64,000 nt of DNA from the NCBI GenBank assembly GCA_041653675.1, contig JBAZEY010000003.1:13284-77283 (forward strand). The letters run 5' to 3'. The notes beneath the pieces are model-generated. The model was not told the DNA's origin. It searched no databases and saw nothing but the letters and a program-made list of their open reading frames with translations. Positions within the stretch are counted from its first letter, which is position 1. Each line of letters begins with the position of its first letter. Positions 1-64,000 of this stretch are shown here, in pieces. Made by a program: the position numbers and the translations under genes. The stretch is from Patescibacteria group bacterium. Lineage in GTDB: Bacteria > Patescibacteriota > Patescibacteriia > XYB2-FULL-38-15.

Positions 1-650
1 TAATCACTCTTGTTTTTATATCTCTGGTCTCTTTATGGAGGGCGCCCATTAGTTTAGCCTTGATGAATTCTGAAAGCTATATTAATTGGATGGATTCCTT
101 AAATTTCGGGGGAGAAGAAACTTCTACCTCAACAAATTATAAATTTCAAGATACATTGGGGGAAATTGGAACAGGAAGAATTACAAGCACTAATTACGCC
201 GGATTGATAGGGTTTCGTCAAACTGAGTCAGACCCCAAAATGACTTTTACAATTTCTGGGAATACAATTGATTTTGGTACTTTAACCACAAGTGGTGTTT
301 CTTCTGACAGTATCACGATCACAACTACAACGAACGCAGTTGATGGTTACGTGACAACAATTTACGAAACGGAAAATTTAAAAACTTTGGGAAGTGCTGA
401 CATTGATGATGTGGCGGATGGAACCGTATCTGCCGGTTCAGAAGAATATGGAATTATAACTTCTGGTGCAGCCGGGCAGATGAATGGAGCTGACACAGCT
501 ATCACAACTTCGCCGCAGGCAGTAGCATTATATAGCAGCTGGGTGAACGGAAGCACGGTGACAATTACTTTTAAAGCGGCAATTTCATCAACGACAGGAG
601 CTGGTGCTTATTCACATGCCGTCACGTTGGTTTCCACTGGAAGATTTTAG
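1..650 (+). CDS. Secreted cell-surface protein, 5' end outside window (paralog of 681..1766)
   Basis: The frame stays open from nt 3, so the gene starts upstream of the window. The upstream translation ITLVFISLVSLWRAPISLA looks like a signal peptide. The C-terminal half aligns with 681..1766 (TFTISG...TTSTNAVGGY...AGSEE(Y/F)GI...STG(R/T)F end). It is Thr/Ser/Gly-rich. Confidence 0.6.
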   Translation, partial: ITLVFISLVSLWRAPISLALMNSESYINWMDSLNFGGEETSTSTNYKFQDTLGEIGTGRITSTNYAGLIGFRQTESDPKMTFTISGNTIDFGTLTTSGVSSDSITITTTTNAVDGYVTTIYETENLKTLGSADIDDVADGTVSAGSEEYGIITSGAAGQMNGADTAITTSPQAVALYSSWVNGSTVTITFKAAISSTTGAGAYSHAVTLVSTGRF

Positions 651-680
651 GATTACAATATATAAATAATTTTAAAAAAT

Positions 681-1766
681 ATGAAAAGGAAAATTTCAAA
701 CAAAAAAATTATTCAAATCACTGTCGTGAGTATGATTTTGTTTACGGTCTTTCCGCTTTTATCGGTTCATGCCGCGGCTTTGTCGAGCATCACGGACACG
801 CTAACTCGTTTAAAGGCCAGCACAGTTTCAAATCATACTATTAAGTTTGTCCAACTTACTGGCGTGGCTGCTGGACAAAAGGTAAAGGTAACTTTTCCGA
901 CGGGTTTTGCGATGGGTACAGTTGATTATACAGACGTTGATTTGGCTGAAGGCAGTACAAACAATTGTTCCTCGGCCGTCTTTACGGATAAAGTTTTAGC
1001 GGCAGCACCAACGGGCGCTACTTGGGGCGCGGTTGTTGCCGGACAAGTTTTAACTTTTACTTCTGATACGGACACAATTACTGCCGACAGGTGTGTTTTG
1101 GTTGAAGTGGGAACAAATGCGACGAGCGGCGGTGCAGGAGATCAACAGGTAACAAACTCTACTGCGGGAAATGATAAATTGATGGCCATAGCTACAACCA
1201 CGGCAGCTGACGCAGAGATTGATGCGGGCACTTTAGCTCTTTCAATTATTTCTGAAGATCAGGTAACGGTGACTGCCACTGTTAACGCGACTTTTACTTT
1301 TACTATTTCTTCAAGCTCTTGCGCTTTAGGGACGCTTTCAACTTCAAACGTCCAGACTTGTAGCGTAACCTTGACTACGAGTACTAATGCTGTCGGCGGC
1401 TATACCACTACAGTTGTGGGGACAGCTACTGGCGCTGAATTAGTGCACGCCAATTTAACGGACAATATTGATAATGCAACAGGAATTGAGGTTAATGCTG
1501 GGTCAGAAGAATTTGGAATAGGTACGAGTGATTCGGGGGTTGATATTGTAACGGAATCTGATTGCGCCGGAGCTGATGGGGGAGCTGCGGCTGATGCCGA
1601 ATCAATTGACACGGTTGGAGATAATACTGCCGCTTCAGTTGCCTCCGCGGCTGGTCCAGTTTCTGGTGATGCGACGACAGCTTGTTTTGCCGCTTCCATT
1701 GCCGGGTCAACCGTTGCCGGTTCTTACACCGCTACAACGACATTTATTTCTACTGGAACATTTTAA
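681..1766 (+). CDS. Secreted surface protein with an N-terminal SSITDTLTRLKAS domain shared with 2980..5247
   Basis: Signal peptide MKRKISNKKIIQITVVSMILFTVFPLLSVHAAA. The N-terminal domain is homologous to the N-terminus of 2980..5247, and the C-terminal half is homologous to 1..650. The C-terminus GSYTATTTFISTGTF may be WxL-like, which is speculative. Confidence 0.65.
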   Translation: MKRKISNKKIIQITVVSMILFTVFPLLSVHAAALSSITDTLTRLKASTVSNHTIKFVQLTGVAAGQKVKVTFPTGFAMGTVDYTDVDLAEGSTNNCSSAVFTDKVLAAAPTGATWGAVVAGQVLTFTSDTDTITADRCVLVEVGTNATSGGAGDQQVTNSTAGNDKLMAIATTTAADAEIDAGTLALSIISEDQVTVTATVNATFTFTISSSSCALGTLSTSNVQTCSVTLTTSTNAVGGYTTTVVGTATGAELVHANLTDNIDNATGIEVNAGSEEFGIGTSDSGVDIVTESDCAGADGGAAADAESIDTVGDNTAASVASAAGPVSGDATTACFAASIAGSTVAGSYTATTTFISTGTF

Positions 1767-1831
1767 TTTCTAAATTATTTTAAAATAACATACAGGCCGC
1801 GATATTTTTCACGACTTGTTAGGGGGAAGGT

Positions 1832-2821
1832 ATGAAAAATTTTTTTTTCGTGAGTACGCTCGCCGCTTTAATTTTTGCGCTAGCGCCGATTTCCGCATTT
1901 GCAATAACGGTTTCTCCGCCAATTATAGAATTTGATGCGCGGCCAGGAGACGTTATAGTGGATACTATAAAATTGTATAACGAAACAACAGAGGCCCAAA
2001 CTTTGAACGGGGCGGTGCAAACATTTAAAGCGTTAAATGAAACTGGCGCTCCCTCATTTCTTCCACCCGAGCAGTCGACTGATTTAGCGACTTGGCTAAA
2101 ACTCGATGAGTCCGCGGTTACCCTGAAGGCTGACGAGAGAAAAGATATTTTGTTTAGCATAAATGTTCCTGTTGATGCTGAACCGGGCGGCCATTATGCC
2201 GGAATTCTTTGGACGCCGGCTGGCACAACCACGCTTGAGGGCAGCGGGGTTGGTATCACCGTTAAAACTGGCACTTTGATTTTAGTCAGGGTCGCGGGTG
2301 ATATTACTGAAACAGGCCGGTTAATTAGTTTTACCGCCGACAAAACTTCTTACAATTATTTGCCCGCTAATTTTTCTGTCCGTTTTGAAAATTTAGGAAA
2401 CGTCCATTTGAAACCAGTTGGCACTATTGAAATCAGTAATTTATTGGGAAGAAAAGTTACCTCACTTCCGATCAACGGAGACCTGTCTAATGTCCTTCCA
2501 GATTCAATCAGAAAATTTGACGCGACTTGGCAAAAAACGGAAGAGCCTCTCGGCGCATCCGAATGGCAAAGAGAAAGAGAAAATTTTGCTTGGGGTAAAT
2601 ATACGGCGACTCTTAATTTAGATTACGGAGTGGAGGGGCAGAAAACTACGGCCTCACTTGTGTTTTGGGTTTTTCCGTGGCGCGTAACCCTTTTCTATCT
2701 CGCCATAGCTTTGGTCATAATTATTCTTATAATTATCGGTATCAAAAGTTACAATAAGTGGCTTATTAAAAAGTATAGCCAGGGAAATAGTCCGGTGGAT
2801 GATAAAAAGATTGAAGAATAG
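1832..2821 (+). CDS. Membrane-anchored cell-surface protein with DUF916/DUF3324-like architecture (N-terminal signal, C-terminal TM anchor)
   Basis: RBS GGGGGAAGG. Signal peptide, then ITVSPPIIEFDARPGD, and a C-terminal TM (FWVFPWRVTLFYLAIALVIIILIIIGI) followed by a basic tail. The size and topology match the CscA-type anchor proteins of WxL clusters. Family membership was not verified. Confidence 0.5.
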   Translation: MKNFFFVSTLAALIFALAPISAFAITVSPPIIEFDARPGDVIVDTIKLYNETTEAQTLNGAVQTFKALNETGAPSFLPPEQSTDLATWLKLDESAVTLKADERKDILFSINVPVDAEPGGHYAGILWTPAGTTTLEGSGVGITVKTGTLILVRVAGDITETGRLISFTADKTSYNYLPANFSVRFENLGNVHLKPVGTIEISNLLGRKVTSLPINGDLSNVLPDSIRKFDATWQKTEEPLGASEWQRERENFAWGKYTATLNLDYGVEGQKTTASLVFWVFPWRVTLFYLAIALVIIILIIIGIKSYNKWLIKKYSQGNSPVDDKKIEE

Positions 2822-2979
2822 TTCAATAATTTTATTGATGTCCTCTGATTTTTCGGAGGACAAAATAAGATCGTTGATGTTTCAAAAAACAAAAAACAAA
2901 AATCAAAAGTTATATTTTATTTTCTAGCTTCTCAAGCTTTTGACGTTTGTCTTTTGAGTTTTGAATTTATAGGAGGCGC

Positions 2980-5247
2980 ATGAAAAAATTAATCAAAAGA
3001 AAAGGCGTCGTAATCCTAATCGCGGTTTTTGTTTTGACTAGCCTTTTTACTATATATAATCAATCTGAAGCTAGTTCTCTTTCTTCGGTGAGTGATACTT
3101 TGAGCCGACAAAAGATTAGCGTGGCGGCTAATCACGAATTCGCTTTTACCTTGTCCTCGGGCACGACGGTCGTAGAAGATGAAACTATCACGGTAACATT
3201 TCCATCAACCTTTGCGTCGGGCCTGGATGGGATTGATTGCGGCGACATTGATTTATTAGAGGATTCTGTCCAAGAAAATTTAAATAATGAAGCCGGCGGT
3301 TGCGCGGCCACGGCGACGGAGTGGGGTGCGGCAGTCAGCGCGCGAATTTTGACTCTCACAGCGCCGTCTACGGCGGCAACCTATATGGATGCGAGTTCGG
3401 CCGTAATTATCCGGATTGGGGCAAACACTACGGAAGAAGGAGTGGGCGGAGAACAAATTATAAATCCTGCGAGTATTGGAAGCCACATAATTCATATAGG
3501 CGGAACATTTGGTGTTTCAAGTAATATTGCCATTGCCATTGTGACGGATGATCAAGTCGGTGTTGGCGCGAATATTAGCGCACCGACGGGCGGAGGCGCG
3601 CCTGGAACTGGTGTTACACCGCCGATTGTTTCAAATATAAGAGTTGAAAATATTCTTCAAACATCAGCAACTGTTCTTTGGGATACCAACGAACCCGCGA
3701 CTTCAGTTGTAAATTATGGCTTATCAAATAGTTATGGATCAAGCGCGACGGGTGATGTTGGCGGATTGGTAACGAGCCACAGAGTTGATTTGTCGGGGTT
3801 GACCGCCGATGCGATTTATCACTTTCAAATAGTAACAGCCGACGCGGGAGGAGCCGCGACAACCACGGGCGACGATGTCTTTGAAACTCTTTCCGGTCCG
3901 GATATAACTCCTCCGACGATTTCCGGTATTAGCGCGATCAATATAACACAAGTTGGAGCTACTGTTATTTGGACAACCAACGAACCAGCGAATTCAAAAG
4001 TAGAATACGGCTTAACTGACGCGTATGAGTTGGGAGAAGTAAGTGCCACAGATTTTGTCACGTCGCATAGTTTGGCGGTTTCAGGACTTTTGGAAAATAC
4101 AACTTATCATTTCCGCGTGACCTCGGCCGATGCTTCGGGCAATACGACGGTCTCGGGCGACAATACTTTTGTAACCTTGGCTCCGCCTGACGCGATTCCT
4201 CCGATTATTTCAAATATCAGAGTTATCAATATTACAGAAACATCGGCGACCGTAACTTGGGAAACAGATGAACGAACTACCTCCCGCGTGAGATTTGGGT
4301 TAACGGGTACTTATACCGCGGGTAATATTTTTTCCGCAGATTTGGTCACGACGCATAGCGTTAATTTAAGTTCCTTGACTCGGAGCACGCTCTATCATTT
4401 TGAAGTTTCTTCAGTTGATGGTTATGGCAATACTACGACTTCCGCGGATCAGATTTTTTCTACTTTACCCGACGCGATTCCTCCGGCCAACGTTACGGAT
4501 TTCACGGCAGTTCCAACGGCGGATTTAACAATACTTTTGAACTGGATAAATCCAGCCGATCCGGACTTCGCTGGGGTTTTGATAAAGAGAAGTTTTACGG
4601 ATTATCCGGCAAATCCCACAGAAGGCGAGATAGCCTTTGATGGCATGGCGACTTCATTTGAAGATACTAGTATTACACCCGCTAATTATAATCAGCCAAT
4701 TTATTACACAGCTTTTGCTTATGATGCGGCTGGAAATTTTGCTTCGGGCGCTATGGCAGAAGCGACAATCTCGGCTGAAATTACTTTGGAGGTTAAGGCT
4801 TGGCCAGAAAAAAGATGGCCGCGGAGCGGGAACTGGTCAACGGATGGTACGATTGAAATGCGGGAACCAGCAGATGGGACCGTTGTAGACGAGGGCACGG
4901 TTACAACTTCTGATCTTGGACAAGGCACGATTCGATTTGCTTCAACTCCCGTCGGAAACTATGATATCGGTTTTAAGGGTTTGTCTCATTTGCGAAAAAT
5001 TTTGCGCAATGTCCCGCTTGCGAGCGGCGTAAATTCTGTAGATTTTACTTTAGGAAATATTTTTTATCTTTTAGCCGGAGACGTGCATCGCTCGTCTGAC
5101 AATGTAGTAAACGCTTTGGATATTTCTACTTTGCTTGGTGCTCTTTCTACCAGTAATAATGTTGTTGACTTAAATAATGATACTGGGGTTAATTCTTTGG
5201 ATATAAATATCTTGTTGGCTAACCTAATGAAGGTTGGAGATAATTAA
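2980..5247 (+). CDS. Large secreted protein: shared N-terminal domain, four FN3/PKD-like repeats and a C-terminal dockerin-like module
   Basis: RBS AGGAGG. Signal/TM at the N-terminus. Four repeats of about 97 aa (PPI(V/I)SNIRV...T(V/A)xW(D/T)TNEP...YHF...) at nt 3616-4790. The C-terminus carries two Ca-binding-loop-like segments, DVHRSSDNVVNALDISTLL and a canonical DLNNDTGVNSLDINILL. Confidence 0.7.
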   Translation: MKKLIKRKGVVILIAVFVLTSLFTIYNQSEASSLSSVSDTLSRQKISVAANHEFAFTLSSGTTVVEDETITVTFPSTFASGLDGIDCGDIDLLEDSVQENLNNEAGGCAATATEWGAAVSARILTLTAPSTAATYMDASSAVIIRIGANTTEEGVGGEQIINPASIGSHIIHIGGTFGVSSNIAIAIVTDDQVGVGANISAPTGGGAPGTGVTPPIVSNIRVENILQTSATVLWDTNEPATSVVNYGLSNSYGSSATGDVGGLVTSHRVDLSGLTADAIYHFQIVTADAGGAATTTGDDVFETLSGPDITPPTISGISAINITQVGATVIWTTNEPANSKVEYGLTDAYELGEVSATDFVTSHSLAVSGLLENTTYHFRVTSADASGNTTVSGDNTFVTLAPPDAIPPIISNIRVINITETSATVTWETDERTTSRVRFGLTGTYTAGNIFSADLVTTHSVNLSSLTRSTLYHFEVSSVDGYGNTTTSADQIFSTLPDAIPPANVTDFTAVPTADLTILLNWINPADPDFAGVLIKRSFTDYPANPTEGEIAFDGMATSFEDTSITPANYNQPIYYTAFAYDAAGNFASGAMAEATISAEITLEVKAWPEKRWPRSGNWSTDGTIEMREPADGTVVDEGTVTTSDLGQGTIRFASTPVGNYDIGFKGLSHLRKILRNVPLASGVNSVDFTLGNIFYLLAGDVHRSSDNVVNALDISTLLGALSTSNNVVDLNNDTGVNSLDINILLANLMKVGDN
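3616..4790 (+). repeat. Four tandem FN3-like coding repeats (about 290 nt each)
   Basis: Near-identical nucleotide stretches (ccgccgattgtttcaaatataagagtt at about 3616 and cctccgattatttcaaatatcagagtt at about 4198) and the corresponding protein repeats. Confidence 0.7.
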
Positions 5248-5265
5248 TCATTAGATTTATATATT

Positions 5266-7905
5266 ATGAGGAGGATAATTTACACGATCGCCGCAGTTGG
5301 ATTTAGTTTTTTTCTTGGCCATGCCGTCTTGGCCGCTCGTTTTGAATTATCTCCGGCTACAACAGGATTTATTACTGGCTGTGATTCGGCAGTAAACATT
5401 GAAATTAATACCGAGGGAGAAACTTCTGATGCCGCAAATATTTTGATTCATTATAATCCCGCGCAAATTGAAATTGTTGATTCTAATCCCGCAGCGGGTG
5501 GAGTTCAAATAAGAAATGGCAATGCGTATGAAGCATATGCTGATAATATTGTTTTGCCGGCTGAAGGATTGATTCGCTTAACAGGATTTTCTTTTTTGGA
5601 ACAGCTTACCGGCCAGGCTACTTTGGGCACAATTATTTTCCGTCCGCGAGCGGGCGCGGCCGGTACGGACATCACGATAGAATATGTTGCTGGCAGCACG
5701 ACCGATAGTAATGTTGCTGAATATATAACAAGCGATGATCTTTTGACTGGCGTAACAAACGGTTCTTATACCTTCCGCGGCGGTTCTTGCGTGGCTGATG
5801 TCACGCCGCCGAATGTCACAAATCCCGATCCGACGCCAGATGAACATGATGTGCCGCTTGATTCAAATGTTACTTTTGACATTCACGACAGCCAATCAGG
5901 AGTTGATCTTGATACATTAACCATAAATGTTGACGGCGTCGTTTACACGCGAGACGGCGTAAATAGATTTTCTTTTGTCGGGACACCTGAATCGTATGCG
6001 GTAGCAATTAATCCAGATGCGGATTTTACTCCGGGTGCCACGGTTCTTGTAGAAATCAATGCAGCAGATTTATCAGGGAACGCGATGACGGCTTATCGTT
6101 ATATCTTTAATCAGCCGGCTGGACCTCCACTCATTCCGCCATCTTGTGAGGCTCTTGGTTGCGCCGCTCCCGCCGCTTGCACGGCCGAGCCGGTTCTTCC
6201 GGAAGACATTGCAGAGGAACCGACCGTTCCGGAATCACAAGCCCTAGATCTTGAAGATTTTTCTTTTTACGTGGCTGACGGCACCCTCAAAATTTATCCA
6301 ACAAGAAGCGGAGAACTTGTCACTTTATTAAATTCACCGCTTGTCTTTTCTATTTCTGAAAGTAAATTTCCACGTGAAGTAGAAAGGGTCGCTCTGACAA
6401 TGAACGGATTTTCTTACCTTTTGGGTTATAGTGATCAGGCTGACGCGCGGCAAACAACAATTCAAACGCCGCCCGGAGCTGGTCGCTTGGCATTTTCAAT
6501 TTTGATTGATTATATTGACGGAGCCCACGACAGAGTTGATGGGACGCTCAATCTTTTATCTAAAGGTTTTATTTGGCAAGGAACAACAGCCGGTAAATTA
6601 GCCGGAGCTAAAGTAACTCTTTATGAAGAGTACGCCAGCTTCCGCGTTTGGGATGCTGCTCCTTACCATCAAATCAATCCGCAAACAACTGATTCTTCTG
6701 GCCAATTTTCTTTCTTGGTTCCTCCTGGCCGTTATTATTTGCTTGTTCAAAAAGATGGATACCGCGATCAAGCTACTACGGTTTTTGAAATAGCCAACAA
6801 TGTTGTGAATCCTGGCGTGGAAATTCTTGTCGTTCCGCCGACGTTTGCCGAGGTCTGGGATCCGGCTGCGCCAGTCACGGAAAATATTCAGAATGTCGCC
6901 CAAAATATTGGTGAAAAAACAATTTATGCTACCGAAGTTATTCGTAAAGATGTTTTGGATAATCCCGAAGTAGAAAAAACAAATGAAAGCATTGCCGCGC
7001 CGGCCGTGGCCGCAGTGGCAATCGTAAGTTATGGGACAGCGATTTCTCTCGGTTCACTTTTGCCATTTTTACAATTACTTTTTACTCAACCCATCCTTCT
7101 CCTTTTTCCAAAAAGACGAAAAGGCTGGGGCATTGTTTTTCATTCTTTATCAAAAATGCCGGTGGATCTTGCGATTGTCCGGCTTTATGAAAAAGTTACC
7201 GGCCGACTCGTGCAGACTCGCGTTACCGACAAAGAAGGCCGCTTTGCTTTCTTTGTTCAGCCGGGCCAATATTTTATCAAAGTTGTTAAACCGAATTTTT
7301 CTTTCCCGACGGGATATTTAAAAAATAAAAAAGAGGATGTTAAATATTTAGATCTTTATCACGGCGAAGAGATTACAGTGACGGAAAAAAATACGCTTGT
7401 CACACCGAATATTCCGATTGATCCGGTGGAAGCGGAGCGCGGCAAACCGGATAGGAGAATTGTTCTCGCGCATTTTGGCAGAAAAGTTCAAAATGTTGCC
7501 GCCCTCTTGGGAGTTATCTTCGCTGCAATTTCAGTTTTAATTTCTCCAAAACTTTGGATGGTGGGAATTTTGATTGGCCATTGCTTGCTCTACATACTTT
7601 TCCGAAGGCTCGCTCGCAGCAGAAAACCAAAAAGCTGGGGCATTGTTTATGAAACGAAAACTAAAGCGCCGGTCGGCCTTACCGTGGCAAGAATTTTTGA
7701 AACCGAATATAACAAGTTGCTTGAAACTCAAGTTACCGATGGTCGAGGCCGTTACGCGTTCTTGGTTGGAAATAGTTCTTATTATGTGACTTTCAGCAAA
7801 CCGGGATTTTCGCCAAAACGGACGGAAACAATTGATCTCCGCGGAAGAAAAGAAGGAGCAGCAGTGGGATTGGACGTGGGGTTGGACTTAGAAAAAACAT
7901 CATAA
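5266..7905 (+). CDS. Membrane protein: N-terminal cohesin-like domain, Ig-like (Big) domain, three CarboxypepD_reg-like beta-sandwich domains and 2-3 TM segments
   Basis: Signal peptide. FELSPATTGFITGCDSAVNIEINTEGE...ILIHYNPAQIEIVDSNPAAGGVQIRNG follows the cohesin pattern (f.l.YDp..lE.v.v..G). The stretch VTPPNVTNPDPTPDEHDVPLD...TLTINVDG is Ig-like. CarboxypepD_reg-like domains are KVTLYEEYASFRVWD...SSGQFSFLVPPGRYYLLVQKDGY, and a duplicated unit KRRKGWGIVFHS...AIVRLYEKVTGRLVQTRVTDKEGRFAFFVQPGQYFIKVVKPNFSFP versus SRKPKSWGIVYET...TVARIFETEYNKLLETQVTDGRGRYAFLVGNSSYYVTFSKPGFSP. Each unit is preceded by a TM helix. Confidence 0.6.
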   Translation: MRRIIYTIAAVGFSFFLGHAVLAARFELSPATTGFITGCDSAVNIEINTEGETSDAANILIHYNPAQIEIVDSNPAAGGVQIRNGNAYEAYADNIVLPAEGLIRLTGFSFLEQLTGQATLGTIIFRPRAGAAGTDITIEYVAGSTTDSNVAEYITSDDLLTGVTNGSYTFRGGSCVADVTPPNVTNPDPTPDEHDVPLDSNVTFDIHDSQSGVDLDTLTINVDGVVYTRDGVNRFSFVGTPESYAVAINPDADFTPGATVLVEINAADLSGNAMTAYRYIFNQPAGPPLIPPSCEALGCAAPAACTAEPVLPEDIAEEPTVPESQALDLEDFSFYVADGTLKIYPTRSGELVTLLNSPLVFSISESKFPREVERVALTMNGFSYLLGYSDQADARQTTIQTPPGAGRLAFSILIDYIDGAHDRVDGTLNLLSKGFIWQGTTAGKLAGAKVTLYEEYASFRVWDAAPYHQINPQTTDSSGQFSFLVPPGRYYLLVQKDGYRDQATTVFEIANNVVNPGVEILVVPPTFAEVWDPAAPVTENIQNVAQNIGEKTIYATEVIRKDVLDNPEVEKTNESIAAPAVAAVAIVSYGTAISLGSLLPFLQLLFTQPILLLFPKRRKGWGIVFHSLSKMPVDLAIVRLYEKVTGRLVQTRVTDKEGRFAFFVQPGQYFIKVVKPNFSFPTGYLKNKKEDVKYLDLYHGEEITVTEKNTLVTPNIPIDPVEAERGKPDRRIVLAHFGRKVQNVAALLGVIFAAISVLISPKLWMVGILIGHCLLYILFRRLARSRKPKSWGIVYETKTKAPVGLTVARIFETEYNKLLETQVTDGRGRYAFLVGNSSYYVTFSKPGFSPKRTETIDLRGRKEGAAVGLDVGLDLEKTS

Positions 7906-7991
7906 AATTCAATACTTCATACAAAAAAATCAAAAAAGAAAAAATAAAAAAGTCGAAATAAAAAGCAAAAGCAAAAACAAAAAGTACCCAT

Positions 7992-10900
7992 ATGTTTAGT
8001 TCAGGAGGAGAAAAACCTAATATTAAATTACCATCCCAAAGCGGAACCAACTTAACTTTGTTGGTGTTTGCTTTGGGTATTTTGTCATTAGCAAGTATTG
8101 GAGTAATGACTCTTTCTGTTGTGAAACAACTTCGGCCGACAGCGTTCACGGCAATTAATAAACAGCTGAACTATCAAGGTAAATTACAAAACGCGGGAGG
8201 CATAACGCTCGCGGACGGAAATTACTCAATGAAGTTTTCCATTTACGACGATCCAACCGTCGGCTCGAGACTTTGGACAGAATGTGGCACAGTCGGTACG
8301 CCGACGGCTCGTACCGTCGCGGTTGCGAACGGGGTTTTCTCGGTGATGCTCGGAGATACAAATTCCAATTCTTGTCCCGGTGGAACGGATTCCAACGCCA
8401 TCACACTGGATTTTAATAGTGACAGTTATTATCTTGGTTTTACCGTGGAGTCCGATTCAGAAATGCTTCCGAGAAAACGATTGGGTGCTTCGGGTTACGC
8501 TTTCAACGCGGATTTATTAGACGGATTTAATACTTCAGCCGCCGGCGGTTCGGTCGCTTTCGTGCCGGTGACGGACGCAAGCGGACATTTAACTTTGACG
8601 CAAAATTTAATTTTGGGTGGAGTTTTAAAAAATGCAGACGGTACTGTCGGCGCGCCGAGCTATACCTTCACGAGCGACCTTGATACAGGACTTTATTATT
8701 CAGCGACACAAATAAATATTGGTGTCGGCGGAAGCACGGTGGCAAATGTAAGCGCTTCGGGTTTAGCCGTAGATACGGTCAAAACTTTAACCGCGACGAC
8801 TTTAACTTTAAAAGGCACGGTTGCCGACGGCGGAACAGCTGTTGGCGCGACGATTGGTTCCAACAGTACTCTTTCTACTACCGGCGCGAAACTTGCTTCC
8901 TTTGTAAACAACACTACTGAGAAAGCATATATAGATAAAGATGGTTATTGGAACGCCCCTAATGGTGCGGCTGGCACTCCTTCAATTACTTTTGCAAATG
9001 ATAAAGATAATGGATTTTTTTATTCTTCCGCTAATAATTGGCGGGCGGTTGCTAACGGAACTGCTATTTTAGAATTTGATGCAAGTGGCATTTATGTTGG
9101 TGGTTCAGGAAACATAGGGTCAGGTAATAATATTACTCTTACTCTTAAGAGTTTTCAGGTCGATGGTGCCGCAAATGTTGCAGTTGCTCAGGATACTTAT
9201 TATGCGTTTGTAACTGCTGGAGCTAAACTTTTTTCTTGGAAAAATCATCAAGTTGAAAAAGCATATGTTGATTATCTAGGCTCGTTCAACGCCGGAGCGG
9301 GGACAAATCTTTTACCAGCGTATTCGTTTGTTGGCGATCCAAATACTGGAATATATAATCCGAGTGCAGACCGTGTAGATTTAGTCGCAGGAGGAACCGT
9401 TCAACTCGCAATAACCTCTGGCACTATTTATTTTGATAATATGAGGGCTTTGAACTTGGTGAGTCTTGGATTAAGAGGGGCGATTGCCGACGGAGCAAGT
9501 GCGATCGGCACAAAAATGGGAAATGCTATAGCTCTTACCACTGCTGGAGCAAAGATTGTAAGTTTTTATAATGATGCTTGGGTAACTGAAAAAGCATATA
9601 TTGATAAAGACGGAAATTTTTATGGCCCCGGGGCAAATTTTTCCGGTCTCTCTGTCTCGTCGGCTGTTTATACCGACGCTTCAAAAAATTTAACTTCTAC
9701 AGCTCCGGCCACGGGCACGATTGGATATTGGTCCCGCGCCACGACAACTTTGTCTCCAGCTACAGCCAATGATATTGTCGCGGTCACCGGCAACTCCGGA
9801 GATCTTTTAACTTTAACTTCAACCGCAACCGGCGCTTCTAACAAAGCTTTAAGTATTGCCGCTTCCGGCGCAACAGTTGGCACAGATTACGGCGCATATA
9901 TTTCAAATACCGGCGCGGCCACAACAAATGTCGGTCTCTACACGACCGCCTCTGGCGCAACAAATAACTACGCTGCGATTTTTGACGCGGGGTATGTTGG
10001 TATTGGTAATACAACTCCAACAGCGTCTTTGACTTTAACTCAGGCTGCCGGCACGACTGGCACTCCCTCAGCTTTTATTATTACGGGGGGTGCTCACACC
10101 GGAATAACTGCGGCGACAGAAGATATTGGGGTGAATTTAAATTTTTCAGCGAATAAAACTTGGGCGGCCGGCGCCGGACCATTGGCCACTCAAAGGGAAG
10201 TCGTGGTTCAAGCCCCAACTTATATTGGTGATGTAGGCGGAGCATTGACCATGACTGATGCGGCGACATTCTATATCTCTGGTGCGCCTACGGCCGGGGC
10301 GAATATGACTATTAGTAATCCGTGGGCATTATGGATTGATGCCGGAAATGTTAGACTAGATGGAAATTTAAAAGTAGATTCACTTTCCGCTTCCTCCGCT
10401 GTTTATACTGACGCTTCCAAAAATTTAACTTCAACCCCGCCTGCTACGGGCGCGATCGGATATTGGTCTCGTACCGGCACGACTCTCTCTCCCGCGACGG
10501 CGAATGATGTGGTTAATGTCGATTCCAATACTGTGGGTGCAGCTATTAGTTCTACGGCGACGAATAGTGGCGCGGTTGCAAACTCTGGCGGTAATTTTTT
10601 GGCTGCCGGAACTAGCGGAGCAATGGGCGTTTATGGTGGCGCGAGCGGCGCTGGCACGGTTTACGGTGTTTATGGCCAAGCTTCTAATCCTGGGGCAGTA
10701 ACAAATTATGGTGTTTATGGAACGGCCGCCGGAGATACGGGCGTCGGTGTTTTTGGCTCTGCTACGGACACTGGCGCAGCTATAAACTACGGCGGTTACT
10801 TTACGGCCGCTGGAACGGGTGGCGCAGTTGGTATTTATAGTGAAGCGACTGGAACTGGCGGTGCGGCTGTTTCCGGTCTAGCTAGTGCTACTACCAGTGC

Positions 10901-13900
10901 TCTTAATTTTGGCGGATATTTTGAAGCAAGAGGTGACCATAGCTGGAGCTTCGGAGTTAAGGGATATCTTCCGAATAGTGTTGACGGTAAGGCAGTAGTC
11001 GGACATGCTGCGGAAACGACATCAACAAATTATGGCGGTTGGTTTCAATCAGATGGCGCAACGGGCATTGGAGTTTATGGTAAATCAACTTATACATCAA
11101 CGGCGACTGTTAATTATGGCGGTTGGTTTAGGGCAGACGGTCTGGCGGGTCGCGGCGTTTATGGCGAAACGACCACTGTGGGAGCAACCATTACTCACGG
11201 CGGCGATTTTTGGGCGGCGAGTACGGGGACAAGTACAAGTGGCGCGCGCGGCGTAGCAACTGGCGCTGGAACGGTTTATGGCGTTGAGGGTCTTGCTCAA
11301 AGTACCGGCGCGGTTACAAACTTCGGCGGCTATTTTACTGCTAGCGGTGAGACTGGCCGCGGCGTTTATGGCATGGCTGACAACACTGCCGTTGCGGCAA
11401 CCAACTATGGCGGTCACTTTACGGCCGCGGGTGCAGGTGCCAACACTACAGGCGTTTATGGTGAAGGCAGCAGCTCCGGCGCGGTTACAAATTATGGTGG
11501 TCGCTTTATCGCTGCAGGTGAAACAGGCATTGGCGCTTATGGCAATGCGACTTCAACTGGCGCGACAGTTAACTATGGCGGAAAATTTTATGCTGGAGGT
11601 TCGGGAGGAGCATACGGCGTCTATGGCGAAGCCAACAATGTTTCCGGAACAAACTATGGCGTCTATGGCAAGGTAACTTCTGGTTATGCTGTTTATGGTG
11701 ACCACGGAACAGTTTTTGGTTATTTGGCTGATAAAAATTATGGAGTTTATGGCCAATACAGCGCGACTCAGTTTGGCTATATAGGCGATTCAACTTATGG
11801 TGTTTATGCCCGTGGGACGATTGGCGTTTATGGAACAGACGGAACAAGATATGGACAATTGGGAACGGGAAGTAATGGTGTGTATGGTTATTATGACGCC
11901 ACGCATTATGGTTATATTGGCGGCGCAACCAATGGTGTGTATGGCACTGGCGGCACAGGCGAAGGCGTGCGCGGCGAAGCAACGACTGGTTATGGCGTTA
12001 TTGGTTTAGCTAGCGATACCGGCGCGGTCACAAATTATGGCGGATATTTTTCAGCGGCCGGCGATACTGGTCAAGGCGTTTATGGAACAGCTCCTGACGC
12101 TGGCGCGGTTATAAACTATGGCGGATATTTCTCTTCCGCCGGTACAGGCACCGGCGCGACCGGCGTCCTTGGCACAACTGCTGCCGCTGGTACGGTTTAT
12201 GGCGTTCAAGGAAAAGCGACGAACACGGGCGCTGTCACAAACTACGGCGGATATTTCTTGGCGTATGGCGACACGGGCCAAGGTATCTATGCCGGTGGCA
12301 TGGATACCGGCGCGGTCACAAATTATGGCGGTTATTTTGAAGCCGCTGGCACAACTGGCCGCGCGGTTTTTGGTGCGGCTCTGGCAACCGGAGCGTCAAC
12401 TGCGTATGGTGGATATTTTACATCGGCAAGTGATACTGGCCGCGGCGTTTATGGCGCAGCGACTGATACCGGCGCGGTTGTAAATTACGGCGGATATTTT
12501 TCTTCTGCCGGCACGGGCACTGGCGCAGCCGGCGTTTATGGCACAAGCGCTGCCACGGGAACGGTTTACGGAGTGCAAGGTTACGCTTCAAACACAGGCG
12601 CTTACGAAAATTATGGCGGTTATTTTGTCGCCAATGGCACAACTAGTCGCGGCGTTTATGGTCAGGCCAATACTTCTGGCGCGACTGTAAGTTACGGCGG
12701 TTATTTTTCATCTTCTAGTACTGGCGCAGGCACAGCTGGCGTTTACGGTATAGGCGCCGGCGCGGGTACGGTTTATGGCGTTACTGGTTTAGCTAGCAAT
12801 ACCGGCGCGGTTACAAATTATGGCGGCGTTTTTTCGGCCGCTGGCACAACTGGCCGCGCGGTGTATGGCGAAGCAAGTAGCTCGGGGGCGACAGCGAACT
12901 ATGGAGGTTACTTTACGGCAGCCGGAACAGGTGGCGCTCGAGGCGTCTTTGGTACTGCCAGCGGTGCGAGCGGCACCAATTACGGAATTTACGGCAGCGT
13001 AACTTCTGCAACAGGCTACGCAGGTTATTTCACCGGCGGTTACGGCGTCTACGCGAGTTTGGCGCATATTGCCGGAACCGGAGCGGGCGGAGAAGAGCTT
13101 GACGTGGAAGGACAAATCCAGTTTGATCTTGATGGTACAACCGATACATTAATTGGTGTTTGTAAAAGCGTGGCTGATGGGGCGGGCGTGGAAGCTGATG
13201 TAGAATTCCGTGATTGTACTTCAACGCCTTCCGATATTGCCGAATGGTATGATACAACTGGCACTGAGGCCGGGGATGTTGTTGCGGCAACCGACGACAC
13301 AGTTACTTTCCAAGGTGAAATGTATGATCCATTAACTGGCTTGCCGCTCGGCACACAAGAAACTATTACGGCAACAATTTTGACTCCCTCATCAGAGCCG
13401 TATCAAAAAACACTCCTTGGCGTAGTTTCTACAAACCCTTATGAATCTTTTGGTAAGGGCGTGATCGATGTTTCACATTTGCCAAATCCAATAGCTGTTG
13501 TTGGCCGTGTGCCAACTAAAGTTTCCACTGAAAACGGCGTCATCCGTCCGGGCGATCCGATTACTTCTTCATCAGTTACCGGCGTGGGCATGAAAGCAAC
13601 TAAACCAGGCATGATTATTGGTTACGCGGTTGATCACTATTCTGGCGCTGGCATTGGAACAGCTTTTGTTAACATTAATCCAGGCTGGCATTCTGGTTTT
13701 GCTATAAATACCGACGGAGTGATTTCTTTATTTGATGATGATTTTACTTTTAATACTTCCGGCATAGCTGATGGAATAATTCAGGGATATAATTCCAAAG
13801 GCTTGGCGTTCCGCGGATCTGGTTGGGACGGTGCCGCGGCGCAAAATATAGAAATGAAAATTGGTAACGTTGTTACGGACGCGTCAAATTATAAATTATC

Positions 13901-15230
13901 AGTTCTAAATAATGCGGGAACCGAAGTAGCTTATCTTGATCAGGCTGGAGCTCTTGGACTTTCTGGGAAATTTTATCCTGCCTCGCCGACTGGCGCGCAG
14001 ACCGACGCTTACATTTTTTATCGCAATAACCGCATTAGAACCAACGCCTCTGGGTGGGCGACCGGTTCATTTGATTTTGCGGAAATGTTTTTATCACGCG
14101 AATTATTAGAAGCCGGCGATGTTGTCATCTTGGATGAAACAACAAATGAGTATGTGAAAAAATCGACCGCGGCTTATGATAAGATGGCGCTCGGCATTGT
14201 TTCCACCGAACCAGGTTTTTTGGCCGGAACTAATGTTAATTTTGATGATCCTTCGGCAGATCAAGGTTATCCGATTGCTTTGGCTGGCCGTGTGCCGACA
14301 AAAGTTTCCGCGGAAAACGGACCAATCAGGCCTGGCGATTTTCTTACGACTTCAACTACTTCTGGCGCAGCCATGAAAGCTACGGAATCGGGCATAATCA
14401 TCGGCACGGCGCTTGAAAGTTTTGATGGCCCAGGAGTTGGTTTAATCAAAGTTTTTGTAAATCTTGCTTGGTACAACGTAACCGGAGACGTGACGCCGGT
14501 TAGTGAAATGTCACAGCTCACTCTTTCTGGTGATTTGAATATGAATGGTAATTACATTTTGAATGTTGGGAAAATTGTCGGACAAGATGAAAAATGGAGT
14601 ATTGATGAAAATGGAATTTTAAAAATTAAATTAATCGCGGAAGACGCGACAGAAAAAGAAATGTTTGGACTTTCTTCGGCCAAAGTGGAACTGACTTTGT
14701 CCGGAACCGACCGGCTGGAAAATGGGACCAAGATGATAGATCTCAGTTTAATTGATCCAGAATTTGTTAAAAATATTTCGGCCGAGACGCCGCTTAAAGT
14801 TGTGGTAACTTTAAACGAACAAGCTTATGGAGTCTACGTTGCTGAAAAAACTGCTTACAGTTTCCGCGTGGCGGAATTGAACGCCGGAACTTCCGACGCG
14901 GCTTTTGATTGGATTGTAATTGCGAGACGAAAAGGCTATGATGATCCGCCGCCGACCGAGGTTGCACCTCCAACCGAACCAGCTCCGGCTCCGAGTGAAC
15001 CGGCACCAGTAGAATCAACTCCGAGTGAGCCAGCGCCAAGCGAACCAGCACCGTCAGAGCCTGCACCTTCTGAACCAATTCCGACTGAACCAGCCCCCGC
15101 GCCAACCGAACCGGTACCAACTGAACCAGCCCCCGCCGAGCCGACTCCTGCGCCGACTGAACCAGCTCCAAGTGAACCCGCACCGGCGCCAACAGAACCT
15201 GCTCCAAGCGAACCGGCTCCGGCAATATAA
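7992..15230 (+). CDS. Giant (2412 aa) N-terminally anchored surface fiber-like protein
   Basis: N-terminal TM anchor (LTLLVFALGILSLASIGVMTL). A conserved domain (LNYQGKL...YYLGFTVESDSEMLPRKRLGASGYAFNADLLDG) is shared with 15415..17829. Two repeats of about 230 aa (SSAVYTDASKNLTST...GYVGIGNTTPTASLTL, tail-fibre-like motif). About 35 repeats of 20 aa (NYGGYF(T/S)AAGxTGxGVYG). A C-terminal module occurs twice (D(I/F)AE(W/M)...GDVV...LG(V/I)VST(N/E)P...AGRVPTKVSxENGxIRPGDxxTTS...AMKAT). Pro-rich PAPSE/PAPTE tail. Confidence 0.8.
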   Translation: MFSSGGEKPNIKLPSQSGTNLTLLVFALGILSLASIGVMTLSVVKQLRPTAFTAINKQLNYQGKLQNAGGITLADGNYSMKFSIYDDPTVGSRLWTECGTVGTPTARTVAVANGVFSVMLGDTNSNSCPGGTDSNAITLDFNSDSYYLGFTVESDSEMLPRKRLGASGYAFNADLLDGFNTSAAGGSVAFVPVTDASGHLTLTQNLILGGVLKNADGTVGAPSYTFTSDLDTGLYYSATQINIGVGGSTVANVSASGLAVDTVKTLTATTLTLKGTVADGGTAVGATIGSNSTLSTTGAKLASFVNNTTEKAYIDKDGYWNAPNGAAGTPSITFANDKDNGFFYSSANNWRAVANGTAILEFDASGIYVGGSGNIGSGNNITLTLKSFQVDGAANVAVAQDTYYAFVTAGAKLFSWKNHQVEKAYVDYLGSFNAGAGTNLLPAYSFVGDPNTGIYNPSADRVDLVAGGTVQLAITSGTIYFDNMRALNLVSLGLRGAIADGASAIGTKMGNAIALTTAGAKIVSFYNDAWVTEKAYIDKDGNFYGPGANFSGLSVSSAVYTDASKNLTSTAPATGTIGYWSRATTTLSPATANDIVAVTGNSGDLLTLTSTATGASNKALSIAASGATVGTDYGAYISNTGAATTNVGLYTTASGATNNYAAIFDAGYVGIGNTTPTASLTLTQAAGTTGTPSAFIITGGAHTGITAATEDIGVNLNFSANKTWAAGAGPLATQREVVVQAPTYIGDVGGALTMTDAATFYISGAPTAGANMTISNPWALWIDAGNVRLDGNLKVDSLSASSAVYTDASKNLTSTPPATGAIGYWSRTGTTLSPATANDVVNVDSNTVGAAISSTATNSGAVANSGGNFLAAGTSGAMGVYGGASGAGTVYGVYGQASNPGAVTNYGVYGTAAGDTGVGVFGSATDTGAAINYGGYFTAAGTGGAVGIYSEATGTGGAAVSGLASATTSALNFGGYFEARGDHSWSFGVKGYLPNSVDGKAVVGHAAETTSTNYGGWFQSDGATGIGVYGKSTYTSTATVNYGGWFRADGLAGRGVYGETTTVGATITHGGDFWAASTGTSTSGARGVATGAGTVYGVEGLAQSTGAVTNFGGYFTASGETGRGVYGMADNTAVAATNYGGHFTAAGAGANTTGVYGEGSSSGAVTNYGGRFIAAGETGIGAYGNATSTGATVNYGGKFYAGGSGGAYGVYGEANNVSGTNYGVYGKVTSGYAVYGDHGTVFGYLADKNYGVYGQYSATQFGYIGDSTYGVYARGTIGVYGTDGTRYGQLGTGSNGVYGYYDATHYGYIGGATNGVYGTGGTGEGVRGEATTGYGVIGLASDTGAVTNYGGYFSAAGDTGQGVYGTAPDAGAVINYGGYFSSAGTGTGATGVLGTTAAAGTVYGVQGKATNTGAVTNYGGYFLAYGDTGQGIYAGGMDTGAVTNYGGYFEAAGTTGRAVFGAALATGASTAYGGYFTSASDTGRGVYGAATDTGAVVNYGGYFSSAGTGTGAAGVYGTSAATGTVYGVQGYASNTGAYENYGGYFVANGTTSRGVYGQANTSGATVSYGGYFSSSSTGAGTAGVYGIGAGAGTVYGVTGLASNTGAVTNYGGVFSAAGTTGRAVYGEASSSGATANYGGYFTAAGTGGARGVFGTASGASGTNYGIYGSVTSATGYAGYFTGGYGVYASLAHIAGTGAGGEELDVEGQIQFDLDGTTDTLIGVCKSVADGAGVEADVEFRDCTSTPSDIAEWYDTTGTEAGDVVAATDDTVTFQGEMYDPLTGLPLGTQETITATILTPSSEPYQKTLLGVVSTNPYESFGKGVIDVSHLPNPIAVVGRVPTKVSTENGVIRPGDPITSSSVTGVGMKATKPGMIIGYAVDHYSGAGIGTAFVNINPGWHSGFAINTDGVISLFDDDFTFNTSGIADGIIQGYNSKGLAFRGSGWDGAAAQNIEMKIGNVVTDASNYKLSVLNNAGTEVAYLDQAGALGLSGKFYPASPTGAQTDAYIFYRNNRIRTNASGWATGSFDFAEMFLSRELLEAGDVVILDETTNEYVKKSTAAYDKMALGIVSTEPGFLAGTNVNFDDPSADQGYPIALAGRVPTKVSAENGPIRPGDFLTTSTTSGAAMKATESGIIIGTALESFDGPGVGLIKVFVNLAWYNVTGDVTPVSEMSQLTLSGDLNMNGNYILNVGKIVGQDEKWSIDENGILKIKLIAEDATEKEMFGLSSAKVELTLSGTDRLENGTKMIDLSLIDPEFVKNISAETPLKVVVTLNEQAYGVYVAEKTAYSFRVAELNAGTSDAAFDWIVIARRKGYDDPPPTEVAPPTEPAPAPSEPAPVESTPSEPAPSEPAPSEPAPSEPIPTEPAPAPTEPVPTEPAPAEPTPAPTEPAPSEPAPAPTEPAPSEPAPAI
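10590..13060 (+). repeat. About 35 tandem copies of a 60-nt / 20-aa Gly-Tyr repeat (NYGGYFxAAGxxGxGVYG) inside the giant gene
   Basis: Highly periodic nucleotide and protein repeat. It generates many spurious antisense ORFs in the six-frame track. Confidence 0.85.
14944..15227 (+). repeat. Pro-rich PAPSE/PAPTE low-complexity tandem repeat encoding the C-terminal tail
   Basis: gaaccagc(a/t)cc(g/a)(a/t)(g/c)(c/t)ga-type repeats encoding APSEPAPSEPAPTEPAPAP. Confidence 0.8.
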
Positions 15231-15282
15231 AAAGAATTGTAAGCGAGTTGTGCCTTCGGGTACGGGCCATAACTCGTATATA

Positions 15283-15316
15283 AGAGCAGCTCCCCACCGC
15301 AAGGTGAGGAGTTGTT
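15283..15316 (+). terminator. Rho-independent terminator after the giant gene
   Basis: Hairpin agctccccacc gcaa ggtgaggag followed by ttgttgtatt. Confidence 0.5.
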
Positions 15317-15401
15317 GTATTATGTTAGATAAAGGGGATCTCGGAAAAATTTAAAATTATATAGTGATACAAACTTGACTAAAGAATTTTTGAGTATTTT
15401 G

Positions 15402-15410
15402 TGGTATAAT
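15402..15410 (+). promoter_or_regulatory. Extended -10 element (TGgTATAAT) for the paralogous surface-protein gene
   Basis: tggtataat sits 4 nt before the track's GTG start at 15415. That start is therefore improbable, and the ATG at 15439 is more likely. Confidence 0.4.
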
Positions 15411-15438
15411 AAATGTGGATAATTTATTTAGTAATCTT

Positions 15439-17829
15439 CATATGTTTGATTACAAAGAAAAAAAGATTTCTCGGCAGCCAAAACGCAGAAAAACAAAATT
15501 GCGCCCTCTGGTTTTAATTTTAGGGATTTTTGCCGTGGCAAGTCTTGGTATTATTGCTATTGCCTTGTTGAAAAATTGGAGTTTTCCAGCTTCCGCAGCG
15601 CCAGGAATTTATAAGGTTTTAAATTACCAGGGAAAATTAGAAGATTCAGGCGGAGTTACGGTAGCTGATGGTGCATACAATATTAAATTTACAATTTACG
15701 ACGCAGCCGCGGCAGGAAATGTCCTTTGGTCTGCCCGAGAATCGGATGCTTGCGGCGCGGCTTTTAATCCTGCGGTAAAATCAGTCACAACTTCGCTTGG
15801 CGTATTCTCTACCCAACTTGGTGAGTCGGGTGATTGTCCGTTGAATTTAGATTTTAATAGTGATTCATATTATCTCGGCATAACCATTGGCGCTGATTCA
15901 GAAATGACTCCGAGAAAACGTATTGGCGCGGCCGGTTACGCTTTTAATGCGGATTTATTGGATGGTTTAACCACCTCTCTGGTCGGCGGCGCCTCTTCTT
16001 TTGTTCCCGCAACTGACGCTTCAGGAAATTTAGTTTTAACCGCCAATGTTACTTTTGACACACCCACTTTTTTTCTTGATTCTACTAATGATAATATTGG
16101 TATTGGTACCATTACACCAACCGCGACTCGTACCCTGGATTTAACGACGGCGAAAAAATATGGCATTTATGCCTCCTCAAGCGCGGCCATAAACCACATG
16201 GCGGTAATTTATGCCGAGGCAACGGACACAACAAACGTTGATCAGATGGGCGGATATTTTTCTTCAGCGAGTCCGAGCGGGAAGGGCGTTTATGGGGCAG
16301 CGGTTACAACGGGAAATCCGCTTGTCGCGAACCAGGGAGGATATTTTACCGCGGCTGGTGATTCGGGGCAGGGTGTTTATGGCGAAGGTTCAGCCTCTGG
16401 CGCTGTGACAAATTACGGGGGATATTTTGTGACACAAGGCGATACAGGATATGCAATTAGGGGCTTGGCTATGGCTACGGGTGGCGTAAACTATGGCGGA
16501 TATTTTAGAGCAAATGGTCCGGGCGGCTATGGAGTTTATGGCTACGCGGCGGATGCAAGTGCAGTGGCAAACTACGGCGGATATTTTACGGCAGCGGGTA
16601 CAGGCGCGGGAACAAGCGGTGTTTACGGTTTGGCATCGGGGGCTGGGGCAGTTTATGGTGTTAGAGGAGAAGTTTCAAACGCAACCGCAGTAACAAACTA
16701 TGGTGGATATTTTACCGCGGCTGGCAGTGGAGCTCTCGCGAGCGGTGTTTACGGAGAGGCTACTGCCGCCGGTTCAGTTATAGGTGTTAGGGGTTATGCG
16801 TCAGACCTTACTGCCGGAATTACAAATTATGGCGGATATTTTTCAGCTCAAGGCGGTACAGCCCGTGCCGTTTTTGGTGATGCCACCAATAATGGAGCAG
16901 AAATAAACTATGGAGGATATTTTACAGCGAGAGGAAGTGCTGTTGGCACCTCTGGAGTTTATGGGGAGGCGAGCGCGTCGGCTGCAGTCTACGGCGTTTA
17001 CGGAAAAGCTACTGACACTGGCGCGGTCGCGAATTATGGCGGATATTTTACTGCGGCTGGCGAGGACGGCGCTGCAGTTTATGGCGCAGCTACATCTGCG
17101 GCTGGCACGGCGAACAATGTAGGCGGATATTTTACGGCGGCGGGAGGTGGCGCAGATGCTTACGGCGTTTACGCTACTGTTACTGGGGGCGGCAACAACT
17201 TTGGTATTTATGCAAGTACGATATCAGCTACTGGCTGGGCTGGGTTTTTTAACGGTGGCAGGGGAATTTACGCTCTTCGTTTTTCAATTAATGACGGCAT
17301 CACCGTGGTTGATTATAATACCATTGGTCCGGCCCTTGCAGGTCACGTTGCGGCAGGAGAAATTACCGATCAGAACGATCTTTTCATTAATGGTAACTTG
17401 GAAGTTGACGGTGCCGTTTGGCTTGATGGTGGGCATACTGATTTGGCAGAAATGGTGGCGTATAGCGGAGAGGGTGAAGCCGGCGATGTTGTTGTGGTTG
17501 ATGAAAATAACGATAACTCGGCAAAGATTGCGGCCAAACCTTATGACCAAAGTATTCTTGGTATAATTTCTACCAAGCCGACATTGGTCATCACGGGTGA
17601 TATCACGGAAGGAAAATTAATGGCCGTAGCCGGCCGCGTCCCAACCAAGGTGACAAATATAAATGGAGCAATTCATCGTGGTGACCCGCTCACAACTTCT
17701 TCTTTGCCCGGTTACGCCATGAAGGCAACTGAAGCAGGGCCGATTGTTGGAAAATCTTTAGGTGAATGTGACCAACAAGAATGCGTCATTTGGGTTTTCT
17801 TAAATGTCAGTTGGTACGGAGGAATATAA
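15439..17829 (+). CDS. Paralogous anchored surface fiber-like protein (about 800 aa)
   Basis: N-terminal TM (LVLILGIFAVASLGIIAIALL). The same post-TM conserved domain (LNYQGKLEDSGG...YYLGITIGADSEMTPRKRIGAAGYAFNADLLDG), the NIGIGTITPTATRTLDL motif, about 15 NYGGYFTAAG repeats, and the shared C-terminal module (DLAEMV...LGIISTKP...AGRVPTKVTNINGAIHRGDPLTTS...AMKAT). Confidence 0.75.
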   Translation, partial: HMFDYKEKKISRQPKRRKTKLRPLVLILGIFAVASLGIIAIALLKNWSFPASAAPGIYKVLNYQGKLEDSGGVTVADGAYNIKFTIYDAAAAGNVLWSARESDACGAAFNPAVKSVTTSLGVFSTQLGESGDCPLNLDFNSDSYYLGITIGADSEMTPRKRIGAAGYAFNADLLDGLTTSLVGGASSFVPATDASGNLVLTANVTFDTPTFFLDSTNDNIGIGTITPTATRTLDLTTAKKYGIYASSSAAINHMAVIYAEATDTTNVDQMGGYFSSASPSGKGVYGAAVTTGNPLVANQGGYFTAAGDSGQGVYGEGSASGAVTNYGGYFVTQGDTGYAIRGLAMATGGVNYGGYFRANGPGGYGVYGYAADASAVANYGGYFTAAGTGAGTSGVYGLASGAGAVYGVRGEVSNATAVTNYGGYFTAAGSGALASGVYGEATAAGSVIGVRGYASDLTAGITNYGGYFSAQGGTARAVFGDATNNGAEINYGGYFTARGSAVGTSGVYGEASASAAVYGVYGKATDTGAVANYGGYFTAAGEDGAAVYGAATSAAGTANNVGGYFTAAGGGADAYGVYATVTGGGNNFGIYASTISATGWAGFFNGGRGIYALRFSINDGITVVDYNTIGPALAGHVAAGEITDQNDLFINGNLEVDGAVWLDGGHTDLAEMVAYSGEGEAGDVVVVDENNDNSAKIAAKPYDQSILGIISTKPTLVITGDITEGKLMAVAGRVPTKVTNINGAIHRGDPLTTSSLPGYAMKATEAGPIVGKSLGECDQQECVIWVFLNVSWYGGI
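16240..17260 (+). repeat. NYGGYF 20-aa tandem repeat region of the paralog
   Basis: Same period and consensus as 10590-13060. Confidence 0.8.
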
Positions 17830-17850
17830 AATTAAAAAATATTTTAGTAA

Positions 17851-17888
17851 AACTCCTCATCTTTTGGTGGGGAGTTTTTGTTTTTTGG
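17851..17888 (+). terminator. Rho-independent terminator
   Basis: aactcctcatcttttggtggggagtt followed by tttgtttttt. Confidence 0.55.
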
Positions 17889-17900
17889 TGTTTGACAAGG

Positions 17901-17929
17901 TTGACAAAATGTTAAAAATATGCTATTAT
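17901..17929 (+). promoter_or_regulatory. Sigma70-like promoter (TTGACA-17-TATTAT) upstream of the GC-rich lipoprotein gene
   Basis: ttgaca aaatgttaaaaatatgc tattat. An AT-rich host-type promoter that abuts the GC-rich gene. Confidence 0.5.
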
Positions 17930-18059
17930 TAATTGTAAAATTAGAGATGGAGATTAAGTGAAATTTGCTTTAAAATAAAGGATAAAGCCAATTTCAGGTG
18001 ACCTTCAACTTTTGGAGAACAACCGTTCCGCGAGAGGGCGGAACAAGGAGGATTTAGTG

Positions 18060-18665
18060 ATGAAGACGACGATGATCGCGATGGTGCTTGTTTCCGTGTT
18101 CGCGACTGGCTGCTGGGATAGCTACCAGAACTACGGCGAAGACACTTCGCCCCTCGCGACTTGCGAGGTCGAGGTGACGACGAACGTGGTCGAGGTGGTG
18201 ATCACGGTGGACGGCGTCGTGATCGGTGGCGTTGCGGAACTCGCGACGGGCATGCACACTTTCGCTGCTACGGCTCCCGGGTATTACCCGGCAAGCGTGG
18301 TTGCGGAAGTAACCGAAGCATGCGCTCCGGTCGAACTCCAGCTCTTCCCGGATCTCGCCGGTGACTACGATCTCGTGCTACACAATAGCATCTATGATCG
18401 GCTGCTGCTCCACCTCGACCAGGATGAGGAAGGCAACCTCGTCGGCTACGACTGGTACACTGATGATCCGGGACACAGCTTCCAGGATTTCACCGGCACT
18501 GTTTCGTTCGATGGAGAAGTTCATCTCCTCTCGGACGATTCGGTCCGGCTGAATCTCACTGGCCGCTGGACTCCTCCGGGAATTGGTGGCGTCAGCCGTA
18601 TCGTCGGCAACTGGACCTCCGCTGCGGGAGGCGACGGAGACTGGCTCGCCGAGTCGCGACCGTAG
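18060..18665 (+). CDS. GC-rich lipoprotein with a PEGA-like domain
   Basis: RBS AAGGAGG 10 nt upstream. Lipoprotein signal MKTTMIAMVLVSVFATGC. The segment VVITVDGVVIGGVAELATGMHTFAATAPGYYPAS fits the PEGA pattern. About 60% GC against a roughly 40% background. Confidence 0.6.
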   Translation: MKTTMIAMVLVSVFATGCWDSYQNYGEDTSPLATCEVEVTTNVVEVVITVDGVVIGGVAELATGMHTFAATAPGYYPASVVAEVTEACAPVELQLFPDLAGDYDLVLHNSIYDRLLLHLDQDEEGNLVGYDWYTDDPGHSFQDFTGTVSFDGEVHLLSDDSVRLNLTGRWTPPGIGGVSRIVGNWTSAAGGDGDWLAESRP

Positions 18666-18676
18666 GTTACGACTCG

Positions 18677-18736
18677 AACCGGCATCTGGCAGAAATCGTG
18701 AAGAACGATTCTGTCGGATGCCGGTGTTTTTATTTC
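18677..18736 (+). terminator. Long imperfect hairpin plus T-run; copy 1 of a duplicated 58-nt element
   Basis: ccggcatctggcagaaatcg tgaagaa cgattctgtcggatgccgg followed by tgtttttatttc. Near-identical to 20278-20336. Confidence 0.6.
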
Positions 18737-18834
18737 AGAAAATCTAAAGAAGCACGCCTTGACTTTTGAGACATAATATATATGATAACGGCATAGATGG
18801 TCGGCTAGAGGTAGCCGACACAAGGAGGAGAAAG

Positions 18835-20184
18835 ATGAAAAAGGGGAACGGAAGGATCAAGGGGCTCTTTTTGATCGTCATCGCGACGATCGCGATTCTC
18901 GCCTATGCCGCTTGTGGCGACGACGAGCAGTTGTGTCCCAGCGCAGGGGACTGCATGGGACGGGAGTGCGGGCCGGATCCGGTTTGCATGACATCGTGCG
19001 GTGCATGCTCAATCGGAGAAGCATGTTCGGCGGACGGGATATGTATGCCGGACTGCGTGTCCAACTGCGCCGGCCGCGAGTGCGGATGGGACCCGGTCTG
19101 CGGCAACATGTCTTGCGGGACATGCCCGGCGGATCGGCCCAACTGCAATGCCACTACGGGGACTTGTTCGACTGATGGCCCGGATTGTCCGGCAGACCGC
19201 GACTGCGCCGGCCGCGAGTGCGGCCTCGATCCAATCTGCAGCGTTTCCTGCGGGACGTGTTCGGGCGGTGAGACGTGCAGTTCATCAGGAAGATGTGTTT
19301 GCGCTCCCAACTGCTCCGGCCGCGAGTGTGGGCTTGACCCAGTTTGTAGCGTCTCCTGCGGGACGTGTTCAAGCCCAGAGACATGCACTCCATCTGGAAC
19401 GTGCAACTGTACCAGGAACTGCGCCGGCCGTGAATGTGGTCCCGATCCGATTTGTGGCGTTTCCTGCGGCTCGTGTTCAGCTGGCTCATGCACCACGACG
19501 GGCACGTGCACCACGTGTTCATCCGGCGCAACGGAGTCGTGCGCCAATCTTTGCGGTTCGGCTGGCACGCGGAGTTGTAGTGTTTCGGGCGAATGGGGGC
19601 GGTGTCAGGGTGGGACTGCTCTGGTTCCTGTGGCTCTTACGGATGACACCTACATCGACAACGACCCCCCAACTGTCAACCACGGAACCGAAGAATTCGT
19701 GATCATAGGAAAGGGCGTTGCCGCTGACCCACGTCGCCTAGCATTCTTCCGTTTTGATGCGGATTTGGATACGTGGCGGGCGGAGGGCGCCACGTCGATA
19801 ATTCAGGCCGACCTGAGCGTATACGTGAGTGACCGCTTAGGCAGTCAACTTGAACTCTATGGTCTCTCAAATACGACCGGTGGTACTTGCGTGTGGAATG
19901 AAGATACACTGACGTATTACACCCAAGTCACCGCAGGAAGCACGAACTGCTATCCGGACCCGCTTGGCTGGGTCTACCCCGACATTTCGATGATTGTGGA
20001 TTACTCGATGGGCTACGTGGATATCACGGCGTATGTCCAGTGGCTTTGGGACGGCGCGGAGAACGACGGCTTCATGTTGACGAACAATTCGGGGAGTTCC
20101 ACTCCGTTTGCACGGTTGATTATCAACAGCACCGAGAATTCCCGGGATCCACCGAGCGTTTTGGTGAGAGTATCCTGCGAATAG
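18835..20184 (+). CDS. GC-rich secreted/lipoprotein: about 7 Cys-rich repeats (C..GRECG.DP.C..SCG.CS) plus a C-terminal DNRLRE-like domain
   Basis: RBS AAGGAGGAG. Signal LFLIVIATIAILAYAAC. Repeats such as DCAGRECGLDPICSVSCGTCSGGETCSSSGRC. The C-terminal domain carries the DNRLRE-family landmarks (DDTYIDNDPPTVNHG..., RLAFFRFDADL, WNEDTLTYYT, VDITAYVQWLWDGAENDGFML, INSTENSRDPPSVLVRV). Confidence 0.6.
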   Translation: MKKGNGRIKGLFLIVIATIAILAYAACGDDEQLCPSAGDCMGRECGPDPVCMTSCGACSIGEACSADGICMPDCVSNCAGRECGWDPVCGNMSCGTCPADRPNCNATTGTCSTDGPDCPADRDCAGRECGLDPICSVSCGTCSGGETCSSSGRCVCAPNCSGRECGLDPVCSVSCGTCSSPETCTPSGTCNCTRNCAGRECGPDPICGVSCGSCSAGSCTTTGTCTTCSSGATESCANLCGSAGTRSCSVSGEWGRCQGGTALVPVALTDDTYIDNDPPTVNHGTEEFVIIGKGVAADPRRLAFFRFDADLDTWRAEGATSIIQADLSVYVSDRLGSQLELYGLSNTTGGTCVWNEDTLTYYTQVTAGSTNCYPDPLGWVYPDISMIVDYSMGYVDITAYVQWLWDGAENDGFMLTNNSGSSTPFARLIINSTENSRDPPSVLVRVSCE

Positions 20185-20277
20185 CAGGAGAGCGGGCCGT
20201 GGACGGATTGTCTTAGCCCTCAGTACATAGATCGACGGGTGGCTGAATCTGGGTAGCCGAGTCACGGACGTGACCTA

Positions 20278-20336
20278 AACCGGCATCTGGCAGAAATCGC
20301 GAAGAACGATTCTGTCAGGTGCCGGCATTTTTTATT
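20278..20336 (+). terminator. Copy 2 of the duplicated hairpin-terminator element
   Basis: ccggcatctggcagaaatcg cgaagaa cgattctgtcaggtgccgg followed by cattttttatt. Confidence 0.6.
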
Positions 20337-20435
20337 ATAGAATTTTTCTTGACTTGATTTTTATGCTATAATTACTTAATTAATTTAACCGCTTATCCCC
20401 TAAAGTGAGTCTTTTGGGGAAAGTAAAACTTAAAT

Positions 20436-22787
20436 ATGAACACAATCGCGAACATTTGTGACAAGCTAGTGAAAGTTTGCCTAGCTTTTTTAGTTTTTGT
20501 TTTGCCAGTATTTTTTCTGCCATGGACGTTTGAAACTCTGGATTTTAACAAACAAAATATGTTGATCATTCTTACTCTTTTGGCCGGTCTAGCCTGGCTT
20601 GGGAAGATGATCGCTTCAAGACAAGTAACCTTAAGGAGAAGTTTTTTAAATGTATTAATTTTGTTATACACTGCGATTTATACTTTAGCGACGATTTTTT
20701 CATTCGATAAAATAAGAAGCTTTATCGGCGCATCTGGGCTCGAAAAGGAAGGGCTTGTGACAGTTCTTTGTTTTGTTGTTTTATACTTTATTATTATTAA
20801 CAATTTCCGTGATATAAAGGCGATAAAAAATTTACTTTACGCCTACCTTCTAGGCGCGGGGCTTGTAACAATATGGACAACACTCGCTTTTTTTGGAGTG
20901 TTGCCATCAGTGTTAATTTCTAGCCAGGCTCTAAACACGGTCGGCACCCTTAACGCTTTAGGAATTTTTCTTGTAGCCGCGTTTGTTTTACTTTGCCCAC
21001 TATTTTTAGGAGCTGAAACGGAAAAGGGCAAGAGCAGTAAAAAAGATCTTATAATAAAAATTGTGATGGCTGTAGTCGCCGCTCTTATGCTTTTTATCTT
21101 GGCGACGATTGATAACTGGACCGTATGGGCAATTTTTGTCCCGGCTATCGCCTTGATTTTAGCTTTTGCCATTATCAGAGCCCATGAAATCAAAAATTTA
21201 GGATGGTTATCTTTGCCCATGGCAGCTTTTGTTATCGCAGTTCTTTTATTTTTTATTAATACTCCGATTCCTTCACGTTTGCCGGCGGAAATTATGCCCT
21301 CTTTTTCTGCGAGTAGCGGGATTGCGAGGCAGACCTTGAGGGAGTCGCCGCTTTTGGGTTCTGGGCCGAGCACATATGTTTTTGATTATGCCAAATACAA
21401 GCCAGAGGGAGTAAATGAAACGCAACTTTGGGATGTTAAATTTGATCGCTCCGCCTCACGAGTATTAACCATGCTTACGACCACCGGGCTTTTTGGGATT
21501 ATTTCATGGCTGTTTGTTGTAGTCTTTTTGGGAGTTTTGGTTATTATTAATTTGATCAAAGAAAAATCCGGAGCGCTGTGGCTCAACCAATTGGCTGTTG
21601 GCGGAGCTTGGTTTGCCTTGCTTCTCGCAAAATTTATCTATTCTTCAAATTTAACTTTGGAATTTTCTTTCTGGATTCTTACGGCAATTTTAGTGGTTAT
21701 GACCTCTCATAAATTTTGGGAAATTTCTTTGAGTGGCGCGCCACGCATTTCCTTGATTTTGTCTTTTGCTTTAGCCCTCGGGTTGATTTTAACAGTCTCG
21801 TCGTTTTATCTTGTCGGCGAGCGCTATGCGGCTGACGCGAAGTTTGTCCAGGCAATAACATCCTTTAATAAAGGAGAAGACTTAAGCAAGTCTACGGAAC
21901 TTTTGAATCAAGCTGCTTCATTAAACCAACACAACGATGTTTATCTCAGAAATTTAGCTCAAAGTTTGCAGGCTGAAATAAATCAGACGATGGCAGCCAA
22001 ACCTTCCGAGGATGTGGCTAAAAAAATTCAGGATTTGGTGGCGGCTGATGTCCAGGTGGCAAAGCGCGCAACCGAAATTTCTCCAAAAAATTCAGCTAAT
22101 TGGGCGACGCTAGCGTCAATTTATCAAACAATCATGTCTCTTATCTCTGGAGCCGATGAATGGGCAGTGAATTCTTGGCAGAAGGCGATTGAGCTTGAGC
22201 CGTCGAGCCCGTATCTTTACACAGAGTTGGGAAAAACTTACGCGGCAATGGCCGATATGCTCGCGCCAAGTCTTCAATCGAAAGACGATAAGGTAAAAGC
22301 TGACGCTGAGACTAAGGTCAAGGAATATTTAACTAAAGCCGAGGAACAACTTAATAAGGCGATTGAAATCAAGGCGGATTATGCGCCAGCACATTTTGAA
22401 TTGGCTTTAGTGTATGGCCGTCAGGGAAAAATAAATGAGGCAATTAGTAAATTGGAAACCATTCAAGATTCTTTGTCGAACGACGTCGGCGTTGCTTTTC
22501 AGCTCGGCTTACTCTATGCGCAAAATAAAGAACTGGACAAAGCTACAGCTGAATTGGAAAAGGCAGTTGAACTTGCGCCAAGCTTTGCTAACGCGCGGTG
22601 GTATTTAGCGGCAATTTATGAGGAGCAGGGCAAAAAAGATTTAGCGTTGGCGCAGCTGGAAGAAATTTTAAAGACCAATCCGGATAATGAGACTGTTAAG
22701 CAGAAGATCGAGTCTTTAAAAAATCCAGCAGCCGAAGAAACCACGCCTTTACCAAATCCAATCCCCGAAACGGTTCCGGCACAATAG
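20436..22787 (+). CDS. Polytopic membrane protein (O-antigen ligase/Wzy_C-like) fused to a C-terminal TPR domain
   Basis: About 12 TM helices, then RESPLLGSGPSTYVF (ligase-like loop), then 4-5 TPR units (e.g. ARWYLAAIYEEQGKKDLALAQLEEILKTNPDNE). Confidence 0.5.
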   Translation: MNTIANICDKLVKVCLAFLVFVLPVFFLPWTFETLDFNKQNMLIILTLLAGLAWLGKMIASRQVTLRRSFLNVLILLYTAIYTLATIFSFDKIRSFIGASGLEKEGLVTVLCFVVLYFIIINNFRDIKAIKNLLYAYLLGAGLVTIWTTLAFFGVLPSVLISSQALNTVGTLNALGIFLVAAFVLLCPLFLGAETEKGKSSKKDLIIKIVMAVVAALMLFILATIDNWTVWAIFVPAIALILAFAIIRAHEIKNLGWLSLPMAAFVIAVLLFFINTPIPSRLPAEIMPSFSASSGIARQTLRESPLLGSGPSTYVFDYAKYKPEGVNETQLWDVKFDRSASRVLTMLTTTGLFGIISWLFVVVFLGVLVIINLIKEKSGALWLNQLAVGGAWFALLLAKFIYSSNLTLEFSFWILTAILVVMTSHKFWEISLSGAPRISLILSFALALGLILTVSSFYLVGERYAADAKFVQAITSFNKGEDLSKSTELLNQAASLNQHNDVYLRNLAQSLQAEINQTMAAKPSEDVAKKIQDLVAADVQVAKRATEISPKNSANWATLASIYQTIMSLISGADEWAVNSWQKAIELEPSSPYLYTELGKTYAAMADMLAPSLQSKDDKVKADAETKVKEYLTKAEEQLNKAIEIKADYAPAHFELALVYGRQGKINEAISKLETIQDSLSNDVGVAFQLGLLYAQNKELDKATAELEKAVELAPSFANARWYLAAIYEEQGKKDLALAQLEEILKTNPDNETVKQKIESLKNPAAEETTPLPNPIPETVPAQ

Positions 22788-22852
22788 AAATTATTGACAA
22801 AATTATAACTTGTTGTAATCTAGGATAATCTCCCGCTCAGATTTTTGGACTT

Positions 22853-22926
22853 GGGCCTATAGTATAGTAGTAAAACGCCTCCATGGCATGGAGGAGTCGA
22901 GGGTGCGATTCCCTCTAGGTCCACCA
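22853..22926 (+). tRNA. tRNA-Ala (anticodon GGC), encoded CCA, atypical D-arm
   Basis: Acceptor GGGCCTA/TAGGTCC with G3:U70. Anticodon stem CCTCC/GGAGG with loop ATGGCAT. T-arm GAGGG TGCGATT CCCTC. Discriminator A plus CCA. The D-arm pairs poorly (GTAT...AAAC, and the loop has no GG). Confidence 0.55.
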
Positions 22927-22979
22927 GAAACTTGAGCGGGAGGTTTTGTCTAAAAATTTAAGAGGTAGATTATTAAATT

Positions 22980-24074
22980 ATGTCCTTCAAAGTCGGAATT
23001 GTTGGCCTGCCAAACGTTGGTAAATCAACCCTTTTTAAAGCGTTGACCAGAAAGCAAGTAGACATCGCCAACTATCCTTTTTGTACTATTGAACCAAATG
23101 TTGGTACGGTTGCCGTGCCCGATTTTCGACTGCAAAAATTGGCCGATTTATATAATTCCGCGAAAATTGTTCCGACTGTAATTGAATTTGTTGATATAGC
23201 CGGATTGGTAAAGGGTGCGCATGAAGGTCAGGGCTTGGGCAATAAATTTTTATCGCACATCAGAGAAGTTGATGCCATTTGCCAGGTAATCCGGGCGTTC
23301 GAAGATCCAAATGTTATTCACGTTGACGGAAAAATTAATCCAATTTCCGATTTAGAAGTTATAAATTTAGAATTAATTTTTGCCGACCAGGATTCAGTGA
23401 AAAAACGTTTGTCGAGTTTAGCCAGTGAGCTCAAAGGCTCGAAGGAAAAAATGCTGGTTAAAACAAATGAGACGGTTTTGAAAATTAAAGAAGGGCTGGA
23501 AAAAGGAATTATGGCCTCGAAGCTCGGCCTTAGTGAAGAAGAAAAATTTTTAGTTAAAGAATTGAATTTATTGACTCTGAAGCCGGCACTTTATGCCTTA
23601 AACGTGGCTGAGGCAGACACCAAGGCCGAGAAAAAGGAAATTTTAGAAAAATTTAAGTTGGCGCTCGATCCGGAAAAAGTGATTTTGGTTTCAGCAAAAA
23701 TTGAGTCAGAGGTAGCGGAATTGCCGCCCGAAGAAGCAAAAAATTATTTGAAAGAATTAGGGGTAGAGGAATCGGGTTTAGATAAATTAATTCGGGTGAG
23801 TTATCATGAATTAAATTTAATTACCTTTTTTACGGCTGGGCCGAAAGAAGCGCACGCTTGGACGATTATTCGGGAAACTTTGGCGCCGCAGGCTGCCGGA
23901 AAAATTCATTCTGACTTTGAGCGCGGTTTTATCGCGGCAGAAATAATTAATTGGAAAGATTTGCTGGACGTCGGAGGCGATGTGAAAGCCAAAGAAAAAG
24001 GATTGATTCGCCTGGAGGGTAAAGAATACGTGATGCAAGATGGCGATGTGGTTGAGTTTAGGTTTAGCGTATAA
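22980..24074 (+). CDS. ychF: Ribosome-binding ATPase YchF (Obg-family GTPase)
   Basis: GIVGLPNVGKSTLF P-loop, and a TGS-like C-terminus (VMQDGDVVEFRF). Confidence 0.9.
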   Translation: MSFKVGIVGLPNVGKSTLFKALTRKQVDIANYPFCTIEPNVGTVAVPDFRLQKLADLYNSAKIVPTVIEFVDIAGLVKGAHEGQGLGNKFLSHIREVDAICQVIRAFEDPNVIHVDGKINPISDLEVINLELIFADQDSVKKRLSSLASELKGSKEKMLVKTNETVLKIKEGLEKGIMASKLGLSEEEKFLVKELNLLTLKPALYALNVAEADTKAEKKEILEKFKLALDPEKVILVSAKIESEVAELPPEEAKNYLKELGVEESGLDKLIRVSYHELNLITFFTAGPKEAHAWTIIRETLAPQAAGKIHSDFERGFIAAEIINWKDLLDVGGDVKAKEKGLIRLEGKEYVMQDGDVVEFRFSV

Positions 24075-24079
24075 TAAAA

Positions 24080-24110
24080 AAATTCCTCGCTGTCTTGCGA
24101 GGAATTTTTA
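24080..24110. terminator. Bidirectional hairpin terminator between ychF and the methyltransferase gene
   Basis: attcctcgctgtcttgcgaggaat followed by ttttat. Confidence 0.5.
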
Positions 24111-24116
24111 TAATGA

Positions 24117-25358
24117 CTAGCCAGGGATAAAAAGTAAGATTTCTCGCCGAACGAACTGGTCTGGGCGGAAGTAGAGGATGGAGTTACGAGGCGTGGTTTT
24201 TAAAAATGAATATTTTCTTAATTCTTTTGGCAGAGGATCGGCAACAGTAAAGCCGATTTTTTTTATTTCATCTAAAATTGGTAAAAAGAAATCTTGTTTT
24301 TCTGTATGAAAAACAGGGAAGATAATAGAAATTTTTCCCTCTGGCCTTATAATTTTTTTGAATTCTTGAAAAGCAGCTAAATACAAATCGGAAAGCTCTT
24401 TCATAGTTTCTTTTATTTTTTCCAGCGGTTCATCTCCTTTAAGCGGCGGTCCGAGATATGGTTCGCTAATAATCGCGTCGATTGATTGAGGGGGAAATTT
24501 ATTGGAGAGGTGGTGTACATCGCACTCCAGTAATTGATAATCGGCAGTTGGCAGTTGATAATTTTTTTTCAGCCACTCCAAGTTTTCTCTTGCTCCTGAT
24601 AGAGTTTCGGTGTTGACGTCCGAGCCAATCAAATTTTTATATCCCCAAAGCAACGCCTCTTCCAAAATTGTTCCAAAACCGCAGAAAGGATCGAGGATTG
24701 TCTCGTCTTTTTCAACCTTCGCGAAGTTTATCATGGTTTTAGCGAGTTTCGGCGGCATGAGCCCAACCTTCATACTGCGAGCCGGCCGGCCGTAATCGCG
24801 AAAACTTAAGTCCTCAAATTCTTGGACAGCCAAAGTTTTGCCAAGATAAGTTTTTTCTTTACCTATCAAAAAAATTAATTCGGCACCGGCTTCAGTCAAT
24901 AATTTATTTTTCTTAACCACAACAGAACTTAAATTATTCTCTTTTGAGGTTACCCACCTAGCTTGGATTTTTACGTCTTTAAGCAAATCTTTAATCGCCA
25001 TAGCCAGATTTTTTATTTTCTGACTTTCTTTTTTAAGGCGCGCAGTGGAAACATCTTCTTCTAATTTATAGAAACTAAAGCCGAAATAAATTTTTTTTGC
25101 TGAATAATTTTTTAATATTTCAGCAATGTCTTCGGCGGCTAATTCATCCGGCATTTCAAGAATTTTTCCGAATTTAACCGTACCGCCAAGACGCGGCATA
25201 ACGTCGTTTGCGGAAAGTTCACCCTGAATGTCAACCAAAATAGCCTCGTCCGAGAGAGAAGAAAAGGTCGCTCGTTTGCCAAAAATAGCAGCGATTTCAG
25301 CGCTTGACAAAGCTGGATTTCTGCCTAAAATAAAAAAGTATTGCATATTGGTGGACAT
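24117..25358 (-). CDS. Putative RNA (guanine-N2) methyltransferase, THUMP/UPF0020 family
   Basis: SAM-binding motif ILDPFCGFGTILEEA, and RPARSMKVGLMPPKLAKTMINFA typical of Trm11/RlmL-type enzymes. Confidence 0.55.
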   Translation of the reverse strand: MSTNMQYFFILGRNPALSSAEIAAIFGKRATFSSLSDEAILVDIQGELSANDVMPRLGGTVKFGKILEMPDELAAEDIAEILKNYSAKKIYFGFSFYKLEEDVSTARLKKESQKIKNLAMAIKDLLKDVKIQARWVTSKENNLSSVVVKKNKLLTEAGAELIFLIGKEKTYLGKTLAVQEFEDLSFRDYGRPARSMKVGLMPPKLAKTMINFAKVEKDETILDPFCGFGTILEEALLWGYKNLIGSDVNTETLSGARENLEWLKKNYQLPTADYQLLECDVHHLSNKFPPQSIDAIISEPYLGPPLKGDEPLEKIKETMKELSDLYLAAFQEFKKIIRPEGKISIIFPVFHTEKQDFFLPILDEIKKIGFTVADPLPKELRKYSFLKTTPRNSILYFRPDQFVRREILLFIPG

Positions 25359-25445
25359 TGCCTTGGTTTGGCTTTATTATACCACATCTTGCGCAAATTT
25401 TAGTCCTGTGCTAAACTTTTAGAAACTTTAAATTTAAATAGTTTT

Positions 25446-25886
25446 ATGAAACACTACGAATTATTGTACATCATTCCGGGTAAATACACCGAGGAAGAGA
25501 TGGACGGGATCAGCGGAAAAATCAACGAGATTGTCAAAAAACATGGCGGAGAGATAACCTCGACCGACAATTTAGGTTCCAAAAAATTGGCCTACCCCAT
25601 TGCGAATACGCAGGTTGGAAATTATCTTGTGATTGAGTTTAACAGTGAACCGGAAAAAATTAAAGAGCTTGGGGGAGAATTAAAATTGACTCCTGAAATT
25701 TTGAGATTTGGTATCACTATTAAGAAACTTAAAACTCAGGCAGAGATAGACGCCGCAAAAGTCAGAAAAGAAAAAATGGCCCAAAAACAAAAAGCAGAAG
25801 AGGTAAAAGCTGAACCGGCGCCGAAAGTCAGCCTTGAAGAACTGGATAAAAAGCTTGGAGAAATTCTTGAAGGGGATATTATTTAA
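25446..25886 (+). CDS. rpsF: 30S ribosomal protein S6
   Basis: MKHYELLYII...LAYPI pattern, and position upstream of ssb-rpsR. Confidence 0.85.
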   Translation: MKHYELLYIIPGKYTEEEMDGISGKINEIVKKHGGEITSTDNLGSKKLAYPIANTQVGNYLVIEFNSEPEKIKELGGELKLTPEILRFGITIKKLKTQAEIDAAKVRKEKMAQKQKAEEVKAEPAPKVSLEELDKKLGEILEGDII

Positions 25887-25912
25887 AAATATAATCTCTA
25901 AATAGAAAATTT

Positions 25913-26356
25913 ATGAATCTGAATAAGGCAATGATTATTGGCAACGTGACCCGCGACCCAGAGGTAAAAACTACTCCTTCAGGGCAAAGCGTCACTTCTT
26001 TTTCCGTAGCGACAAACCGCGTTTGGACAAACGCGCAGGGGCAAAAACAAGAAGCAGTAGAATATCACAATATTGTTGCCTGGGGAAAGTTAGCGGAAAT
26101 TTGCGGCCAGTATTTGAATAAAGGGAAAAAGATTTATGTTGAAGGGAGACTCCAGACAAGAGATTGGCAAGGACAAGATGGTATAAAAAGATATAAAACA
26201 GAAATTGTCGCGGAAAATATGATTATGTTGGATCGGGGCGGCGCGCCGGGCGGCAGTTCGGGCAGAGAACCAGCGGCAAACCCACCGATGGAAGAACAGG
26301 CTCCTGCCGAAGAGCCGCAAGAAGAAGAAATTAAAGTCGAAAATATTCCTTTTTAA
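25913..26356 (+). CDS. ssb: Single-stranded DNA-binding protein
   Basis: OB-fold region (IIGNVTRDPEV...HNIVAWGKLAE), a Gly/Pro-rich linker and an acidic tail ending IPF. Confidence 0.9.
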   Translation: MNLNKAMIIGNVTRDPEVKTTPSGQSVTSFSVATNRVWTNAQGQKQEAVEYHNIVAWGKLAEICGQYLNKGKKIYVEGRLQTRDWQGQDGIKRYKTEIVAENMIMLDRGGAPGGSSGREPAANPPMEEQAPAEEPQEEEIKVENIPF

Positions 26357-26359
26357 ACT

Positions 26360-26599
26360 ATGATGAGACAACAAAATTCTAGCACAACAAGCACCGGGAA
26401 AAAGACCTGTTATTTCTGCGCTGACAACGTCAGAGAAATTGATTTTAAGGATGAAACAGTTCTCCGAAAATTTATTTCTTCTTACGGAAAAATTGTTCCA
26501 CGCCGAAGAAGTGGTGTTTGTTCAAAACATCAACGTAAATTGGCGTTGGCAATAAAGCGAGCGAGAATTGCCGGGATTTTACCCTTCACAAATAAGTAA
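26360..26599 (+). CDS. rpsR: 30S ribosomal protein S18
   Basis: CYFCADNVREIDFKD...KHQRKLALAIKRARIAGILPF. Confidence 0.9.
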   Translation: MMRQQNSSTTSTGKKTCYFCADNVREIDFKDETVLRKFISSYGKIVPRRRSGVCSKHQRKLALAIKRARIAGILPFTNK

Positions 26600-26676
26600 A
26601 CATGGCGATGTGATAAAATCCACTCTTTAAAATGAGTGGATTTTGTAATAAGAAGTATATCTAAAAGCGGAGTTCT

Positions 26677-27723
26677 ATGGTGCCCAAAAAGATGAGTTTA
26701 AAAAAAGAAAAAGGCAGACAAGAAAAATTTTTATTGAGGGCGAAAATTATTTCATTGATTAGAGATTTTTTTTGTAAAGAAAATTTTTTAGAGGTGGAGA
26801 CCCCGAGTCTTGTAAAATTTCCGGGGATGGAGCCGCACCTTGATCCTGTCAAAGTATCCTTGCCGATTTTGGACGGCCGGTGTGAAGTGTATCTTATAAC
26901 TTCGCCCGAGTACGCTATGAAGAAAATTTTAGCGGCGGGGTTTCGTAATATTTTTCAAATATGTAAAAGTTTTCGCGGGGGAGAGGCAATGGACGAGCTG
27001 CATAATCCGGAGTTCACTATTTTGGAGTGGTATAGAGCGCACGCCGACTACAAAGATATAATGAAGGACGTGGAACGGTTGATGGTCTATATTGCCCGTA
27101 ATTTGCAAAAAAAGACCGGGGATAATTTAAAATTGAAAATTGAATATCAAAACCAGGAAATCGATTTGACGCCGCCGTGGGAGAAATTAACAGTGAGGGA
27201 GGCTTTTCGAAAGTATGCTAAAATAGACTTAGATAAGGTATTGTCTCGGGAAACAATGGCGGCCGCGGCAGAGAAAAAGGGATACGTGATTTCAAAAGAT
27301 GATAGTTTTGACGATATATTTTTTAAAATATTTTTAAGCGAGATTGAGGCCCATCTGGGCAGAAAAAAGCCAACAATCCTTTATGATTGGCCGGCACAGA
27401 TGGCGGCATTATCTCGACTTAAGAGGACCGATCCGCGATATGCCGAAAGATTTGAAGTTTATGTTGGTGGATTGGAACTCGGCAATGCATTTTCGGAATT
27501 AGTTGATTCGGCCGAGCAGAGAAAGAGACTTGTCGCGGAAAGAAAATTAAGAAAAAAATTAGGTAAGGTAATTTATGGTCTTGATGAAGAGTTTTTAGAA
27601 GCACTCCGAGAAATGCCGCCGTCCGGAGGAATCGCTATGGGGATAGATAGAATTGTGATGCTTTTCACCGGTGCCAAAAGTATTAACGAAGTTTTATTTT
27701 TTCCAGCTAGTAAAATTTTTTAA
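26677..27723 (+). CDS. epmA: EF-P lysine ligase EpmA (class II aaRS-like, GenX/PoxA)
   Basis: About 330 aa catalytic-domain-only LysRS paralog (FRNIFQICKSFRGGE, ELGNAFSEL, GGIAMGIDRIVML). It lies directly upstream of efp. Confidence 0.7.
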   Translation: MVPKKMSLKKEKGRQEKFLLRAKIISLIRDFFCKENFLEVETPSLVKFPGMEPHLDPVKVSLPILDGRCEVYLITSPEYAMKKILAAGFRNIFQICKSFRGGEAMDELHNPEFTILEWYRAHADYKDIMKDVERLMVYIARNLQKKTGDNLKLKIEYQNQEIDLTPPWEKLTVREAFRKYAKIDLDKVLSRETMAAAAEKKGYVISKDDSFDDIFFKIFLSEIEAHLGRKKPTILYDWPAQMAALSRLKRTDPRYAERFEVYVGGLELGNAFSELVDSAEQRKRLVAERKLRKKLGKVIYGLDEEFLEALREMPPSGGIAMGIDRIVMLFTGAKSINEVLFFPASKIF

Positions 27724-27755
27724 TTATAATTTTATAAATTCTAACTTTTTAAATT

Positions 27756-28322
27756 ATGGCTTCAACGCAAGACATTAAAAGAGGTGTGGTAATTTCATGG
27801 AAAAATGATCCGCATCTCGTGACGGAATTTGAACATATTATGCCGGGCAAGGGTTCAGCTTTTGTACGTACAAAATTAAAAAACTTAAAGACGGGAAAAG
27901 TTTTAGAAAATACTTTTAAGGTTGGAGAAAAAATAGATTTGGTGGATTTAGAAAAAAGGAAAGTCCAGTATCTTTATGCAAGCGGTGATAAATTTGCGTT
28001 TATGGACAATGGCACTTATGAACAATTTGAATTAGGCGTTGAGGTTTTGGCGGGATTTGAAAAGTATTTGAAGGAAGGGTTGGAAGTAGTGTTGCTTTTT
28101 TCGGATGGAACCCCCATCACCGTAGAATTCCCCAAAAAAGTTTCTTACAAAGTTACAGAAGCTGAGCCGGGCGTAAAAGGAGATACTGCTTCTGGCCGGG
28201 TGACAAAAGAAGTTACCGCGGAAAATGGTTTAAAAATTCGTGCACCGCTTTTTATCAAAGAAGGGGATACAATTGTCGTTAATACGGAAACTGGAGAATA
28301 TGCAGAGAGAGCGGCAGAATAA
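27756..28322 (+). CDS. efp: Elongation factor P
   Basis: Loop PGKGSAFVRTKLKNLKTGK carries the conserved modified Lys. Three OB/KOW domains. Confidence 0.9.
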   Translation: MASTQDIKRGVVISWKNDPHLVTEFEHIMPGKGSAFVRTKLKNLKTGKVLENTFKVGEKIDLVDLEKRKVQYLYASGDKFAFMDNGTYEQFELGVEVLAGFEKYLKEGLEVVLLFSDGTPITVEFPKKVSYKVTEAEPGVKGDTASGRVTKEVTAENGLKIRAPLFIKEGDTIVVNTETGEYAERAAE

Positions 28323-28339
28323 TATTTTCAGGAAAAATT

Positions 28340-28376
28340 AAACCCCGCCTCTCACGAGAGGCGGGGTTATTTTATC
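28340..28376. terminator. Bidirectional terminator between efp and recA
   Basis: aaccccgcctctcacgagaggcggggtt followed by attttat. Confidence 0.7.
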
Positions 28377-28391
28377 TTCTATTTTATTCTT

Positions 28392-29435
28392 CTATTCCTC
28401 AGCAGGACCGTTTTCGGTATTTTCTGCGGCGGCCTCTGATGATTTTATGACTTTTGTTCTAATTTCCGCCATAAGTTTTGGATTTTCTTTCAAAAATCTT
28501 TTTGCCGTTTCCCGGCCAACACCGAGTTTCGTCTCGCCGTAATTGTAGGAGTTTCCACTTTTATTTATGACTTTAAAAACAACCGCGGTATCAAGAAGAT
28601 CTCCCGAGAGAGAAATTCCTTCATTGTACATGATATCAAATTCGCAAAATCTGAAAGGTGGAGCAACCTTATTTTTCACAATTTTTGCTTTGACGCGGTT
28701 ACCAATAATCTGATCGCCTTGTTTGATTTGGGCGGCTCGGCGCACCTCGATACGGACCGAGGAATAAAATTTTAGAGCCATTCCGCCAGTTGTCGTTTCC
28801 GGGTTCCCGAAAACAATGCCAATTTTATGTCTGATCTGGTTGATGAAAATGAGGGCAGTTTTGGTTTTAGAAATAACACCAGTCAGTTTGCGAAGAGCTT
28901 GAGACATCAATCTTGCCTGAAGGCCCATGTGTTGATCTCCCATTTCTCCCTCTATTTCTGCTTTTGGTACAAGCGCGGCGACCGAGTCCACGACTATGAC
29001 GTCAACGCCGCCCGAGCGAACTAATGTTTCTACAATTTCGAGCGCTTGCTCTCCTGTGTCTGGTTGAGAAATTAAGAGTTCCTCTATATTGACACCAATT
29101 TTTGAAGCGTATTCCGGGTCGAGCGCGTGCTCGGCATCAACAAAGGCCGCGATGCCGCCAGCTTTTTGGATTTCCGCCACAACATGCTGGGCTAAAGTTG
29201 TTTTACCGCTTGCTTCCGGGCCAAAAATTTCAATAATTCTTCCGCGAGGCATGCCGCCGATACCTAAAGCTAAATCCAAAGACAAACAACCAGAAGGAAT
29301 AGATTCAACTTCCATTCTCTTTGCCTCGCCGAGTTTCATAATTGAACCATCGCCGAATCTTTCTTTGATTTGATTAATTGCTTCCTCGGCCGCTTTGAAT
29401 TTTTCTGAGATTTTTTCTTTATTTTCTTTGGTCAT
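28392..29435 (-). CDS. recA: Recombinase RecA
   Basis: [11 protein letters not shown] Walker A. L1/L2 regions. Confidence 0.95.
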
Positions 29436-29444
29436 ATTTTTAAA

Positions 29445-30104
29445 TTATTTTAAAATAACTTGTCGATAAATAATATTTTCCCGGCTGCGTTTTTTGGCCG
29501 CAGAAACTTTAATTATATTTAAGCCGGTTTTGAGACTAAGAGTTTCACTAAAATTTCCCAGGGCGTCGATTTGAATTATCTGGTCGTTTATTTTAACATT
29601 AACTTCTTTTTCTGCATAGCCCGCCACGGTAATAGTTGGATTTTCGGTTGTTAGATTATCGTTTGGGCTTGTGAGAAAAAGATCGGGGGGTGAAAAAATA
29701 TTGTTTATTTCAAATCCGAGATAGGTAAGAAGGAGGATAATAAAAATAGCGGCAATGGAAAGTTCAATTAGACGAGGAGTAACGATAAAGTTTTTTGGAG
29801 AAATTTTTTGGAGAAAAGCCCCTCGTGGCGTCTTTCTTGTAGCCAAGCTTTCTTTTTCAAATTTTTTTTTCAAGCCCTCGAGATCTAAATTTAAAAAATT
29901 AGCGTAGGTTTCCAAAATTTTTTCAGAATAAACTCCGCCGGGCAGGTTTTCATAGTCTCCGGCCTCGAGGGCGATAAGGTGGTTCAGTCTCAAGTTAGTT
30001 TCTTCCACTACATCCTCGAGGGAAAGATTTTGTTCCCGGCGGGTTTCAGAAAGAATTTCACCAACAGTTTTATTTTTTATTTGGGTAACGGAAAATTTAT
30101 ACAT
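29445..30104 (-). CDS. RodZ-like cytoskeleton protein (HTH-XRE, TM, C-terminal domain)
   Basis: Probable start at MYKFSV. HTH (LSLEDVVEETNLRLNHLIALE), one TM segment, and a C-terminal beta-rich domain. Confidence 0.55.
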   Translation of the reverse strand: MYKFSVTQIKNKTVGEILSETRREQNLSLEDVVEETNLRLNHLIALEAGDYENLPGGVYSEKILETYANFLNLDLEGLKKKFEKESLATRKTPRGAFLQKISPKNFIVTPRLIELSIAAIFIILLLTYLGFEINNIFSPPDLFLTSPNDNLTTENPTITVAGYAEKEVNVKINDQIIQIDALGNFSETLSLKTGLNIIKVSAAKKRSRENIIYRQVILK

Positions 30105-32316
30105 TTTCTTCGGAGTTTTCTTCCTCCTCCAGAAGATTATCACTTTCAATTTCTCTAGGAGCGGCTACGGCGCCGGCGATCAAGAGATCACGCGGTTTGG
30201 CACCATCCGCTGGTCCGATTATACCCTGTTCTTCCATGAGATCAAGAAGTCGAGCAGCTCTGGCATAACCAACTTTAAGCCGCCGCTGAAGAAGCGAGGC
30301 AGAAGCTTTGCCAGCCTGGACTATAACTTCTTTAGCATCGGAAAGCAATTCATCGTCAGAATCATTTCCTAAATCTAAACCAGGAACAGAAATGCCGAAA
30401 GCGGGTTTTTGCGTAACCTCTTCTAAATAATCCGGTTCGTCTTCGTTTTTTAAATAATCAATAACTTTTTTAATTTCATGATCTCGGACGAGCGCTCCTT
30501 GCAAACGTTTTGGTTTGCCAAGATCTGAACAAGTGTAAAGCATATCGCCGCGTCCCAAAAGTTTTTCCGCGCCGGAAGTGTCCAAAATTGTTCGCGAGTC
30601 TGTACTAGAAGCTACGGCAAAAGCAATGCGCGTCGTGATGTTGGCTTTGATTAAACCAGTGATAATATTAACTGATGGTCTTTGTGTCGCCAAAATTAAA
30701 TGAATGCCGACGGCGCGAGCCATTTGAGCTAAACGAATAATGGCTGCTTCAACTTCTGCCGCGGCCACGGCCATTAAATCCGCTAACTCATCAATAATCA
30801 AAACAAGATAAGGCATTTTTTCGCCACTTTCTCGGTTGAAAGCGCCAATATCGCGCTTGCCGTGTTTGGAAAGCAATTCAAAACGTCGATCCATTTCTCC
30901 AATTACCCACTTTAGAGCATTTACTGTCTTTACCGTATCCGTGATGACCGGAGTTAAAAGATGGGGAATACCATTATAAACCGTAAATTCCACGCGTTTC
31001 GGATCGACCATAATTAAACGCAAATCATCTGGACTATTTTGATAAAGTAAACTTACAATCACAGTATTTAGGCAGACGCTTTTACCGGAGCCAGTCGAGC
31101 CGGCGACAAGCAAGTGCGGCATTTTTCCTAAATCCGCAACCCAAACTTTTCCCGAAACATCTTTGCCAAGAGCGACCGTAAGATTTGTTTTTCTTTGTTT
31201 AAATTCTTGCGCCCGTAAAATTTCTTTTAAATTTACCGCAGCAACTTTTTGGTTTGGAACTTCAATTCCGACAAGTGATTTTCCGGGGATTGGCGCTTCA
31301 ATTCTGATTGGGTGGGCCGCGAGAGCCAGAGCTAAATCATTGTGTAGGCTTGTAATTTTGGCGAGCTTTACGCCGTCGGCCGGTTTTAAAGTATATTGAG
31401 TCACTGTCGGTCCAACTGAGATATCACCCATTTCCACAACAATGCCAAAATTTTCCAAAGTTTTTTGGATGATATTCATTTGGGTTTTTATGTCGCCGCT
31501 AGTTGGTTTTTCTGATTGATCGTCTAAAAGATCAAGGGGTATGTCAATTTTTTTTCTTTCAGTCTTAACAACGATTGGACTTATTTCGGCGGGAGTAGCC
31601 TGGATTTCTGCTCCGGCCGGTATATCTTTTGTTTCAAAAGAGGGAGCACCCGCCGGTGTTGCCTCAGCTGGTTCCCGTTGGGGCTCATTTTCTTCAGTAA
31701 TTGTTTCTTTTCCGTTGCTGCTAAATTTCATGCCCAAAAATAAAAGTTTGATATTTTGATAAATTTTTTTCCAAAAATTTCCTTTTTCTGCGATGGTGTG
31801 GAGTGAAGTGTTGAACGTCAAAAGGATAGAAGAAATGAAAACGGCGAAAATAATTAAAACAGTTGCCACCTGCCCCAACGAAATTAAAAGAGGATAAGAA
31901 AGAATGAGTCCAAGATAACCACCACCGCTCGCGAGGCCAGTGAAAGAAAATGGATCGTCATAAGAAAATCCGAGGTGCAGGAGACTTTCAATTGAAAGAA
32001 CTAAAAAGAAAAGGCCAACATAATTTGAGGCCCCAAGTTCGTATTTTTCTCCATTTAAAATAATGTACCCCAATCCCAAAAGAACAATGGGGATAACGAA
32101 ACGGCCTAAACCAAAAAAAGAAGCGAGAGCGTTTTCTATGTGTTGTCCCGCCGTACCAGCTAAATTAAAAAGGCTCAGAATACTAATTCCAGCTAGTGCA
32201 AAAAGAAAAATAATAACAATGCCTCTTTTTGTGTCAGGATTAATTCGTCCGGCACTTCGGCGACCGCTTTTTCGACCTTCATTTTTTTCCTCTTTTGAAT
32301 ATTTGATTTTAGGCAT
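30097..32316 (-). CDS. ftsK: DNA translocase FtsK/SpoIIIE
   Basis: N-terminal TM helices, Walker A LVAGSTGSGKSVCLN, and a gamma-like C-terminus. Confidence 0.9.
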   Translation of the reverse strand: MPKIKYSKEEKNEGRKSGRRSAGRINPDTKRGIVIIFLFALAGISILSLFNLAGTAGQHIENALASFFGLGRFVIPIVLLGLGYIILNGEKYELGASNYVGLFFLVLSIESLLHLGFSYDDPFSFTGLASGGGYLGLILSYPLLISLGQVATVLIIFAVFISSILLTFNTSLHTIAEKGNFWKKIYQNIKLLFLGMKFSSNGKETITEENEPQREPAEATPAGAPSFETKDIPAGAEIQATPAEISPIVVKTERKKIDIPLDLLDDQSEKPTSGDIKTQMNIIQKTLENFGIVVEMGDISVGPTVTQYTLKPADGVKLAKITSLHNDLALALAAHPIRIEAPIPGKSLVGIEVPNQKVAAVNLKEILRAQEFKQRKTNLTVALGKDVSGKVWVADLGKMPHLLVAGSTGSGKSVCLNTVIVSLLYQNSPDDLRLIMVDPKRVEFTVYNGIPHLLTPVITDTVKTVNALKWVIGEMDRRFELLSKHGKRDIGAFNRESGEKMPYLVLIIDELADLMAVAAAEVEAAIIRLAQMARAVGIHLILATQRPSVNIITGLIKANITTRIAFAVASSTDSRTILDTSGAEKLLGRGDMLYTCSDLGKPKRLQGALVRDHEIKKVIDYLKNEDEPDYLEEVTQKPAFGISVPGLDLGNDSDDELLSDAKEVIVQAGKASASLLQRRLKVGYARAARLLDLMEEQGIIGPADGAKPRDLLIAGAVAAPREIESDNLLEEEENSEENV

Positions 32317-32699
32317 AAGCTGTTAATAGATGACATTTTATTTCTAAATTATACTATAATTATAGCTAAAAGTAAATATGGGATTATGGGTAAATTTCGT
32401 ACTATTGACAACAGCGGTTATTTTATTTTAATATAACAAAAACCCGCACTCAGAACGAAAATGCGGGACAAGATAGCAGAGAAAGAACTGGAGGCAGTGA
32501 GCATGACTTAGTCCCATCATTCGACGAGACGCCATGTTCGGGATTGGTTAAAGTGAAAAATTGAGTGTGCACCCGATTTTTACTATTCCAATCCTTTCCG
32601 ACCCCCATTTCTTCTTCTGCTATTTTGTTTAAGATTAGCGCTTTTTAGACACTAACAATAAAGTATATCATAAATTTGAAATTTTGTCAATAGTTATTG

Positions 32700-32730
32700 A
32701 CAAAACCGCCCAAAGAGGCGGTTTTAAGTT
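32700..32730. terminator. Bidirectional hairpin terminator
   Basis: aaaaccgcccaaagaggcggtttt. Confidence 0.5.
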
Positions 32731-32753
32731 TATATTCGATTTTTTATAAATTA

Positions 32754-34379
32754 TTACTTTTTCACTTTGTAGATCGATATTTCTTCGTTTTGATAAACAT
32801 TTTCTAAGTAGCTATCTCTATCAGGATTGAAATTACTCATTTTTTGTTCAGTTGGCCCGTAAAAGAGATAGTCAATTTTATTGATTTTCAAAAAAGCAGC
32901 TCGGGTCCTATCGCCGTATTTCTGAAAAAATAACTCCACTTGTTCGGTTTTTTTCCCGCTTAGAGCGGTGTTGCCATTTGAGCCGAGAAAAACCGGCTTC
33001 ACACCAAAGGCAGGAATGACATTTCCGCTATCATAACTCGAAAAGATAACACTTTCTTGAGGAGTATTATTTTTTAGCCAAACCATCGCGTCGACCATTT
33101 CTTTTTTTAAAAAAATAAAAGAATCGTGATCTAGGTATAATTTTATGTCGCGTACCAGAATATAGTAACTTGAAAAGAAAAACAATGATGAAAGTAACAA
33201 AATAATTGATAGCAATATTTTAGGGTGAGAGAAGGAAATCAGTTTTTTTCTTTCCAGGAAATTTTTTAAAAAATATAACCCCATAATAGCCATAAGTACC
33301 ATTACAAAATGTAGGCCTTCGATCATTTTACGCTGAAAATTTAAGAACGGCAGAAAGGGTAAAATTATTTGAGTGGGAAACCATGTTAGTAAAAAAAATT
33401 CTTTATCCAATTTTTCTTTTTTTAGGAGAAGAACAAAAAAACCAAGAATACCAAAGATAAAAAGAAAACCATAACTCAGTAAGAAGTTATAGAAGGGCGG
33501 AGTTGGCAGATTATTTTGCAGGGCAAATTGCTGTCTTGTCCAAAAAACATTCAGGGTCCAGAGGTGGTAGACGATGGCCGGAGAAGAAACGGCAATTAAA
33601 ATTATATAGTGTTTTATGAGATCCCACCTGATTGATGATTTTTTTATGCTTTGGATAATAATGTAAAGGCCGATTACGCCGAAAATAGTCGGCACATGAT
33701 ATGGATGGAAGAAAAAAAGAAATAGGGCGACTAAGCCGGCTAAAAAACTAAGGAGATAACTTTTTTTTTCGAAAGATCGTAGGGTAAGTAAAAAAATCAG
33801 TATGGTACAAAAAAGTGAGGCGATGAAGTGGGGTGAATGGTAAAGAGTATAAAAAGTTGAAGATTCTATACTCCACAAATCCAGTGGGGGCGGCCAAAAG
33901 TTGGAGGCGCCGATTTCTACAAGCGGCCACAGCAAGCCGCTTATCCCCGAAGAAAAAATAAGAAGAATAAAACAAAATTTTCTTGTCTTTGTCTCTTTAA
34001 AAAAATAAGAGATAAAAATATAGGCAATGGCTAGAAAAACGGGGATAAGGAATACCCTGGCGAGTTGATAGGCGGCAAAACCAGAAAGGGAAAACATTTT
34101 GGCGAAAAGGCCGACGCCGAGCCAAAAGGGATCAAAAATAAAACGAGGTTCTGTCTCGGAAGTATACAAATTTTTGAAAAGGAGATGGCCGTCTTTGGCT
34201 TGTTCAATCCAGGAATAATAAACGGGAGTGTCTCGAGAATTTGTTGTTTGCAAGCCCCAAAAGATGGTGTCTCTGGGGGCAGCAAAAATTCCTACCATGT
34301 TTGGCAAGAAAGTTATGATAATAATAAGTGCGCCCAGTATCGCGACAAATTTCCATTCCTTTGTACTAATTTCGGGCAT
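32754..34379 (-). CDS. Polytopic membrane glycosyltransferase-like protein (GT-C fold, ArnT/PMT-like)
   Basis: More than 10 TM helices in the N-terminal two-thirds, and a soluble C-terminal domain. Adjacent to a GT2 polyprenyl-phosphate sugar synthase. Confidence 0.45.
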   Translation of the reverse strand: MPEISTKEWKFVAILGALIIIITFLPNMVGIFAAPRDTIFWGLQTTNSRDTPVYYSWIEQAKDGHLLFKNLYTSETEPRFIFDPFWLGVGLFAKMFSLSGFAAYQLARVFLIPVFLAIAYIFISYFFKETKTRKFCFILLIFSSGISGLLWPLVEIGASNFWPPPLDLWSIESSTFYTLYHSPHFIASLFCTILIFLLTLRSFEKKSYLLSFLAGLVALFLFFFHPYHVPTIFGVIGLYIIIQSIKKSSIRWDLIKHYIILIAVSSPAIVYHLWTLNVFWTRQQFALQNNLPTPPFYNFLLSYGFLFIFGILGFFVLLLKKEKLDKEFFLLTWFPTQIILPFLPFLNFQRKMIEGLHFVMVLMAIMGLYFLKNFLERKKLISFSHPKILLSIILLLSSLFFFSSYYILVRDIKLYLDHDSFIFLKKEMVDAMVWLKNNTPQESVIFSSYDSGNVIPAFGVKPVFLGSNGNTALSGKKTEQVELFFQKYGDRTRAAFLKINKIDYLFYGPTEQKMSNFNPDRDSYLENVYQNEEISIYKVKK

Positions 34380-35085
34380 GGGTTTTTTTTAATCGCCAGA
34401 TTTCTTTTAAATATCCGAGAGAAACTTTTATAAAGCTTACCCGACTTTTACGGCCGATTTTTTTGTGTTCAGTCCAGACGACCGGTACTTCTTTGATGCG
34501 ATAATTATTTTTCTCTGCCAGAACTACCATCTCTGTATCAAAAAACCATTCATTATTTTTTATTTGCGGTAAAATGCTTTGAACAACGCGACGGTTTACA
34601 GCTTTAAAACCGCAAGGGGCATCTTTTATTTTCAGACCAAGTGCGAAATGGAGGGCAAGGCGGTAAACTCGAGAAATAAATTTTCTAAGCAGCGATCTAT
34701 TAACTCTAGAATTTTTATGAAAACGCGCGCCGGCAGCGAGATCAAAATTTTCCTGGCCAATCGCGGCGATTAGCGCGGGTAGGGAAGAAAGGTTGGTTGC
34801 TAAATCCGCGTCCATAAAAATATAGACATCAGCATCGTTCGTTTCCCAGGCGGCGCGGATGGCCCGGCCTTTTCCTTTTTTCGGGATATTTAAATATTTT
34901 ATTTTTTCTAGATTTTTCTCTAAGTTTTTTCCGACTTCGCTAGTTCGGTCACCTGAATTATTGTCAGCAATAATAACTTGCCATTCTTCGGCGATATTGT
35001 TTTTTAAAAAATCATAAATTTTTTTGACGTTTTCTGCCAAAATAGATTCTTCGTTATAGGCTGGAACAGCAATTAAAATTTTCAT
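34366..35085 (-). CDS. GT2 glycosyltransferase (dolichyl/polyprenyl-phosphate hexose synthase-like)
   Basis: VPAYNEE, IIADNNSGD and FMDADLA motifs of DPM1-like GT2. Confidence 0.8.
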   Translation of the reverse strand: MKILIAVPAYNEESILAENVKKIYDFLKNNIAEEWQVIIADNNSGDRTSEVGKNLEKNLEKIKYLNIPKKGKGRAIRAAWETNDADVYIFMDADLATNLSSLPALIAAIGQENFDLAAGARFHKNSRVNRSLLRKFISRVYRLALHFALGLKIKDAPCGFKAVNRRVVQSILPQIKNNEWFFDTEMVVLAEKNNYRIKEVPVVWTEHKKIGRKSRVSFIKVSLGYLKEIWRLKKTHARN

Positions 35086-36683
35086 TAGTATTTCCGAATC
35101 AATTTATAAATTTTTCCCTCATCATCTTTGTAAGCCATTTCAAAATTGCCATTACTTTTTAGATTATTTTCTAGGGCGATGTGGTCTTTATCCACAAAAA
35201 CATATTCGGAATGAAAATCATTTTTAACAATTTCGGAAATGTTTGGCCGTCGGCCGGTCGTAATATCAACCCAAACTTTGTGTAGGTCTTTATTATAATC
35301 ATACATAAAGGTTGGATCAAGGCCGGCGATATAATAATTATGAGTATTATAATAAAAAAGAGCAGGAAAATCGTCCCAATCATTATGGAAAACAATTGCC
35401 CCGGCGGGAGTATTATTTTTTAACCATTCGGCGACGTCCTGATATTTATAAATTGATCCGCCGGAAAGATAGAGCTGTTTTATTGACCAAATATTTCGTC
35501 CGGCGGTAAACGGCACCATAATTAAAATATAAAGAATAACTAGGCTTGAAAAAACTTTTCTCTTCTGCCGCCAAGCATTAATCGCGGGCAGATATTTTTT
35601 TATTAAAGAAAGGGGTTGATTTAAAACAAAAGCAGAGGCGAGCGTGGCGAAGGGAATGAAATATTCAACGTTGCGGCGGGAACGCAGAGTCAGCGCCAAG
35701 AAAAAAAGCGCAAGAAAAGTAAGAGTAATAATTCGAGTTTTATTTTTTGAATCTATTTTGGCAGGTTTTTCTTTACCAGCGAAATTTTTAAGAAAATTTA
35801 TAAAAAATACGGCAAAAGAGAGGATCAATAAAATAAAAATAAATGAAGAGTTGGCAATAAGATCTCCTAAACCATAAGGATACCACTCTGCTCCGACGCC
35901 GATTTTGTCCTGATAATTGATAACGGCGATTTTTATAATTTGTTGCCAATAAAAAAATAAATTTTTAGGAAAAAACGGGTTTAGTACAACGCCAGCGACG
36001 AGCCCCCCGAAGCAAGCTAAAAATAATTTAAAGTTTTCTTTAGAAAAAATATTTTTAAAGAAATTTTTTATCAGCAATCTTATATTCTGAAAGGAATGAG
36101 CGGTGTTTACGATAGCCTCGGCAAAAATATAAAATAATGTCAGAACTAAAATTAACGGCCAGCCGCCGTAAGTCCAGACATAAATAAATGATAGGACGAA
36201 AAGCGGCCAGAGTTTTCGATGAAAAATAAAATAAAGTCCAAAGAGCAAAATTATGAGTGAAAAAGACGACGCCTTGGCTAAATTAATTCTAAAAATAAAA
36301 GGACTAGAAGCTAAAAGAATCAAACAATAAAAAATCGCGCCCTTGATTTGAAATTTTTTTAAAAACCAATAAAAAATTAAAATCAAAAGCGCGGCAAAAA
36401 ATGCGGTGGCAAGTTTTATGCCGACCAGCGGATCTAAAAAGGTGACAAAAGGGACAAGTGCAACATGATATAAAAAATGGTGGTCGATGTAGTAATCTTT
36501 TAAAACAGTGAATTGCAGCCAAGGAAAGTCGGCGACAATTCCCTGGTCGCGGGTTAAAACCGCCATTTTGGCGTGGTAAAAAGAATCTGGATCGGGAAAG
36601 GTCGGAGAAATTTGAAAGTACGAAAAAAGAGAAAACGAAACGACGAAAAGTAAAAGGAATTTTAAGAGTTCGTTTTTTTTCAT
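35085..36683 (-). CDS. Second GT-C-type polytopic membrane glycosyltransferase-like protein
   Basis: N-terminal loop FPDPDSFYH, many TM helices, and a soluble C-terminal domain. It forms a GT-C / GT2 / GT-C operon. Confidence 0.45.
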   Translation of the reverse strand: MKKNELLKFLLLFVVSFSLFSYFQISPTFPDPDSFYHAKMAVLTRDQGIVADFPWLQFTVLKDYYIDHHFLYHVALVPFVTFLDPLVGIKLATAFFAALLILIFYWFLKKFQIKGAIFYCLILLASSPFIFRINLAKASSFSLIILLFGLYFIFHRKLWPLFVLSFIYVWTYGGWPLILVLTLFYIFAEAIVNTAHSFQNIRLLIKNFFKNIFSKENFKLFLACFGGLVAGVVLNPFFPKNLFFYWQQIIKIAVINYQDKIGVGAEWYPYGLGDLIANSSFIFILLILSFAVFFINFLKNFAGKEKPAKIDSKNKTRIITLTFLALFFLALTLRSRRNVEYFIPFATLASAFVLNQPLSLIKKYLPAINAWRQKRKVFSSLVILYILIMVPFTAGRNIWSIKQLYLSGGSIYKYQDVAEWLKNNTPAGAIVFHNDWDDFPALFYYNTHNYYIAGLDPTFMYDYNKDLHKVWVDITTGRRPNISEIVKNDFHSEYVFVDKDHIALENNLKSNGNFEMAYKDDEGKIYKLIRKY

Positions 36684-36716
36684 CGAGTAGCTTCCTCCTT
36701 TAAAATTTTTTGATAT

Positions 36717-37742
36717 TTAGCCAAGTTGTTTTTTGAAAAAATCAACCCAAGGAACGGGAGAGGGGTCAATATTGTAAATCATTGCGAGATAAAAACTTAA
36801 ATAGCTGCCGAGGGAAAGGATTTCGAAAGTTTGGAGAAGTTTATTTTTTTCCACCGGACGGTATTCAATAAAATTTATTTTATTTTTAGTGAGAACGGTT
36901 TTTAATATTTTATATCTTTTTTGATTTCGTGGGAGATAGAGGCCGGAATTTATAAGAATGAATTTTAGATTTTGTTTATTAGCCGCCGGATTTTTCAGCC
37001 CTTCCATCAAATGATGGTTTAATTCCGGTAGTTCAAAATAGGTAGCAAAATTTTTGGCATTCTCATTAATCTGATTTGCCATTATGTGGCCGTTGCCAGA
37101 TAAAAATTCTGAAGCAACAATAATTGGGATTTTATTTTTAAGTGCCGATGAGATTTTTTCTACCTGGCGAGGTTTGTGGTCGAGCACCGAAACAACGGTT
37201 TTTATTTCTTGGTCGCTAATTTTAAGTAAACTACACTTAGCAAGAAGCCCAAGCTGGCCTATGATCGAATATCCAAGTCCCATGCGCGGTTGGTTTGAGG
37301 GATTGGAAGTTGGTTTAAAAATATAGGCCGGGTAATTGTTGGCGCGTAAAAAGTTTGCCAATTTTCCGCCAGTCGCGAGACCCAAGATTTTTGCTTTTCT
37401 ATTTTTACCTTCGTGAGCTGCGGCTAAAGTTTCTTCAGTATTGCCAGAGTAGCTGGAAAGAATTAAAAGAGTTTTTGGGCCGACGTAAGCGGGGAGAGTA
37501 TAACCGCGGACGATTTCAATCGGCGTTTTTAATTTGTCGGCAAAAAGCGATTGAATCAAATGCCCTCCAAGCGCCGAGCCGCCCATTCCCGATATAACAA
37601 TATTTTCTACACTGCGATAGCTGGTTGGGATTTTTATTTCTTTAATATCCCGCCAGGCTTCAGCGCACTGTTTACCTAATAATTTAATAGATCCGAACAA
37701 GTTTGATTTGTCCAATTTTTTGATTTGTTGTGAGGTAATCAT
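36717..37742 (-). CDS. SIS-domain bifunctional phosphoglucose/phosphomannose isomerase-like
   Basis: Two SIS-like halves, and GMGGSALGG. Confidence 0.5.
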   Translation of the reverse strand: MITSQQIKKLDKSNLFGSIKLLGKQCAEAWRDIKEIKIPTSYRSVENIVISGMGGSALGGHLIQSLFADKLKTPIEIVRGYTLPAYVGPKTLLILSSYSGNTEETLAAAHEGKNRKAKILGLATGGKLANFLRANNYPAYIFKPTSNPSNQPRMGLGYSIIGQLGLLAKCSLLKISDQEIKTVVSVLDHKPRQVEKISSALKNKIPIIVASEFLSGNGHIMANQINENAKNFATYFELPELNHHLMEGLKNPAANKQNLKFILINSGLYLPRNQKRYKILKTVLTKNKINFIEYRPVEKNKLLQTFEILSLGSYLSFYLAMIYNIDPSPVPWVDFFKKQLG

Positions 37743-37836
37743 GATTATAATATCATTATTTTTATTTCTTTATTCTATCAAATTTACGATAAATAAAAAA
37801 GCCCGGCTCTCGGCCGGGTAAAAACGCGTAATTTTA

Positions 37837-39087
37837 TCATTTATTCAATAATTTTTTTCGGCGGAGAAGTTTATGGTAGCCAATGGCAAAACGGTGGGCT
37901 TCGTCTCGAATTTGGAGCAAAATATCTTTGTGCAGCTCGGCGACACGGACGAGTTCTAAATTTTTAGGGTCGGCGATTAGTCGGTCTTGTTTGCGGTCAA
38001 AGCCTTTGGCGATACCCAAGACTGGAATTTTAATTTTTTGTTCAGATAAAATTTCTCGAACCGCGTTTATTTGTCCCCAGCCGCCGTCAACTAAAATTAA
38101 ATTTGGCTGCGGCCACTCTTTGTGTGCCAGCCGCCGCGTCATTACTTCTCTTATCATACCAACATCATTTGGCGTATCTAATGTTTTTATTTTGAATTTC
38201 CGGTATTCATTTTTGTTTGGTTTTCCATCTTCAAAAATAACCATACTACCCGTGGCCGAAGTGCCGCTGATGTTTGAAATATCGTAACCTTCAATCCGGC
38301 CGAAAATATTGATGCCAGATTCCCGATTTTTAAATTTTGATTCTTCTTTGATAACAGCCACGTCCTGGATATGTTCTAGGGAAAAAATTTGATTACGAAG
38401 TCGCGCCGCTTTTTCAAAATCTTCTTCGCGGCTTGCGAGGGTCATTTCTTTATTTAAATTTTTTATAATTTTTTCTTTTTTACCTTCAAAAAATAAAATC
38501 AGATGGCGGATAAGGCGGCGATAATCTTTCGCGGAAATAAGATCGGCGCAGGGAGCTGGGCATTGTTTCAAATGGTAATGAAGGCAGGGGCGTTTTGGCA
38601 GAGTGGCACAATCGCGGAAGGGAAAAATTCGCCGGCGCAAAATGCCCAGCGCGGCACGGAGCGAGGAGGCGCTTGTGTATGGTCCAAAAAGTTTGGAAAT
38701 TTGTTTTTTTTCGCGCGGGGTCATCCGTTCCAATTCTAAACCTCGTAGTAAGATGATCCTTGGAAATTTTTCTTTGGTAAAAGCCACGTATAAAAATGAT
38801 CTATCGTCTTTTTCTTTAACATTATATTTTGGCAAATATTTTTTTATCAAATTAGCTTCTAGGATTAGAGCCTCAATCACGGTGGGCGTTTTTTTAAAAT
38901 TAATATCCGCGATTTCCCCAACTAATTTTTCAATCCTAATATCATGAGGCCGGTCAAAATAACTTCTGACGCGGTCATGGATAGAAGTAGCTTTCCCAAC
39001 ATAAATAATCTTGCCCGCGGCGTTTTTCATTAAGTATACGCCCGGAGTTTTGGGAAATTTTTGTATTTTATTTTTTAAGTCGCGCAT
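37837..39087 (-). CDS. uvrC: Short UvrC: GIY-YIG, UvrB-interacting and RNase H-like endonuclease domains, no C-terminal HhH
   Basis: GVYLMKNAAGKIIYVGKATSIHDRVRSYF (GIY-YIG), and IRDEAHRFAIGYHKLLRRKK at the C-terminus. At 416 aa it is far shorter than canonical UvrC (about 600). Confidence 0.7.
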   Translation of the reverse strand: MRDLKNKIQKFPKTPGVYLMKNAAGKIIYVGKATSIHDRVRSYFDRPHDIRIEKLVGEIADINFKKTPTVIEALILEANLIKKYLPKYNVKEKDDRSFLYVAFTKEKFPRIILLRGLELERMTPREKKQISKLFGPYTSASSLRAALGILRRRIFPFRDCATLPKRPCLHYHLKQCPAPCADLISAKDYRRLIRHLILFFEGKKEKIIKNLNKEMTLASREEDFEKAARLRNQIFSLEHIQDVAVIKEESKFKNRESGINIFGRIEGYDISNISGTSATGSMVIFEDGKPNKNEYRKFKIKTLDTPNDVGMIREVMTRRLAHKEWPQPNLILVDGGWGQINAVREILSEQKIKIPVLGIAKGFDRKQDRLIADPKNLELVRVAELHKDILLQIRDEAHRFAIGYHKLLRRKKLLNK

Positions 39088-39270
39088 GGAGGTTGCCCCG
39101 TTAGAAGTCCTTGGAAAAAATTTTAATTAAAATTTTTTCGGAAGCAACGAGGTGAAATAAAATTCTCGCCATCTATTTAAGTAAAGCGTCTCTTAAATAG
39201 AGACAGACTTCTAACGGGGTTGACTTTTTTATTTTTTTGTTTCAAGATAAAGTCGCGAAAGGAGGACGCA

Positions 39271-39543
39271 ATGATGATCGGTCACCTCAAGGAGGAACTG
39301 AACGGCCCCGGGAGATATGTCTTTGGAATCTGGGATGGCACTGCCGGTTGTTACATCGGCGGAGCCGAGTGGATTGCTATCGTAACAGACGATCGTCAAA
39401 AGATGGCTGTGCGGCTTCAGGGAACGATTGACTTTTTTTCGTCGCAGGGATGTGACGGCGTGTCGAGTGACGTGCAGCGGATTATGACGCGCTACGGCGT
39501 CTCTCTATCGGAGAAGCTGAAGGTCTATCGGACCGCGAAGTGA
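39271..39543 (+). CDS. GC-rich orphan small protein (90 aa), unknown function
   Basis: RBS AAAGGAGGAcgcaATG. Composition is about 58% GC, in the spacer between uvrC and uvrA. Followed by a hairpin terminator. Confidence 0.5.
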   Translation: MMIGHLKEELNGPGRYVFGIWDGTAGCYIGGAEWIAIVTDDRQKMAVRLQGTIDFFSSQGCDGVSSDVQRIMTRYGVSLSEKLKVYRTAK

Positions 39544-39572
39544 GCCTTGGCAAACTTGCCCAGGCTCTTTTT
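39541..39572. terminator. Bidirectional terminator (serves the GC-rich gene on + and uvrA on -)
   Basis: agccttggcaaacttgcccaggct followed by ctttttttatttttt. Confidence 0.6.
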
Positions 39573-42167
39573 TTATTTTTTACTCAAGACTTTTTTCAAA
39601 TATTGTCCGGTGTATGATTTTGGATTTTTTGCCAATTCTTCCGGCGTGCCGACTGCGATAAGTTGTCCGCCGGCGTCGCCGCCATCAGGCCCTAAATCAA
39701 TAACCCAATCTGCTGTTTTAATAAAATCCAAATTGTGCTCGATAACGATAACTGTATTGCCCAAACTAACCAAGCGATGTAAAACTTCCAGCAATTTTTC
39801 CACGTCAGCATAATGCAAGCCAACAGTCGGTTCATCCAAAATATAAATTGTTCGGCCGGTAGAACGCCGGGCGAGTTCAGCGCCAAGTTTAATTCTCTGA
39901 GCTTCGCCGCCGGATAAAGTCGTCGCGGCTTGTCCAAGCGTTAAATATTGCAAACCAACTTCGCGGAGAATTTTTAGCCGATCATAAACCGGAGGGATAT
40001 TTCGGAAAAATCCTTCAGCCTCTTCAATTGTCATTTGCAAAATGTCGTGGATATTTTTTTCTTTATATTTTATGGCTAAAGTTTCCCGATCAAAACGAGT
40101 TCCCTTGCAAACTGGACAGGTAACATAAACTGCCGGCAGAAAATGCATTTCAATTTTAATTAAACCGGCGCCTTCGCAATTTTCGCAGCGTCCGCCCGGC
40201 ACGTTAAAACTAAATCGTCCCGGTTGGTAGCCGCGGGCGCGGGATTCGGGCAATGCGGTGAAAAGTTCACGAATGTGCGTCCAGGCACCGGTATAAGTTA
40301 CCGGGTTGGAGCGCGGCGTGCGGCCGATAGGAGATTGATCAATCACAATAACTTTATCTAAATAATCTAATCCTTCAATCCGGGCATGTTTTCCGATTTT
40401 CCAATTGGTATGATTTAGTTTATTGGAAAGCTCTTTATAAAGAATGTCATTTACGAGTGTGCTTTTTCCAGAGCCAGAAACGCCCGTCACGCAAACAAAT
40501 CTTTTGAGCGGAATTCTAACATCAATATTTTTTAAATTATTTTCCGTCGCCCCGACAATTTTTAATTGGCCGGAAGAAAAATATTTATTTTTTTCGTCAA
40601 CGTGTCGGCGTTTTTCCGGAATTTTTATAAATTTATCACCGCGCAAATACGCCGCGGTCAGAGAATTTTTGTCTTGTAAAACATCGGGCATCGGGCCAGC
40701 AGCGACAATTTCTCCGCCGTGCGTTCCGGCGCCGGGGCCGAGGTCAACTAAATAATCAGCCATCCAAATTGTTTCCGGATCGTGTTCCACGACAATCACC
40801 GTATTACCGATGTCGCGCAAATTCGCGAGGGTCGCCAATAATTTTTCATTATCTTTGGGATGGAGACCAATGGTCGGTTCGTCCAAAATATAGAGCGCGC
40901 CAACTAAGCGCGAGCCAACTTGCGAAGCGAGACGAATGCGTTGGGCTTCACCGCCGGAAAGAGTGCCGGCCGTGCGGCCAAGCGTTAAATATCCCAAGCC
41001 AACATTTAACATAAATTCCAGCCGGTTCATTATTTCTTTTAAAACAGTTTCCGCAATTTCAAGCTCGGTGTCATTTAATTTTTGCGTGGCCGTTTTTGAT
41101 TTTTCTTTGCCAGCCAAGGCGGTAAAAAAATCGCGCGCCTCTTCAATAGACATTTTTGTCACTTCAACAATATTTTTTTTGCCAACCAAAACATGCAAAC
41201 TTTCTTTTCTTAGTCTGTCTCCGCCGCAATCAGGACAGGGTTTTTCTGAAAATAAAGATTCAATACCAAGCCCATGGCATGTTGGGCAGGCGCCATAAGG
41301 ACTGTTGAACGAAAAAAGTCGCGGTTCAATTTCCGGAAAAGAAAAACCATCATCCGGACAAGAATATTTGGAAGACATTACAATTTCGTCGCCATTATCT
41401 AAAATAACTGTCGCGACTCCCTCCCCATGCTTTAAGGCTGTTTCCATGGCTTCGGCCAAACGCGCGCGCAGACCTTTATTATTTTCGAGCGGCCAGCCGA
41501 GCGTGATTTTGTCCACGACTAAATCAATGTTGTGCTGCTTGTAGCGGGCAAGAACAATTTTATTTCTAAGTTCTCTAAATTTTCCATTGACGCGCACTTC
41601 AGAAAATCCATCGTTATATAGATTGTATAGCAATTGATAATATTCGCCCTTTCGGCCGCGAACAACCGGCGCAAGAATCGTAAGGTGGTCGCTAAATTTT
41701 GTCGTAGGATTTTTATCCTGTTCATGAATTTCCGAAGTTTTTTTCAAAATCAAATCAACCATTTCCTCAACAGTCATTTTTTTAATTTCTTTTCCGCAGA
41801 CTGGACAATATGGTTTGCCGACGCGCGCGAAAAGCACGCGGAGGTAATCGTAAATTTCCGTGATGGTCGCGACCGTGGAGCGGGGATTGGCGCTGTGGGC
41901 TTTTTGGTCAATAGAAATGGCCGGCGACAATCCTTCAATTTCATCAACATCGGGTTTATCCATCTGACCCAAAAATTGCCGGGCGTAAGCCGAGAGTGAT
42001 TCCACATAACGCCGTTGGCCTTCGGCAAAAATGGTATCAAAAGCCAGGCTGGATTTTCCTGAACCGGAAAGTCCGGTGAAGACCGTTAATTTGTTTCGCG
42101 GAATTTCGAGAGAAACATTTTTTAGGTTATGTTCTCGCGCGCCTTTTATAATTATTTTATCTTGCAT
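39573..42167 (-). CDS. uvrA: Excinuclease ABC subunit A
   Basis: Two ABC ATPase modules ([29 protein letters not shown]), Zn fingers and LSGGE signatures. Confidence 0.95.
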
Positions 42168-42173
42168 ATATTG

Positions 42174-42202
42174 TTGACATTTTTTAATTTATTTGGAATA
42201 AT
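42174..42202 (+). promoter_or_regulatory. Sigma70-like promoter (TTGACA-17-AATAAT) driving the GC-rich element between uvrA and uvrB
   Basis: ttgaca ttttttaatttatttgg aataat. Confidence 0.45.
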
Positions 42203-42475
42203 TTTGTTATACGGTTTTGGTTTGCCACTTCGGCGAACCACCGTCCGAGGAAAGAAGGAGGTGGGAAGAACGGAGATGGAGAAGCGGTTCTCGCGGTTCG
42301 GCCTGCTGGACAAGGGCCAAGCGACGGCGCAGTCGGCGTGATGCGGTGATCCCGCTGGAGGTGAATGTCGGGGCACCCCTGACACGGGACGGAATTTCGT
42401 CGGTCAGCGGCTAACGGCCGCAACAGAAATGTGAGCCGGCGGGAAATTCTGGCAGCTCCGCAAGTCAAACCTTTC

Positions 42476-44500
42476 CTATGGCCCCGGGACGTGCTTCGGC
42501 GCGTTTCGGGGTTTTTTTAATTCTTTAATTTCATCCCGTAGTAATGCCGCCAGTTCGAATTCAAGCGCTTGCGCCGCGGCCTTCATTTGTCCTTCCTTCT
42601 CTTTTATAATTTCTTCAATATTTTTTCCTTTTTCGCCGATAACATCCAGATCCAAAATATTTTTAACTTTTTCTTTTGAAATTTCTTCGCCGACAATATC
42701 TTTTATTTTCTTTTGGATCGTCTTCGGAGTGATGCCGTGTTTTTTGTTATATTCCGTTTGTCTTTTTCTTCGGCGTTCGGTTTCGTTGATGGCGCGTTCC
42801 ATTGAGCCAGTCATTTGATCGGCATAAAGGATAACTTGGCCGCGAACATTGCGGGCTGCTCGCCCGATTGTCTGGATGAGTGAAGTTTCACTTCGCAAAA
42901 ATCCTTCTTTATCCGCGTCTAAAATTGCGACAAGCGTCACTTCCGGTAAATCCAGTCCTTCGCGCAATAAATTCACACCAACTAAAATATCAAATTTTCC
43001 TCGGCGGAATTCAGTCAAAATTTTTATCCGGTCCAATGTTTGCACTTCGCTATGAATATAATTAACTTTGAATTTTTTCTCCGCGAGATATTCGCTTAAA
43101 TCCTCGGCCATTTTTTTGGTTAGAGTTGTGACAAGGACGCGTTCGTTTCGTTTCACGCGATCGGCGATTCGTTCCATCAAATCATCAACCTGGGATTTTT
43201 CATCTTTGTTTTTTGGTGTGATAGGTTTAACAATAATTTCCGGGTCAATAAGGCCGGTTGGCCGGATTATTTGCTCAACGATTTGTCCACTTTTAGTTAA
43301 TTCATAATCAGCCGGCGTGGCTGAAGTATAAATTGTCTGTGGCACTCTTTTTTCAAATTCACTAAATTTCAGCGGCCGGTTGTCGGCGGCGGAAGGCAGG
43401 CGAAAACCAAAATCAACCAACGCCCGTTTCCGCGAAGCATCGCCTTCGTACATTCCGGAAAGCTGCGGCACGGTGACGTGTGATTCATCAATTACCATTA
43501 ACCAATCCTTATTTTTTCCAAAATAATCGAGCAAAGTTTCTGGCGGTTCGCCCGCGGCGCGGCCAGAAAGATGCCGTGAGTAATTTTCAATTCCGTGGCA
43601 GTAGCCGACCTCTTTAATCATTTCCAAATCATAATTTGTCCGACGTTCCAATCTTTCCGCTTCAAGCAATTTTCCATTTTTATTAAAATATTCCAAGCGG
43701 TCTTTTAATTCCGCTTTGATAGTTTTGAAAGCTCGTTCGCGTTCCGGGCCGAGGGTGACAAAATGTTTGGCTGGAAAAATCCAGACGTCGGTCGGTTCAT
43801 CTTTTATTTTTCTTGTCACCGGATCAATAGCAAAAATTTTCACGATTTTTTGTGCGCTTGATTCCACTCGATAAATAATTTCTTGGTTCACGGGCATTAT
43901 TTCTAAAGTTTCGCCACGCAAACGAAACTCGCCACGCTTTAAATCGGAATTTGTCCGATTGAATTGCATGGTGATGAGTTGGCTTAACAAATCAGTGCGG
44001 GTGATAACTTGATCTTTGGCCAAATGTAAAACTATTTTTTGATAAGTTTCCGGAGCACCCAAGCCGTAAATGCAAGAAACCGAAGCGACAATAATCACGT
44101 CGCGTCGTGTTAAAAGCGCCTGGGTCGCGGCGTGGCGGAGGCGATCGATCTCATCATTGATCATCGCTTCTTTTTCAATATAAGTGTCGGTCCGCGGCAA
44201 GTATGCTTCGGGCTGGTAGTAATCATAATAAGAAACAAAATATTCCACGGCATTGTCCGGAAAAAATTCGCGGAATTCATTGCAAAGTTGCGCCGCCAAA
44301 GTTTTGTTGTGAGCAATAACGAGCGTGGGTTTATTGATTTTCGCGATAACATTCGCCACGGTAAAAGTTTTTCCTGAACCAGTGACACCCAAAAGTGTTT
44401 GATGGGCGTGATTTTTTTTCAAACCATTAACAAGTTCGGCGATTGCTTTGGGCTGATCGCCGGCGGGTTTAAATTTTGATTTTAATTTGAATTTGTCCAT
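42476..44500 (-). CDS. uvrB: Excinuclease ABC subunit B
   Basis: Helicase motifs (GVTGSGKT, DESH), beta-hairpin and a C-terminal UVR domain. Confidence 0.95.
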   Translation of the reverse strand: MDKFKLKSKFKPAGDQPKAIAELVNGLKKNHAHQTLLGVTGSGKTFTVANVIAKINKPTLVIAHNKTLAAQLCNEFREFFPDNAVEYFVSYYDYYQPEAYLPRTDTYIEKEAMINDEIDRLRHAATQALLTRRDVIIVASVSCIYGLGAPETYQKIVLHLAKDQVITRTDLLSQLITMQFNRTNSDLKRGEFRLRGETLEIMPVNQEIIYRVESSAQKIVKIFAIDPVTRKIKDEPTDVWIFPAKHFVTLGPERERAFKTIKAELKDRLEYFNKNGKLLEAERLERRTNYDLEMIKEVGYCHGIENYSRHLSGRAAGEPPETLLDYFGKNKDWLMVIDESHVTVPQLSGMYEGDASRKRALVDFGFRLPSAADNRPLKFSEFEKRVPQTIYTSATPADYELTKSGQIVEQIIRPTGLIDPEIIVKPITPKNKDEKSQVDDLMERIADRVKRNERVLVTTLTKKMAEDLSEYLAEKKFKVNYIHSEVQTLDRIKILTEFRRGKFDILVGVNLLREGLDLPEVTLVAILDADKEGFLRSETSLIQTIGRAARNVRGQVILYADQMTGSMERAINETERRRKRQTEYNKKHGITPKTIQKKIKDIVGEEISKEKVKNILDLDVIGEKGKNIEEIIKEKEGQMKAAAQALEFELAALLRDEIKELKKPRNAPKHVPGP
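42482..42518 (+). terminator. Rho-independent terminator ending the GC-rich transcript (overlaps the last uvrB codons on the opposite strand)
   Basis: ccccgggacgtgcttcggcgcgtttcgggg followed by ttttttt. Confidence 0.55.
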
Positions 44501-44630
44501 ATACGCAAAAAATCCCCCAAGATTCCTCCTCGCTGGGAGGAGTGGGGCGCGTCTGTAAAGAAACGGCTGTCTAGCCGTTTGTTATTGTGAAGCCATCATA
44601 ACATGGACTGAGCCTATTGTCAACTCGTAC

Positions 44631-44659
44631 TTGACAAATGATATTTTCTGGCCTAAGAT
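44631..44659 (+). promoter_or_regulatory. Promoter (TTGACA-17-TAAGAT) for the GC-rich cNMP-binding gene
   Basis: ttgaca aatgatattttctggcc taagat. Confidence 0.45.
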
Positions 44660-44700
44660 GGGTAATCACGAACAAAAAGGGAGGGAAGGGAGGACTGATC

Positions 44701-45555
44701 GTGAGTGAAGAAACGAATGGTTGCCAGGGTAGTGAGCCCGTGGTCGAGGACAGATCTGAAAATTGCGTCCCTGGCGTCGAAGAAGACGGGGGAAGCAGCG
44801 AAAGGCAGTGCGATACTCTTGAGGGTTTGACGCAGTCGAAGGCGCTTGCCGCTTTTCTCGGGCAGCTCAAGATTGTGGAGATCCCTCCGGGCGGACGCCT
44901 TTACCAAGAAGGCGACCTCATCTCGCAAGTCTGCTACATCGTGAGCGGCAGGGTCGAAGTCAAGGCGACCGGTGAATTGATCGCCACAGTAGAAAAGGGC
45001 GAGCTGCTTGGGCTGGAAGAATTTCGTTACCGCAAGGAGAGCCCGAAATATACCCAAGAAGCGGTAGCTGTTCTGCCAACCTCGGTTGTCTGGCTGGATA
45101 ACGAAGGCCTAAGGACAGTCTTGGACTTGAACGCGGATTGTTTGGCGGCCTACGTTCGGCTACAGGCCAGAGTGAAGAGGGCGATCGAAAAGAAGCTCGG
45201 CCAGCTCAAGATAGACAAGAGCAAGCTGGAGGTTAGGGTTGCCCGACTGGGGGTAGCTTTGGGAGCAACCCAGGAGCAGCTCGTCAAGCTGCAAAAGCCG
45301 CCGCAGCCGCCTCCACCGCCGCGCAAACCTCTTCCATCAACAGCACTTCTTGGAAAGTTGGATGAAGCGCGTCGGGTTATTCGCGAGATGGGCCAGCTTT
45401 TCGTCGCGAGGGCCACAAACCTCAAGAAACTGCTCGTGGCTTTGCACGAGTTCGCCACGAAACATCCAGACTGGGCCAAACAGGAGGATTTCGTCGCGTT
45501 CAAGAAGAGCTTCGAAGGGCTTGTAGAACGTGATTCTCAATTCAAGGTGCCGTGA
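44701..45555 (+). CDS. GC-rich cyclic-nucleotide-binding domain protein with coiled-coil and Pro-rich segment
   Basis: GTG start with RBS AGGGAGGA. cNMP-binding fold (YQEGDLISQVCYIVSGRVEVKATGELIATVEKGELLGLEEF...). PPQPPPPPRKP linker. Confidence 0.6.
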   Translation: MSEETNGCQGSEPVVEDRSENCVPGVEEDGGSSERQCDTLEGLTQSKALAAFLGQLKIVEIPPGGRLYQEGDLISQVCYIVSGRVEVKATGELIATVEKGELLGLEEFRYRKESPKYTQEAVAVLPTSVVWLDNEGLRTVLDLNADCLAAYVRLQARVKRAIEKKLGQLKIDKSKLEVRVARLGVALGATQEQLVKLQKPPQPPPPPRKPLPSTALLGKLDEARRVIREMGQLFVARATNLKKLLVALHEFATKHPDWAKQEDFVAFKKSFEGLVERDSQFKVP

Positions 45556-45600
45556 AGCGGCACGAGCCGGACACTTTCAAGAGGTGTCCGGCATTTTATT
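45548..45600. terminator. Double hairpin bidirectional terminator
   Basis: gtgccgtgaagcggcac plus gccggacactttcaagaggtgtccggc followed by attttatttt. Confidence 0.6.
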
Positions 45601-45693
45601 TTATAACTTAATTATTAAATTTTTATAAAAAAATTCTGCCGCGGCTTGTGGCTTTGGCAGAATGGTGAAAACGATGGCGGCTGCTCGAGTTCG

Positions 45694-46449
45694 TTACCCG
45701 CAGCCGATTGGCGGGCACTTCACGGCAGTCCAGATTCCGAGGTTGTCGCCACTTGGCGAAACGATCGCTTCGCCCGTGACGTGCGTCTCGTCCGTAAAAT
45801 GGCCGACGTAACTTGTGCTGCCCGACGAGAAATTGATTTGCCGGCCATGGATCGTTGGCTCGTAGTAACTCGAGATGGCAGTAATGTCTCGGCCAGTTTG
45901 GCTGGCGTAGACGGCGACCGGAAAGGGGAAAGTTGCCCCGCTTAGTTCCCAGGCGCCTTCAGCGTTGATGACACTTTTCACGATGTGCGGCGCACTGCAG
46001 ACTTCCGGTTGGCAATCAACACAGCCTGCATCAATCGCCTCGCAGTCGTTCGTCACGCAAGCTGTGACAGTAGCCTCTGGTTCTGTATCACCGCCGAGGT
46101 CAAGAATGTCAGCCGTGGTTTGGACGAGCGTCATGGCTTCTCGCCGCGTTTCGATTGACGCTTCAATGGGTGCGAGACTCACAAGCGACGAATCGGAAAC
46201 GCGCCACTCCACGTCCTTGATCAGGATTCCATCGGAATTGTAGACGTAGGCGTGGAGTTTGTAGGCGTCGGCGTTCGTGGTGTCGCCGGTTGGCACGGGA
46301 GAAACGTTGGCTTCCGTGCTCGGAGTGCAATCCGAGACGATCGCCACAGCCATGGCGACACTCGAGTCGTTGGGACAGCGTTCGATGAACTCGTTCCGGC
46401 AGCCGAGCGCCATCACGAAAAGAACCGCAATCATCATCTTCGTTTTCAT
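45694..46449 (-). CDS. GC-rich lipoprotein, possibly Ig-like (Big_2-like) fold
   Basis: RBS TAAGGAGGA with promoter TTGAAA-16-TAAAAT on the minus strand. Lipoprotein signal MKTKMMIAVLFVMALGC. Multiple Cys pairs. Confidence 0.5.
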   Translation of the reverse strand: MKTKMMIAVLFVMALGCRNEFIERCPNDSSVAMAVAIVSDCTPSTEANVSPVPTGDTTNADAYKLHAYVYNSDGILIKDVEWRVSDSSLVSLAPIEASIETRREAMTLVQTTADILDLGGDTEPEATVTACVTNDCEAIDAGCVDCQPEVCSAPHIVKSVINAEGAWELSGATFPFPVAVYASQTGRDITAISSYYEPTIHGRQINFSSGSTSYVGHFTDETHVTGEAIVSPSGDNLGIWTAVKCPPIGCG

Positions 46450-46516
46450 CTGTATCCTCCTTACTGATTTTATTTTAACAAACTAAAAATAAATTTCAAA
46501 ATTTATAAAATAAAAA

Positions 46517-46560
46517 AAGGGGCTTCCGCGCGGCGTTACGAAACACCTTGCGGAAGCCCT
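46517..46560 (-). terminator. Strong Rho-independent terminator (minus strand)
   Basis: gggcttccgcaaggtgtttcgtaacgccgcgcggaagcccc followed by tttttttatttt on the minus strand. Confidence 0.7.
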
Positions 46561-47140
46561 TGGTCCCTTGGGAGTTATCCTCCAGATTTCTCCTTTGAAT
46601 CTCTCCCGGGAGTCCTTGGTCAGGCGCCCTTGCCCAACCTCATCGGGGAGTTAACCCCGTCTGGTAGCCCGTTTTTTCCCATCGGGCTCGGGGCGGCATT
46701 TTTAGACCGGAGTGACTGACATGCTAGCCAGCACGCGATCTTAACGAGGTAACCGCCGCTTTTCACTGCGTTTACGGCGCCGCGCTTGTGACGGCGATTG
46801 CAGCACCCCGACGGGTCTGCTGATTCTGGTCTTGGGGCGCATTCCATTTTGTCCCCAAAACTCTGGTTGCCCGTCCACCAGGGATCAGACGATTTATATT
46901 GCCGCGCCGTCTGCCAGGGCGCTTTAACCCTCCGCTCTGATCTCCTTCCCTTGGTAGCGAAGATGTGGAGCCGCCGGTTATCTACCTCAATCGAAGCACG
47001 GCTCCGATCGCGCCGTTTTGCGGGCACTGGTTATCTCCGAGCTCAAACCAATCCCGCCCCCGGGTAGACGAATTTATGTCCGCGCCAGCCTACCTTTGGC
47101 GCTCTGCCGATACATCCCCGTGCCACCACCTCCTTCTGTG
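46561..47140 (-). other. About 600-nt GC-rich non-coding block ending at the terminator
   Basis: No ORF with protein-like composition in any frame (only Arg-rich artefactual ORFs). Many local hairpins. It is contiguous with the GC-rich island and could be a structured RNA or a decayed coding remnant. Confidence 0.3.
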
Positions 47141-47473
47141 AAGAAAAACAAATTATTTATTTATCTTCATAGAAGGAAATAGGCGCAGAGAATTTTTAAG
47201 GTTAGTATAGATCTATTTTTTTGTCAAGAGTTTCGGAAAAAACAAAGAAAGGCCACTTGGCCCTCCTTGTTAATATATTTTAATATTAACTTTAAGAACA
47301 GCAGGAACAGCCTTTTAATCTCTTCGTGTGCTTCCGCAATTCTTTGCCCTTTTTGGTATTTTTAAGAGCGTGTTTTGTTCTGGCTTTCGCCGCGCTATTT
47401 TGTCCCATATTATTTAACTATTAATGATTTAATGAATTAATTTTGTCATATTGTCGGTAAGTCGTCAACTCCA

Positions 47474-47502
47474 TTGATTTTTTACGCTAAATTTTGTATA
47501 AT
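47474..47502 (+). promoter_or_regulatory. Promoter TTGATT-17-TGtTATAAT for the SPFH gene
   Basis: ttgatt ttttacgctaaattttg tataat. Confidence 0.5.
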
Positions 47503-47532
47503 TAAAGACAAACTAATTAATAAATTTAAACT

Positions 47533-48297
47533 ATGGAAAACGCTTTAATTACGATAGGCATAATCGTGGTGGCGATTATTTTAGCTTCCATCCGCCAGGT
47601 CAACCAATACCAGCGGGGAGTGAAGTTCACGATGGGGCGATATTCTGGAATTATGGCGCCGGGTTGGCGTTTGGTGATTCCCGTTTTTCAAACCGCTAGA
47701 AAAGTTGATATGAGAATCAAAGCGGTTGATGTTCCGGATCAAGAAGCGATTACTAAAGACAACATTTCTGTTCGCGTGAACGCCGTGATTTATTACAAAG
47801 TCCGCGACGCGAATCAAGTAATTATTGAAGTAGAAGATTTTGGTTATGCCACTTCTCAACTTGCCCAGACGACGATGAGAAACGTGGTCGGCGAAGTAAA
47901 TCTCGATGAGTTACTTTCAAGCCGCGAAGCCATTGCCGAGAAAATTAGAGAAATTGTTGATAAGGCCACAGACGCCTGGGGTATCGAAGTTCATTCCGTG
48001 GAATTGAAAGACGTGACTTTGCCGGAAGAAATGAAACGGGTCATTGGCAAACAGGCCGAGGCAGAAAGAGAAAAGAGATCAGTAATTATTAAGGCTGAAG
48101 GCGAAGTAATTGCCGCGGAAAATTTGGCCAAAGCCGCGAATACTCTAGCAACTTCCGACGGTGCGTTGCATCTTCGAACCTTAAGCACGATCAATGATGT
48201 AAGTTCTGACCAATCCAACACAATTGTTTTTGCTATACCGCTTGAAATTTTGAGAGCGTTTGAGAGGATAGGAAAAAAAGATAAAGATCAGGCGTAA
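47533..48297 (+). CDS. SPFH/band-7 (stomatin/prohibitin-like) membrane protein
   Basis: N-terminal TM, SPFH core (YQRGVKFTMGRYSGIMAPGWRLVIPVF...) and a coiled-coil C-terminus. Confidence 0.85.
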   Translation: MENALITIGIIVVAIILASIRQVNQYQRGVKFTMGRYSGIMAPGWRLVIPVFQTARKVDMRIKAVDVPDQEAITKDNISVRVNAVIYYKVRDANQVIIEVEDFGYATSQLAQTTMRNVVGEVNLDELLSSREAIAEKIREIVDKATDAWGIEVHSVELKDVTLPEEMKRVIGKQAEAEREKRSVIIKAEGEVIAAENLAKAANTLATSDGALHLRTLSTINDVSSDQSNTIVFAIPLEILRAFERIGKKDKDQA

Positions 48298-48390
48298 AAA
48301 TTTTTAGAAATAAAAGGTAGCCCCACGAAGGCTGCTTTTTATTTTGCAAAAGATATTGACAAAAAGAGTCGGAGGTGTTAAAACAAAAAC

Positions 48391-48550
48391 GGTGAGGCGA
48401 CTGTGTCCTTGGCTTACTACGTAAGACCGGGGCGGTCGAGGACCAAGCCGCGCGCGGCTAACTCACGAGGGCGGATCGGATGTGGTCCCGCGACTCCTCC
48501 ACGACGGGGTGTGCAGTTCTAGACAACCTGCCCCCCGTCACTTTTTTTTA
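48391..48550 (+). ncRNA. Candidate small RNA (about 160 nt, GC-rich) with its own promoter and terminator; class unknown
   Basis: Promoter TTGACA(48356)-17-TAAAAC. Nested hairpins. Terminator gacggggtgtgcag...ctgccccccgtc plus T8. No plausible ORF or RBS. Confidence 0.35.
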
Positions 48551-48595
48551 TCAAAAAAACGCTCCGATCACCTCGGGGCGTTTTTGTTTAAAAAT

Positions 48596-49039
48596 TTATT
48601 TTATTCCGCGTTCGTTAAAAAAATCAGTGTAGTGTTTGTCTAGAGAAATGACGTGGCGCAAAAGCCAGTCTATGGCAAAATCGGAAAGATCGTGGGCGAT
48701 TTTTTTTACGTCCGCGTTCGGACTTTGCGCTTTGGCTAAAAATTCTTTTATTGTTTCACGATAGCGATTATGTTCGGCAACGTGAAGTTCTTGCTCGGGA
48801 AATTTATATGCTTCAAAATAAGTTTCTTCAGAGGAAAAGTGGAGTGAGGCGTAATTGCTAAACTCAATTAAGCTCATTAAGATTTTTTCCTGACTGACCC
48901 CGTCCTGAATAGAGAGGACATCAATCTGATTTGCGAGATCGATATAACGTTTGTGTTGGTCGTCAAAAGTTTTTACGCCGACGCTGTAATTTTCGTTCCA
49001 AATAAAAGGCATATTTTTAAAATAAAGTTTTATTATCAA
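48596..49039 (-). CDS. Bacteriohemerythrin-like protein
   Basis: FxWxxxYSVGxxxFDDQHKRYI, HFSSEE, HxxxH and a C-terminal HV motif consistent with hemerythrin metal ligands. Confidence 0.65.
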   Translation of the reverse strand: MIIKLYFKNMPFIWNENYSVGVKTFDDQHKRYIDLANQIDVLSIQDGVSQEKILMSLIEFSNYASLHFSSEETYFEAYKFPEQELHVAEHNRYRETIKEFLAKAQSPNADVKKIAHDLSDFAIDWLLRHVISLDKHYTDFFNERGIK

Positions 49040-49109
49040 GCGAGCGATGATAACATGAAGTATTGATTAAAATTTATCACTTTATATATTTTTTGTAAAT
49101 AAAAAAACC

Positions 49110-49138
49110 TTGACAAATTTTTAGAAAAATATTATTGT
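49110..49138 (+). promoter_or_regulatory. Canonical promoter TTGACA-17-TATTGT
   Basis: ttgaca aatttttagaaaaatat tattgt. Confidence 0.5.
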
Positions 49139-49192
49139 TTATAGTCCGAATTGGTTTTGGCACGCAACCCATTCCTGGAGAAGGAGGAGAGG

Positions 49193-49465
49193 ATGGACAA
49201 GAGGTTCACGGATCTGACGCGCGAGGGAAGGATTCGACTGAGGGACTTCCTCCTGGCGCACGCCGAGAAGGGCGAGGAGGTCGTCGCGATCAAGGAGGTA
49301 CCGGTCGAAGGGAGGGCGCGTGTGGCCTTCGAGGAAGGCGAGCTCATCTGCGTTTCCCCCGTCTTCGTGGTCGAGGCGACCAAGAAGGAGATCTGGGTGT
49401 GCCACGCGTGGGACACCGAAGGGATTGTCCTCTGCCCCGATTACCCCTGCATCGTGCGGGTGTAG
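49193..49465 (+). CDS. GC-rich orphan small protein (90 aa), unknown function
   Basis: RBS GGAGAAGGAGGAGAGG then ATG. About 62% GC. Terminator ggccacctgaaacatggtggcc plus T-run at 49478-49515. Confidence 0.5.
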   Translation: MDKRFTDLTREGRIRLRDFLLAHAEKGEEVVAIKEVPVEGRARVAFEEGELICVSPVFVVEATKKEIWVCHAWDTEGIVLCPDYPCIVRV

Positions 49466-49534
49466 CGCCCGCGAACAGCACAACCAATCTGGCTCCTGGC
49501 CACCTGAAACATGGTGGCCTTATTTTTTTATAAT

Positions 49535-49729
49535 TTATTTATCAAACGAAAACAGGTCGTCAATTTTAACGCGCAGAACTTTCGCTACGTCGTGAGCCAA
49601 GCCGAGCGAGGGATTGTATTTTCCTTGTTCCAAAAAGACGATCGTTTCTCGCCGGACGCCAACTAATTTCGCGAGATCTTCCTGCGTGAGGTTGTGTTTT
49701 ATTCTTAATTCTTTAATTTTATTTTGCAC
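49535..49729 (-). CDS. XRE-family HTH transcriptional regulator
   Basis: [29 protein letters not shown]. Confidence 0.85.
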
Positions 49730-50096
49730 GTTGGTAATACTTAAAAATAAAACTATAAAGAAGCATCAAGCCGCAAACGGCATAAGCCAGAGTTGAACCA
49801 ACCAGTTCAAAATCGGGCCTGTCTTTTTTTAGAGCGAACAAAACTAAAATTATTACGCAGGAAATGGCGGAGAAAATAGTCATCGCGTATCTCGCGGCGT
49901 TTCCGGCAATTTTATAATCTCTCTCATCGGCCAAGACTTCGTTAACTTTTTTCCGCATAAGTAGGAGAAAAATTAGGGCCGTGATTACGGCCGCGATTGG
50001 CACGAGGTAATTGCCGGCCGCGACAAAAGAAGAAACTACGCCGGCCAGCAGCATAACTACTATCAGGCGATAAACCAGGAATTTTTTTGCAGTCAT
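49719..50096 (-). CDS. Small 4-TM membrane protein (DUF2178-like partner of the XRE regulator)
   Basis: Four hydrophobic helices. Translationally coupled with the downstream HTH gene. Confidence 0.5.
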
Positions 50097-50274
50097 AAGT
50101 TTTATTTAATATTTAACCTCTAATTCTATGTTACATATTTCTAACATACTTGTCAAGTGGATAAAATTTATTATAACCATTTTAAAATAAAACAAAAACG
50201 CCTCCGATTTACTGGAGACATTTCAAATTATTTTTTTAGCCAGCGTTTTACATTTAACAATTAAAATTCAACAG

Positions 50275-51024
50275 TTAGTAAATAACCACGGCTTTTTTAT
50301 CAAGCAGCTCCCAGTTTTTTAAAAAATCTTTTACCGTTAATCTTATCTCGCCGTAAATAGGATCTAAAAGGATCATTAATTTTGGATTGTCCGAGTTGCC
50401 GGTAAAACCAATTAATGTCCGAGCATGTTCATCCAGCTGGGCATTAATAATTTTTCCTTCGGGAGTTGTCCAAGATATATCTTTGGTTCTGCCAACTATT
50501 TTTCCCCAAACTACGATCGGATTATTATTTGTTAATTCTGTTATCAAATCATTCAGCGTTCCGTTGGCAATAATTTTTGCCGATCGGTATTTTGAAGCTA
50601 GATCATAAATCGGTTGTTCGTAAACGCCATAGCCGGTATTTGGCATTGCACCGTCGATGTTGCCGACAAAACCTAAATTAGGATCGCCCCAGATATTATT
50701 TTGATGGCGCGGCTCCGGATCGGAAATAGGCAACTGCTGAATTAATTCGCTTTCCGTAACTTTTATTCCTTTGTAGTTTAAGGCCATCAGCAAGGAAGCA
50801 ATTTCACAAGAGAGCGCATGTTCCTGGCGGTGGTAGGGGACAGCTAGATCAACCGCCGGTTTAATTGGTATAATAACGCGTTCAATCTGGTAGTAAATTT
50901 TTTTGACAACACTTACTTTCCCCTTAACACTATCTATCGTCAGCTCAAACACCAACCAGGCAATCAATAAAACAACTATCACCAGTAATAGCAAAAGACG
51001 TATTTTTTTTATTTTTTTAAACAT
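50275..51024 (-). CDS. Secreted peptidase C39-like (papain-fold) domain protein
   Basis: Signal anchor. YHRQEHALSCEIASLLMALNY matches the C39-like catalytic Cys context. Confidence 0.45.
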   Translation of the reverse strand: MFKKIKKIRLLLLLVIVVLLIAWLVFELTIDSVKGKVSVVKKIYYQIERVIIPIKPAVDLAVPYHRQEHALSCEIASLLMALNYKGIKVTESELIQQLPISDPEPRHQNNIWGDPNLGFVGNIDGAMPNTGYGVYEQPIYDLASKYRSAKIIANGTLNDLITELTNNNPIVVWGKIVGRTKDISWTTPEGKIINAQLDEHARTLIGFTGNSDNPKLMILLDPIYGEIRLTVKDFLKNWELLDKKAVVIY

Positions 51025-51029
51025 AGTGG

Positions 51030-51521
51030 TTAGATGTTATAAAAATCAAAATCTTGAGGTACAGATAAGGCGTCCATGTTCATTTTATTGTTTTTCTCAA
51101 AATTACATTCCATTATGATATTACAGGCTTTTCTAAAATCATCATATAAATCTTCAGCCACCAGTATAAGTTGGCCATTAACTATTTTGAGGTGATAATT
51201 GCCGTATCTTTTTGCTTCTTCTCTGTGTGTTAGACCGATATTGTGTTTGGGTAATAATGCATGGGTCATGCCATTTCGAAGAGAGTCACATAGATTAAAT
51301 TGGCTATTAAACGGAATGTATTTTGGCATGAGCTCATTTATGGCCATGTTGAAGTGAATTGCGGAAAAGCCGCTCTGCTGCCAAGATCTATTTTCGTCTA
51401 AACATTTACCGAGAAATTCTATTCCGATTCCAATTAAAACAAAAGACAAATAAGGATATTTATAAGAAATTTGTCTGTATTGTTCTAGAAAAGTGATTCT
51501 GATAAATTCTTTTGGCAACAT
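51030..51521 (-). CDS. Hypothetical protein
   Basis: ORF only. Confidence 0.3.
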   Translation of the reverse strand: MLPKEFIRITFLEQYRQISYKYPYLSFVLIGIGIEFLGKCLDENRSWQQSGFSAIHFNMAINELMPKYIPFNSQFNLCDSLRNGMTHALLPKHNIGLTHREEAKRYGNYHLKIVNGQLILVAEDLYDDFRKACNIIMECNFEKNNKMNMDALSVPQDFDFYNI

Positions 51522-51585
51522 AAGATTTTTTTATAATTTCGTCTGGCTGGTTTATTATACGAACTAGTATATTTTAATTATACTC

Positions 51586-51650
51586 TATTTCCCAAAACCA
51601 AAACACCTCCAGCAAAGGAGATGTTTTAGTGGGGTCGCGTAGTGGAGGTT
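51586..51650 (-). terminator. Copy 1 of a duplicated terminator element (conserved flanks, compensatory stem changes)
   Basis: tatttcccaaaaccaaaacacctcc...tagtggggt is shared with 52087-52133. The stem is acatctcctttgctggaggtgt here versus acacctctctaaaaggaggtgt in copy 2. Confidence 0.5.
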
Positions 51651-51781
51651 GTTAGAACTTTTTTCGGGGATAAGCAATTTTCCATTCCTTGCTTGGAGGA
51701 ATATCTTGACAGAAAAATTTTTGTATGTTAATTTAACCTGTCCATCCGAAATTAAGGTCGGTTGAGGATAAGGAGGGCAAC

Positions 51782-52036
51782 ATGAGGCTCCGTGAAGTGC
51801 GAATCGGGATGCGGGTGAAAGTGACGCGGCTCGGAAGCACGGAAGGCATGGCCGTTAAGCCAAAATATCTGCAGGCACGCCGACTTGGCGCTCGCGGCAA
51901 GATCATGAACTACATCGCCGGCCACGGTGGCGATTGTTGGTGGATCCGGCATGACGACGGAACGATCGGCGGCTACGGCTACATGGAATTCCAGCGCGTC
52001 CGGTCAAAGCGTCGGACCGGGGAGCGGACCAAGTAG
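51782..52036 (+). CDS. GC-rich small protein (84 aa), SH3/KOW-like and possibly DUF1918-like
   Basis: RBS TAAGGAGGG. Motifs IGMRVKVTRLG...GKIMNYIAGHGGDCWWIRHDDGTIGGY. About 62% GC. Terminator at 52055-52090. Confidence 0.5.
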   Translation: MRLREVRIGMRVKVTRLGSTEGMAVKPKYLQARRLGARGKIMNYIAGHGGDCWWIRHDDGTIGGYGYMEFQRVRSKRRTGERTK

Positions 52037-52129
52037 CCGCATACTTCACGCAGTTAGACCTCTGCAGAACAAAAGGTCTTTTTTTTATTTCCCAAAACCA
52101 AAACACCTCCTTTTAGAGAGGTGTTCTAG

Positions 52130-52204
52130 TGGGGTGGCTACTGGGAGTTGAACCCAGGCTAGCGGGACCACAACCCGCTGTTCTACCGTTAAACTATAGC
52201 CACC
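52130..52204 (-). tRNA. tRNA-His (GTG) with encoded G-1 and CCA
   Basis: G-1 pairs with C73. Acceptor GTGGCTA/TAGCCAC. Anticodon loop TTGTGGT. T-arm CTGGG TTCAACT CCCAG. Confidence 0.85.
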
Positions 52205-52213
52205 ATTAAATTC

Positions 52214-52288
52214 TGGTGACCCCAGCAGGAATCGAACCTACATCTTCACCTTAGAAGGGTGTTGCTCTGTCCATTGAGCTATGGGGCC
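52214..52288 (-). tRNA. tRNA-Arg (TCT) with encoded CCA
   Basis: Acceptor GGCCCCA/TGGGGTC. D-loop with GG. Anticodon loop CTTCTAA. T-loop TTCGATT. Confidence 0.8.
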
Positions 52289-52346
52289 GTAATGCGAAAA
52301 AAGTATTTTTTATTTTAACAGAAATTTTTGCCGCTGTCAAGAATCT

Positions 52347-53264
52347 TTATTTGCCGCGTTGGCGGCCGTGAAAACTTTTATGGACGTCACGGAGTTGTTG
52401 ATTTGTAATATGCGTATAAATTTGAGTTGTTGTAATAGATGAATGGCCGAGCATGGCTTGGACCGAACGGATGTCGGCGCCATTCATTAATAGATCAGTG
52501 GCATAAGAATGACGCATAGTGTGCGGCGTAACTTTTTTTGTGATGCCGGCAATCTTGGAATATTTTTTCACAAGCCGTTCCACGCTCCGGGGAGTGAGAG
52601 CTCCTTCACTCTCGTGCGCTCGGTCATGGGAAACAAACAAAAATGGTGAAACATCTTGGCGTCCCTCTAAATATTGTTTGATCCAGAATTTCGCCTGGTT
52701 TGATAAAAAGACTATGCGCGGTTTGTCGCCCTTGCCGCGAACCGTGAATTCTTCTTTTTTCAAATTGACTTGTTCCTTTTTTAAATTTGCCAACTCGGAA
52801 ACGCGGAGTCCCGTAGAAAAAAGCATTTCCACAATGGCCTTATCTCTTTTTTTGATAATTTCTGGCGACTCGGTCAAGGTCGGCGCTTCAAGAATTCGTT
52901 CCAAATCAGATCCTTCCAAAAAATCCACCACACGTTCGGGCATTTTTCCCAATTCAATTTTTTCCGCCGACATTGTTTTGATGTCGCGCTTGGCCAGATA
53001 TTTCAGAAAAGCTCGGAGAGCGATCAGATGGTAATTTTGAGTATTTTTTTTCAGGGTGCGGCCGTGCTCGTCGGCAAAACGATTTAGCCAAAGCCGGTAT
53101 TGCCGGACTTTTTCCTGGGTAATGCCGGAAGGGGAAGTGTCTCCCGCCCATTCGTTAAATCTTTTCAAATAAAAATCATAATTCCGCACAGTTTTGGATG
53201 AACGGTTTTTTTCTATTTCCAGATATTCAAGAAATTGGGTTATTAGATTGTTGAGGTTGGCCAT
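52347..53264 (-). CDS. Tyrosine recombinase XerC/XerD family
   Basis: N-terminal SAM-like core-binding domain. Catalytic HTMRHSYATDLL...LGHSSITTTQIYTH. Confidence 0.85.
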   Translation of the reverse strand: MANLNNLITQFLEYLEIEKNRSSKTVRNYDFYLKRFNEWAGDTSPSGITQEKVRQYRLWLNRFADEHGRTLKKNTQNYHLIALRAFLKYLAKRDIKTMSAEKIELGKMPERVVDFLEGSDLERILEAPTLTESPEIIKKRDKAIVEMLFSTGLRVSELANLKKEQVNLKKEEFTVRGKGDKPRIVFLSNQAKFWIKQYLEGRQDVSPFLFVSHDRAHESEGALTPRSVERLVKKYSKIAGITKKVTPHTMRHSYATDLLMNGADIRSVQAMLGHSSITTTQIYTHITNQQLRDVHKSFHGRQRGK

Positions 53265-53401
53265 AACGGATTTTAGTGTCGTACAATCTTATTATAGCGC
53301 AGCCTTGCCAAATAAAAAAGGCTATGATAATATGATTAAGTAAATTATTAATGACGGTTCGCTGGGCCAGGGATGGGTGGACTCGGCAACCCGTGACAAA
53401 A

Positions 53402-53662
53402 ATGTTAGAAAAAAAAGCAAAAGACAAAATTATTGAAAAGTTTCGGATCCACGAAACTGACACAGGTTCTCCGCAGGTGCAAGTCGCCATTTTGACATCA
53501 GAGATTAAGGAATTGGTGGAGCACTTGAAAGAGCACAAAAAAGATTTCTCTTCCCGCCGCGGCCTTTTAAAGAAAGTCGGTGAACGGCGCAGGCTCTTGA
53601 AATATTTAGAAAGGGAAGACACAAAAGGCCACGCTGAATTGATGGAGAAATTAAAATTATAA
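53402..53662 (+). CDS. rpsO: 30S ribosomal protein S15
   Basis: [49 protein letters not shown]. Confidence 0.9.
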
Positions 53663-53717
53663 AAAATTTTTAGACCCCTCCTTTATCGGAGGGGTTTTAC
53701 ACTTAAGGAGGAAAATT

Positions 53718-54239
53718 ATGGTAACTTATAAAGAACAGCGCGTCGGAGTTTTTATCGACGTGCAGAACATGTATTATTCGGCGAAGAATCTTTACAATGC
53801 GAAAGTTAATTTTGGCAATATTTTAGAAACAGCGGTAGGAAATAGAAAATTAATCCGCGCCATTGCTTATGTTGTAAAAACAAAAACCGGCGAGGAAAAA
53901 GTATTTTTTGAAGCGTTAGAAAAATTGGGTCTTGAAACTCGTGAGAAAGAATTGATGGTTTATGACGGCGCGAAAAAAGCCGATTGGGACGTCGGAATTT
54001 GTATTGACTCAATCGCTTTGGCTGATCGGCTGGACGTGATCGTTGTGGTTTCCGGCGACGGAGATTTTATCCCGCTCGTGCAATATTTAAAAATGAATAA
54101 AGGTTGTCGGGTGGAGTCAATTGCTTTCCGGGAAACAACTTCCACAAAACTCGTGGAGACAGTTGACAATTTTGTAGATTTGAGCCAAGATAAAAGGCGC
54201 TACTTAATTAGCGGTCGGACAAAAAGAACGATAATTTAA
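53718..54239 (+). CDS. NYN-domain (LabA/DUF88-like, PIN-fold) ribonuclease-like protein
   Basis: VGVFIDVQNMYYS...VVVSGDGDFIPLV acidic signature. RBS AAGGAGG. Confidence 0.75.
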   Translation: MVTYKEQRVGVFIDVQNMYYSAKNLYNAKVNFGNILETAVGNRKLIRAIAYVVKTKTGEEKVFFEALEKLGLETREKELMVYDGAKKADWDVGICIDSIALADRLDVIVVVSGDGDFIPLVQYLKMNKGCRVESIAFRETTSTKLVETVDNFVDLSQDKRRYLISGRTKRTII

Positions 54240-54340
54240 TTAAAAAAATAATAATTAAGAATTAATTTTTTGATCGCCAGACAAGTAGGCTTCTTCTGGA
54301 TAACCAGAAGTCTAAAGTTTGGCGGTCAAACGAGAATTTT

Positions 54341-56518
54341 ATGGTAAAAAAGTTTGAGTTGGAGTGGGGAGGGAAGAATCTAATTATTGAAACTGGAAAA
54401 TTCGCCGGACAAGCAAACGGCAGCTGCACGGTGCGTTACGGCGATACGTTAGTTTTGGCCACGGCGGTAATATCGGGAAATCAAAGAGAAGGCATTGATT
54501 ATTTCCCGCTCATGGTTGAGTACGAAGAAAAACTTTACGCGGCTGGAAAAATTAAGGGCTCACGTTTTATAAAACGCGAAGGCCGCCCGACTGACGAAGC
54601 AATTTTAACATCGCGGCTGGTTGATCGTGCAATCAGGCCGTTTTTTGATGACCGAATGAGAAACGATATTCAGGTTGTTGCTTCAACCTTGTCTTGGGAT
54701 CAGGAAAATGATTCCGATATCCCGGCATTAATCGGCGCTTCAATTGCCCTTTCCATTTCCGATATTCCTTGGAACGGGCCGATTGCCGCGGTACGCGTTG
54801 GCCGGGTAAACGGAGAATGGGTTTTGAACCCAACTTACGAAGCGCGGAGCAAAAGCGCCATTGATATTGTTGTCGCCGGTACGGAAGAAAAAGTTTGCAT
54901 GCTTGAAGCCGGAGCCAGTGAAGTTTTAGAAACAGATGTTTTAGAAGGAATAAAATTCGGCCAAAAGCATTTGAAAAAAGTTATTGAATTGATTGAAAAT
55001 ATCCGCGAAGAAATTGGCAAAACAAAAATTTCAATTGTGGAAGAAGATTTGGAAGCGGCTTCGGAAAAAGAAGGATTAAAAAATAAAGTTAAAGAGTTTG
55101 TCCATAAGGAATTAGCCGCTAAATTTTTTGACAGCAAAAAAGAGAATAAGGCTTCGCGCCAGGAAGTTTTGAACAAATTAGAAAACGACCTTGGAGAATA
55201 TCTAAAGACAGAGGGAATCGGTAAGGATAAAAGAAAAGACGCGATGGGTTTTTTCTATGTTTGTATTGAAGAAGAAGTTAGCCGGGCGATTTTGGAAAGA
55301 GATGCGCGCGTGGATGGGCGGGCCCTGACTGAAATCAGGCCGCTTGCTTCCGAGATTGCGCTCTTGCCTCGCACTCATGGTTCGGGATATTTTACTCGCG
55401 GCGATACGCATGTTTTATCCGCAGTGACTTTGGGTTCGCCTGCTGAAGAGCAGACTTTAGACGGCATGGAGGTTTCCGGCAAAAAAAGATTTATGCATCA
55501 TTATAATTTTCCTCCATTTTCAGTTGGAGAGGCTTCGCCTATGCGCGGACCCGGCCGGCGGGAAATTGGCCATGGTGCTTTAGCTGAACGCGCTCTTCTT
55601 CCGGTTTTGCCGAAGACGGAAATCTTTCCTTATACCATTCGCGTTGTCTCTGAAGTTTTGAGTTCTAATGGTTCATCTTCCATGGCTTCAACTTGCGCCT
55701 CAACCTTGGCTTTGATGGACGCTGGCGTACCGATTAAATCTCCTGTCGCGGGCATTGCCATGGGTCTCGCATCGGACGAAAAAGGAAATTTTAAAATTTT
55801 AACTGACCTTCAAGATTTAGAAGATAGCAAGGGCGGTATGGATTTTAAAATCGCGGGGACGAGAACGGGTGTGACCGCTATTCAGATGGATACAAAAACT
55901 TTGGGGTTAACGATGGAAATGGTGGAGAAAACTTTGACGCAGGGCCGGGAAGCAAGAATGGAAATTTTGGATGTAATAGAGAGCGCGATTGCCGCGCCGC
56001 GTCCGGAGCTTTCCCAATATGCTCCGAGAATTATCACCTTTAAAATCAATCCGGATAGAATCCGCGATGTTATTGGTCCGGGCGGAAAGATTATTAATGA
56101 AATTATTGACGCGACCGGCGTATCAATTGATATTGAAAATGATGGGACGGTAGTTGTCTGTTCATCTCAACCGCCAGCGCTTGATAAAGCCGTGGCTTGG
56201 GTGAAAAGTTTGACGCAGGAAGCTGAGGTTGGAGAAATTTATCAAGGTCCGGTGACGCGCATTTTGGACTTCGGCGCGTTTGTGGAAATTTTTCCGCATA
56301 AAGACGGGCTAGTCCATATTTCTGAACTTGCGCCATATCGCGTAGATAAAGTTACCGACATTGTAAAAATCGGCGATGTTGTCCGCGTAAAAGTTATAAA
56401 AGTTGATGAACAGGGGAGAGTTGATCTCTCCATCAAACGGCTGCAGGAAAATGGAGATAAAAATGGCGGACGCGACCAAGACAATACGCGACCGAGAAAC
56501 GATCGTCCGAGAAGGTAA
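54341..56518 (+). CDS. pnp: Polynucleotide phosphorylase
   Basis: Two RNase PH domains, KH and S1. Confidence 0.95.
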
Positions 56519-56537
56519 TAAATTGGGAGGCATAATA

Positions 56538-57659
56538 ATGTTTTTTGAATTCTTCAAAAAATTTAAAACAAAAACCTTGCTATTTGCGGCAGGGTTTTTG
56601 GTTCTCGCGGGACTAATCAGCCTTTCACTTTGGTTTTATTTTAGTTTTTTAAAAAGTGATGGGTTGTTTTTAGAAGTTGTCCCGGCCAAATCATCAGTCT
56701 ATTGGCAAAGCGATTTTAGCAGGGGAGCTGACGATGTTTGGCTTTGGGCAACCACAAGAGCGATTCTCCCGGGGGAAGCGGCAAATCAGGCGAGGTTTTT
56801 GGAAGAATCTATTGCGCCAGAGGCAAGCAAGATTGGTTTTGCTATTTTGCCAGATTCCACAGATTTTATTTTCTTCGCCAAAATCGACGCCGGGGAATTT
56901 AATTTACAAAAAAGCAAGCTTGAAGAATTAAATTACCATTATATTTTTGAAGAAAATAATAGACTAATAATTTCAAACAGCAGGTCTGGTCTTGAAGCGG
57001 CGGTTGCGGTCTTAAGCCAAGAAGAAAAATCTTTTGCCGACGATAAAATGAAATTAATTTCTTTTAATGGGGCGAAACGACATTCTTCGGCACAAATTTA
57101 TTTTGAAAAAAACTTTAAAGTAGATACTTTTCTCCCCCTACCGTGGTCTTCTGATTTTTGGTCAAGCAATAAGTTGATCATAGCGATGAAAAGAGGAGTA
57201 AAAGATGAATACAATATCGCCGATTTTTATTTTTTGGCCGTTTCGGATGACAAATATCTTAAAAATAATATGGAGAATGTTTTAAAAGATGATTTGGCTG
57301 TTCTTCTTCCCGAAATCAGAGAGAAGATTTTACCCGATAATACGGTAGTTAAAGAACTTTTGGCCAATCCTGACGCTTTTAAATTCCAAGAGAAGAAAAT
57401 CGGCGGCTTTCCGGCCAGTTATCTTCCCGTGCCTGCCTTGAACCAAGAATTTTTTCTCGGGAAAGAGCGGCAAAAGACGATATTTGGAAATTCAGAAGAA
57501 ATGATTCTTGATTTTTGGGCCAATTCGGGGCACAAACCAGATTATTACGGTAAAAATTTGATAGAAGCACTTTTAGACGGACTAAAATGGCTGACAGCTG
57601 ATTTCGGAGGGGTTATTTTTGAGGTAAATGCGAGCAACGTACAAAATAAAGGTGATTGA
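56538..57659 (+). CDS. Membrane-anchored hypothetical protein
   Basis: RBS GGGAGG. N-terminal TM (LLFAAGFLVLAGLISLSLWFYF). The start was chosen downstream of the pnp stop. Confidence 0.5.
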   Translation: MFFEFFKKFKTKTLLFAAGFLVLAGLISLSLWFYFSFLKSDGLFLEVVPAKSSVYWQSDFSRGADDVWLWATTRAILPGEAANQARFLEESIAPEASKIGFAILPDSTDFIFFAKIDAGEFNLQKSKLEELNYHYIFEENNRLIISNSRSGLEAAVAVLSQEEKSFADDKMKLISFNGAKRHSSAQIYFEKNFKVDTFLPLPWSSDFWSSNKLIIAMKRGVKDEYNIADFYFLAVSDDKYLKNNMENVLKDDLAVLLPEIREKILPDNTVVKELLANPDAFKFQEKKIGGFPASYLPVPALNQEFFLGKERQKTIFGNSEEMILDFWANSGHKPDYYGKNLIEALLDGLKWLTADFGGVIFEVNASNVQNKGD

Positions 57660-57834
57660 TGTGATGAATGGCCAAAAATATTTTATGGCATTGCTCTGCT
57701 GGGTATGCCAACGAGCTTAAATTTTGTATGTTGTGGATAACTTGTGAACAAGAATCTTGTTCTCTTGGGGATAAGTAGCTTCTTATTTTGGGCTTAGAAA
57801 TGTTTTTTGTTTTAAATAAGCCAAAGTTTGAGGA

Positions 57835-57864
57835 TTGACAAGAACGCTATTTTCGTGGTATAAT
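57835..57864 (+). promoter_or_regulatory. Strong promoter TTGACA-18-TGgTATAAT
   Basis: ttgaca agaacgctattttcgtgg tataat. Confidence 0.55.
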
Positions 57865-57871
57865 ATTTATA

Positions 57872-58190
57872 GAACATTAAAACCAGAGACGTTTGGCTGA
57901 GAGTCAGCCACATTTCTCTCTTCTCTACTCTTCGTCAGAGGTCTTCTGCTGGCAAGACCTGACCCTAAAACAAAAACAAAAATTACTTTTTTGGTGAGTT
58001 CCCCTCTGGAGTTCACCACAAGAATGGTAGAGGAGTTTCTCGCTTTGAAGTCAGCAAAAAGCGTTCCTTCCCCCAAGACCGGTATCTCTTTAATCCTCTC
58101 CGGAGGACAAAAGGGTGTGTCGAGGGGGCAACAAGGGCGCAACGGCCAATTATTAATTATATTATTAAGGGCGCAGTTGCGCCCTTTTAA
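57872..58190 (+). ncRNA. Candidate structured RNA of about 310 nt (promoter, hairpins, terminator, no credible ORF); class unknown
   Basis: Hairpins ggctgagagtcagcc, gtcagaggtctt...aagacctgac and cctctccggagg. Terminator aagggcgcagttgcgccctt plus T. The 76-aa ORF inside has no RBS. Confidence 0.35.
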
Positions 58191-58276
58191 AGTTGAAATG
58201 CTAAGTAGGATTAATACTTGAAAAAAATAACCTCTTCATATATACTTAATTTAAATAAGATAATATTAAAAAATTA

Positions 58277-58681
58277 GTGTCGCTAATCTCCAAATTTATG
58301 GCAGTACAAAATAATCTTGATAAGGAATTTTTAAAGAAAATCGAAGATCAACTTTTGGCGGAAAAAGCTCGTTTGGAAAAGGAGCTATCCCAATTCACTC
58401 AAAAGAACCCACACAACGCGTCTGATTACGACGCTGATTTTCCAACAATTGGCGATGCGGAAGATGAAAATGCCGCCGAAGTTGCGGTTTATGGCGATAA
58501 CTTGACCTTGGAGAGAACACTAGAGTCGGCTTTGCGCGACGTAAATGGCGCCTTAAAGCGGATTGAAGATGGAACTTATGGAGTTTGTCGTTATTGTGGC
58601 AAGCCAATTGATCCAAAAAGATTAGAGGCCCGTCCGGCGTCATCTGCCTGTATGGAATGTAAATCAAAGTTTAGTAAATAA
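58277..58681 (+). CDS. DksA/TraR-family C4 zinc-finger protein
   Basis: N-terminal coiled-coil, and CRYCGKPIDPKRLEARPASSACMEC. Confidence 0.8.
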   Translation: MSLISKFMAVQNNLDKEFLKKIEDQLLAEKARLEKELSQFTQKNPHNASDYDADFPTIGDAEDENAAEVAVYGDNLTLERTLESALRDVNGALKRIEDGTYGVCRYCGKPIDPKRLEARPASSACMECKSKFSK

Positions 58682-58691
58682 GGTTTTTAGA

Positions 58692-59159
58692 ATGCCATTT
58701 TTTCGTAAAATAATGCTTATCAATTTTTTGGTAAGCATTTTGTTTTTTCTTGATCGTTTGACTAAGTGGTTTGCCTTGAAGATTCCCGAGGGGGGAGTTT
58801 TTTTGTTTTCGAAAAAGTTTATAGGATTTAATTTATACAAAAATTTTAATTTAATTTTTAATATTGTTCTTCCGGAATGGCTGATGTATAGCCTGATAGT
58901 TTTGATTTTAGCAGCTCTCGTTTGGCTTTTATTTAAAAATTACGCGCGGCAAAATATTTTCTTAATTTTTTCTTTGAGCTTAATTGTTGCCGGTGCGATG
59001 AGCAATTTGTTAGATCGGCTGTATTTTGGATTTGTGGTAGATTTCTTAAGTTTTTTTGATTATTCCATTTTTAATTTATCAGATGTTTATATTTTTAGCG
59101 GTGTTGGTTTAATTTTTATTGCAGAGTTTATTTTAAAGAGAGAAAAGATTAATAGTTGA
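58692..59159 (+). CDS. lspA: Lipoprotein signal peptidase II
   Basis: Four TM helices. SNLLDRL and FNLSDVYI motifs. Confidence 0.8.
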   Translation: MPFFRKIMLINFLVSILFFLDRLTKWFALKIPEGGVFLFSKKFIGFNLYKNFNLIFNIVLPEWLMYSLIVLILAALVWLLFKNYARQNIFLIFSLSLIVAGAMSNLLDRLYFGFVVDFLSFFDYSIFNLSDVYIFSGVGLIFIAEFILKREKINS

Positions 59160-59173
59160 AAAAATAAGGAGGT

Positions 59174-60214
59174 ATGTCTTCAAAAATTTTATCTGCGGCG
59201 ATTGTTGGATTAGACGCGGAACTTGTGGAGGTGGAGGCCGACATTTCGCCGGGACTTAGTCATTTTACGATAGTTGGTTTGCCGGATATGGCCGTGCAGG
59301 AGTCGCGTGAGCGGGTAAGGGCGGCTATTAAAAATAGTGAATTGCCGTTTCCCCGGACGCGCGTCACGGTTAATTTGGCTCCGGCCGATTTAAAAAAGGA
59401 AGGGCCGTCTTATGATTTGCCCATTGCCATTGCCATTCTTCTGGCTTCGAAATTTTTAAGATTACCGGCGGCGGCGAGTGCAAGAGAAACAGCCGGGGAA
59501 AATCTTGAACTTTTGCCGAGCACGAAAGCTGTGGCAAATCTCTTTTGTCCCCAATCTCTTTTTGTTGGCGAGTTGGCGCTGGATGGAATTTTGCGGCCGG
59601 TGAATGGAATACTGGCCATTGCTTCCGCCGCTCGGGCGAGGGGAATTAAAACTTTGTATGTTCCGGAAACTAACGCCCGAGAAGCAAGTTTGATCGAAAA
59701 TTTGGAAATTTTTTCCGTAAAAAACATTTTTCAGTTGGTAGAACATTTGGCGGGAAAAAATTTAATTGCGCCGTTTTCTCGTGAGGAACCTTTTAATTTT
59801 AACGAGCCAGTCGGAAGTGATGAAGAAAATTTTGATATGGCATATGTGCGCGGACAAGAGTATGCAAAGCGAGCTCTGGAAATTGTCGCCGCCGGTGGCC
59901 ACAACCTCCTGATGTCCGGGCCGCCTGGTTCCGGGAAAACACTGCTTTCAAAAACATTGCCGTCAATTTTGCCGGCGCTTACGATTGATGAGGCGCTTGA
60001 AGTAACAAGAATCTATTCCGTCGCCGGACTTTTACCGCCGGATTTGCCACTTATGACGCGACGGCCGTTTAGAAATCCGCATCACACGGCATCAAATGTC
60101 TCGCTCGTGGGCGGTGGAACTTGGCCGCGGCCGGGAGAAGTAAGTTTGTCTCATCGCGGAGTTTTATTTTTAAGAATCGTCCCGCAATTTATGCAAACAG
60201 TAGTATACTCATAA
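59174..60214 (+). pseudogene. comM: comM/yifB (Mg-chelatase-like AAA+ ATPase) truncated after the sensor-1 region by an insertion
   Basis: Lon-like N-domain plus AAA+ (LLMSGPPGSGKTLL). It reads GVLFL and then diverges (RIVPQFMQTVVYS stop) where LDELPEF and about 170 more residues are expected. Confidence 0.7.
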
Positions 60215-60306
60215 AACTACCAATACTCTCTGAAACCGATAGGAGACGGGAGGTTTTGGCCGTAAATCTGGGAATGCACGGCGCAAAAAGGACTTAGTGA
60301 AATTCT

Positions 60307-60348
60307 ACAAAATTCGACAAAATTCGACAAAATCCGACAAAATCCGAC
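60307..60348. repeat. Four tandem copies of ACAAAATYCG
   Basis: acaaaattcg acaaaattcg acaaaatccg acaaaatccg. Confidence 0.8.
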
Positions 60349-60388
60349 TAATTAGGGTAAAATATTTTGGGTTTTAGGAACTAAAATC

Positions 60389-60414
60389 AGACAAAAGCAG
60401 ACAAAAGCAGACAC
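60389..60414. repeat. About 2.6 tandem copies of CAGACAAAAG
   Basis: cagacaaaag cagacaaaag cagaca. Confidence 0.8.
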
Positions 60415-60504
60415 TTTTAGGGATAAATGTTGGGAATTTTACAAGTTTAGTATGGGACAGAACGTAACACCTTTATTAAAATCTAATTTTGCGGTAAAGT
60501 TAAA

Positions 60505-62190
60505 TTGATTTTAAGAACAACTATGGCTCGCAAAATAAACTATGACAACTGGTCAAAGGAAGAATTAGCCAAAGAATTACGCCGTATTAAGGAAACAAAA
60601 TACGGGCTTGTTTGGCATAGGGATTTGCCGGAAGAAAAAATTGACACGCTCATCAATCCTGACGCGCGCACGCCGAACGAAATGTTTCCGAATGAAATGG
60701 CCGGCAGGCCGTTTCCGATTTTGAAAGAAACCAAAGGCAAAGAGATAAACGGCGATAAAGGCAAGCCAGTAAATTTGCTTATTGAGGGCGACAATTATCA
60801 CTCGCTAGCGGTTTTAAATTTCACGCACCAAGAAGCGATTGATTTGATATATATCGATCCGCCCTATAACACAGGAGAAAATGACTTTATATACAATGAT
60901 AAAATGGTTGATAAGGAAGACCCCTTTAGACACAGCAAGTGGCTCTCTTTTATGGAAAAAAGATTAAAACTTGCTAAAAACCTTCTTAAATCTGACGGAG
61001 TACTTTTTGTGAGTATAGATGATAACGAACAAGCACCACTCAAATTATTATGCGATGAGATTTTTGACGACGGTCACTTTCTTGGAACTTTAACCTGGAT
61101 TAATAAAACGAAACCAGTTAATTCGGGTAAGGCGAAATATCAAATACAGCAGAATACGGAATATATTTTTGCCTATTCAAAAACAAAAAGAGAAGATTTT
61201 CTCGGCTTTGATTTAACAAAACAAGGGGAAAGAAAGTATGCTCTCTCGGACCAAGGAGGCGACTACAGACTAATAGACATCGAGGATTCTGATCGCGGGA
61301 GAAAAAAACGGGACACAATGAAATTTGAAATTTTGGGAATTAAGCCGGGAACCGGCAAGCGTTGGAAAATTGGACAATTGGAAATAAACAACCTGATAAA
61401 GACGGGTAGAATTGTTAAAGTAGAAGGAAAAATAAAAAGGAAGATATATAGTTATGAGGAATCAGGATTTGTTGAAAATCCTTTTTGGTCACATCTTGAA
61501 GCCGTTGGTACTGCCGAAGATGGCAAAAAAGAGCTCTCGGATATTATTGGGCAGGATCATGGCTTTGATACTGTAAAGCCCGTAAATTTGATAGAAAGTT
61601 TACTGCAGCATTTTACGAAAAATGTATGCGTCCTTGATTTTTTTGCTGGTTCGGGGTCGACAGGTCAAGCAGTTCTTGATTTGAATAAAGAAGGGGGCAA
61701 TCGGCGATTTATTCTTTGCACTAACAACGATAACAATATCTGCTTGGATGTCTGCTACCCTCGCTTAAAAAAAGTCATCAAGGGCTATAAAAATACCAAG
61801 GGCGAAAATATCGCCGGACTTGGCGGTAATTTAAAATATTATACTTGCGATTTTGTTGAGGCCGAACCGACTGACCAAAACAAACGAAAACTTGTGAGCG
61901 AATCAACGGAAATGCTTTGCATCCGCGAAAACGCTTTCGATCTAGTACAAGACGAAAGCGATTTTAAGATTTTTAAGAACGAAAAAAAATATCTTGGAAT
62001 TGTTTTTTACGAAGAAGCGATTGGCGATTTTAAAAAAGCGATTAAAAAGATTAAAGGTCATTTTAACACGTACGTTTTCTCGCTCGGCGACGAGCCGCAC
62101 GAAAAACAGTTTACTGATGTAAAAAGAAAAGTCACGCTCTGCGCCATCCCGGAAGTGATTTTGAAAGTTTATAGGGAGATTTTTAAATAA
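60505..62190 (+). CDS. Beta-class N6-adenine DNA methyltransferase (type III Mod-like), no Res partner
   Basis: Motif IV IYIDPPYNTGENDFIYND lies before motif I VLDFFAGSGSTGQAV. Also WLSFMEKRLKLAKNLLKSDGVLFVSIDDNE and TEYIFAYSK. Confidence 0.8.
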   Translation: MILRTTMARKINYDNWSKEELAKELRRIKETKYGLVWHRDLPEEKIDTLINPDARTPNEMFPNEMAGRPFPILKETKGKEINGDKGKPVNLLIEGDNYHSLAVLNFTHQEAIDLIYIDPPYNTGENDFIYNDKMVDKEDPFRHSKWLSFMEKRLKLAKNLLKSDGVLFVSIDDNEQAPLKLLCDEIFDDGHFLGTLTWINKTKPVNSGKAKYQIQQNTEYIFAYSKTKREDFLGFDLTKQGERKYALSDQGGDYRLIDIEDSDRGRKKRDTMKFEILGIKPGTGKRWKIGQLEINNLIKTGRIVKVEGKIKRKIYSYEESGFVENPFWSHLEAVGTAEDGKKELSDIIGQDHGFDTVKPVNLIESLLQHFTKNVCVLDFFAGSGSTGQAVLDLNKEGGNRRFILCTNNDNNICLDVCYPRLKKVIKGYKNTKGENIAGLGGNLKYYTCDFVEAEPTDQNKRKLVSESTEMLCIRENAFDLVQDESDFKIFKNEKKYLGIVFYEEAIGDFKKAIKKIKGHFNTYVFSLGDEPHEKQFTDVKRKVTLCAIPEVILKVYREIFK

Positions 62191-62202
62191 AAAATCGAAA
62201 AT

Positions 62203-62388
62203 ATGAGCAGACAACAAACAAATTCTGGACAAATAAGGAAAAAAAGAGAGGACACCCTAATCAAGAATATCGAGAAAAAGTATAATGTTGATTTTGGTGT
62301 ACGCGATGATATGAAATTAGGCACTTACTTAAGGGAAAAAGGACTGCCGTCGCTTTCCAAAGCTATAGAAAAGGTAACAAAGGAATGA
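62203..62388 (+). CDS. Small hypothetical protein (61 aa)
   Basis: ORF only. Basic N-terminus. Confidence 0.3.
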   Translation: MSRQQTNSGQIRKKREDTLIKNIEKKYNVDFGVRDDMKLGTYLREKGLPSLSKAIEKVTKE

Positions 62389-62391
62389 TAT

Positions 62392-62904
62392 ATGATATCA
62401 GAAGCTTTTAAGAGAAATGTTTTATGGAATCTTGAACAAGTTGCTGTTCAGGTTGGCCATGCCGAAAAAGTTAGGACTAGAGCTAGAAGCGGATATTATA
62501 AAGCTGCTATAATTTTAGCCGCTGCTATCGTCGAAGCACTTGTGTATAAAATTTTAGAACAAAATAATACCCTGAAGATGCCGCTGGAAGATTGGCGATG
62601 TATTCGTTCAAATTTTTTGTCTCAGCGGTATAAAAGCGACAAAGGAGAGAGACTAAGTGTCTGTGAAAGAATAAGACCACAGTTTGAATTAAATAAACAA
62701 ACGGATTTTAAAAAAGTTAATGAAGTATGTCTTGCTTTAAAGATATTTCCAAAAAAAATTTTTAAGAAAATAGAAAAAATTAGAACATTGAGAAATAAAA
62801 TCCATATTCAGGGGCTAGATAATATAGATAGGAGTTATACAAAACATGAGCTGGAATTTATTTCGTCCGTAATGGATGAGTTACTTAGTAAAATAAAAGC
62901 ATAG
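62392..62904 (+). CDS. Hypothetical protein, possible HEPN-like (C-terminal R-x6-H)
   Basis: RTLRNKIH near the C-terminus, in an alpha-helical context. Weak. Confidence 0.3.
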   Translation: MISEAFKRNVLWNLEQVAVQVGHAEKVRTRARSGYYKAAIILAAAIVEALVYKILEQNNTLKMPLEDWRCIRSNFLSQRYKSDKGERLSVCERIRPQFELNKQTDFKKVNEVCLALKIFPKKIFKKIEKIRTLRNKIHIQGLDNIDRSYTKHELEFISSVMDELLSKIKA

Positions 62905-62981
62905 GCATTTAACATGAGGCATGGAAAAAACAATTAAACTATGTTGATTTAATTTAAAGATTATTTTTAAAAATAGCTTAT

Positions 62982-63950
62982 ATGAAAGAACCAATAAAAG
63001 AATTAGCTAATGTAGAGAATATAAAAGAAGATTTGATTAAAGAATTTGAGCGATCGTTAAATGAATTTAAGAAAAAAGTTGATTGTTTTATTTACCCGCT
63101 AATTATCCCGCCGCTTAATAGCATAGACGAAGATGTACTTTTCGAAGTTTTTCCTGATTTGAAGAAAATAGGAAAACAAAAACGTTTACACGTGCTTTTG
63201 TATTCATATGGAGGTGATGCCCACACAGCATTTCATATAGGTCGCCTTTTGCAAGATTATGCTACAGAGGAGTTATATATTTATATTCTGAGAGAAGCTA
63301 AGAGTGCAGCAACACTGTTAGCGAGTTCAGCTGACAAGATTATTTTTTCTGAAATTTCAGAATTGGGGCCGATGGATCCTCAGATTAAAGATTCCGAGGG
63401 AGGAGAAAGATTTAGTCCGCTTGCCATAAAACATGTTATGGATTTTTTGTCCGATGAAAGCAGAAAAGGACATTCAGAGCTAGTCAAGACACTGGCCGCG
63501 AAGTTACCAACGACGCTTCAATTAGGAGAACATTTGAAATCCCTAGAAACTGGAAAAGATTATCTTTTCAAACTTCTTAAGACTAGAATGTTTAAAGAAG
63601 ATAGCGATGAAATTGTGCAAAAAATTGCAGAAAAGTTAGTGACGGGATACCCGGATCACGGTTATTGTATTGATTTTAAAGAAGCGTTAGAGATTGGCTT
63701 AAAAGTTGAAAAAGTTGATCCAAAAATAGAAAATGAACTTTTTTCGGTTATGGAGAATTATAAAAAAGTTTGGGATACATTTGAAAAATTGATACGAGAC
63801 GCAAAAAATAGAGATGATCAAAAAATTAAGGATGCAATGAAATTATTGAAAGGGATTAGAACCGTTGCGACTAATATTATAGAAGGTGAAATTAAAGAAA
63901 ATCTGGAACCAAAAAATCAAGGCAGCACTGAGTTAATAGAACAAAGATAA
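62982..63950 (+). CDS. ClpP/crotonase-fold serine-protease-like protein
   Basis: LHVLLYSYGGDAHTAFHIGRLLQDY...KSAATLLASSADKIIFSEISELGPMDPQI follows the ClpP/SppA fold pattern. Confidence 0.5.
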   Translation: MKEPIKELANVENIKEDLIKEFERSLNEFKKKVDCFIYPLIIPPLNSIDEDVLFEVFPDLKKIGKQKRLHVLLYSYGGDAHTAFHIGRLLQDYATEELYIYILREAKSAATLLASSADKIIFSEISELGPMDPQIKDSEGGERFSPLAIKHVMDFLSDESRKGHSELVKTLAAKLPTTLQLGEHLKSLETGKDYLFKLLKTRMFKEDSDEIVQKIAEKLVTGYPDHGYCIDFKEALEIGLKVEKVDPKIENELFSVMENYKKVWDTFEKLIRDAKNRDDQKIKDAMKLLKGIRTVATNIIEGEIKENLEPKNQGSTELIEQR

Positions 63951-64000
63951 ATTTATGTGGGTTGAATTTAAAGATTATCAAGAAAAAGCCATTGTAAAGT

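Follow-up and report, generated by a model that had tools for sequence, protein, structure and literature searches.

The five genes at the start of the window, which is the 64,000-nucleotide stretch of DNA from a Patescibacteria group bacterium analysed here, very probably make up a pam-type, usher-less pilus operon of this Patescibacteria (CPR) organism, a divergent copy of the Pam pilus. Pam is a donor-strand-exchange pilus of ultrasmall CPR bacteria, and its founding members were seen as filaments in cryo-EM (Troman et al., bioRxiv 10.64898/2026.03.03.709456). The five open reading frames, designated P1 to P5, all lie on the plus strand with the boundaries given in a first-pass annotation of the sequence. 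These genes are real and conserved, and their order is unchanged in L001, a related genome of 886 kb. The homologies, domain architectures and conservation of gene order reported below are observations made on the locus itself.

P1 and P2, two proteins with a common C-terminal domain

P1 (1..650, plus strand) is a PamT-like tip pilin in which a signal peptide and a brief extension at the N-terminus precede one pilin C-terminal (acceptor) domain. The 5' end of its gene is cut at the left edge of the window; P1 is 81% identical to a 227-residue homologue in L001 and the alignment begins at residue 13 of the latter, so that 12 codons are missing. The best NCBIfam match of P1 was NF058579 CPR_pilus_PamT (E=1.1e-17, 64.3 bits, under the equivalog cut-off of 240 bits), and the protein also matched NF058581 CPR_Pam_pilin_C (E=2.2e-9, 37.5 bits). 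P2 (681..1766, plus strand), the putative major pilin, has a signal peptide, an N-terminal beta-sandwich (approximately residues 33-190) and, beyond a linker, the C-terminal Pam pilin domain (residues 205-361). It matched NF058581 over profile positions 2-148 of 148 (E=9e-12, 45.3 bits), and the same model was found in 52 of the 53 members of the P2 family, with a best E-value of 5e-43. The scores of both proteins for this domain are under the curated cut-off of 55 bits. Since they fall short of the NCBIfam cut-offs, P1 and P2 are best described, as far as profile scores can tell, as divergent relatives of the Pam models and not as equivalogs.

It had been noted in the first-pass annotation that P1 and P2 share a C-terminal half terminating in STG(R/T)F. 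This was borne out by BLAST: an alignment of 157 residues between P1 and the C-terminal half of P2 showed 36% identity (E=2e-15). By its profile matches the common domain is the Pam pilin C-terminal domain of NF058581. P1 aligns with this domain of P2 only and is without the N-domain and the linker, as is PamT. In addition, PamT-like proteins scoring over the Pam_pilin_C cut-off are encoded upstream of a pilin–chaperone pair in the related loci L003 and L009, where the order is PamT-like gene, pilin gene and then chaperone gene.

The annotation had further suggested that the C-terminal motif might be an analogue of the WxL domain lacking the tryptophan, a proposal for which the sequence comparisons gave no support. 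The WxL model PF13731 matched none of the 53 family members at E≤1, P1 and P2 themselves gave no match, and the W-x-L motif occurs in neither protein. When the family was compared with the WxL alignment using hhalign, the probability was 0.5% (E=0.11), no better than for controls; the sole stretch aligned was the motif in question, and the match was not significant.

The AlphaFold2 model of P2 (pLDDT 91.7) shows two beta domains with an unstructured linker between them. P2 contains six cysteines, which co-occur as three pairs across the family, and three cysteine pairs have likewise been reported for PamB (bioRxiv 10.64898/2026.03.03.709456). Within the linker lies the 9-mer with the highest conservation among the 53 family sequences, DQVTVTATV (residues 193-201; 1257..1283, plus strand), which in the monomer model is coil between the strand at residues 179-190 and the C-terminal domain. 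In Pam, the linker strand is given to the C-terminal domain of the neighbouring pilin and is the most conserved region of the protein (bioRxiv 10.64898/2026.03.03.709456). By analogy, DQVTVTATV is a putative donor strand that would enter the C-terminal groove of the neighbouring subunit. Searching the PDB with the P2 model using Foldseek returned generic two-domain Ig adhesins and no Pam pilin structure among the 50 matches listed, nor was such a structure found when PDB sequences were searched with the P2 profile; it appears, then, that the PDB copy searched does not hold one.

P3, a membrane-anchored chaperone related to WxLIP

P3 (1832..2821, plus strand) has the layout of a membrane-anchored pilus chaperone, in which two Ig-like beta-sandwiches lie between a signal peptide and a transmembrane helix at the C-terminus. 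The signal peptide and C-terminal anchor proposed for it earlier were both recovered: hydropathy shows a hydrophobic signal segment at the N-terminus and a peak of 3.13 at residues 286-304, and the AlphaFold2 model places a helix at residues 283-317 (2678..2782, plus strand). P3 had also been likened to DUF916/DUF3324 proteins. Of these two domains only DUF916 was found by sequence. Searched alone, P3 reached PF06030 (DUF916/WxLIP_PGBD) with E=0.006 and 17 bits against a cut-off of 27.3, and 36 of the 54 members of its family matched this model, the best with E=5e-7; PF11797 (DUF3324) matched none of the 54 at E≤0.01. When the family profile was compared with PDB sequences, EfmWxLIP1 (9i1y, 9i25) stood on top (E=0.005). 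The structural comparison gave the same answer: using the P3 model (pLDDT 88.6), the best three Foldseek matches in the PDB were E. faecium WxLIP chains (9i25_C, 9i1y; E=4e-12 to 3e-11), and the alignment with 9i25_C, a chain of 251 residues, has 251 columns, gaps included, and reaches over both domains. These were followed by the chaperones CfaA, CsuC, FimC, Caf1M and PapD (E=1e-9 to 1e-7), and YadV, DraB, SafB and EcpB were matched as well. P3 is thus a true relative of the Firmicutes DUF916/WxLIP protein. The earlier statement that nothing of the kind had been described in CPR genomes is outdated, given the 2026 preprint on the Pam pilus, the NCBIfam models, and the name 'DUF916 domain-containing protein [Patescibacteria]' that some homologues of P3 already bear at NCBI. 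PamC and PamD have been described with this same succession of signal peptide, paired Ig-like domains and C-terminal transmembrane helix (bioRxiv 10.64898/2026.03.03.709456); NCBIfam is without a chaperone model, and P3 was likened to these proteins by this described architecture and by fold.

One region of P3 is the candidate for contact with a pilin, namely the loop at residues 130-145 together with the last strand of domain 1 (residues 146-154; 2219..2293, plus strand for both). Residues 133-142 form the sole segment of the model with pLDDT below 50, the strand follows it, and the profile alignment sets loop and strand opposite a 21-residue stretch of WxLIP. The sandwich of the WxL domain, for its part, is predicted to be completed by a DUF916 hairpin loop of WxLIP. 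The P3 loop would be the equivalent of this hairpin, and residues 130-154 probably fill the groove of a pilin.

The kinship of P3 with WxLIP is also an argument for a different reading of the locus, namely a WxL/Csc-type surface complex in which P1 and P2 do not polymerise but are held at the envelope by P3, which would complete their C-terminal sandwiches, for adhesion or substrate binding. The WxL/Csc gene set of Lactobacillales and Bacillales comprises a small WxL protein, a large WxL protein and a WxLIP with DUF916, DUF3324 and a transmembrane segment (PMC10599100, PMC1534035). The present locus resembles it in having, side by side, a small protein made of one domain, a larger one with the same C-terminal domain and a two-Ig-domain protein anchored in the membrane; one WxLIP-like protein next to small and large proteins with a common C-terminal domain fits the cluster definition (PMC10599100), and in the enterococcal locus L006 the order is small WxL, WxLIP, large WxL. 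Further, the nearest relatives of P3 in both sequence and structure are the E. faecium WxLIP proteins, a WxLIP–WxL complex has been solved (9i25), and in both systems the proposal is that the anchored protein supplies a strand which completes its partner's sandwich, as predicted for the WxLIP hairpin and the gap in WxL. The WxL/Csc-like organisation seen in the first-pass annotation therefore holds in part: P3 is of the WxLIP type and the logic of the cluster is parallel, but no WxL domain was recognised by sequence. On balance we consider such a complex unlikely. P1 and P2 match neither the WxL motif nor PF13731, and the hhalign probability is negligible; they match the Pam pilin models instead, whose founding members form filaments, whereas WxL proteins are taken to be surface proteins bound to peptidoglycan. 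The most conserved stretch is an inter-domain linker, which suits strand donation between subunits and not a monomeric surface protein; a conserved donor linker between domains is absent from WxL clusters, which are not known to contain dockerin or cohesin genes. The envelopes of CPR bacteria and the peptidoglycan anchoring of Firmicutes are also not obviously comparable.

P4, P5 and the genes around them

In the Pam-type reading, P4 (2980..5247, plus strand) is the putative pilus terminator or base subunit. It comprises a pilin N-domain, a divergent linker-like stretch, three FnIII domains, more beta domains and a dockerin-like C-terminus. The proposal that P4 reuses the N-terminal SSxSDTLxRxK domain of P2 proved correct: residues 1-201 of P2 align with residues 1-199 of P4 at 31% identity (E=5e-19), and this includes the SSxSDTLxRxK start. 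The likeness is limited to the N-domain and the beginning of the linker, where the P4 sequence IVTDDQVGVGANISA retains the V.V.A.I pattern and matched the linker HMM weakly (E=0.05). P4 has no acceptor domain and no match to the NCBIfam Pam_pilin_C model, and hydropathy revealed no C-terminal transmembrane helix. The Pfam models fn3 and Pur_ac_phosph_N matched three times (E=2e-17 and 4e-20). The dockerin-like module at residues 700-748 (5077..5223, plus strand) reached Dockerin_1 (PF00404) over residues 706-748 with E=0.036 and 14.7 bits, the cut-off being 22.9. Residues 700-746 are 40% identical (E=3e-4) to a Dockerin_1 domain from the related locus L002 that does exceed the threshold (35.5 bits). 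Of the two dockerin repeats, the first is degenerate and the second, DLNNDTGVNSLD, as read from the sequence, agrees with the 12-residue Ca-binding loop.

It might be asked whether these proteins, which are rich in Thr, Ser and Gly, are simply unrelated secreted proteins that are alike in composition. We consider this hardly credible, and the idea was rejected: the E-values given above for the P1–P2 and P2–P4 alignments come from BLAST with composition-adjusted statistics, there are hundreds of homologues with conserved columns, the fold predictions for P2 and P3 are confident, and the gene order is conserved.

P5 (5266..7905, plus strand) is a polytopic membrane protein and the putative anchor or platform for P4. 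An N-terminal cohesin-like domain is followed by Big_5, three CarboxypepD_reg-like beta-sandwiches and two hydrophobic hairpins (residues 575-613 and 741-783); Pfam found CarboxypepD_reg three times (E=6e-18) in addition to Big_5. The cohesin-like domain (residues 23-175; 5332..5790, plus strand) on its own matched PF00963 with E=0.0029 and 18.2 bits (cut-off 24.1), and among 36 members of its family 21 were matched by the cohesin model, the best with E=3e-11. The family profile placed cohesins of cellulosomal scaffoldins on top in the PDB (5aoz, E=0.009; 1g1k; 2vn5). The family is large, with 1039 representatives at E≤1e-3.

The pairing of these two modules recurs in relatives. Dockerin and cohesin genes were found 3' of the chaperone gene in four of seven related loci. 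In L002 the chaperone is followed by a Dockerin_1 protein and a Cohesin protein (26.2 bits), both over their Pfam thresholds, and then by a homologue of P5, a protein of 799 residues (E=9e-39); dockerin followed by cohesin is also the order in L004 and L008. As in cellulosomes, a cohesin-like and a dockerin-like module are here encoded side by side, and from this likeness of domains a Ca-dependent binding of P4 to P5 is predicted. One could go further and see in the locus a cellulosome-like or carbohydrate-binding scaffold, in which the cohesin–dockerin pair and the FnIII and Ig domains would bring secreted proteins together to bind or degrade polymers. A CBM96-containing protein is encoded about 11 kb downstream (18766-20184), and csc clusters were originally proposed to serve carbohydrate utilisation (PMC1534035). 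This possibility is a very slight one: no glycoside hydrolase or other catalytic domain occurs in any of the six proteins, P6 (see below) included, and the modules carry no enzymes; the CBM96 gene is not part of the conserved block; and in the four related loci the cohesin and dockerin genes keep company with those for pilin and chaperone, just as the present pair stands within a pilus operon.

Downstream of P5 lies P6 (7992..15230, plus strand), a giant repetitive protein of 2412 residues with an N-terminal hydrophobic segment. Its sole family match was a weak one to a fibre protein, NF053851 Bdello_MAT_N (E=0.0015), and it had no PHROG or PDB matches. Giants homologous to P6 lie 3' of the operon in L001 and L007; those encoded upstream in L002, L004 and L008 showed no BLAST similarity to P6. 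A 'tail fibre-like protein' has been reported to co-localise with pam operons (bioRxiv 10.64898/2026.03.03.709456), and P6 may be an associated fibre or adhesin, its membership of the operon being uncertain. The ATP synthase context reported to be conserved around pam (bioRxiv 10.64898/2026.03.03.709456) was not seen: a Pfam scan found no ATP synthase genes among 20 downstream window ORFs of at least 150 residues, and the roughly 8 kb upstream in L001 likewise contained none.

Comparison with known pili and a model of assembly

The locus has much in common with Pam of Candidatus Mycosynbacter amalyticus (Saccharimonadia). In both there is a tip pilin consisting of the C-terminal domain only (P1), a pilin whose N-terminal beta-sandwich is joined by a conserved linker to a C-terminal domain of truncated Ig type (P2), and a chaperone with two Ig-like domains of chaperone-usher-type fold and a C-terminal transmembrane helix (P3), with no usher; the last component contains FnIII domains, a large fibre-like protein adjoins, and all proteins carry signal sequences. 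There are also differences. The sequences here are under the NCBIfam naming cut-offs, and one pilin and one chaperone take the place of PamA/B/E and PamC/D. PamR has two FnIII domains and a C-terminal transmembrane helix, whereas P4 has three FnIII domains without such a helix, includes the complete N-domain of a pilin and has a dockerin-like module at its end; a PamR-like protein with an N-terminal strand, two FnIII domains and a transmembrane helix is not present at the locus. The operon includes the cohesin-bearing polytopic membrane protein P5, and genes for ATP synthase, CorB and MFS proteins were missing from the ORFs scanned. The lineage is nearest to Falkowbacteria/Kerfeldbacteria-type Patescibacteria, whereas the prevalence of Pam is highest in Saccharimonadia and Microgenomatia (bioRxiv 10.64898/2026.03.03.709456).

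Similarly, the chaperone-usher pili of Gram-negative bacteria (Pap/Fim, Caf1, Csu, CFA/I) share with this locus the fold of P3 and, in the reading proposed here, the logic of donor-strand complementation and exchange, a tip subunit without a donor strand and a last subunit that ends growth. Here, however, outer membrane and usher are both absent, the chaperone is anchored in the membrane, and the pilins have an extra N-terminal domain; the donor is an N-terminal extension in those pili and would be the inter-domain linker in P2.

The order of events can be proposed from the cryo-EM structures and models of Mycosynbacter PamA/B and from chaperone-usher pili, and applied to a locus known from its genes. 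By this analogy the products would form a filament, built on the outer face of a single membrane by chaperone-assisted donor-strand exchange. Every product would be exported by Sec, and P3, kept in the membrane by its C-terminal helix, would capture newly exported pilins by placing its strand in the open groove of their truncated Ig domain. Since it has an acceptor domain only, P1 would begin the fibre at the distal tip. P2 subunits would then join serially, the DQVTVTATV strand of each entering the groove of the preceding subunit. P4, being without an acceptor groove, could only be the last subunit and would end growth, its linker-like stretch presumably acting as the donor. Past the three FnIII spacers, its dockerin-like C-terminus would bind the cohesin-like N-domain of P5 and so tether the fibre. 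The departures from the published Pam system are thus P4, with its pilin N-domain and dockerin-like end, and the cohesin-like, membrane-spanning P5; judging from their domains, the base of this pilus appears to be docked through a cohesin–dockerin pair.

The operon and its relation to Pam pilins

The operon consists of five co-directional ORFs on the forward strand, P1 to P5, separated by short gaps and followed by a sixth, giant ORF, P6 (7992-15230, 2412 aa). P1 (1-650) is truncated at the window edge; 215 aa lie within the window and only 12 codons are missing relative to a 227-aa homologue to which it is 81% identical. P2 (681-1766) encodes 361 aa, P3 (1832-2821) 329 aa, P4 (2980-5247) 755 aa and P5 (5266-7905) 879 aa. 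All six products begin with a hydrophobic signal-like segment; by hydropathy, a further hydrophobic helix lies at the C-terminus of P3, and two hydrophobic hairpins were seen in P5. The C-terminal half of P2 is 36% identical to P1 over 157 aa (E=2e-15), both proteins end in STG(R/T)F, and residues 1-199 of P4 are 31% identical to residues 1-201 of P2 (E=5e-19). The description given in the first-pass annotation, with a C-terminal part common to P1 and P2, an N-terminal part common to P2 and P4, and a signal-like segment and C-terminal helix in P3, was thus accurate. Promoter and terminator scans of 1-8200 gave results no better than shuffled sequence. Sortase-dependent pili were also considered and were rejected because P1 and P2, with their STG(R/T)F ends, have neither an LPXTG motif nor a C-terminal TM helix.

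No match to P1 or P2 was found in Pfam. In NCBIfam, P1 matched NF058579, 'CPR-type pilus protein PamT' (E=1.1e-17), and NF058581, the Pam pilin C-terminal domain (E=2.2e-9), and the latter model also matched P2 end to end (E=9e-12). The scores of both proteins were under the curated cut-offs, and they are therefore divergent relatives. NF058581 was matched by 52 of 53 diverse P2 homologues, with a best E-value of 5e-43, and the family link of P1 and P2 to the Pam pilins that these profile matches indicate is firm. The source names of the P2 homologues are all Patescibacteria (CPR) lineages but one, P0220, which is labelled candidate division WOR-3. Additionally, a P3 homologue of about 61-63% identity (P0023) carries the label Candidatus Bathyarchaeia archaeon; binning errors are the probable explanation of both labels, with transfer out of CPR as the alternative.

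The two NCBIfam models derive from a 2026 preprint in which cryo-EM structures of PamA and PamB of Ca. Mycosynbacter amalyticus were solved. In both pilins, one linker strand connects an N-terminal sandwich of nine strands to a C-terminal domain that is a truncated Ig fold. Each subunit gives its linker to the C-terminal domain of its neighbour, and conservation is highest in the linker and at the site where it binds. PamT consists of the C-terminal domain only and is found at the tip. PamC and PamD are chaperones that resemble PapD and FimC and carry a TM helix at the C-terminus. PamR, composed of an N-terminal strand, two FnIII domains and a TM helix, is the terminator and tether (10.64898/2026.03.03.709456). 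P2 fits the description of PamA and PamB. Its AF2 model (pLDDT 91.7) shows two beta domains joined at about aa 191-204 by a segment without structure in the monomer, and this segment contains DQVTVTATV (aa 193-201), the 9-mer with the highest conservation in the family. The six cysteines of P2 co-occur as three pairs across the family, and three Cys pairs are likewise reported for PamB (10.64898/2026.03.03.709456).

The chaperone P3 and the WxL proteins

The first-pass annotation had proposed a cluster resembling the WxL/Csc loci of Firmicutes, with P3 as a DUF916-type protein. P3 alone matched PF06030 (WxLIP_PGBD, formerly DUF916) only below the threshold (E=0.006). Its family gives stronger evidence: the same model was matched by 36 of 54 diverse P3 homologues, with a best E-value of 5e-7. 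The best PDB sequences found with the P3 family profile were EfmWxLIP1 (9i1y, 9i25; E=0.005), and some of the homologues are already named 'DUF916 domain-containing protein [Patescibacteria group bacterium]' at NCBI. The AF2 model of P3 (pLDDT 88.6) consists of two Ig-like sandwiches and a C-terminal helix (283-317), with a single disordered loop (133-142) directly before the last strand of domain 1. When this model was compared with the PDB by Foldseek, the top three matches were E. faecium WxLIP chains, among them 9i25_C ('WxLIP ... bound to long WxL'; E=3.8e-12 over 251 columns). They were followed by the chaperone-usher chaperones CfaA, CsuC, YadV, FimC, DraB, Caf1M, PapD, SafB and EcpB, with E-values from 1e-9 to 1e-7 and target-normalised TM scores of about 0.5-0.58. 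P3 is thus a WxLIP homologue and has a membrane-anchored chaperone-usher-type fold, confirming the DUF916 assignment; the architecture, a chaperone fold with a membrane anchor, is that of PamC and PamD.

The Pam preprint (10.64898/2026.03.03.709456) mentions neither WxL nor DUF916, and among the ten papers listed by a full-text search there was none in which DUF916 occurs together with CPR or Patescibacteria terms. The E. faecium WxLIP crystal structures 9i1y and 9i25, of the protein alone and bound to a long WxL protein, were released on 2026-01-28.

It had also been suggested that the C-terminal motif of the domain shared by P1 and P2 could be a W-less WxL analogue. For comparison, an enterococcal WxL locus (L006) encodes, in this order, a small WxL protein (224 aa; WxL by PF13731), a WxLIP (344 aa) and a large WxL protein (816 aa), and a structure of a WxL domain in complex with WxLIP is available (9i25, chains A and C). 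PF13731 was matched by none of the 53 P2-family members, even at E<=1. When the Pam C-terminal domain was aligned by hhalign with a nine-sequence WxL alignment, which was shallow because the homologue search gave only 6 proteins, the probability was 0.5% (E=0.11, 14 columns), similar to unrelated controls. The sole aligned stretch, the C-terminal AGsYtxTvTyI against kGaFqaTLsWT, is exactly the position on which the suggestion was based and is not significant. These sequence searches thus do not place the C-terminal domain of P1 and P2 in the WxL family, and the suggestion finds no support in sequence. There is a functional parallel between the two systems. For WxL clusters, the prediction is that a hairpin of DUF916 closes a gap in the WxL sandwich (PMC10599100), and the Pam chaperones are predicted to act on the pilin C-terminal domain by gap filling (10.64898/2026.03.03.709456); the predicted operation, in which a strand of the chaperone completes the partner domain, is the same.

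P4, P5 and related loci

The homology of P4 with P2 covers the pilin N-domain and extends into the start of the linker, and no Pam C-terminal domain was found in P4 by the NCBIfam search. Its linker-like stretch (aa 191-200), IVTDDQVGVGANISA, is divergent, with the inward V.V.A.I pattern kept, and it matched the linker profile only weakly. Three FnIII domains (E=2e-17) come next, and a weak Dockerin_1 match (E=0.036, aa 706-748) lies at the C-terminus. P5 contains three CarboxypepD_reg-like sandwiches and a Big_5 domain, and its first 185 residues belong to a large family (1039 representatives at E<=1e-3). Pfam Cohesin was matched by 21 of 36 sampled members of this family (best E=3e-11) and by the N-domain of P5 itself at E=0.0029, and the top PDB sequences for the family profile were cellulosomal cohesins. 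The dockerin and the cohesin of the window are each under the Pfam thresholds, and the reading is much stronger because of the related loci. In the Kerfeldbacteria locus L002, a 274-aa protein matched Dockerin_1 with 35.5 bits and a 380-aa protein matched Cohesin with 26.2 bits, both above threshold; a P5 homologue is present (E=9e-39), and the C-terminus of P4 is 40% identical to the L002 dockerin (E=3e-4). The short dockerin proteins of L002 and L004 were also considered as having linker-like donor-strand starts, since VNISAVVEE and VSISAVVQDP resemble VTVTATVDP by eye; the linker HMM retrieved neither, and this was dropped as evidence.

Gene order, which the first-pass annotation had suggested comparing in relatives, is conserved. 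Seven loci whose P3 homologues have 40-77% identity were compared; in all of them the gene directly upstream of the chaperone gene encodes a pilin or PamT, and in 4 of the 7 a dockerin or cohesin module is located 3' of it. L001 has the same five genes as the window. L002, L004 and L008 have the order giant, pilin, chaperone, dockerin protein and cohesin protein(s), in L002 with the P3 homologue followed by the 274-aa protein, the 380-aa protein and the P5 homologue. L007 encodes a PamT-like protein, the chaperone, an FnIII/CarboxypepD_reg protein and a giant; the giants that follow the operons in L001 and L007 are homologous to P6. L003 and L009 have PamT (132-139 bits on NF058581, above the cut-off), pilin, chaperone, further pilins and large Kelch or LamG proteins.

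A pilin-linker-like motif, V.ITATLDPSISL, was seen in several extra proteins (L003 1-3647 and 13121-17308; L009 9609-11794), including a 723-aa protein and a 967-aa Kelch beta-propeller protein, and L009 has two additional pilins matching Pam_pilin_C. This suggests that the related loci encode 'large pilins' with adhesin-type N-terminal domains, the motif matches in the big proteins being weak (E=0.015 to 3). In L002, serine recombinase and phage-integrase-family genes (15671-18347) lie directly 3' of the pilus operon, a hint that the region may be mobile. In L001, a DUF559 (endonuclease-like) gene (16062-16409) that is absent from the window lies between the P5 homologue and the giant.

P6 has an N-terminal hydrophobic segment, long Gly-rich repeats of the 'NYGGYF..A.G' type, a duplicated module of about 130 aa near the C-terminus and a Pro/Glu/Ala-rich tail, and GC reaches 0.51 across the ORF. 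It had no match in PHROG or among PDB sequences, so the label 'tail-fibre-like' comes from the Pam preprint and one weak NCBIfam match. Downstream of the operon are genes for YchF, a class II aminoacyl-tRNA synthetase, EF-P, RecA, FtsK, UvrABC and PNPase. An ATP synthase context is reported as conserved for Pam (10.64898/2026.03.03.709456), whereas Pfam identified no ATP synthase genes among the 20 downstream window ORFs of at least 150 aa. At 18001-20000 GC is 0.58, against about 0.43 in the surroundings; long ORFs overlap on both strands there, and a 472-aa ORF (18766-20184) contains a CBM96 carbohydrate-binding module. Two methyltransferase genes, one on the reverse strand (24117-25358; UPF0020, an RMKL-like methyltransferase domain, with a sub-threshold N6_N4_Mtase match) and one on the forward strand (60505-62190; N6_N4_Mtase DNA methylase), had no restriction partner among the scanned ORFs.

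Proposed assembly and its meaning

The scheme that we propose takes homologies, architectures and synteny from the present analysis and otherwise follows the Pam structures and chaperone-usher biology. Subunits would be exported by Sec, and the TM-anchored P3 would cap the groove of the C-terminal domain of each with its loop and strand (aa 130-154). P1, an acceptor domain only, would nucleate the distal tip, and P2 subunits would be added at the base, each donating its DQVTVTATV to the groove of the previous subunit. P4, with a pilin N-domain and the divergent linker-like stretch, would join last and end growth, since without a groove it could be incorporated only in the last place; because its stretch matches the linker profile only weakly, we infer its role as a donor. 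By way of its three FnIII spacers, the dockerin of P4 would make contact with the P5 cohesin, and the two membrane hairpins of P5 would tether the fibre. P4 and P5 together would thus stand in place of the single TM-anchored PamR.

We place the system with the known Pam kind; its sequences have diverged far enough to fall outside NCBIfam naming, and its end module is different. The most interesting by-product is that P3, a Pam-type chaperone, is a genuine relative of WxLIP/DUF916, and through this one component the WxL/Csc clusters of Firmicutes become linked to the biology of pili built by strand complementation. We put forward, tentatively and as a possibility to which we give rather less than even weight, that WxL/Csc in Firmicutes and Pam in CPR are both branches of a single ancient system, usher-less and built on one membrane, in which truncated Ig domains are completed and then passed on by a PapD-like chaperone with a TM anchor (WxLIP, PamC/D, P3); the WxL domain would be the counterpart of the Pam pilin C-terminal domain, WxL proteins would perhaps be assembled by strand complementation or exchange, and a cohesin-dockerin pair would have been recruited in the window lineage to tether the fibre base.

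No CPR-specific surface filament other than the Pam pilus has been described to date, and its proposed role is in the initial contact with hosts. The locus suggests that the Pam system reaches Falkowbacteria- and Kerfeldbacteria-like lineages in a form missed by the current NCBIfam cut-offs. It also suggests that the fibre is terminated and held differently there, by a last subunit with a dockerin and a membrane protein with a cohesin. As a WxLIP/DUF916 relative with a chaperone-usher-like fold, P3 connects, in a way that can be tested, three systems so far studied apart. It also suggests a mechanism, strand complementation by a chaperone anchored in the membrane, for the WxL clusters of lactobacilli, enterococci and Listeria, which have long been enigmatic.

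What the first reader, a model, noticed from the sequence alone, without database searches (positions are those of the whole stretch)
5050..5790. Dockerin-like C-terminus encoded immediately upstream of a cohesin-like N-terminus
The last about 60 aa of the 2980-5247 protein contain two Ca-binding-loop/helix segments. The second is a canonical dockerin repeat (DLNNDTGVNSLDINILLANL) and the first is degenerate (DVHRSSDNVVNALDISTLL). The next gene opens, after a signal peptide, with a domain matching the cohesin signature (...ILIHYNPAQIEIVDSNPAAGG...), and that protein is membrane-embedded through later TM segments. Together they form a genetically linked cohesin-dockerin pair that could tether an FN3-rich protein to the cell surface. 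It would be a minimal cellulosome-like scaffold in a CPR-type organism.
Basis: partly seen in the sequence, partly recalled or inferred. Interest (0 to 1): 0.75.

Follow-up and report, generated by a model that had tools for sequence, protein, structure and literature searches.

The report
Cohesin–dockerin joint in a CPR pilus anchor
Two adjacent surface-protein genes in a tiny uncultured (CPR) bacterium carry a matching dockerin plug and cohesin socket where related genomes have one continuous gene, so the pair very probably snaps together to tie a pilus-linked stalk protein to the cell membrane.

Summary
P1 (2980-5247) ends in an Ig-like beta-sandwich plus a two-repeat dockerin. P2 (5266-7905) opens, after a signal peptide, with a cohesin-fold domain and later has two hydrophobic membrane regions. 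Both window modules score below Pfam's thresholds, but family evidence supports them:
- All top-50 PDB fold matches of the P2 domain are cohesins.
- 21 of 21 P1 C-termini hit Dockerin_1.
- The P1 tail profile matches solved type II X-module-dockerin dyads.

No complex could be modelled, so the evidence that the two bind each other is genomic:
- The same dockerin-then-cohesin gene pair recurs in 24 of 27 evaluable CPR genomes.
- Sixteen relatives are single-chain fusions of P1 residues 1-596 and P2 residues 320-879, lacking exactly the two modules. One of them sits in the same operon slot.

The genes lie in a Pam-type pilus operon, and P1 starts with a pilin-like domain. The likeliest role is a two-piece pilus base anchor, not a cellulosome: there is one cohesin and no enzymes. 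Binding is inferred, not shown. I rate it a new variant of a known kind.

The parts
3..650 (+). PamT-like tip pilin (acceptor Ig-like domain only); probably cut at its 5' end by the window edge
   Evidence: NCBIfam CPR_pilus_PamT E 1.1e-17 (64 bits, below the equivalog cut-off of 240) and CPR_Pam_pilin_C E 2.2e-9. The syntenic gene in L001 encodes 227 aa.
681..1766 (+). Pam-type pilin: signal peptide, N-terminal beta-sandwich domain, linker, C-terminal Ig-like acceptor domain
   Evidence: NCBIfam CPR_Pam_pilin_C over residues 210-361, E 9e-12, 45.3 bits against a cut-off of 55. Architecture as described in bioRxiv 10.64898/2026.03.03.709456.
1832..2821 (+). Probable PamC/D-like chaperone: signal peptide, Ig-like region, C-terminal TM helix
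   Evidence: Hydropathy shows an N-terminal signal and a TM segment at residues 276-312. Weak WxLIP_PGBD/Fn3-like Pfam hits. Conserved position in L001 and L003. The assignment rests on architecture and position only.
2980..3582 (+). P1 signal peptide plus Pam-pilin-like N-terminal domain and linker-like strand (residues 1-201); no acceptor C-terminal domain follows
   Evidence: BLASTP against the pilin 681..1766: E 2e-21, 31% identity over residues 1-201 versus 1-203. No CPR_Pam_pilin_C hit in P1.
3622..4767 (+). P1 stalk: three Pfam-detected FN3 domains, followed by residues 505-595, which I read as a fourth FN3-like domain from its sequence pattern (no HMM hit)
   Evidence: Pfam fn3 (3 stretches, E 2.1e-17), Pur_ac_phosph_N (3 stretches, E 4.2e-20) and fn3_2. 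The fourth domain is my reading of the sequence, not a tool result.
4768..5055 (+). P1 X-module-like Ig beta-sandwich (residues 597-692) with invariant PEKRWPR and SHLRK motifs
   Evidence: AF2 predicts this part confidently, with 10-residue block means mostly 71-94 (two blocks at 60). Foldseek matches include the X modules of 4wi0_B, 4u3s_B, 5g5d_B and 2b59_B. The PDB profile hit to XDoc 5k39_B spans this part and the dockerin.
5056..5244 (+). P1 dockerin-type module (residues 693-755). Repeat 1 is nt 5080-5136 (loop with a 2-residue insertion). Repeat 2 is nt 5167-5226 (canonical).
   Evidence: Pfam Dockerin_1 18.4 bits, the only hit. 21 of 21 orthologues hit Dockerin_1, best E 4.6e-6. Orthologue P0071 passes the cut-off at 25.3 bits. 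hhalign to the threshold-passing XDoc of P0049 gives 97.1% probability. The AF2 fold of this part has low confidence.
5248..5265 (+). 18-nt intergenic spacer between the dockerin stop codon and the cohesin gene's start codon
   Evidence: Sequence. In 24 homologous pairs the median spacer is 25.5 nt and 7 pairs overlap.
5266..5334 (+). P2 signal peptide (residues 1-23)
   Evidence: Hydropathy. A hydrophobic N-terminus is conserved across orthologues.
5335..5793 (+). P2 cohesin-fold domain (residues 24-176)
   Evidence: AF2 pLDDT 84.9, pTM 0.83. The top 50 Foldseek PDB hits are all cohesins, E 9e-7 to 3e-4. Pfam Cohesin scores 18.9 bits and is the only hit. 10 of 25 homologues hit Cohesin. The family has 1,202 cluster representatives at E<=1e-10.
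5797..6099 (+). P2 Big_5 bacterial Ig-like domain (residues 178-278), followed by a Pro-rich linker
   Evidence: Pfam Big_5 E 9.4e-4, below threshold. It travels with the cohesin domain in distant homologues.
6223..7902 (+). P2 membrane-anchor half (residues 320-879). This is the part shared with the single-chain fusion proteins. It holds a middle domain, three CarboxypepD_reg-type domains (best stretch nt 6598-6795) and hydrophobic regions at nt 6988-7107 and 7483-7614.
   Evidence: Pfam CarboxypepD_reg E 6.1e-18, 3 stretches. Hydropathy. BLASTP to 16 fusion proteins.
7992..15230 (+). Giant 2,412-aa fibre-like protein downstream: N-terminal TM/signal, Gly/Tyr-rich repeats, Pro-rich tail. Conserved neighbour of the pair.
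   Evidence: ORF. Weak Bdello_MAT_N fibre hit, E 2e-4. Large ORFs occupy the same position in L001 (3,098 aa) and L003 (1,082 aa). The Pam paper reports a 'tail fibre-like protein' as a conserved neighbour.

Best explanation
P1 and P2 are the two halves of one surface-anchoring protein, held together non-covalently by a cohesin-dockerin joint.

P1 is secreted. It has a Pam-pilin-like N-terminal domain with a linker strand but no acceptor domain, then an FN3 stalk, then an X-module-dockerin dyad at its extreme C-terminus.

P2 is a membrane protein. Its first mature domain, exposed outside the cell, is a cohesin.

The dockerin dyad of P1 plugs into the cohesin of P2, most likely in a Ca-dependent way through the canonical second repeat. 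That would tie P1 to the membrane.

P1 can in principle donate a strand to the last pilin but cannot accept one. The genes follow a PamT-like tip pilin, a pilin and a membrane-anchored chaperone-like protein. The most likely role is therefore to terminate a Pam-type pilus and anchor its base. That is the job proposed for the FN3- and TM-containing PamR in Ca. Mycosynbacter, done here by two chains instead of one.

Shown: the module identities, the conserved adjacency, the fusions, and the operon context.
Inferred: the binding itself, the Ca dependence, and the pilus-terminator role.
For: Module identity:
- Cohesin fold.
- Dockerin_1 in 21 of 21 orthologue tails.
- XDoc-type PDB profile hits: 5k39_B at E 9.6e-6, also 2b59_B, 4wi0_B, 3kcp_A and 5g5d_B.
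- hhalign 97.1% to an XDoc that passes Pfam thresholds.
- A continuum from canonical first loops to the inserted loop across 25 loci.

Partnership:
- There is one module of each kind in 64 kb, at the facing ends of adjacent genes.
- An XDoc-ending gene sits next to a cohesin-first gene in 24 of 27 evaluable GTDB loci. These span Falkowbacteria, Dojkabacteria, Saccharibacteria, Peregrinibacteria, Gracilibacteria and Yanofskybacteria, and the N-terminal payloads range from about 210 to over 1,900 aa.
- The median spacer is 25.5 nt and 7 of 24 pairs overlap.

Rosetta-stone evidence:
- 16 proteins join P1 residues 1-596 directly to P2 residues about 320-879. They omit exactly the XDoc and the signal peptide, cohesin and Big_5.
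- One fusion occupies the same operon slot with the same downstream genes.
- Split and fused forms interleave in a tree of the shared half.

Pilus role:
- PamT-like and Pam-pilin hits upstream.
- P1's N-domain is homologous to the pilin's N-domain.
- The published assembly model gives the donor-strand polarity.
Against: - No complex model was obtained, so neither the interface nor the binding has been tested.
- The window's own modules score below Pfam's gathering thresholds.
- AF2 did not fold the dockerin part with confidence (pLDDT 32-45).
- The first Ca loop is non-canonical.
- The Pam hits are below NCBIfam cut-offs, and the chaperone is assigned by architecture only.
- In most other lineages the XDoc partner is a small protein with no pilin domain, and at least one such pair (WS6) is not in a Pam operon. 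The pilus link therefore applies to this clade, not to the module pair in general.
- Other cohesins or dockerins elsewhere in the genome were not surveyed.
Confidence: 0.65

Rival explanations
1. The cohesin-dockerin joint is real and ties P1 to P2, but the complex is not part of the pilus. It would be an independent envelope-spanning stalk or adhesin, for example for host contact, that merely shares an operon or neighbourhood with the Pam genes and the giant fibre protein.
For: The XDoc-then-cohesin pair occurs in many lineages with small, pilin-less XDoc proteins and outside Pam operons. P1's pilin-like domain could serve another function. The Pam-family hits are sub-threshold.
Against: P1's N-terminal 200 aa align with the neighbouring pilin's N-domain up to the start of the acceptor domain. 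The gene order (tip pilin, pilin, chaperone-like protein, P1, P2) is conserved. The published Pam model needs an FN3-containing, membrane-tethered terminator.
Confidence: 0.22
2. Both modules are functional but are not each other's exclusive partners. P2's cohesin would be a general docking site for several dockerin proteins, and P1's dockerin could bind other cohesins. Adjacency would then reflect co-regulation only.
For: The cohesin family is very large, with 2,680 cluster representatives. Some loci have tandem cohesin-only genes (L024, L025, L029) or chains of Doc, then Coh...XDoc, then Coh (L028, L033). Only 64 kb of this genome was seen.
Against: There is only one module of each kind in the window. 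Adjacency is near-universal and often translationally coupled. The fusions replace exactly this pair with a plain linker.
Confidence: 0.1
3. The resemblance is vestigial. The dockerin-like tail would be only a Ca-binding or structural motif, and the cohesin-like domain a generic Ig or jelly-roll spacer, with no interaction between them.
For: Both window modules are below Pfam thresholds. The first loop is degenerate. The AF2 model of the dockerin has low confidence.
Against: The dockerin motif and the cohesin domain are strongly conserved down to about 25-30% overall identity. The fold matches are exclusively cohesins. The termini always face each other across adjacent genes, and the fusions delete both modules together.
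Confidence: 0.03

Closest known systems
Type II cohesin / X-module-dockerin (XDoc) anchoring joint of clostridial cellulosomes (e.g. C. thermocellum CipA XDoc with SdbA/OlpB cohesins; PDB 2b59, 5k39, 5m0y, 4wi0)
   Same: An Ig-like X module sits immediately before a C-terminal dockerin. The partner is a cohesin on a cell-bound protein. The function is to attach one structural protein to the cell surface rather than to recruit enzymes. The profile of the P1 tail hits these dyads across both sub-modules. 5k39_B also has an extended first Ca loop.
   Different: The cohesin carrier is an integral membrane protein with CarboxypepD_reg domains, not an SLH- or sortase-anchored protein. The cargo is a pilin-like/FN3 stalk, not a scaffoldin. 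The organism is a CPR bacterium with no cellulolytic apparatus. The two partners are encoded back-to-back. Sequence identity to the solved dyads is low.
PamR, the proposed RbmA-like terminator/anchor of the Pam pilus of Ca. Mycosynbacter amalyticus (bioRxiv 10.64898/2026.03.03.709456)
   Same: Both are FN3-containing proteins in a Pam operon. Both have a donor element at the N-terminal end, and both have a membrane anchor at the other end. PamR is proposed to stop elongation and tether the filament.
   Different: PamR is described as a small single chain with two FN3 domains, an N-terminal strand and one TM helix. Here the equivalent is much larger, starts with a full pilin-like N-domain, and is split into two polypeptides joined by cohesin-dockerin.
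Non-cellulosomal cohesin and dockerin modules (reported across the three domains of life, e.g. the A. fulgidus cohesin 2xdh and the C. perfringens cohesin-like module 2jh2; a dockerin-domain protein is essential in the Saccharibacterium Southlakia, PMC10633639)
   Same: Cohesin and dockerin modules occur in organisms that do not degrade cellulose, on surface proteins of unknown role. 2xdh and 2jh2 are among the fold matches.
   Different: For those cases partners and roles are mostly unknown. Here the partner is indicated by conserved adjacency and by fusion proteins, and a concrete role (pilus or surface-stalk anchoring) is proposed.

Membership tests
Dockerin (Pfam PF00404 Dockerin_1) | Two tandem segments of about 22 residues, each a 12-residue EF-hand-like Ca loop (D/N at positions 1, 3, 5, 9, 12) followed by a helix | tested here: inconclusive
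   Repeat 2 (DLNNDTGVNSLD + INILLANL) meets the pattern fully. Repeat 1 (DVHRSSDNVVNALD) has a 2-residue insertion and His at position 3. Distant family members have a canonical repeat 1.
Dockerin (Pfam PF00404 Dockerin_1) | Score at or above the curated Pfam gathering threshold (22.9 bits) | tested here: not met
   The window protein scores 14.7 bits full-length and 18.4 bits as an isolated module. Orthologue P0071 reaches 25.3 bits and homologues reach 33.7-37.3 bits. 21 of 21 family tails hit, best E 4.6e-6. hhalign to a passing member gives 97.1%. The family qualifies; the window sequence alone does not.
Dockerin (Pfam PF00404 Dockerin_1) | Compact helical dockerin fold | tested here: inconclusive
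   The AF2 model of residues 693-755 has pLDDT 32-45.
Dockerin (Pfam PF00404 Dockerin_1) | Ca-dependent binding to a cohesin | not testable with these tools
   Needs a pull-down or ITC with and without EDTA. The pseudo-complex modelling failed for technical reasons.
Cohesin (Pfam PF00963) | Nine-stranded flattened beta-sandwich (jelly-roll) cohesin fold | tested here: met
   AF2 pLDDT 84.9, pTM 0.83. The 50 best Foldseek PDB hits are all cohesins of types I, II, III and non-cellulosomal, at probability 1.00 and TMq up to 0.68.
Cohesin (Pfam PF00963) | Score at or above the curated Pfam gathering threshold (24.1 bits) | tested here: not met
   The window domain scores 18.9-19.0 bits and Cohesin is the only hit. 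10 of 25 homologues hit, best E 1.3e-5. P0049 (32.8 bits) and the L028 protein (25.1 bits) pass.
Cohesin (Pfam PF00963) | Dockerin binding on the 8-3-6-5 sheet | not testable with these tools
   No complex model and no model coordinates were available.
Type II XDoc dyad | Ig-like X module fused directly N-terminal to the dockerin and conserved with it | tested here: met
   Confident beta-sandwich at residues 597-692. It is invariably present with the dockerin in 24 loci. The PDB profile alignment to 5k39_B spans both parts. X modules are among the fold matches.
Cellulosome | Scaffoldin with multiple cohesins that recruits dockerin-bearing carbohydrate-active enzymes | tested here: not met
   There is one cohesin and one dockerin in 64 kb. 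P1 carries only pilin-like, FN3 and Ig-like domains. No CAZyme carries a dockerin. The CBM96 protein at 18766..20184 has none.
Pam pilus system (NCBIfam NF058579 / NF058581; bioRxiv 10.64898/2026.03.03.709456) | Operon with a tip pilin (PamT), pilins with an N-domain, linker and acceptor C-domain, and TM-anchored chaperones | tested here: inconclusive
   PamT model E 1.1e-17 but 64 bits against a cut-off of 240. Pilin_C model 45.3 bits against 55. The chaperone-like gene matches by architecture only. This is a distant relative of the described system.

The most novel reading that the evidence does not exclude
CPR bacteria carry a widespread two-gene 'plug and socket' cassette: an X-module-dockerin tail followed by a signal-peptide-cohesin head. 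It acts as a portable non-covalent joint for building envelope structures. In this clade the cassette has repeatedly replaced, or been replaced by, a plain peptide linker inside the membrane anchor of a Pam-type pilus. The pilus of an episymbiont would then hang on a cohesin-XDoc bond, a bond class known from cellulosomes for extreme mechanical strength. Daisy chains (Doc, then Coh...XDoc, then Coh) in some genomes would extend this into modular surface assemblies.
Probability: 0.45. Interest if true: 0.75.

Novelty: new variant of a known kind. Interest (0 to 1): 0.66.

Why it matters
Cohesin-dockerin pairs are well understood only in cellulosomes. Their many 'non-cellulosomal' copies have almost no assigned partners or roles.

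This locus names a specific partner pair. It also supplies a natural control, the single-chain fusions, which shows what the pair replaces. And it places the pair in the newly described Pam pilus system of CPR bacteria, whose anchoring is still only modelled.

That makes a concrete question testable with two small recombinant domains: how do ultra-small episymbionts fasten their host-contact filaments to a membrane without an outer-membrane usher or a sortase?

It also gives about a thousand adjacent natural Coh/Doc pairs for co-evolution analysis and for mining orthogonal protein-protein connectors.

Tried and rejected
1. Pseudo-complex prediction. The two genes are in the same frame, so I tried to fold the read-through.
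- Unpaired block alignments were repeatedly misaligned by MAFFT, both in the tool and locally (A2 and A4).
- I abandoned this route, so no interface test exists.

2. The word-index search with the isolated cohesin domain found nothing. Full-length P2 was needed.

3. The profile of the cohesin family against PDB sequences gave only gp120 noise at E about 0.15. The fold comparison was needed instead.

4. AF2 on the XDoc region confirmed the beta-sandwich but not the dockerin fold.

5. I considered a read-through or recoded single gene, given the same frame and single stop. I rejected it: the stop is TAA, P2 has its own conserved Met and signal peptide, and the orthologues have different spacers or overlaps.

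6. I considered a true cellulosome and rejected it: one cohesin, no enzymes.

7. Rfam found only three tRNAs and nothing in the region of interest.
Full report
**What is in the window.**
P1 is 2980..5247 (755 aa) and P2 is 5266..7905 (879 aa). They share a strand and a frame and are separated by a TAA stop and 18 nt.
- Full-length Pfam scans show three FN3 domains in P1 (I read residues 505-595 as a fourth from the sequence pattern). They show Big_5 and three CarboxypepD_reg-type domains in P2.
- In those scans Dockerin_1 scores only 14.7 bits (cut-off 22.9) and Cohesin gets no hit.
- Scanned alone, the last 64 aa of P1 hit only Dockerin_1 (18.4 bits, E 0.0025). P2 residues 24-179 hit only Cohesin (18.9 bits, E 0.0019, cut-off 24.1).

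**The cohesin side.**
- Full-length P2 has about 35 orthologues at 41-97% identity in Patescibacteria and Falkowbacteria metagenome bins, plus more distant proteins that share only the N-terminal part.
- An alignment of 25 N-domains (A1) gave a confident AF2 model (pLDDT 84.9, pTM 0.83, all-beta).
- All 50 best Foldseek matches to that model in the PDB are cohesins of types I, II, III and non-cellulosomal (E 9e-7 to 3e-4, probability 1.00, TMq up to 0.68).
- Ten of the 25 members hit Pfam Cohesin (best E 1.3e-5), and no other family recurs.
- Homologues P0049 (32.8 bits) and the 637-aa L028 protein (25.1 bits) pass the Cohesin threshold.
- An exhaustive profile search finds 2,680 cluster representatives at E<=1e-3 and 1,202 at E<=1e-10. 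The domain almost always sits at residues about 25-190, directly after a signal peptide.

**The dockerin side.**
- P1 has about 30 full-length orthologues.
- Their last 159 residues are highly conserved (A5). They consist of a beta-sandwich with invariant PEKRWPR and SHLRK motifs, then GD(V/T)HRSxDNxVN(A/S)LD...DLNxDTxVNSLDINILLANL.
- Repeat 2 has all the canonical Ca-ligand positions. Repeat 1 has a two-residue insertion.
- All 21 tails hit Dockerin_1, best E 4.6e-6. Orthologue P0071 passes the threshold at 25.3 bits.
- The A5 profile hits solved X-module-dockerin dyads of type II complexes. The hits are 5k39_B/5m0y (E 9.6e-6, alignment spanning both sub-modules), 2b59_B, 4wi0_B, 3kcp_A and 5g5d_B, along with plain type I dockerins.
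- hhalign links A5 to the XDoc of P0049, which passes the Pfam threshold, at 97.1% probability over 143 columns.
- Across 25 loci the first loop grades from fully canonical (GDFNNDGLVNSIDLS) to the inserted form seen here. The 'degenerate' repeat is therefore a derived dockerin variant.
- AF2 folded the beta-sandwich confidently but not the dockerin (pLDDT 32-45), so the dockerin fold itself is unconfirmed.
- The beta-sandwich matches generic Ig, transthyretin and CnaB folds, including XDoc X modules.

**Are they partners?** No complex could be modelled, so the argument rests on genomic evidence, which is strong.
1. The window holds exactly one module of each kind, at the facing ends of adjacent genes.
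2. A scan of one genome per GTDB species with the cohesin alignment returned 29 loci in Falkowbacteria, Dojkabacteria/WS6, Saccharibacteria, Peregrinibacteria, Peribacteria, Gracilibacteria and Yanofskybacteria.
   - In 24 of the 27 loci with enough flanking sequence, the neighbouring gene ends in the same XDoc module. It is co-directional and immediately upstream in 23, and divergent in one.
   - The rest of that neighbouring protein varies from a bare TM anchor (about 210-250 aa) to more than 1,900 aa.
   - The dockerin always lies within 0-9 residues of the C-terminus. The median stop-to-start spacer is 25.5 nt, and 7 of 24 pairs overlap.
3. Sixteen proteins of 1,051-1,322 aa are natural fusions of P1 residues 1 to about 596 with P2 residues about 320 to 879. 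They lack precisely the XDoc and the signal peptide, cohesin and Big_5, and have only a short linker in their place.
   - One fusion (P0089) sits in the same operon slot and is followed by the same TPR, YchF and methyltransferase genes as in the window.
4. In a neighbour-joining tree of the shared C-terminal half (52 sequences), fused forms occupy the deepest branches and are also sister to the window's clade. Split forms fall into at least three groups.
   - Linker and cassette have therefore replaced each other more than once. The direction is unresolved, because the tree is a rough midpoint-rooted NJ tree.

- The gene at the window's left edge is PamT-like (E 1.1e-17). The next gene is a Pam-type pilin (CPR_Pam_pilin_C, E 9e-12). 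Both score below NCBIfam's cut-offs, so they are distant relatives.
- The third gene has a signal peptide and a C-terminal TM helix, like the PamC/D chaperones.
- P1's first 201 residues are homologous to the pilin's N-domain up to the start of the acceptor domain (BLASTP 2e-21). P1 has no acceptor domain.
- In the published model (bioRxiv 10.64898/2026.03.03.709456), each new subunit inserts its inter-domain linker strand into the C-terminal domain of the previous one. An FN3 protein with a TM helix (PamR) is proposed to terminate and anchor the filament.
- A subunit with an N-domain and linker but no acceptor, tied to the membrane, fits that terminator role.
- That paper does not mention cohesin or dockerin. 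Searches of the held literature found no report of such a pair in CPR pili. The only related item is an essential dockerin-domain protein in Southlakia (PMC10633639).

**Mechanism, with status.**
- Shown: module identities at family level; cohesin fold; XDoc architecture; membrane segments in P2 (hydropathy); conserved adjacency; fusion equivalents; Pam-type operon context.
- Inferred: that the dockerin binds this cohesin; that binding is Ca-dependent and mediated mainly by the canonical second repeat; that P1 caps the proximal end of the pilus; that P2's cohesin faces outward.
- P2's topology after the first hydrophobic region is uncertain. Each hydrophobic region is followed by a basic KxxKxWG motif and a CarboxypepD_reg domain.
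- From general knowledge, not tested here: XDoc-cohesin complexes are among the mechanically strongest non-covalent protein bonds, which would suit a load-bearing filament anchor.

**Comparison and novelty.**
- It works most like the type II XDoc-cohesin joint that fixes scaffoldins to the cell surface. It differs in carrier (an integral membrane protein), in cargo (a pilin-like FN3 stalk), in organism and in back-to-back gene layout.
- It is not a cellulosome: there is one cohesin, no enzymes, and no dockerin on any CAZyme-like gene in the window.
- It is functionally analogous to PamR but split in two.
- I rate it a new variant of a known kind. The modules are known, but their use as a recurrent, genetically paired replacement for a covalent linker in a CPR pilus or surface anchor appears undescribed.

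**Verdict.** My confidence is about 0.8 that the two modules bind each other, about 0.5 for the pilus-terminator role, and 0.65 for the combined statement.

Noticed in passing
window 7992-15230 (+): Giant 2,412-aa protein with an N-terminal TM/signal, dozens of Gly/Tyr-rich repeats of the type 'NYGGYF(T/S)AxGxxGxGVYG', and a C-terminal Pro-rich PSEPAP/PTEPAP tail. It has no solid Pfam hit and only a weak Bdello_MAT_N fibre match (E 2e-4). It is probably the 'tail fibre-like protein' reported next to Pam operons.
   Followed up: partly
window 18000-20200 (GC 0.58 versus about 0.43 in the flanks): A GC-rich island encodes a 472-aa CBM96/DNRLRE-domain protein (18766..20184), with long overlapping ORFs on both strands. 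It may be horizontally acquired.
   Followed up: no
window 5335-5793 (P2 residues 24-176): The cohesin domain has an invariant Cys16 and a near-invariant Cys152 in mature numbering, which may form a disulfide staple. It also has a family-specific, near-invariant loop G-S-T-x-DSNIAE-x-TSDDLL between strands 8 and 9, which AF2 could not place (pLDDT below 50). Its role is unknown; it could be a metal or partner contact.
   Followed up: no
window 6988-7902 (P2 residues 575-879): A repeated unit occurs twice in P2: a hydrophobic stretch of about 40 aa, then a basic 'K/R-x-x-K-x-WG(I/L)V' motif, then a CarboxypepD_reg domain. This leaves open whether transthyretin-like domains sit on the cytoplasmic side.
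   Followed up: no
L028:3187-6936 and L033:179-3096: Daisy chains occur in Saccharibacteria-type bins. In L028 a dockerin protein is followed by a protein with a cohesin head and an XDoc tail, then by a cohesin-headed protein. This suggests multi-link non-covalent assemblies.
   Followed up: partly
L024, L025, L029: Three loci have two tandem short cohesin-only ORFs and no dockerin within 6 kb. They are exceptions to the adjacency rule.
   Followed up: no
L010:3923-6693: In this one locus the XDoc gene is transcribed divergently from the cohesin gene instead of co-directionally.
   Followed up: no
L001:12686-13033: A DUF559/MTES_1575 endonuclease-like gene is inserted between the P2 orthologue and the giant fibre gene. 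Genes for 23S_rRNA_IVP-type proteins lie nearby in L001 and L003.
   Followed up: no
L005, L009, L024, L025, L029, L031, L033 (record titles): Several MAGs that carry this CPR-type module are titled 'uncultured Gammaproteobacteria' or 'Pseudomonadales'. Some of these contigs are 0.7-1.0 Mb (OZ246416.1, OZ246408.1, and the contigs holding L024 and L029). The record titles are probably wrong taxonomic labels.
   Followed up: no
window 22853-22923 (+), 52133-52203 (-), 52217-52288 (-): Three tRNA genes are the only Rfam matches in the window. The rest of the window holds ordinary housekeeping genes (YchF, class II aaRS, EF-P, RecA, FtsK, UvrC, UvrA).
   Followed up: partly

Follow-up and report, generated by a model that had tools for sequence, protein, structure and literature searches.

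Two neighbouring genes, A and B, lie on the forward strand of a Patescibacteria (CPR) MAG chromosome, within the 64,000-nucleotide stretch of DNA that we analysed (the window); all features below are on that strand. Gene A (7992..15230), taken from the ORF list and its translation, encodes a fibre protein of 2412 aa that matches NCBI MFA5413208.1 exactly. Gene B (15442..17829) encodes a 795-aa paralogue from an ATG at 15442, a start backed by the gene call on the ENA contig and by the orthologue P0173, which begins 'MFE...'; the mechanical start of this ORF is a GTG at 15415 (15415-17829, 804 aa). The two proteins share 40.5% identity between B aa 230-803 and A aa 1277-1902 (E 3e-117) and 29% between B aa 15-613 and A aa 7-673, so that the paralogous pair proposed by an earlier sequence-only reading is borne out, as are the N-terminal domain, repeats and single module copy that it assigned to the shorter paralogue, put at 800 aa. 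A terminator-like hairpin (17849..17878; 13 pairs and a T-run) follows directly 3' of gene B.

Protein A opens with a hydrophobic segment at aa 21-44 (8052..8123; best 19-aa window from aa 21, Kyte-Doolittle 2.39), a candidate signal anchor or long signal peptide, and B has its counterpart at aa 30-53. The sequence-only reading had described a type-II-like anchor, and the hydrophobic segment is there in A; given that a canonical A-x-A site stands immediately before the N-domain in many homologues, however, this 'anchor' may be a long cleavable signal peptide instead. The beta-rich N-domain itself (A aa 55-190, 8154..8561, running LNYQGKL...NADLLDG; B aa 63-200 in the 804-aa numbering, 15601..16014, 58% identical in alignment A3) is, as judged from profile matches, a distant homologue of the cell-proximal N-domain of the Bdellovibrio MAT fibres. 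The NCBIfam model NF053851 (Bdello_MAT_N) matched 13 of the 14 members of the N-domain family (best E 1.5e-10) and the N-domain of A at E 5e-5, below its cut-off (a score of 23 bits against 60); no sequence relative of A's N-domain was found in the PDB.

The shaft of A begins with a stalk (aa 191-552, 8562..9647), whose units of ~110 aa (GAKLxSF...EKAYIDKDG) are related to the inter-module linker discussed below, since in phmmer the linker (aa 1897-2026) matches stalk aa 254-344 and 485-554. Two long repeats follow (aa 553-775 and 798-1041, 9648..11114), which start SSAVYTDASKNLTS and align by BLASTP at 36.7% identity (E 1e-33); their DNA copies (family D10) are 76% identical over 131 nt, and the second repeat passes into the Gly/Tyr array. 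The pair of long repeats reported earlier is thus real, although GYVGIGNTTPTASLTL, which had been placed in both, occurs only once in A (aa 667). Autocorrelation and unit listing resolved the Gly/Tyr shaft of A (aa 861-1700, 10572..13091; NYGGYFxAxGxxGxGVYG...) into ~21 units and that of B (aa 276-640, 16240..17334) into ~10, in place of the ~35 copies of a 20-aa unit first counted in A. The peaks fall at 27, 42 and 69 aa, the 42-aa unit, which carries an extra GxVYGV rung, alternating with the 27-aa unit, and within A aa 1194-1347 short YGVYG repeats make up a zone of their own.

Three copies of the module are present, as had been read: at A aa 1745-1896 (13224..13679; S|DIAEW..., from HMM domain coordinates and motif, a G2-like chaperone barrel), at A aa 2024-2158 (14061..14465; F|DFAEM..., the copy used for structure modelling) and at B aa 672-804 (17428..17826; T|DLAEM...), the bar marking the module boundary and the first and third being 43% and 44% identical to the second. 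Its description as C-terminal holds for B, where it occupies the extreme C-terminus in the manner of classical intramolecular chaperones, but not for A, where both copies are internal and 254 aa follow the second. Between them lies a ~130-aa linker domain (aa 1897-2023, 13680..14060), a conserved part that phmmer against 150 representatives found full-length between two modules in many proteins. The second module is followed by a beta-sandwich domain (aa 2159-2310, 14466..14921; ...FDWxVxAxRKGY; AF2 pLDDT 79), which is conserved among the 150 representatives in 65 and whose only Foldseek matches, weak and partial, are to the C-terminal domains of tailspikes and pyocin fibres. The two modules, the short stalk segment between them and the beta-sandwich make up a conserved cassette of 570 aa, after which comes the Pro-rich PAPSE/PAPTE tail (aa 2311-2412, 14922..15227; TRF periods 15/36 nt, 66-84% matches), confirmed by translation. 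The orthologues (1894-2953 aa) have the same architecture, with N-termini 79-85% and cassettes 74-79% identical and with shafts of variable length that are only 42-58% identical, a pattern suggestive of mosaic evolution.

The module (~135 aa), which the sequence-only reading could not assign to a known family, is distantly related to, and more compact than, the intramolecular chaperone at the C-terminus of phi29 gp12 (Peptidase_G2), and has a beta-tulip-like barrel. None of the Pfam, NCBIfam or PHROG models reached threshold against it (Peptidase_G2 scored 12 bits, the cut-off being 25). Among PDB sequences, however, the module profile matched phi29 gp12 alone (6qz9, 3gqh), with D-x-A-E on DFAE, and the crystallised C-terminal fragment in 3gqh begins exactly at the aligned D, residue 692 of gp12. 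Against nine phage gp12-type C-domains hhalign gave a full-length alignment with a probability of 90% and E 1.6e-6, both input alignments being shallow (Neff about 3). The AF2 monomer model of A module 2 (pLDDT 87.8) matched 3suc/3gqh in Foldseek at E 5e-4 and TM 0.60-0.66, beside trimeric beta-tulip phage decoration proteins, and the compact form was found in BFVD phage proteins (E 1e-11, TM 0.75-0.78), some of them named tail fiber or preneck appendage protein. Wherever the motif columns are aligned, about 97% of 343 module copies have the D, A and E of D-x-A-E. A match to a well-characterised domain had been named beforehand as an outcome that would speak against the fibre proposal; given that the domain matched is a fibre-folding chaperone, the proposal is strengthened by it, not weakened.

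The gp12 C-domain (PF11962; 3GQH, 3SUC) is a cleaved auto-chaperone (PMC3357383), and the likeness of the module to it extends to the GxxS, G-x-[VI]-x-x-[KR]-[VI] and GD motifs, to the final beta-strand, to the D-x-A-E at the N-boundary, which aligns with the gp12 cleavage site, and to its position after the shaft of a fibre or spike, in B at the C-terminus. In contrast to gp12, whose domain has ~165 aa, the module lacks a ~50-aa insertion, falls below the Pfam threshold, sits on exported cellular proteins and is used in A twice, internally, within a conserved cassette. The Peptidase_S74 domain (PF13884) of endosialidases, the T5 L-shaped tail fibre and MyRF is unrelated to the module in sequence and fold and employs a serine-lysine dyad rather than Asp/Glu, yet it holds the same position and presumably does the same job. 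Its logic of trimerisation followed by self-cleavage is established (PMC8326128, PMC10769870), and self-cleavage was shown experimentally in cellular MAT fibres (PMC10769870). Among 86 proteins with the Gly/Tyr shaft, 18 end in PF13884 and 21 in the module, with none carrying both; the module thus holds the position equivalent to that of the S74 chaperones, and in most small homologues, as in B, it is the very last domain.

The closest cellular counterparts are the mosaic adhesive trimer (MAT) fibres of Bdellovibrio bacteriovorus (PMC10769870; NF053851), which like A and B are exported, phage-fibre-like proteins with a conserved ~130-aa beta-rich domain of detectable sequence homology right after the signal sequence, a long repetitive shaft and mosaic evolution. 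Most MATs end in a self-processing chaperone, which there is S74 (SDxxxK) and in A and B, neither of which has an S74 match, is G2-like. The systems differ further in that the shaft repeats are not the same, the N-domain scores far under the cut-off of the MAT family, the CPR host has a Gram-positive-like envelope, and MAT tips vary whereas the distal cassette is conserved. The module family comprises more than 30,000 protein clusters, with its closest relatives mainly in CPR bacteria and single matches in Woesearchaeota and Nanoarchaeota, and both module and shaft repeat are found in phage-fibre-type proteins.

On balance we favour, with reasonable though far from complete confidence, the proposal that both proteins are exported by the Sec route and form fibres on the cell surface, probably as trimers, that follow the plan of phage tail fibres and of the Bdellovibrio MAT fibres, with modules that nucleate the folding of the trimer and probably cleave themselves. 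The homologies of module, N-domain and shaft and the conservation of the motif, established by sequence comparison, underlie it, and a location at the surface is favoured by the N-terminal hydrophobic segment and by neighbouring genes for exported proteins. The N-terminal hydrophobic segment would direct export, the conserved N-domain would fix the fibre to the surface of the cell, and stalk units with 27/42-aa Gly/Tyr repeats would form the variable shaft. Three module copies would assemble into a barrel-type trimer, which would bring the shaft N-terminal to it into register and nucleate its folding; self-cleavage of the module would then probably take place at the conserved boundary that immediately precedes D-x-A-E. 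B would thereby lose its last ~130 aa and become the mature fibre; in A the cassette might undergo two-step maturation or be retained as the distal end. The extended surface fibre of the sequence-only reading thus keeps its fibre-like architecture, MAT N-domain homology and phage-fibre repeats, while surface display is probable, as are trimer formation and cleavage; a role in host-cell attachment is plausible. Cleavage of gp12 requires ATP, which is absent outside the cell, and this counts against self-cleavage of the module there, such dependence being implausible for an exported domain. Two of the three modules are moreover internal, unlike all characterised cleaved chaperones, no curated threshold was reached, and the hhalign probability was 90%, not 99%. 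A host-binding tip, for its part, would be expected to vary, and conservation in the protein is highest in the distal cassette.

A rival view, to which we give some weight, short of an even chance, is that the module is never cleaved and serves permanently as a structural knob for trimerisation, a barrel of the beta-tulip kind as in phage capsid decoration proteins, with the cassette as functional distal end and D-x-A-E conserved for structural reasons. The capsid cement protein 8hdt_G is the top Foldseek match, many more of the matches are non-cleaving trimeric decoration proteins, XM1_gp53_minor_capsid is a weak Pfam match, further conserved domains follow the two internal modules, and the strong conservation of the cassette points the same way. 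Decoration proteins of this fold (Pam3 8HDT, TW1 gp56 5WK1, the phi29 gp8.5 base 6QYY, XM1 gp53) are trimers (PMC7602432); they bind capsids, however, occur outside fibres, lack the D-x-A-E boundary motif and resemble the module in sequence less than gp12 does. Cleavage is favoured by the placement of D-x-A-E exactly at the module's N-boundary, the gp12 cut position, and by the terminal slot of the module in B and most small homologues, otherwise that of the S74 chaperone. We think it unlikely that A and B, instead of being host-cell adhesins, serve the Patescibacterium as structural parts of its envelope, as S-layer-like components or as spacers. Their genes do belong to a cluster encoding exported proteins of structural appearance (with fn3, CarboxypepD_reg, Big_5 and CBM96 domains), and the fibres vary mostly in shaft length rather than at the tip and contain no confidently identified lectin or receptor-binding domain; yet their nearest characterised cellular relatives, the MAT fibres, and their phage relatives are adhesins (PMC10769870), the C-terminal domain of A weakly resembles tailspike and pyocin-fibre tips, and module relatives are concentrated in episymbiotic lineages.

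Assembly error as the source of the repeats, through collapsed or expanded reads, is scarcely credible: nothing was found in its favour, and it is contradicted by the Gly/Tyr DNA copies being only 60-80% identical, with no near-identical array detected by TRF. The reading frame is open across 7.2 kb, the orthologues share the architecture, and databases record the identical protein both as MFA5413208.1 (NCBI/JGI/ENA) and from an ENA contig that was assembled independently. Very improbable, too, is the suggestion that A and B belong to a prophage or tailocin inside the CPR genome as its tail-fibre genes, even though phage proteins also contain the module, the shaft repeat and the GIGT motif. 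No phage structural or replication matches were obtained with Pfam on ten flanking ORFs or with PHROGs on seven nearer ones (the two scans together covering 681-7905, 18012-25358, 26677-27723 and 30097-32316 of the window), and the housekeeping genes YchF, aaRS and FtsK follow downstream. Both proteins have an export or anchor segment at the N-terminus and an N-domain of the cellular MAT type, and a pattern-limited scan yielded only three confirmed loci in 2.9 million viral contigs as against at least 571 in genomes.

The two open reading frames that the sequence-only reading had placed on one strand are confirmed by our ORF list, with gene A at 7992-15230 (+; 2412 aa) and its 3' paralogue B at 15415-17829. 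B comprises 804 aa when read from the GTG at 15415 and 795 aa from the ATG at 15442, the latter start being backed by an independent gene call on the ENA contig and by the orthologue P0173. A protein identical to A is on record at NCBI (MFA5413208.1, annotated as hypothetical, from a MAG named 'Patescibacteria group bacterium'), and the closest relative of A, P0022, comes from Candidatus Falkowbacteria.

Protein A opens with a hydrophobic segment (aa 21-44), followed by a conserved N-domain (LNYQGKL ... NADLLDG, aa 55-190), a stalk of ~110-aa units (aa 191-552), two long repeats (aa 553-775 and 798-1041; 36.7% identity, E 1e-33) and a Gly/Tyr repeat shaft (aa 861-1700). Beyond the shaft lie a first module (aa 1745-1896), a linker domain related to the stalk units (aa 1897-2023), a second module (aa 2024-2158), a beta-sandwich domain (aa 2159-2310) and a Pro-rich tail (aa 2311-2412). 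The sequence GYVGIGNTTPTASLTL, which the sequence-only reading listed with the two long repeats, occurs only once in A. B consists of a hydrophobic segment, an N-domain 58% identical to that of A, a Gly/Tyr array and a single module; its best alignment with A (B aa 230-803 against A aa 1277-1902) has 40.5% identity (E 3e-117). The description of the module as C-terminal applies to B and to most small homologues, where it occupies the extreme end of the protein, but not to A, where both copies are internal. Shortly before the boundary of module 1 are two cysteines (GVCKSV... and ...FRDCTS; window 13120-13223, A aa ~1711-1744), which raise the possibility of a disulfide near this cleavage-type junction.

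The Gly/Tyr repeat, originally read as a 20-aa unit in about 35 copies, proved to have a unit of 27 aa, or of 42 aa with an additional GxVYGV rung, giving a super-period of 69 aa; A contains ~21 units, B ~10. An expanded or collapsed assembly was considered as the origin of this region and rejected, given that TRF shows no near-identical array in it. The repeat copies are 60-80% identical at the DNA level, protein A is encoded on an ENA contig as well, and orthologues of 1894-2953 aa have the same plan.

The module, a ~135-aa domain, matched none of the curated Pfam, NCBIfam or PHROG models at threshold in scans of full-length A and B, and to this extent the earlier view that it belongs to no obvious known family stands. 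The best score from PF11962 (Peptidase_G2, the C-terminal intramolecular chaperone of the phage phi29 pre-neck appendage protein gp12) was 12.1-12.4 bits against a gathering cut-off of 25 (E 0.1), over profile positions 50-99 only, with weak matches in 4 of 22 module family members; XM1_gp53_minor_capsid gave a second sub-threshold hint in single-sequence scans. A phmmer search of the PDB with protein A found no match. A profile built from the three copies and 19 homologues matched only phi29 gp12 in the PDB (6qz9, 3gqh; E 0.049), and in this match the D-x-A-E of the module falls on the DFAE of gp12, the Asp of which is residue 692 and residue 1 of the crystallised, released C-terminal fragment 3gqh. 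The boundary motif D-x-[AG]-E is present in all three copies (DIAE, DFAE and DLAE), and its D, A and E are kept in ~97% of 343 aligned module copies.

When the module was compared by hhalign with nine gp12-type C-domains drawn from a phage collection, the two aligned over their full length with 90% probability (E 1.6e-6; query 4-141, template 13-193), both alignments being shallow, and the gp12 C-domain carried a ~50-aa insertion beyond the module. AlphaFold2 produced a confident model from the module alignment (pLDDT 87.8), with which Foldseek retrieved 3suc and 3gqh from the PDB (E ~5e-4, TM 0.60-0.66). A compact form of the same module was found among BFVD phage proteins (E 1e-11, TM 0.75-0.78, ~30% identity), some of them named tail fiber or preneck appendage protein. 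The hhalign and Foldseek results link the module to the gp12 C-domain in sequence and in fold.

The Foldseek search of the PDB also returned trimeric capsid cement and decoration proteins, assigned in a review to the beta-tulip folds (PMC7602432). Those are small, stand-alone proteins encoded beside capsid genes and seated on capsid threefold sites, whereas the module is part of exported proteins of 0.8-2.4 kaa, encoded in a chromosomal cluster of surface-protein genes in which the Pfam and PHROGs scans found no phage gene. A prophage origin of A and B was rejected, since Pfam and PHROGs scans gave no phage match among the flanking ORFs (to ~32 kb of the window) and housekeeping genes follow downstream, namely YchF, a class II aminoacyl-tRNA synthetase and FtsK. 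The DNA around the pair is chromosomal, and the genes beside it encode exported proteins with fn3, CarboxypepD_reg, Big_5 and CBM96 domains.

Further evidence on the role of the module came from the shaft. A 219-aa query from the Gly/Tyr array matched 86 proteins with lengths of 140-384 aa, 200-380 in most cases, which carry the same NYGGYFxAxGxxGRGVYG units; the few named sources are Planctomycetes, Nitrospira and WOR-1. By precomputed annotation 18 of the 86 end in PF13884 (Peptidase_S74, hereafter S74), and by the module HMM 21 end in the module; none has both. The S74 chaperone has been shown experimentally to trimerise its fibre and then cleave, also in cellular Bdellovibrio fibres (PMC10769870, PMC8326128). 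Given that the same shaft is capped by S74 or by the module and never by both, the module holds the slot of a proven chaperone. Two other shaft proteins, P0185 and P0191, have a third type of C-terminal domain (...GPFTGAHEV...G[LI]IV...), neither S74 nor module, which may be an alternative chaperone or tip.

The N-domain is a distant homologue of that of the mosaic adhesive trimer (MAT) fibres of Bdellovibrio. Its NCBIfam model NF053851 (Bdello_MAT_N) matches A weakly (E 5e-5, profile positions 8-78 of 162) and 13 of 14 members of the N-domain family, with a best E of 1.5e-10 and all below the 60-bit cut-off; an N-domain profile had no meaningful sequence match in the PDB. MAT fibres start with a signal peptide and a beta-rich N-domain of ~130 aa that is invariant and thought to lie at the surface of the cell; a trimeric shaft follows, with an S74 chaperone or other tip (PMC10769870). 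A Pfam scan found no PF13884 in A or B, where the G2-like module, which is not one of the non-S74 tips described for MAT fibres either, occupies the S74 slot. A and B have the MAT plan with another chaperone.

Homologue searches with the module or the N-domain returned short proteins only, and the giant relatives appeared in an exhaustive HMM search of cluster representatives (50% identity), which yielded 30,668 at E<=1e-3 and 25,080 at E<=1e-10. The best 150 of the 30,668 are mostly of 1-5.7 kaa with an N-terminal hydrophobic segment, and have two modules 130-140 aa apart followed by a ~250-aa C-terminal extension. Since linker and C-terminal domain are conserved along with the modules, the unit is a ~570-aa cassette (module, linker, module, beta-sandwich), whose closest relatives are mainly in CPR (Patescibacteria). 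In the closest orthologues of A, identity is 79-85% at the N-terminus and 74-79% in the cassette, and 42-58% in the stalk and Gly/Tyr shaft, the lengths of which are very different; these proteins have constant ends and a variable middle. The beta-sandwich domain gave a fair AF2 model (pLDDT 79, core >90) with weak, partial Foldseek matches to the Pam1 tailspike in its C-terminal domain (E 1e-3), to the tips of R-pyocin fibres and to the C-termini of depolymerases, a likeness to tailspike and fibre tips that is suggestive only; its profile had no meaningful sequence match in the PDB, and its family gave scattered noise in Pfam.

A pattern scan of one genome per species found the module almost exclusively in CPR among the matches listed (Uhrbacteria, Levybacteria, Nomurabacteria, Saccharibacteria, WWE3, Peribacteria, Doudnabacteria and others), with one Woesearchaeota and one Ignavibacterium outside. 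In viral contigs a pattern-limited scan confirmed only three module loci. On the viral contig L091 the module closes a 396-aa ORF, and the neighbouring ORFs, scanned with PHROGs, told nothing of its context. DPANN archaea, which parallel the ultrasmall episymbionts among the Archaea, have the module too (P0001, Nanoarchaeota; L020, Woesearchaeota), a hint of transfer or of a need common to both groups. Many module-bearing small-genome MAGs among the matches listed are titled 'uncultured Gammaproteobacteria'. Four chromosomes so labelled are complete or near-complete single contigs of 0.9-1.6 Mb (OZ246416.1, 886 kb; OZ246394.1; OZ246395.1; CAZDOJ010000001.1), and the module of one of the four (L011) is 87% identical to the patescibacterial one of this window. 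Such titles probably denote mislabelled CPR genomes.

Taken together, the most likely reading of A and B is that of exported, phage-fibre-like surface fibres, putatively trimeric. The most likely role of the module in them is that of an intramolecular trimerisation chaperone. In phi29 the gp12 C-domain is an auto-chaperone that is cut off once the trimer has folded (PMC3357383). The module of B would probably be removed by predicted self-cleavage before D676, and the two copies in A might either mature the fibre stepwise or stay in place as structural knobs. Against this reading stand the sub-threshold library scores, the shallowness of the hhalign alignments, the internal position of two modules, and the mechanism itself: gp12 cleavage is reportedly ATP-dependent, with catalytic roles for Asp and Glu, and ATP dependence is implausible outside the cell, which counts against the same mechanism in A and B.

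A putative role in host-cell attachment fits both the lineage and the relatives; to our knowledge, every cultivated Patescibacterium lives attached to another microbe. Host binding by cultivated CPR has so far been tied to type IV pili only (PMC9894109, PMC12206443), and 'tail fiber' appears in no paper found by full-text search on CPR surface proteins or attachment. The locus indicates that CPR genomes encode large phage-fibre-like surface proteins too, with nameable building blocks: a MAT-type N-domain, a Gly/Tyr shaft also found in S74-capped fibres, and a compact G2-type chaperone module. With a dedicated model of this module, giant proteins now called 'hypothetical' would gain an annotation by the tens of thousands. 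The principle is not new, because phage fibres with self-cleaving chaperones are already known in cells, in the MAT fibres of Bdellovibrio. It is a speculative and rather unlikely extension that the double-module cassette is a CPR-typical maturation and tip device of phage-derived fibres, in which ATP-free, stepwise extracellular self-cleavage would set the distal part free or arm it, and that such fibres, and not type IV pili alone, recognise hosts. Were it true, phage receptor-binding proteins, the MAT fibres of predatory bacteria and CPR attachment organelles would form one evolutionary family.

Several features of the surrounding DNA deserve mention. The A-B spacer (15231-15441) carries a GC-rich hairpin, CTCCCCACC-GCAA-GGTGAGGAG, directly after the stop codon of A, which suggests that the two genes are transcribed separately. 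A promoter scan gave nothing convincing for B and no canonical sigma-70 promoter, a TTGACT...TATAAT pair upstream of it being dismissed for its overlong spacer. Upstream of A, at 60-5247, is a cluster of exported-protein genes: ORFs 681-1766 and 2980-5247 have in common a motif at the N-terminus, behind the signal peptide (SS[IV][ST]DTL[ST]R.K.S...NH), ORFs 60-650 and 681-1766 end alike in ...STG[RT]F, and ORF 1832-2821 carries a C-terminal membrane anchor besides its signal peptide. With A and B included, the cluster looks like a set of surface-structure genes. Genes for tRNA-Ala(GGC), tRNA-His(GTG) and tRNA-Arg(TCT) lie at 22853-22926 and 52130-52288, with no rRNA or further Rfam family in the window. 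At 18001-20184 there is a G+C island (58% against ~43% for the window), possibly acquired horizontally, with two ORFs: 18012-18665, which is lipoprotein-like, and 18766-20184, which combines a Cys-rich N-terminus with a CBM96 domain (E 1.4e-10).
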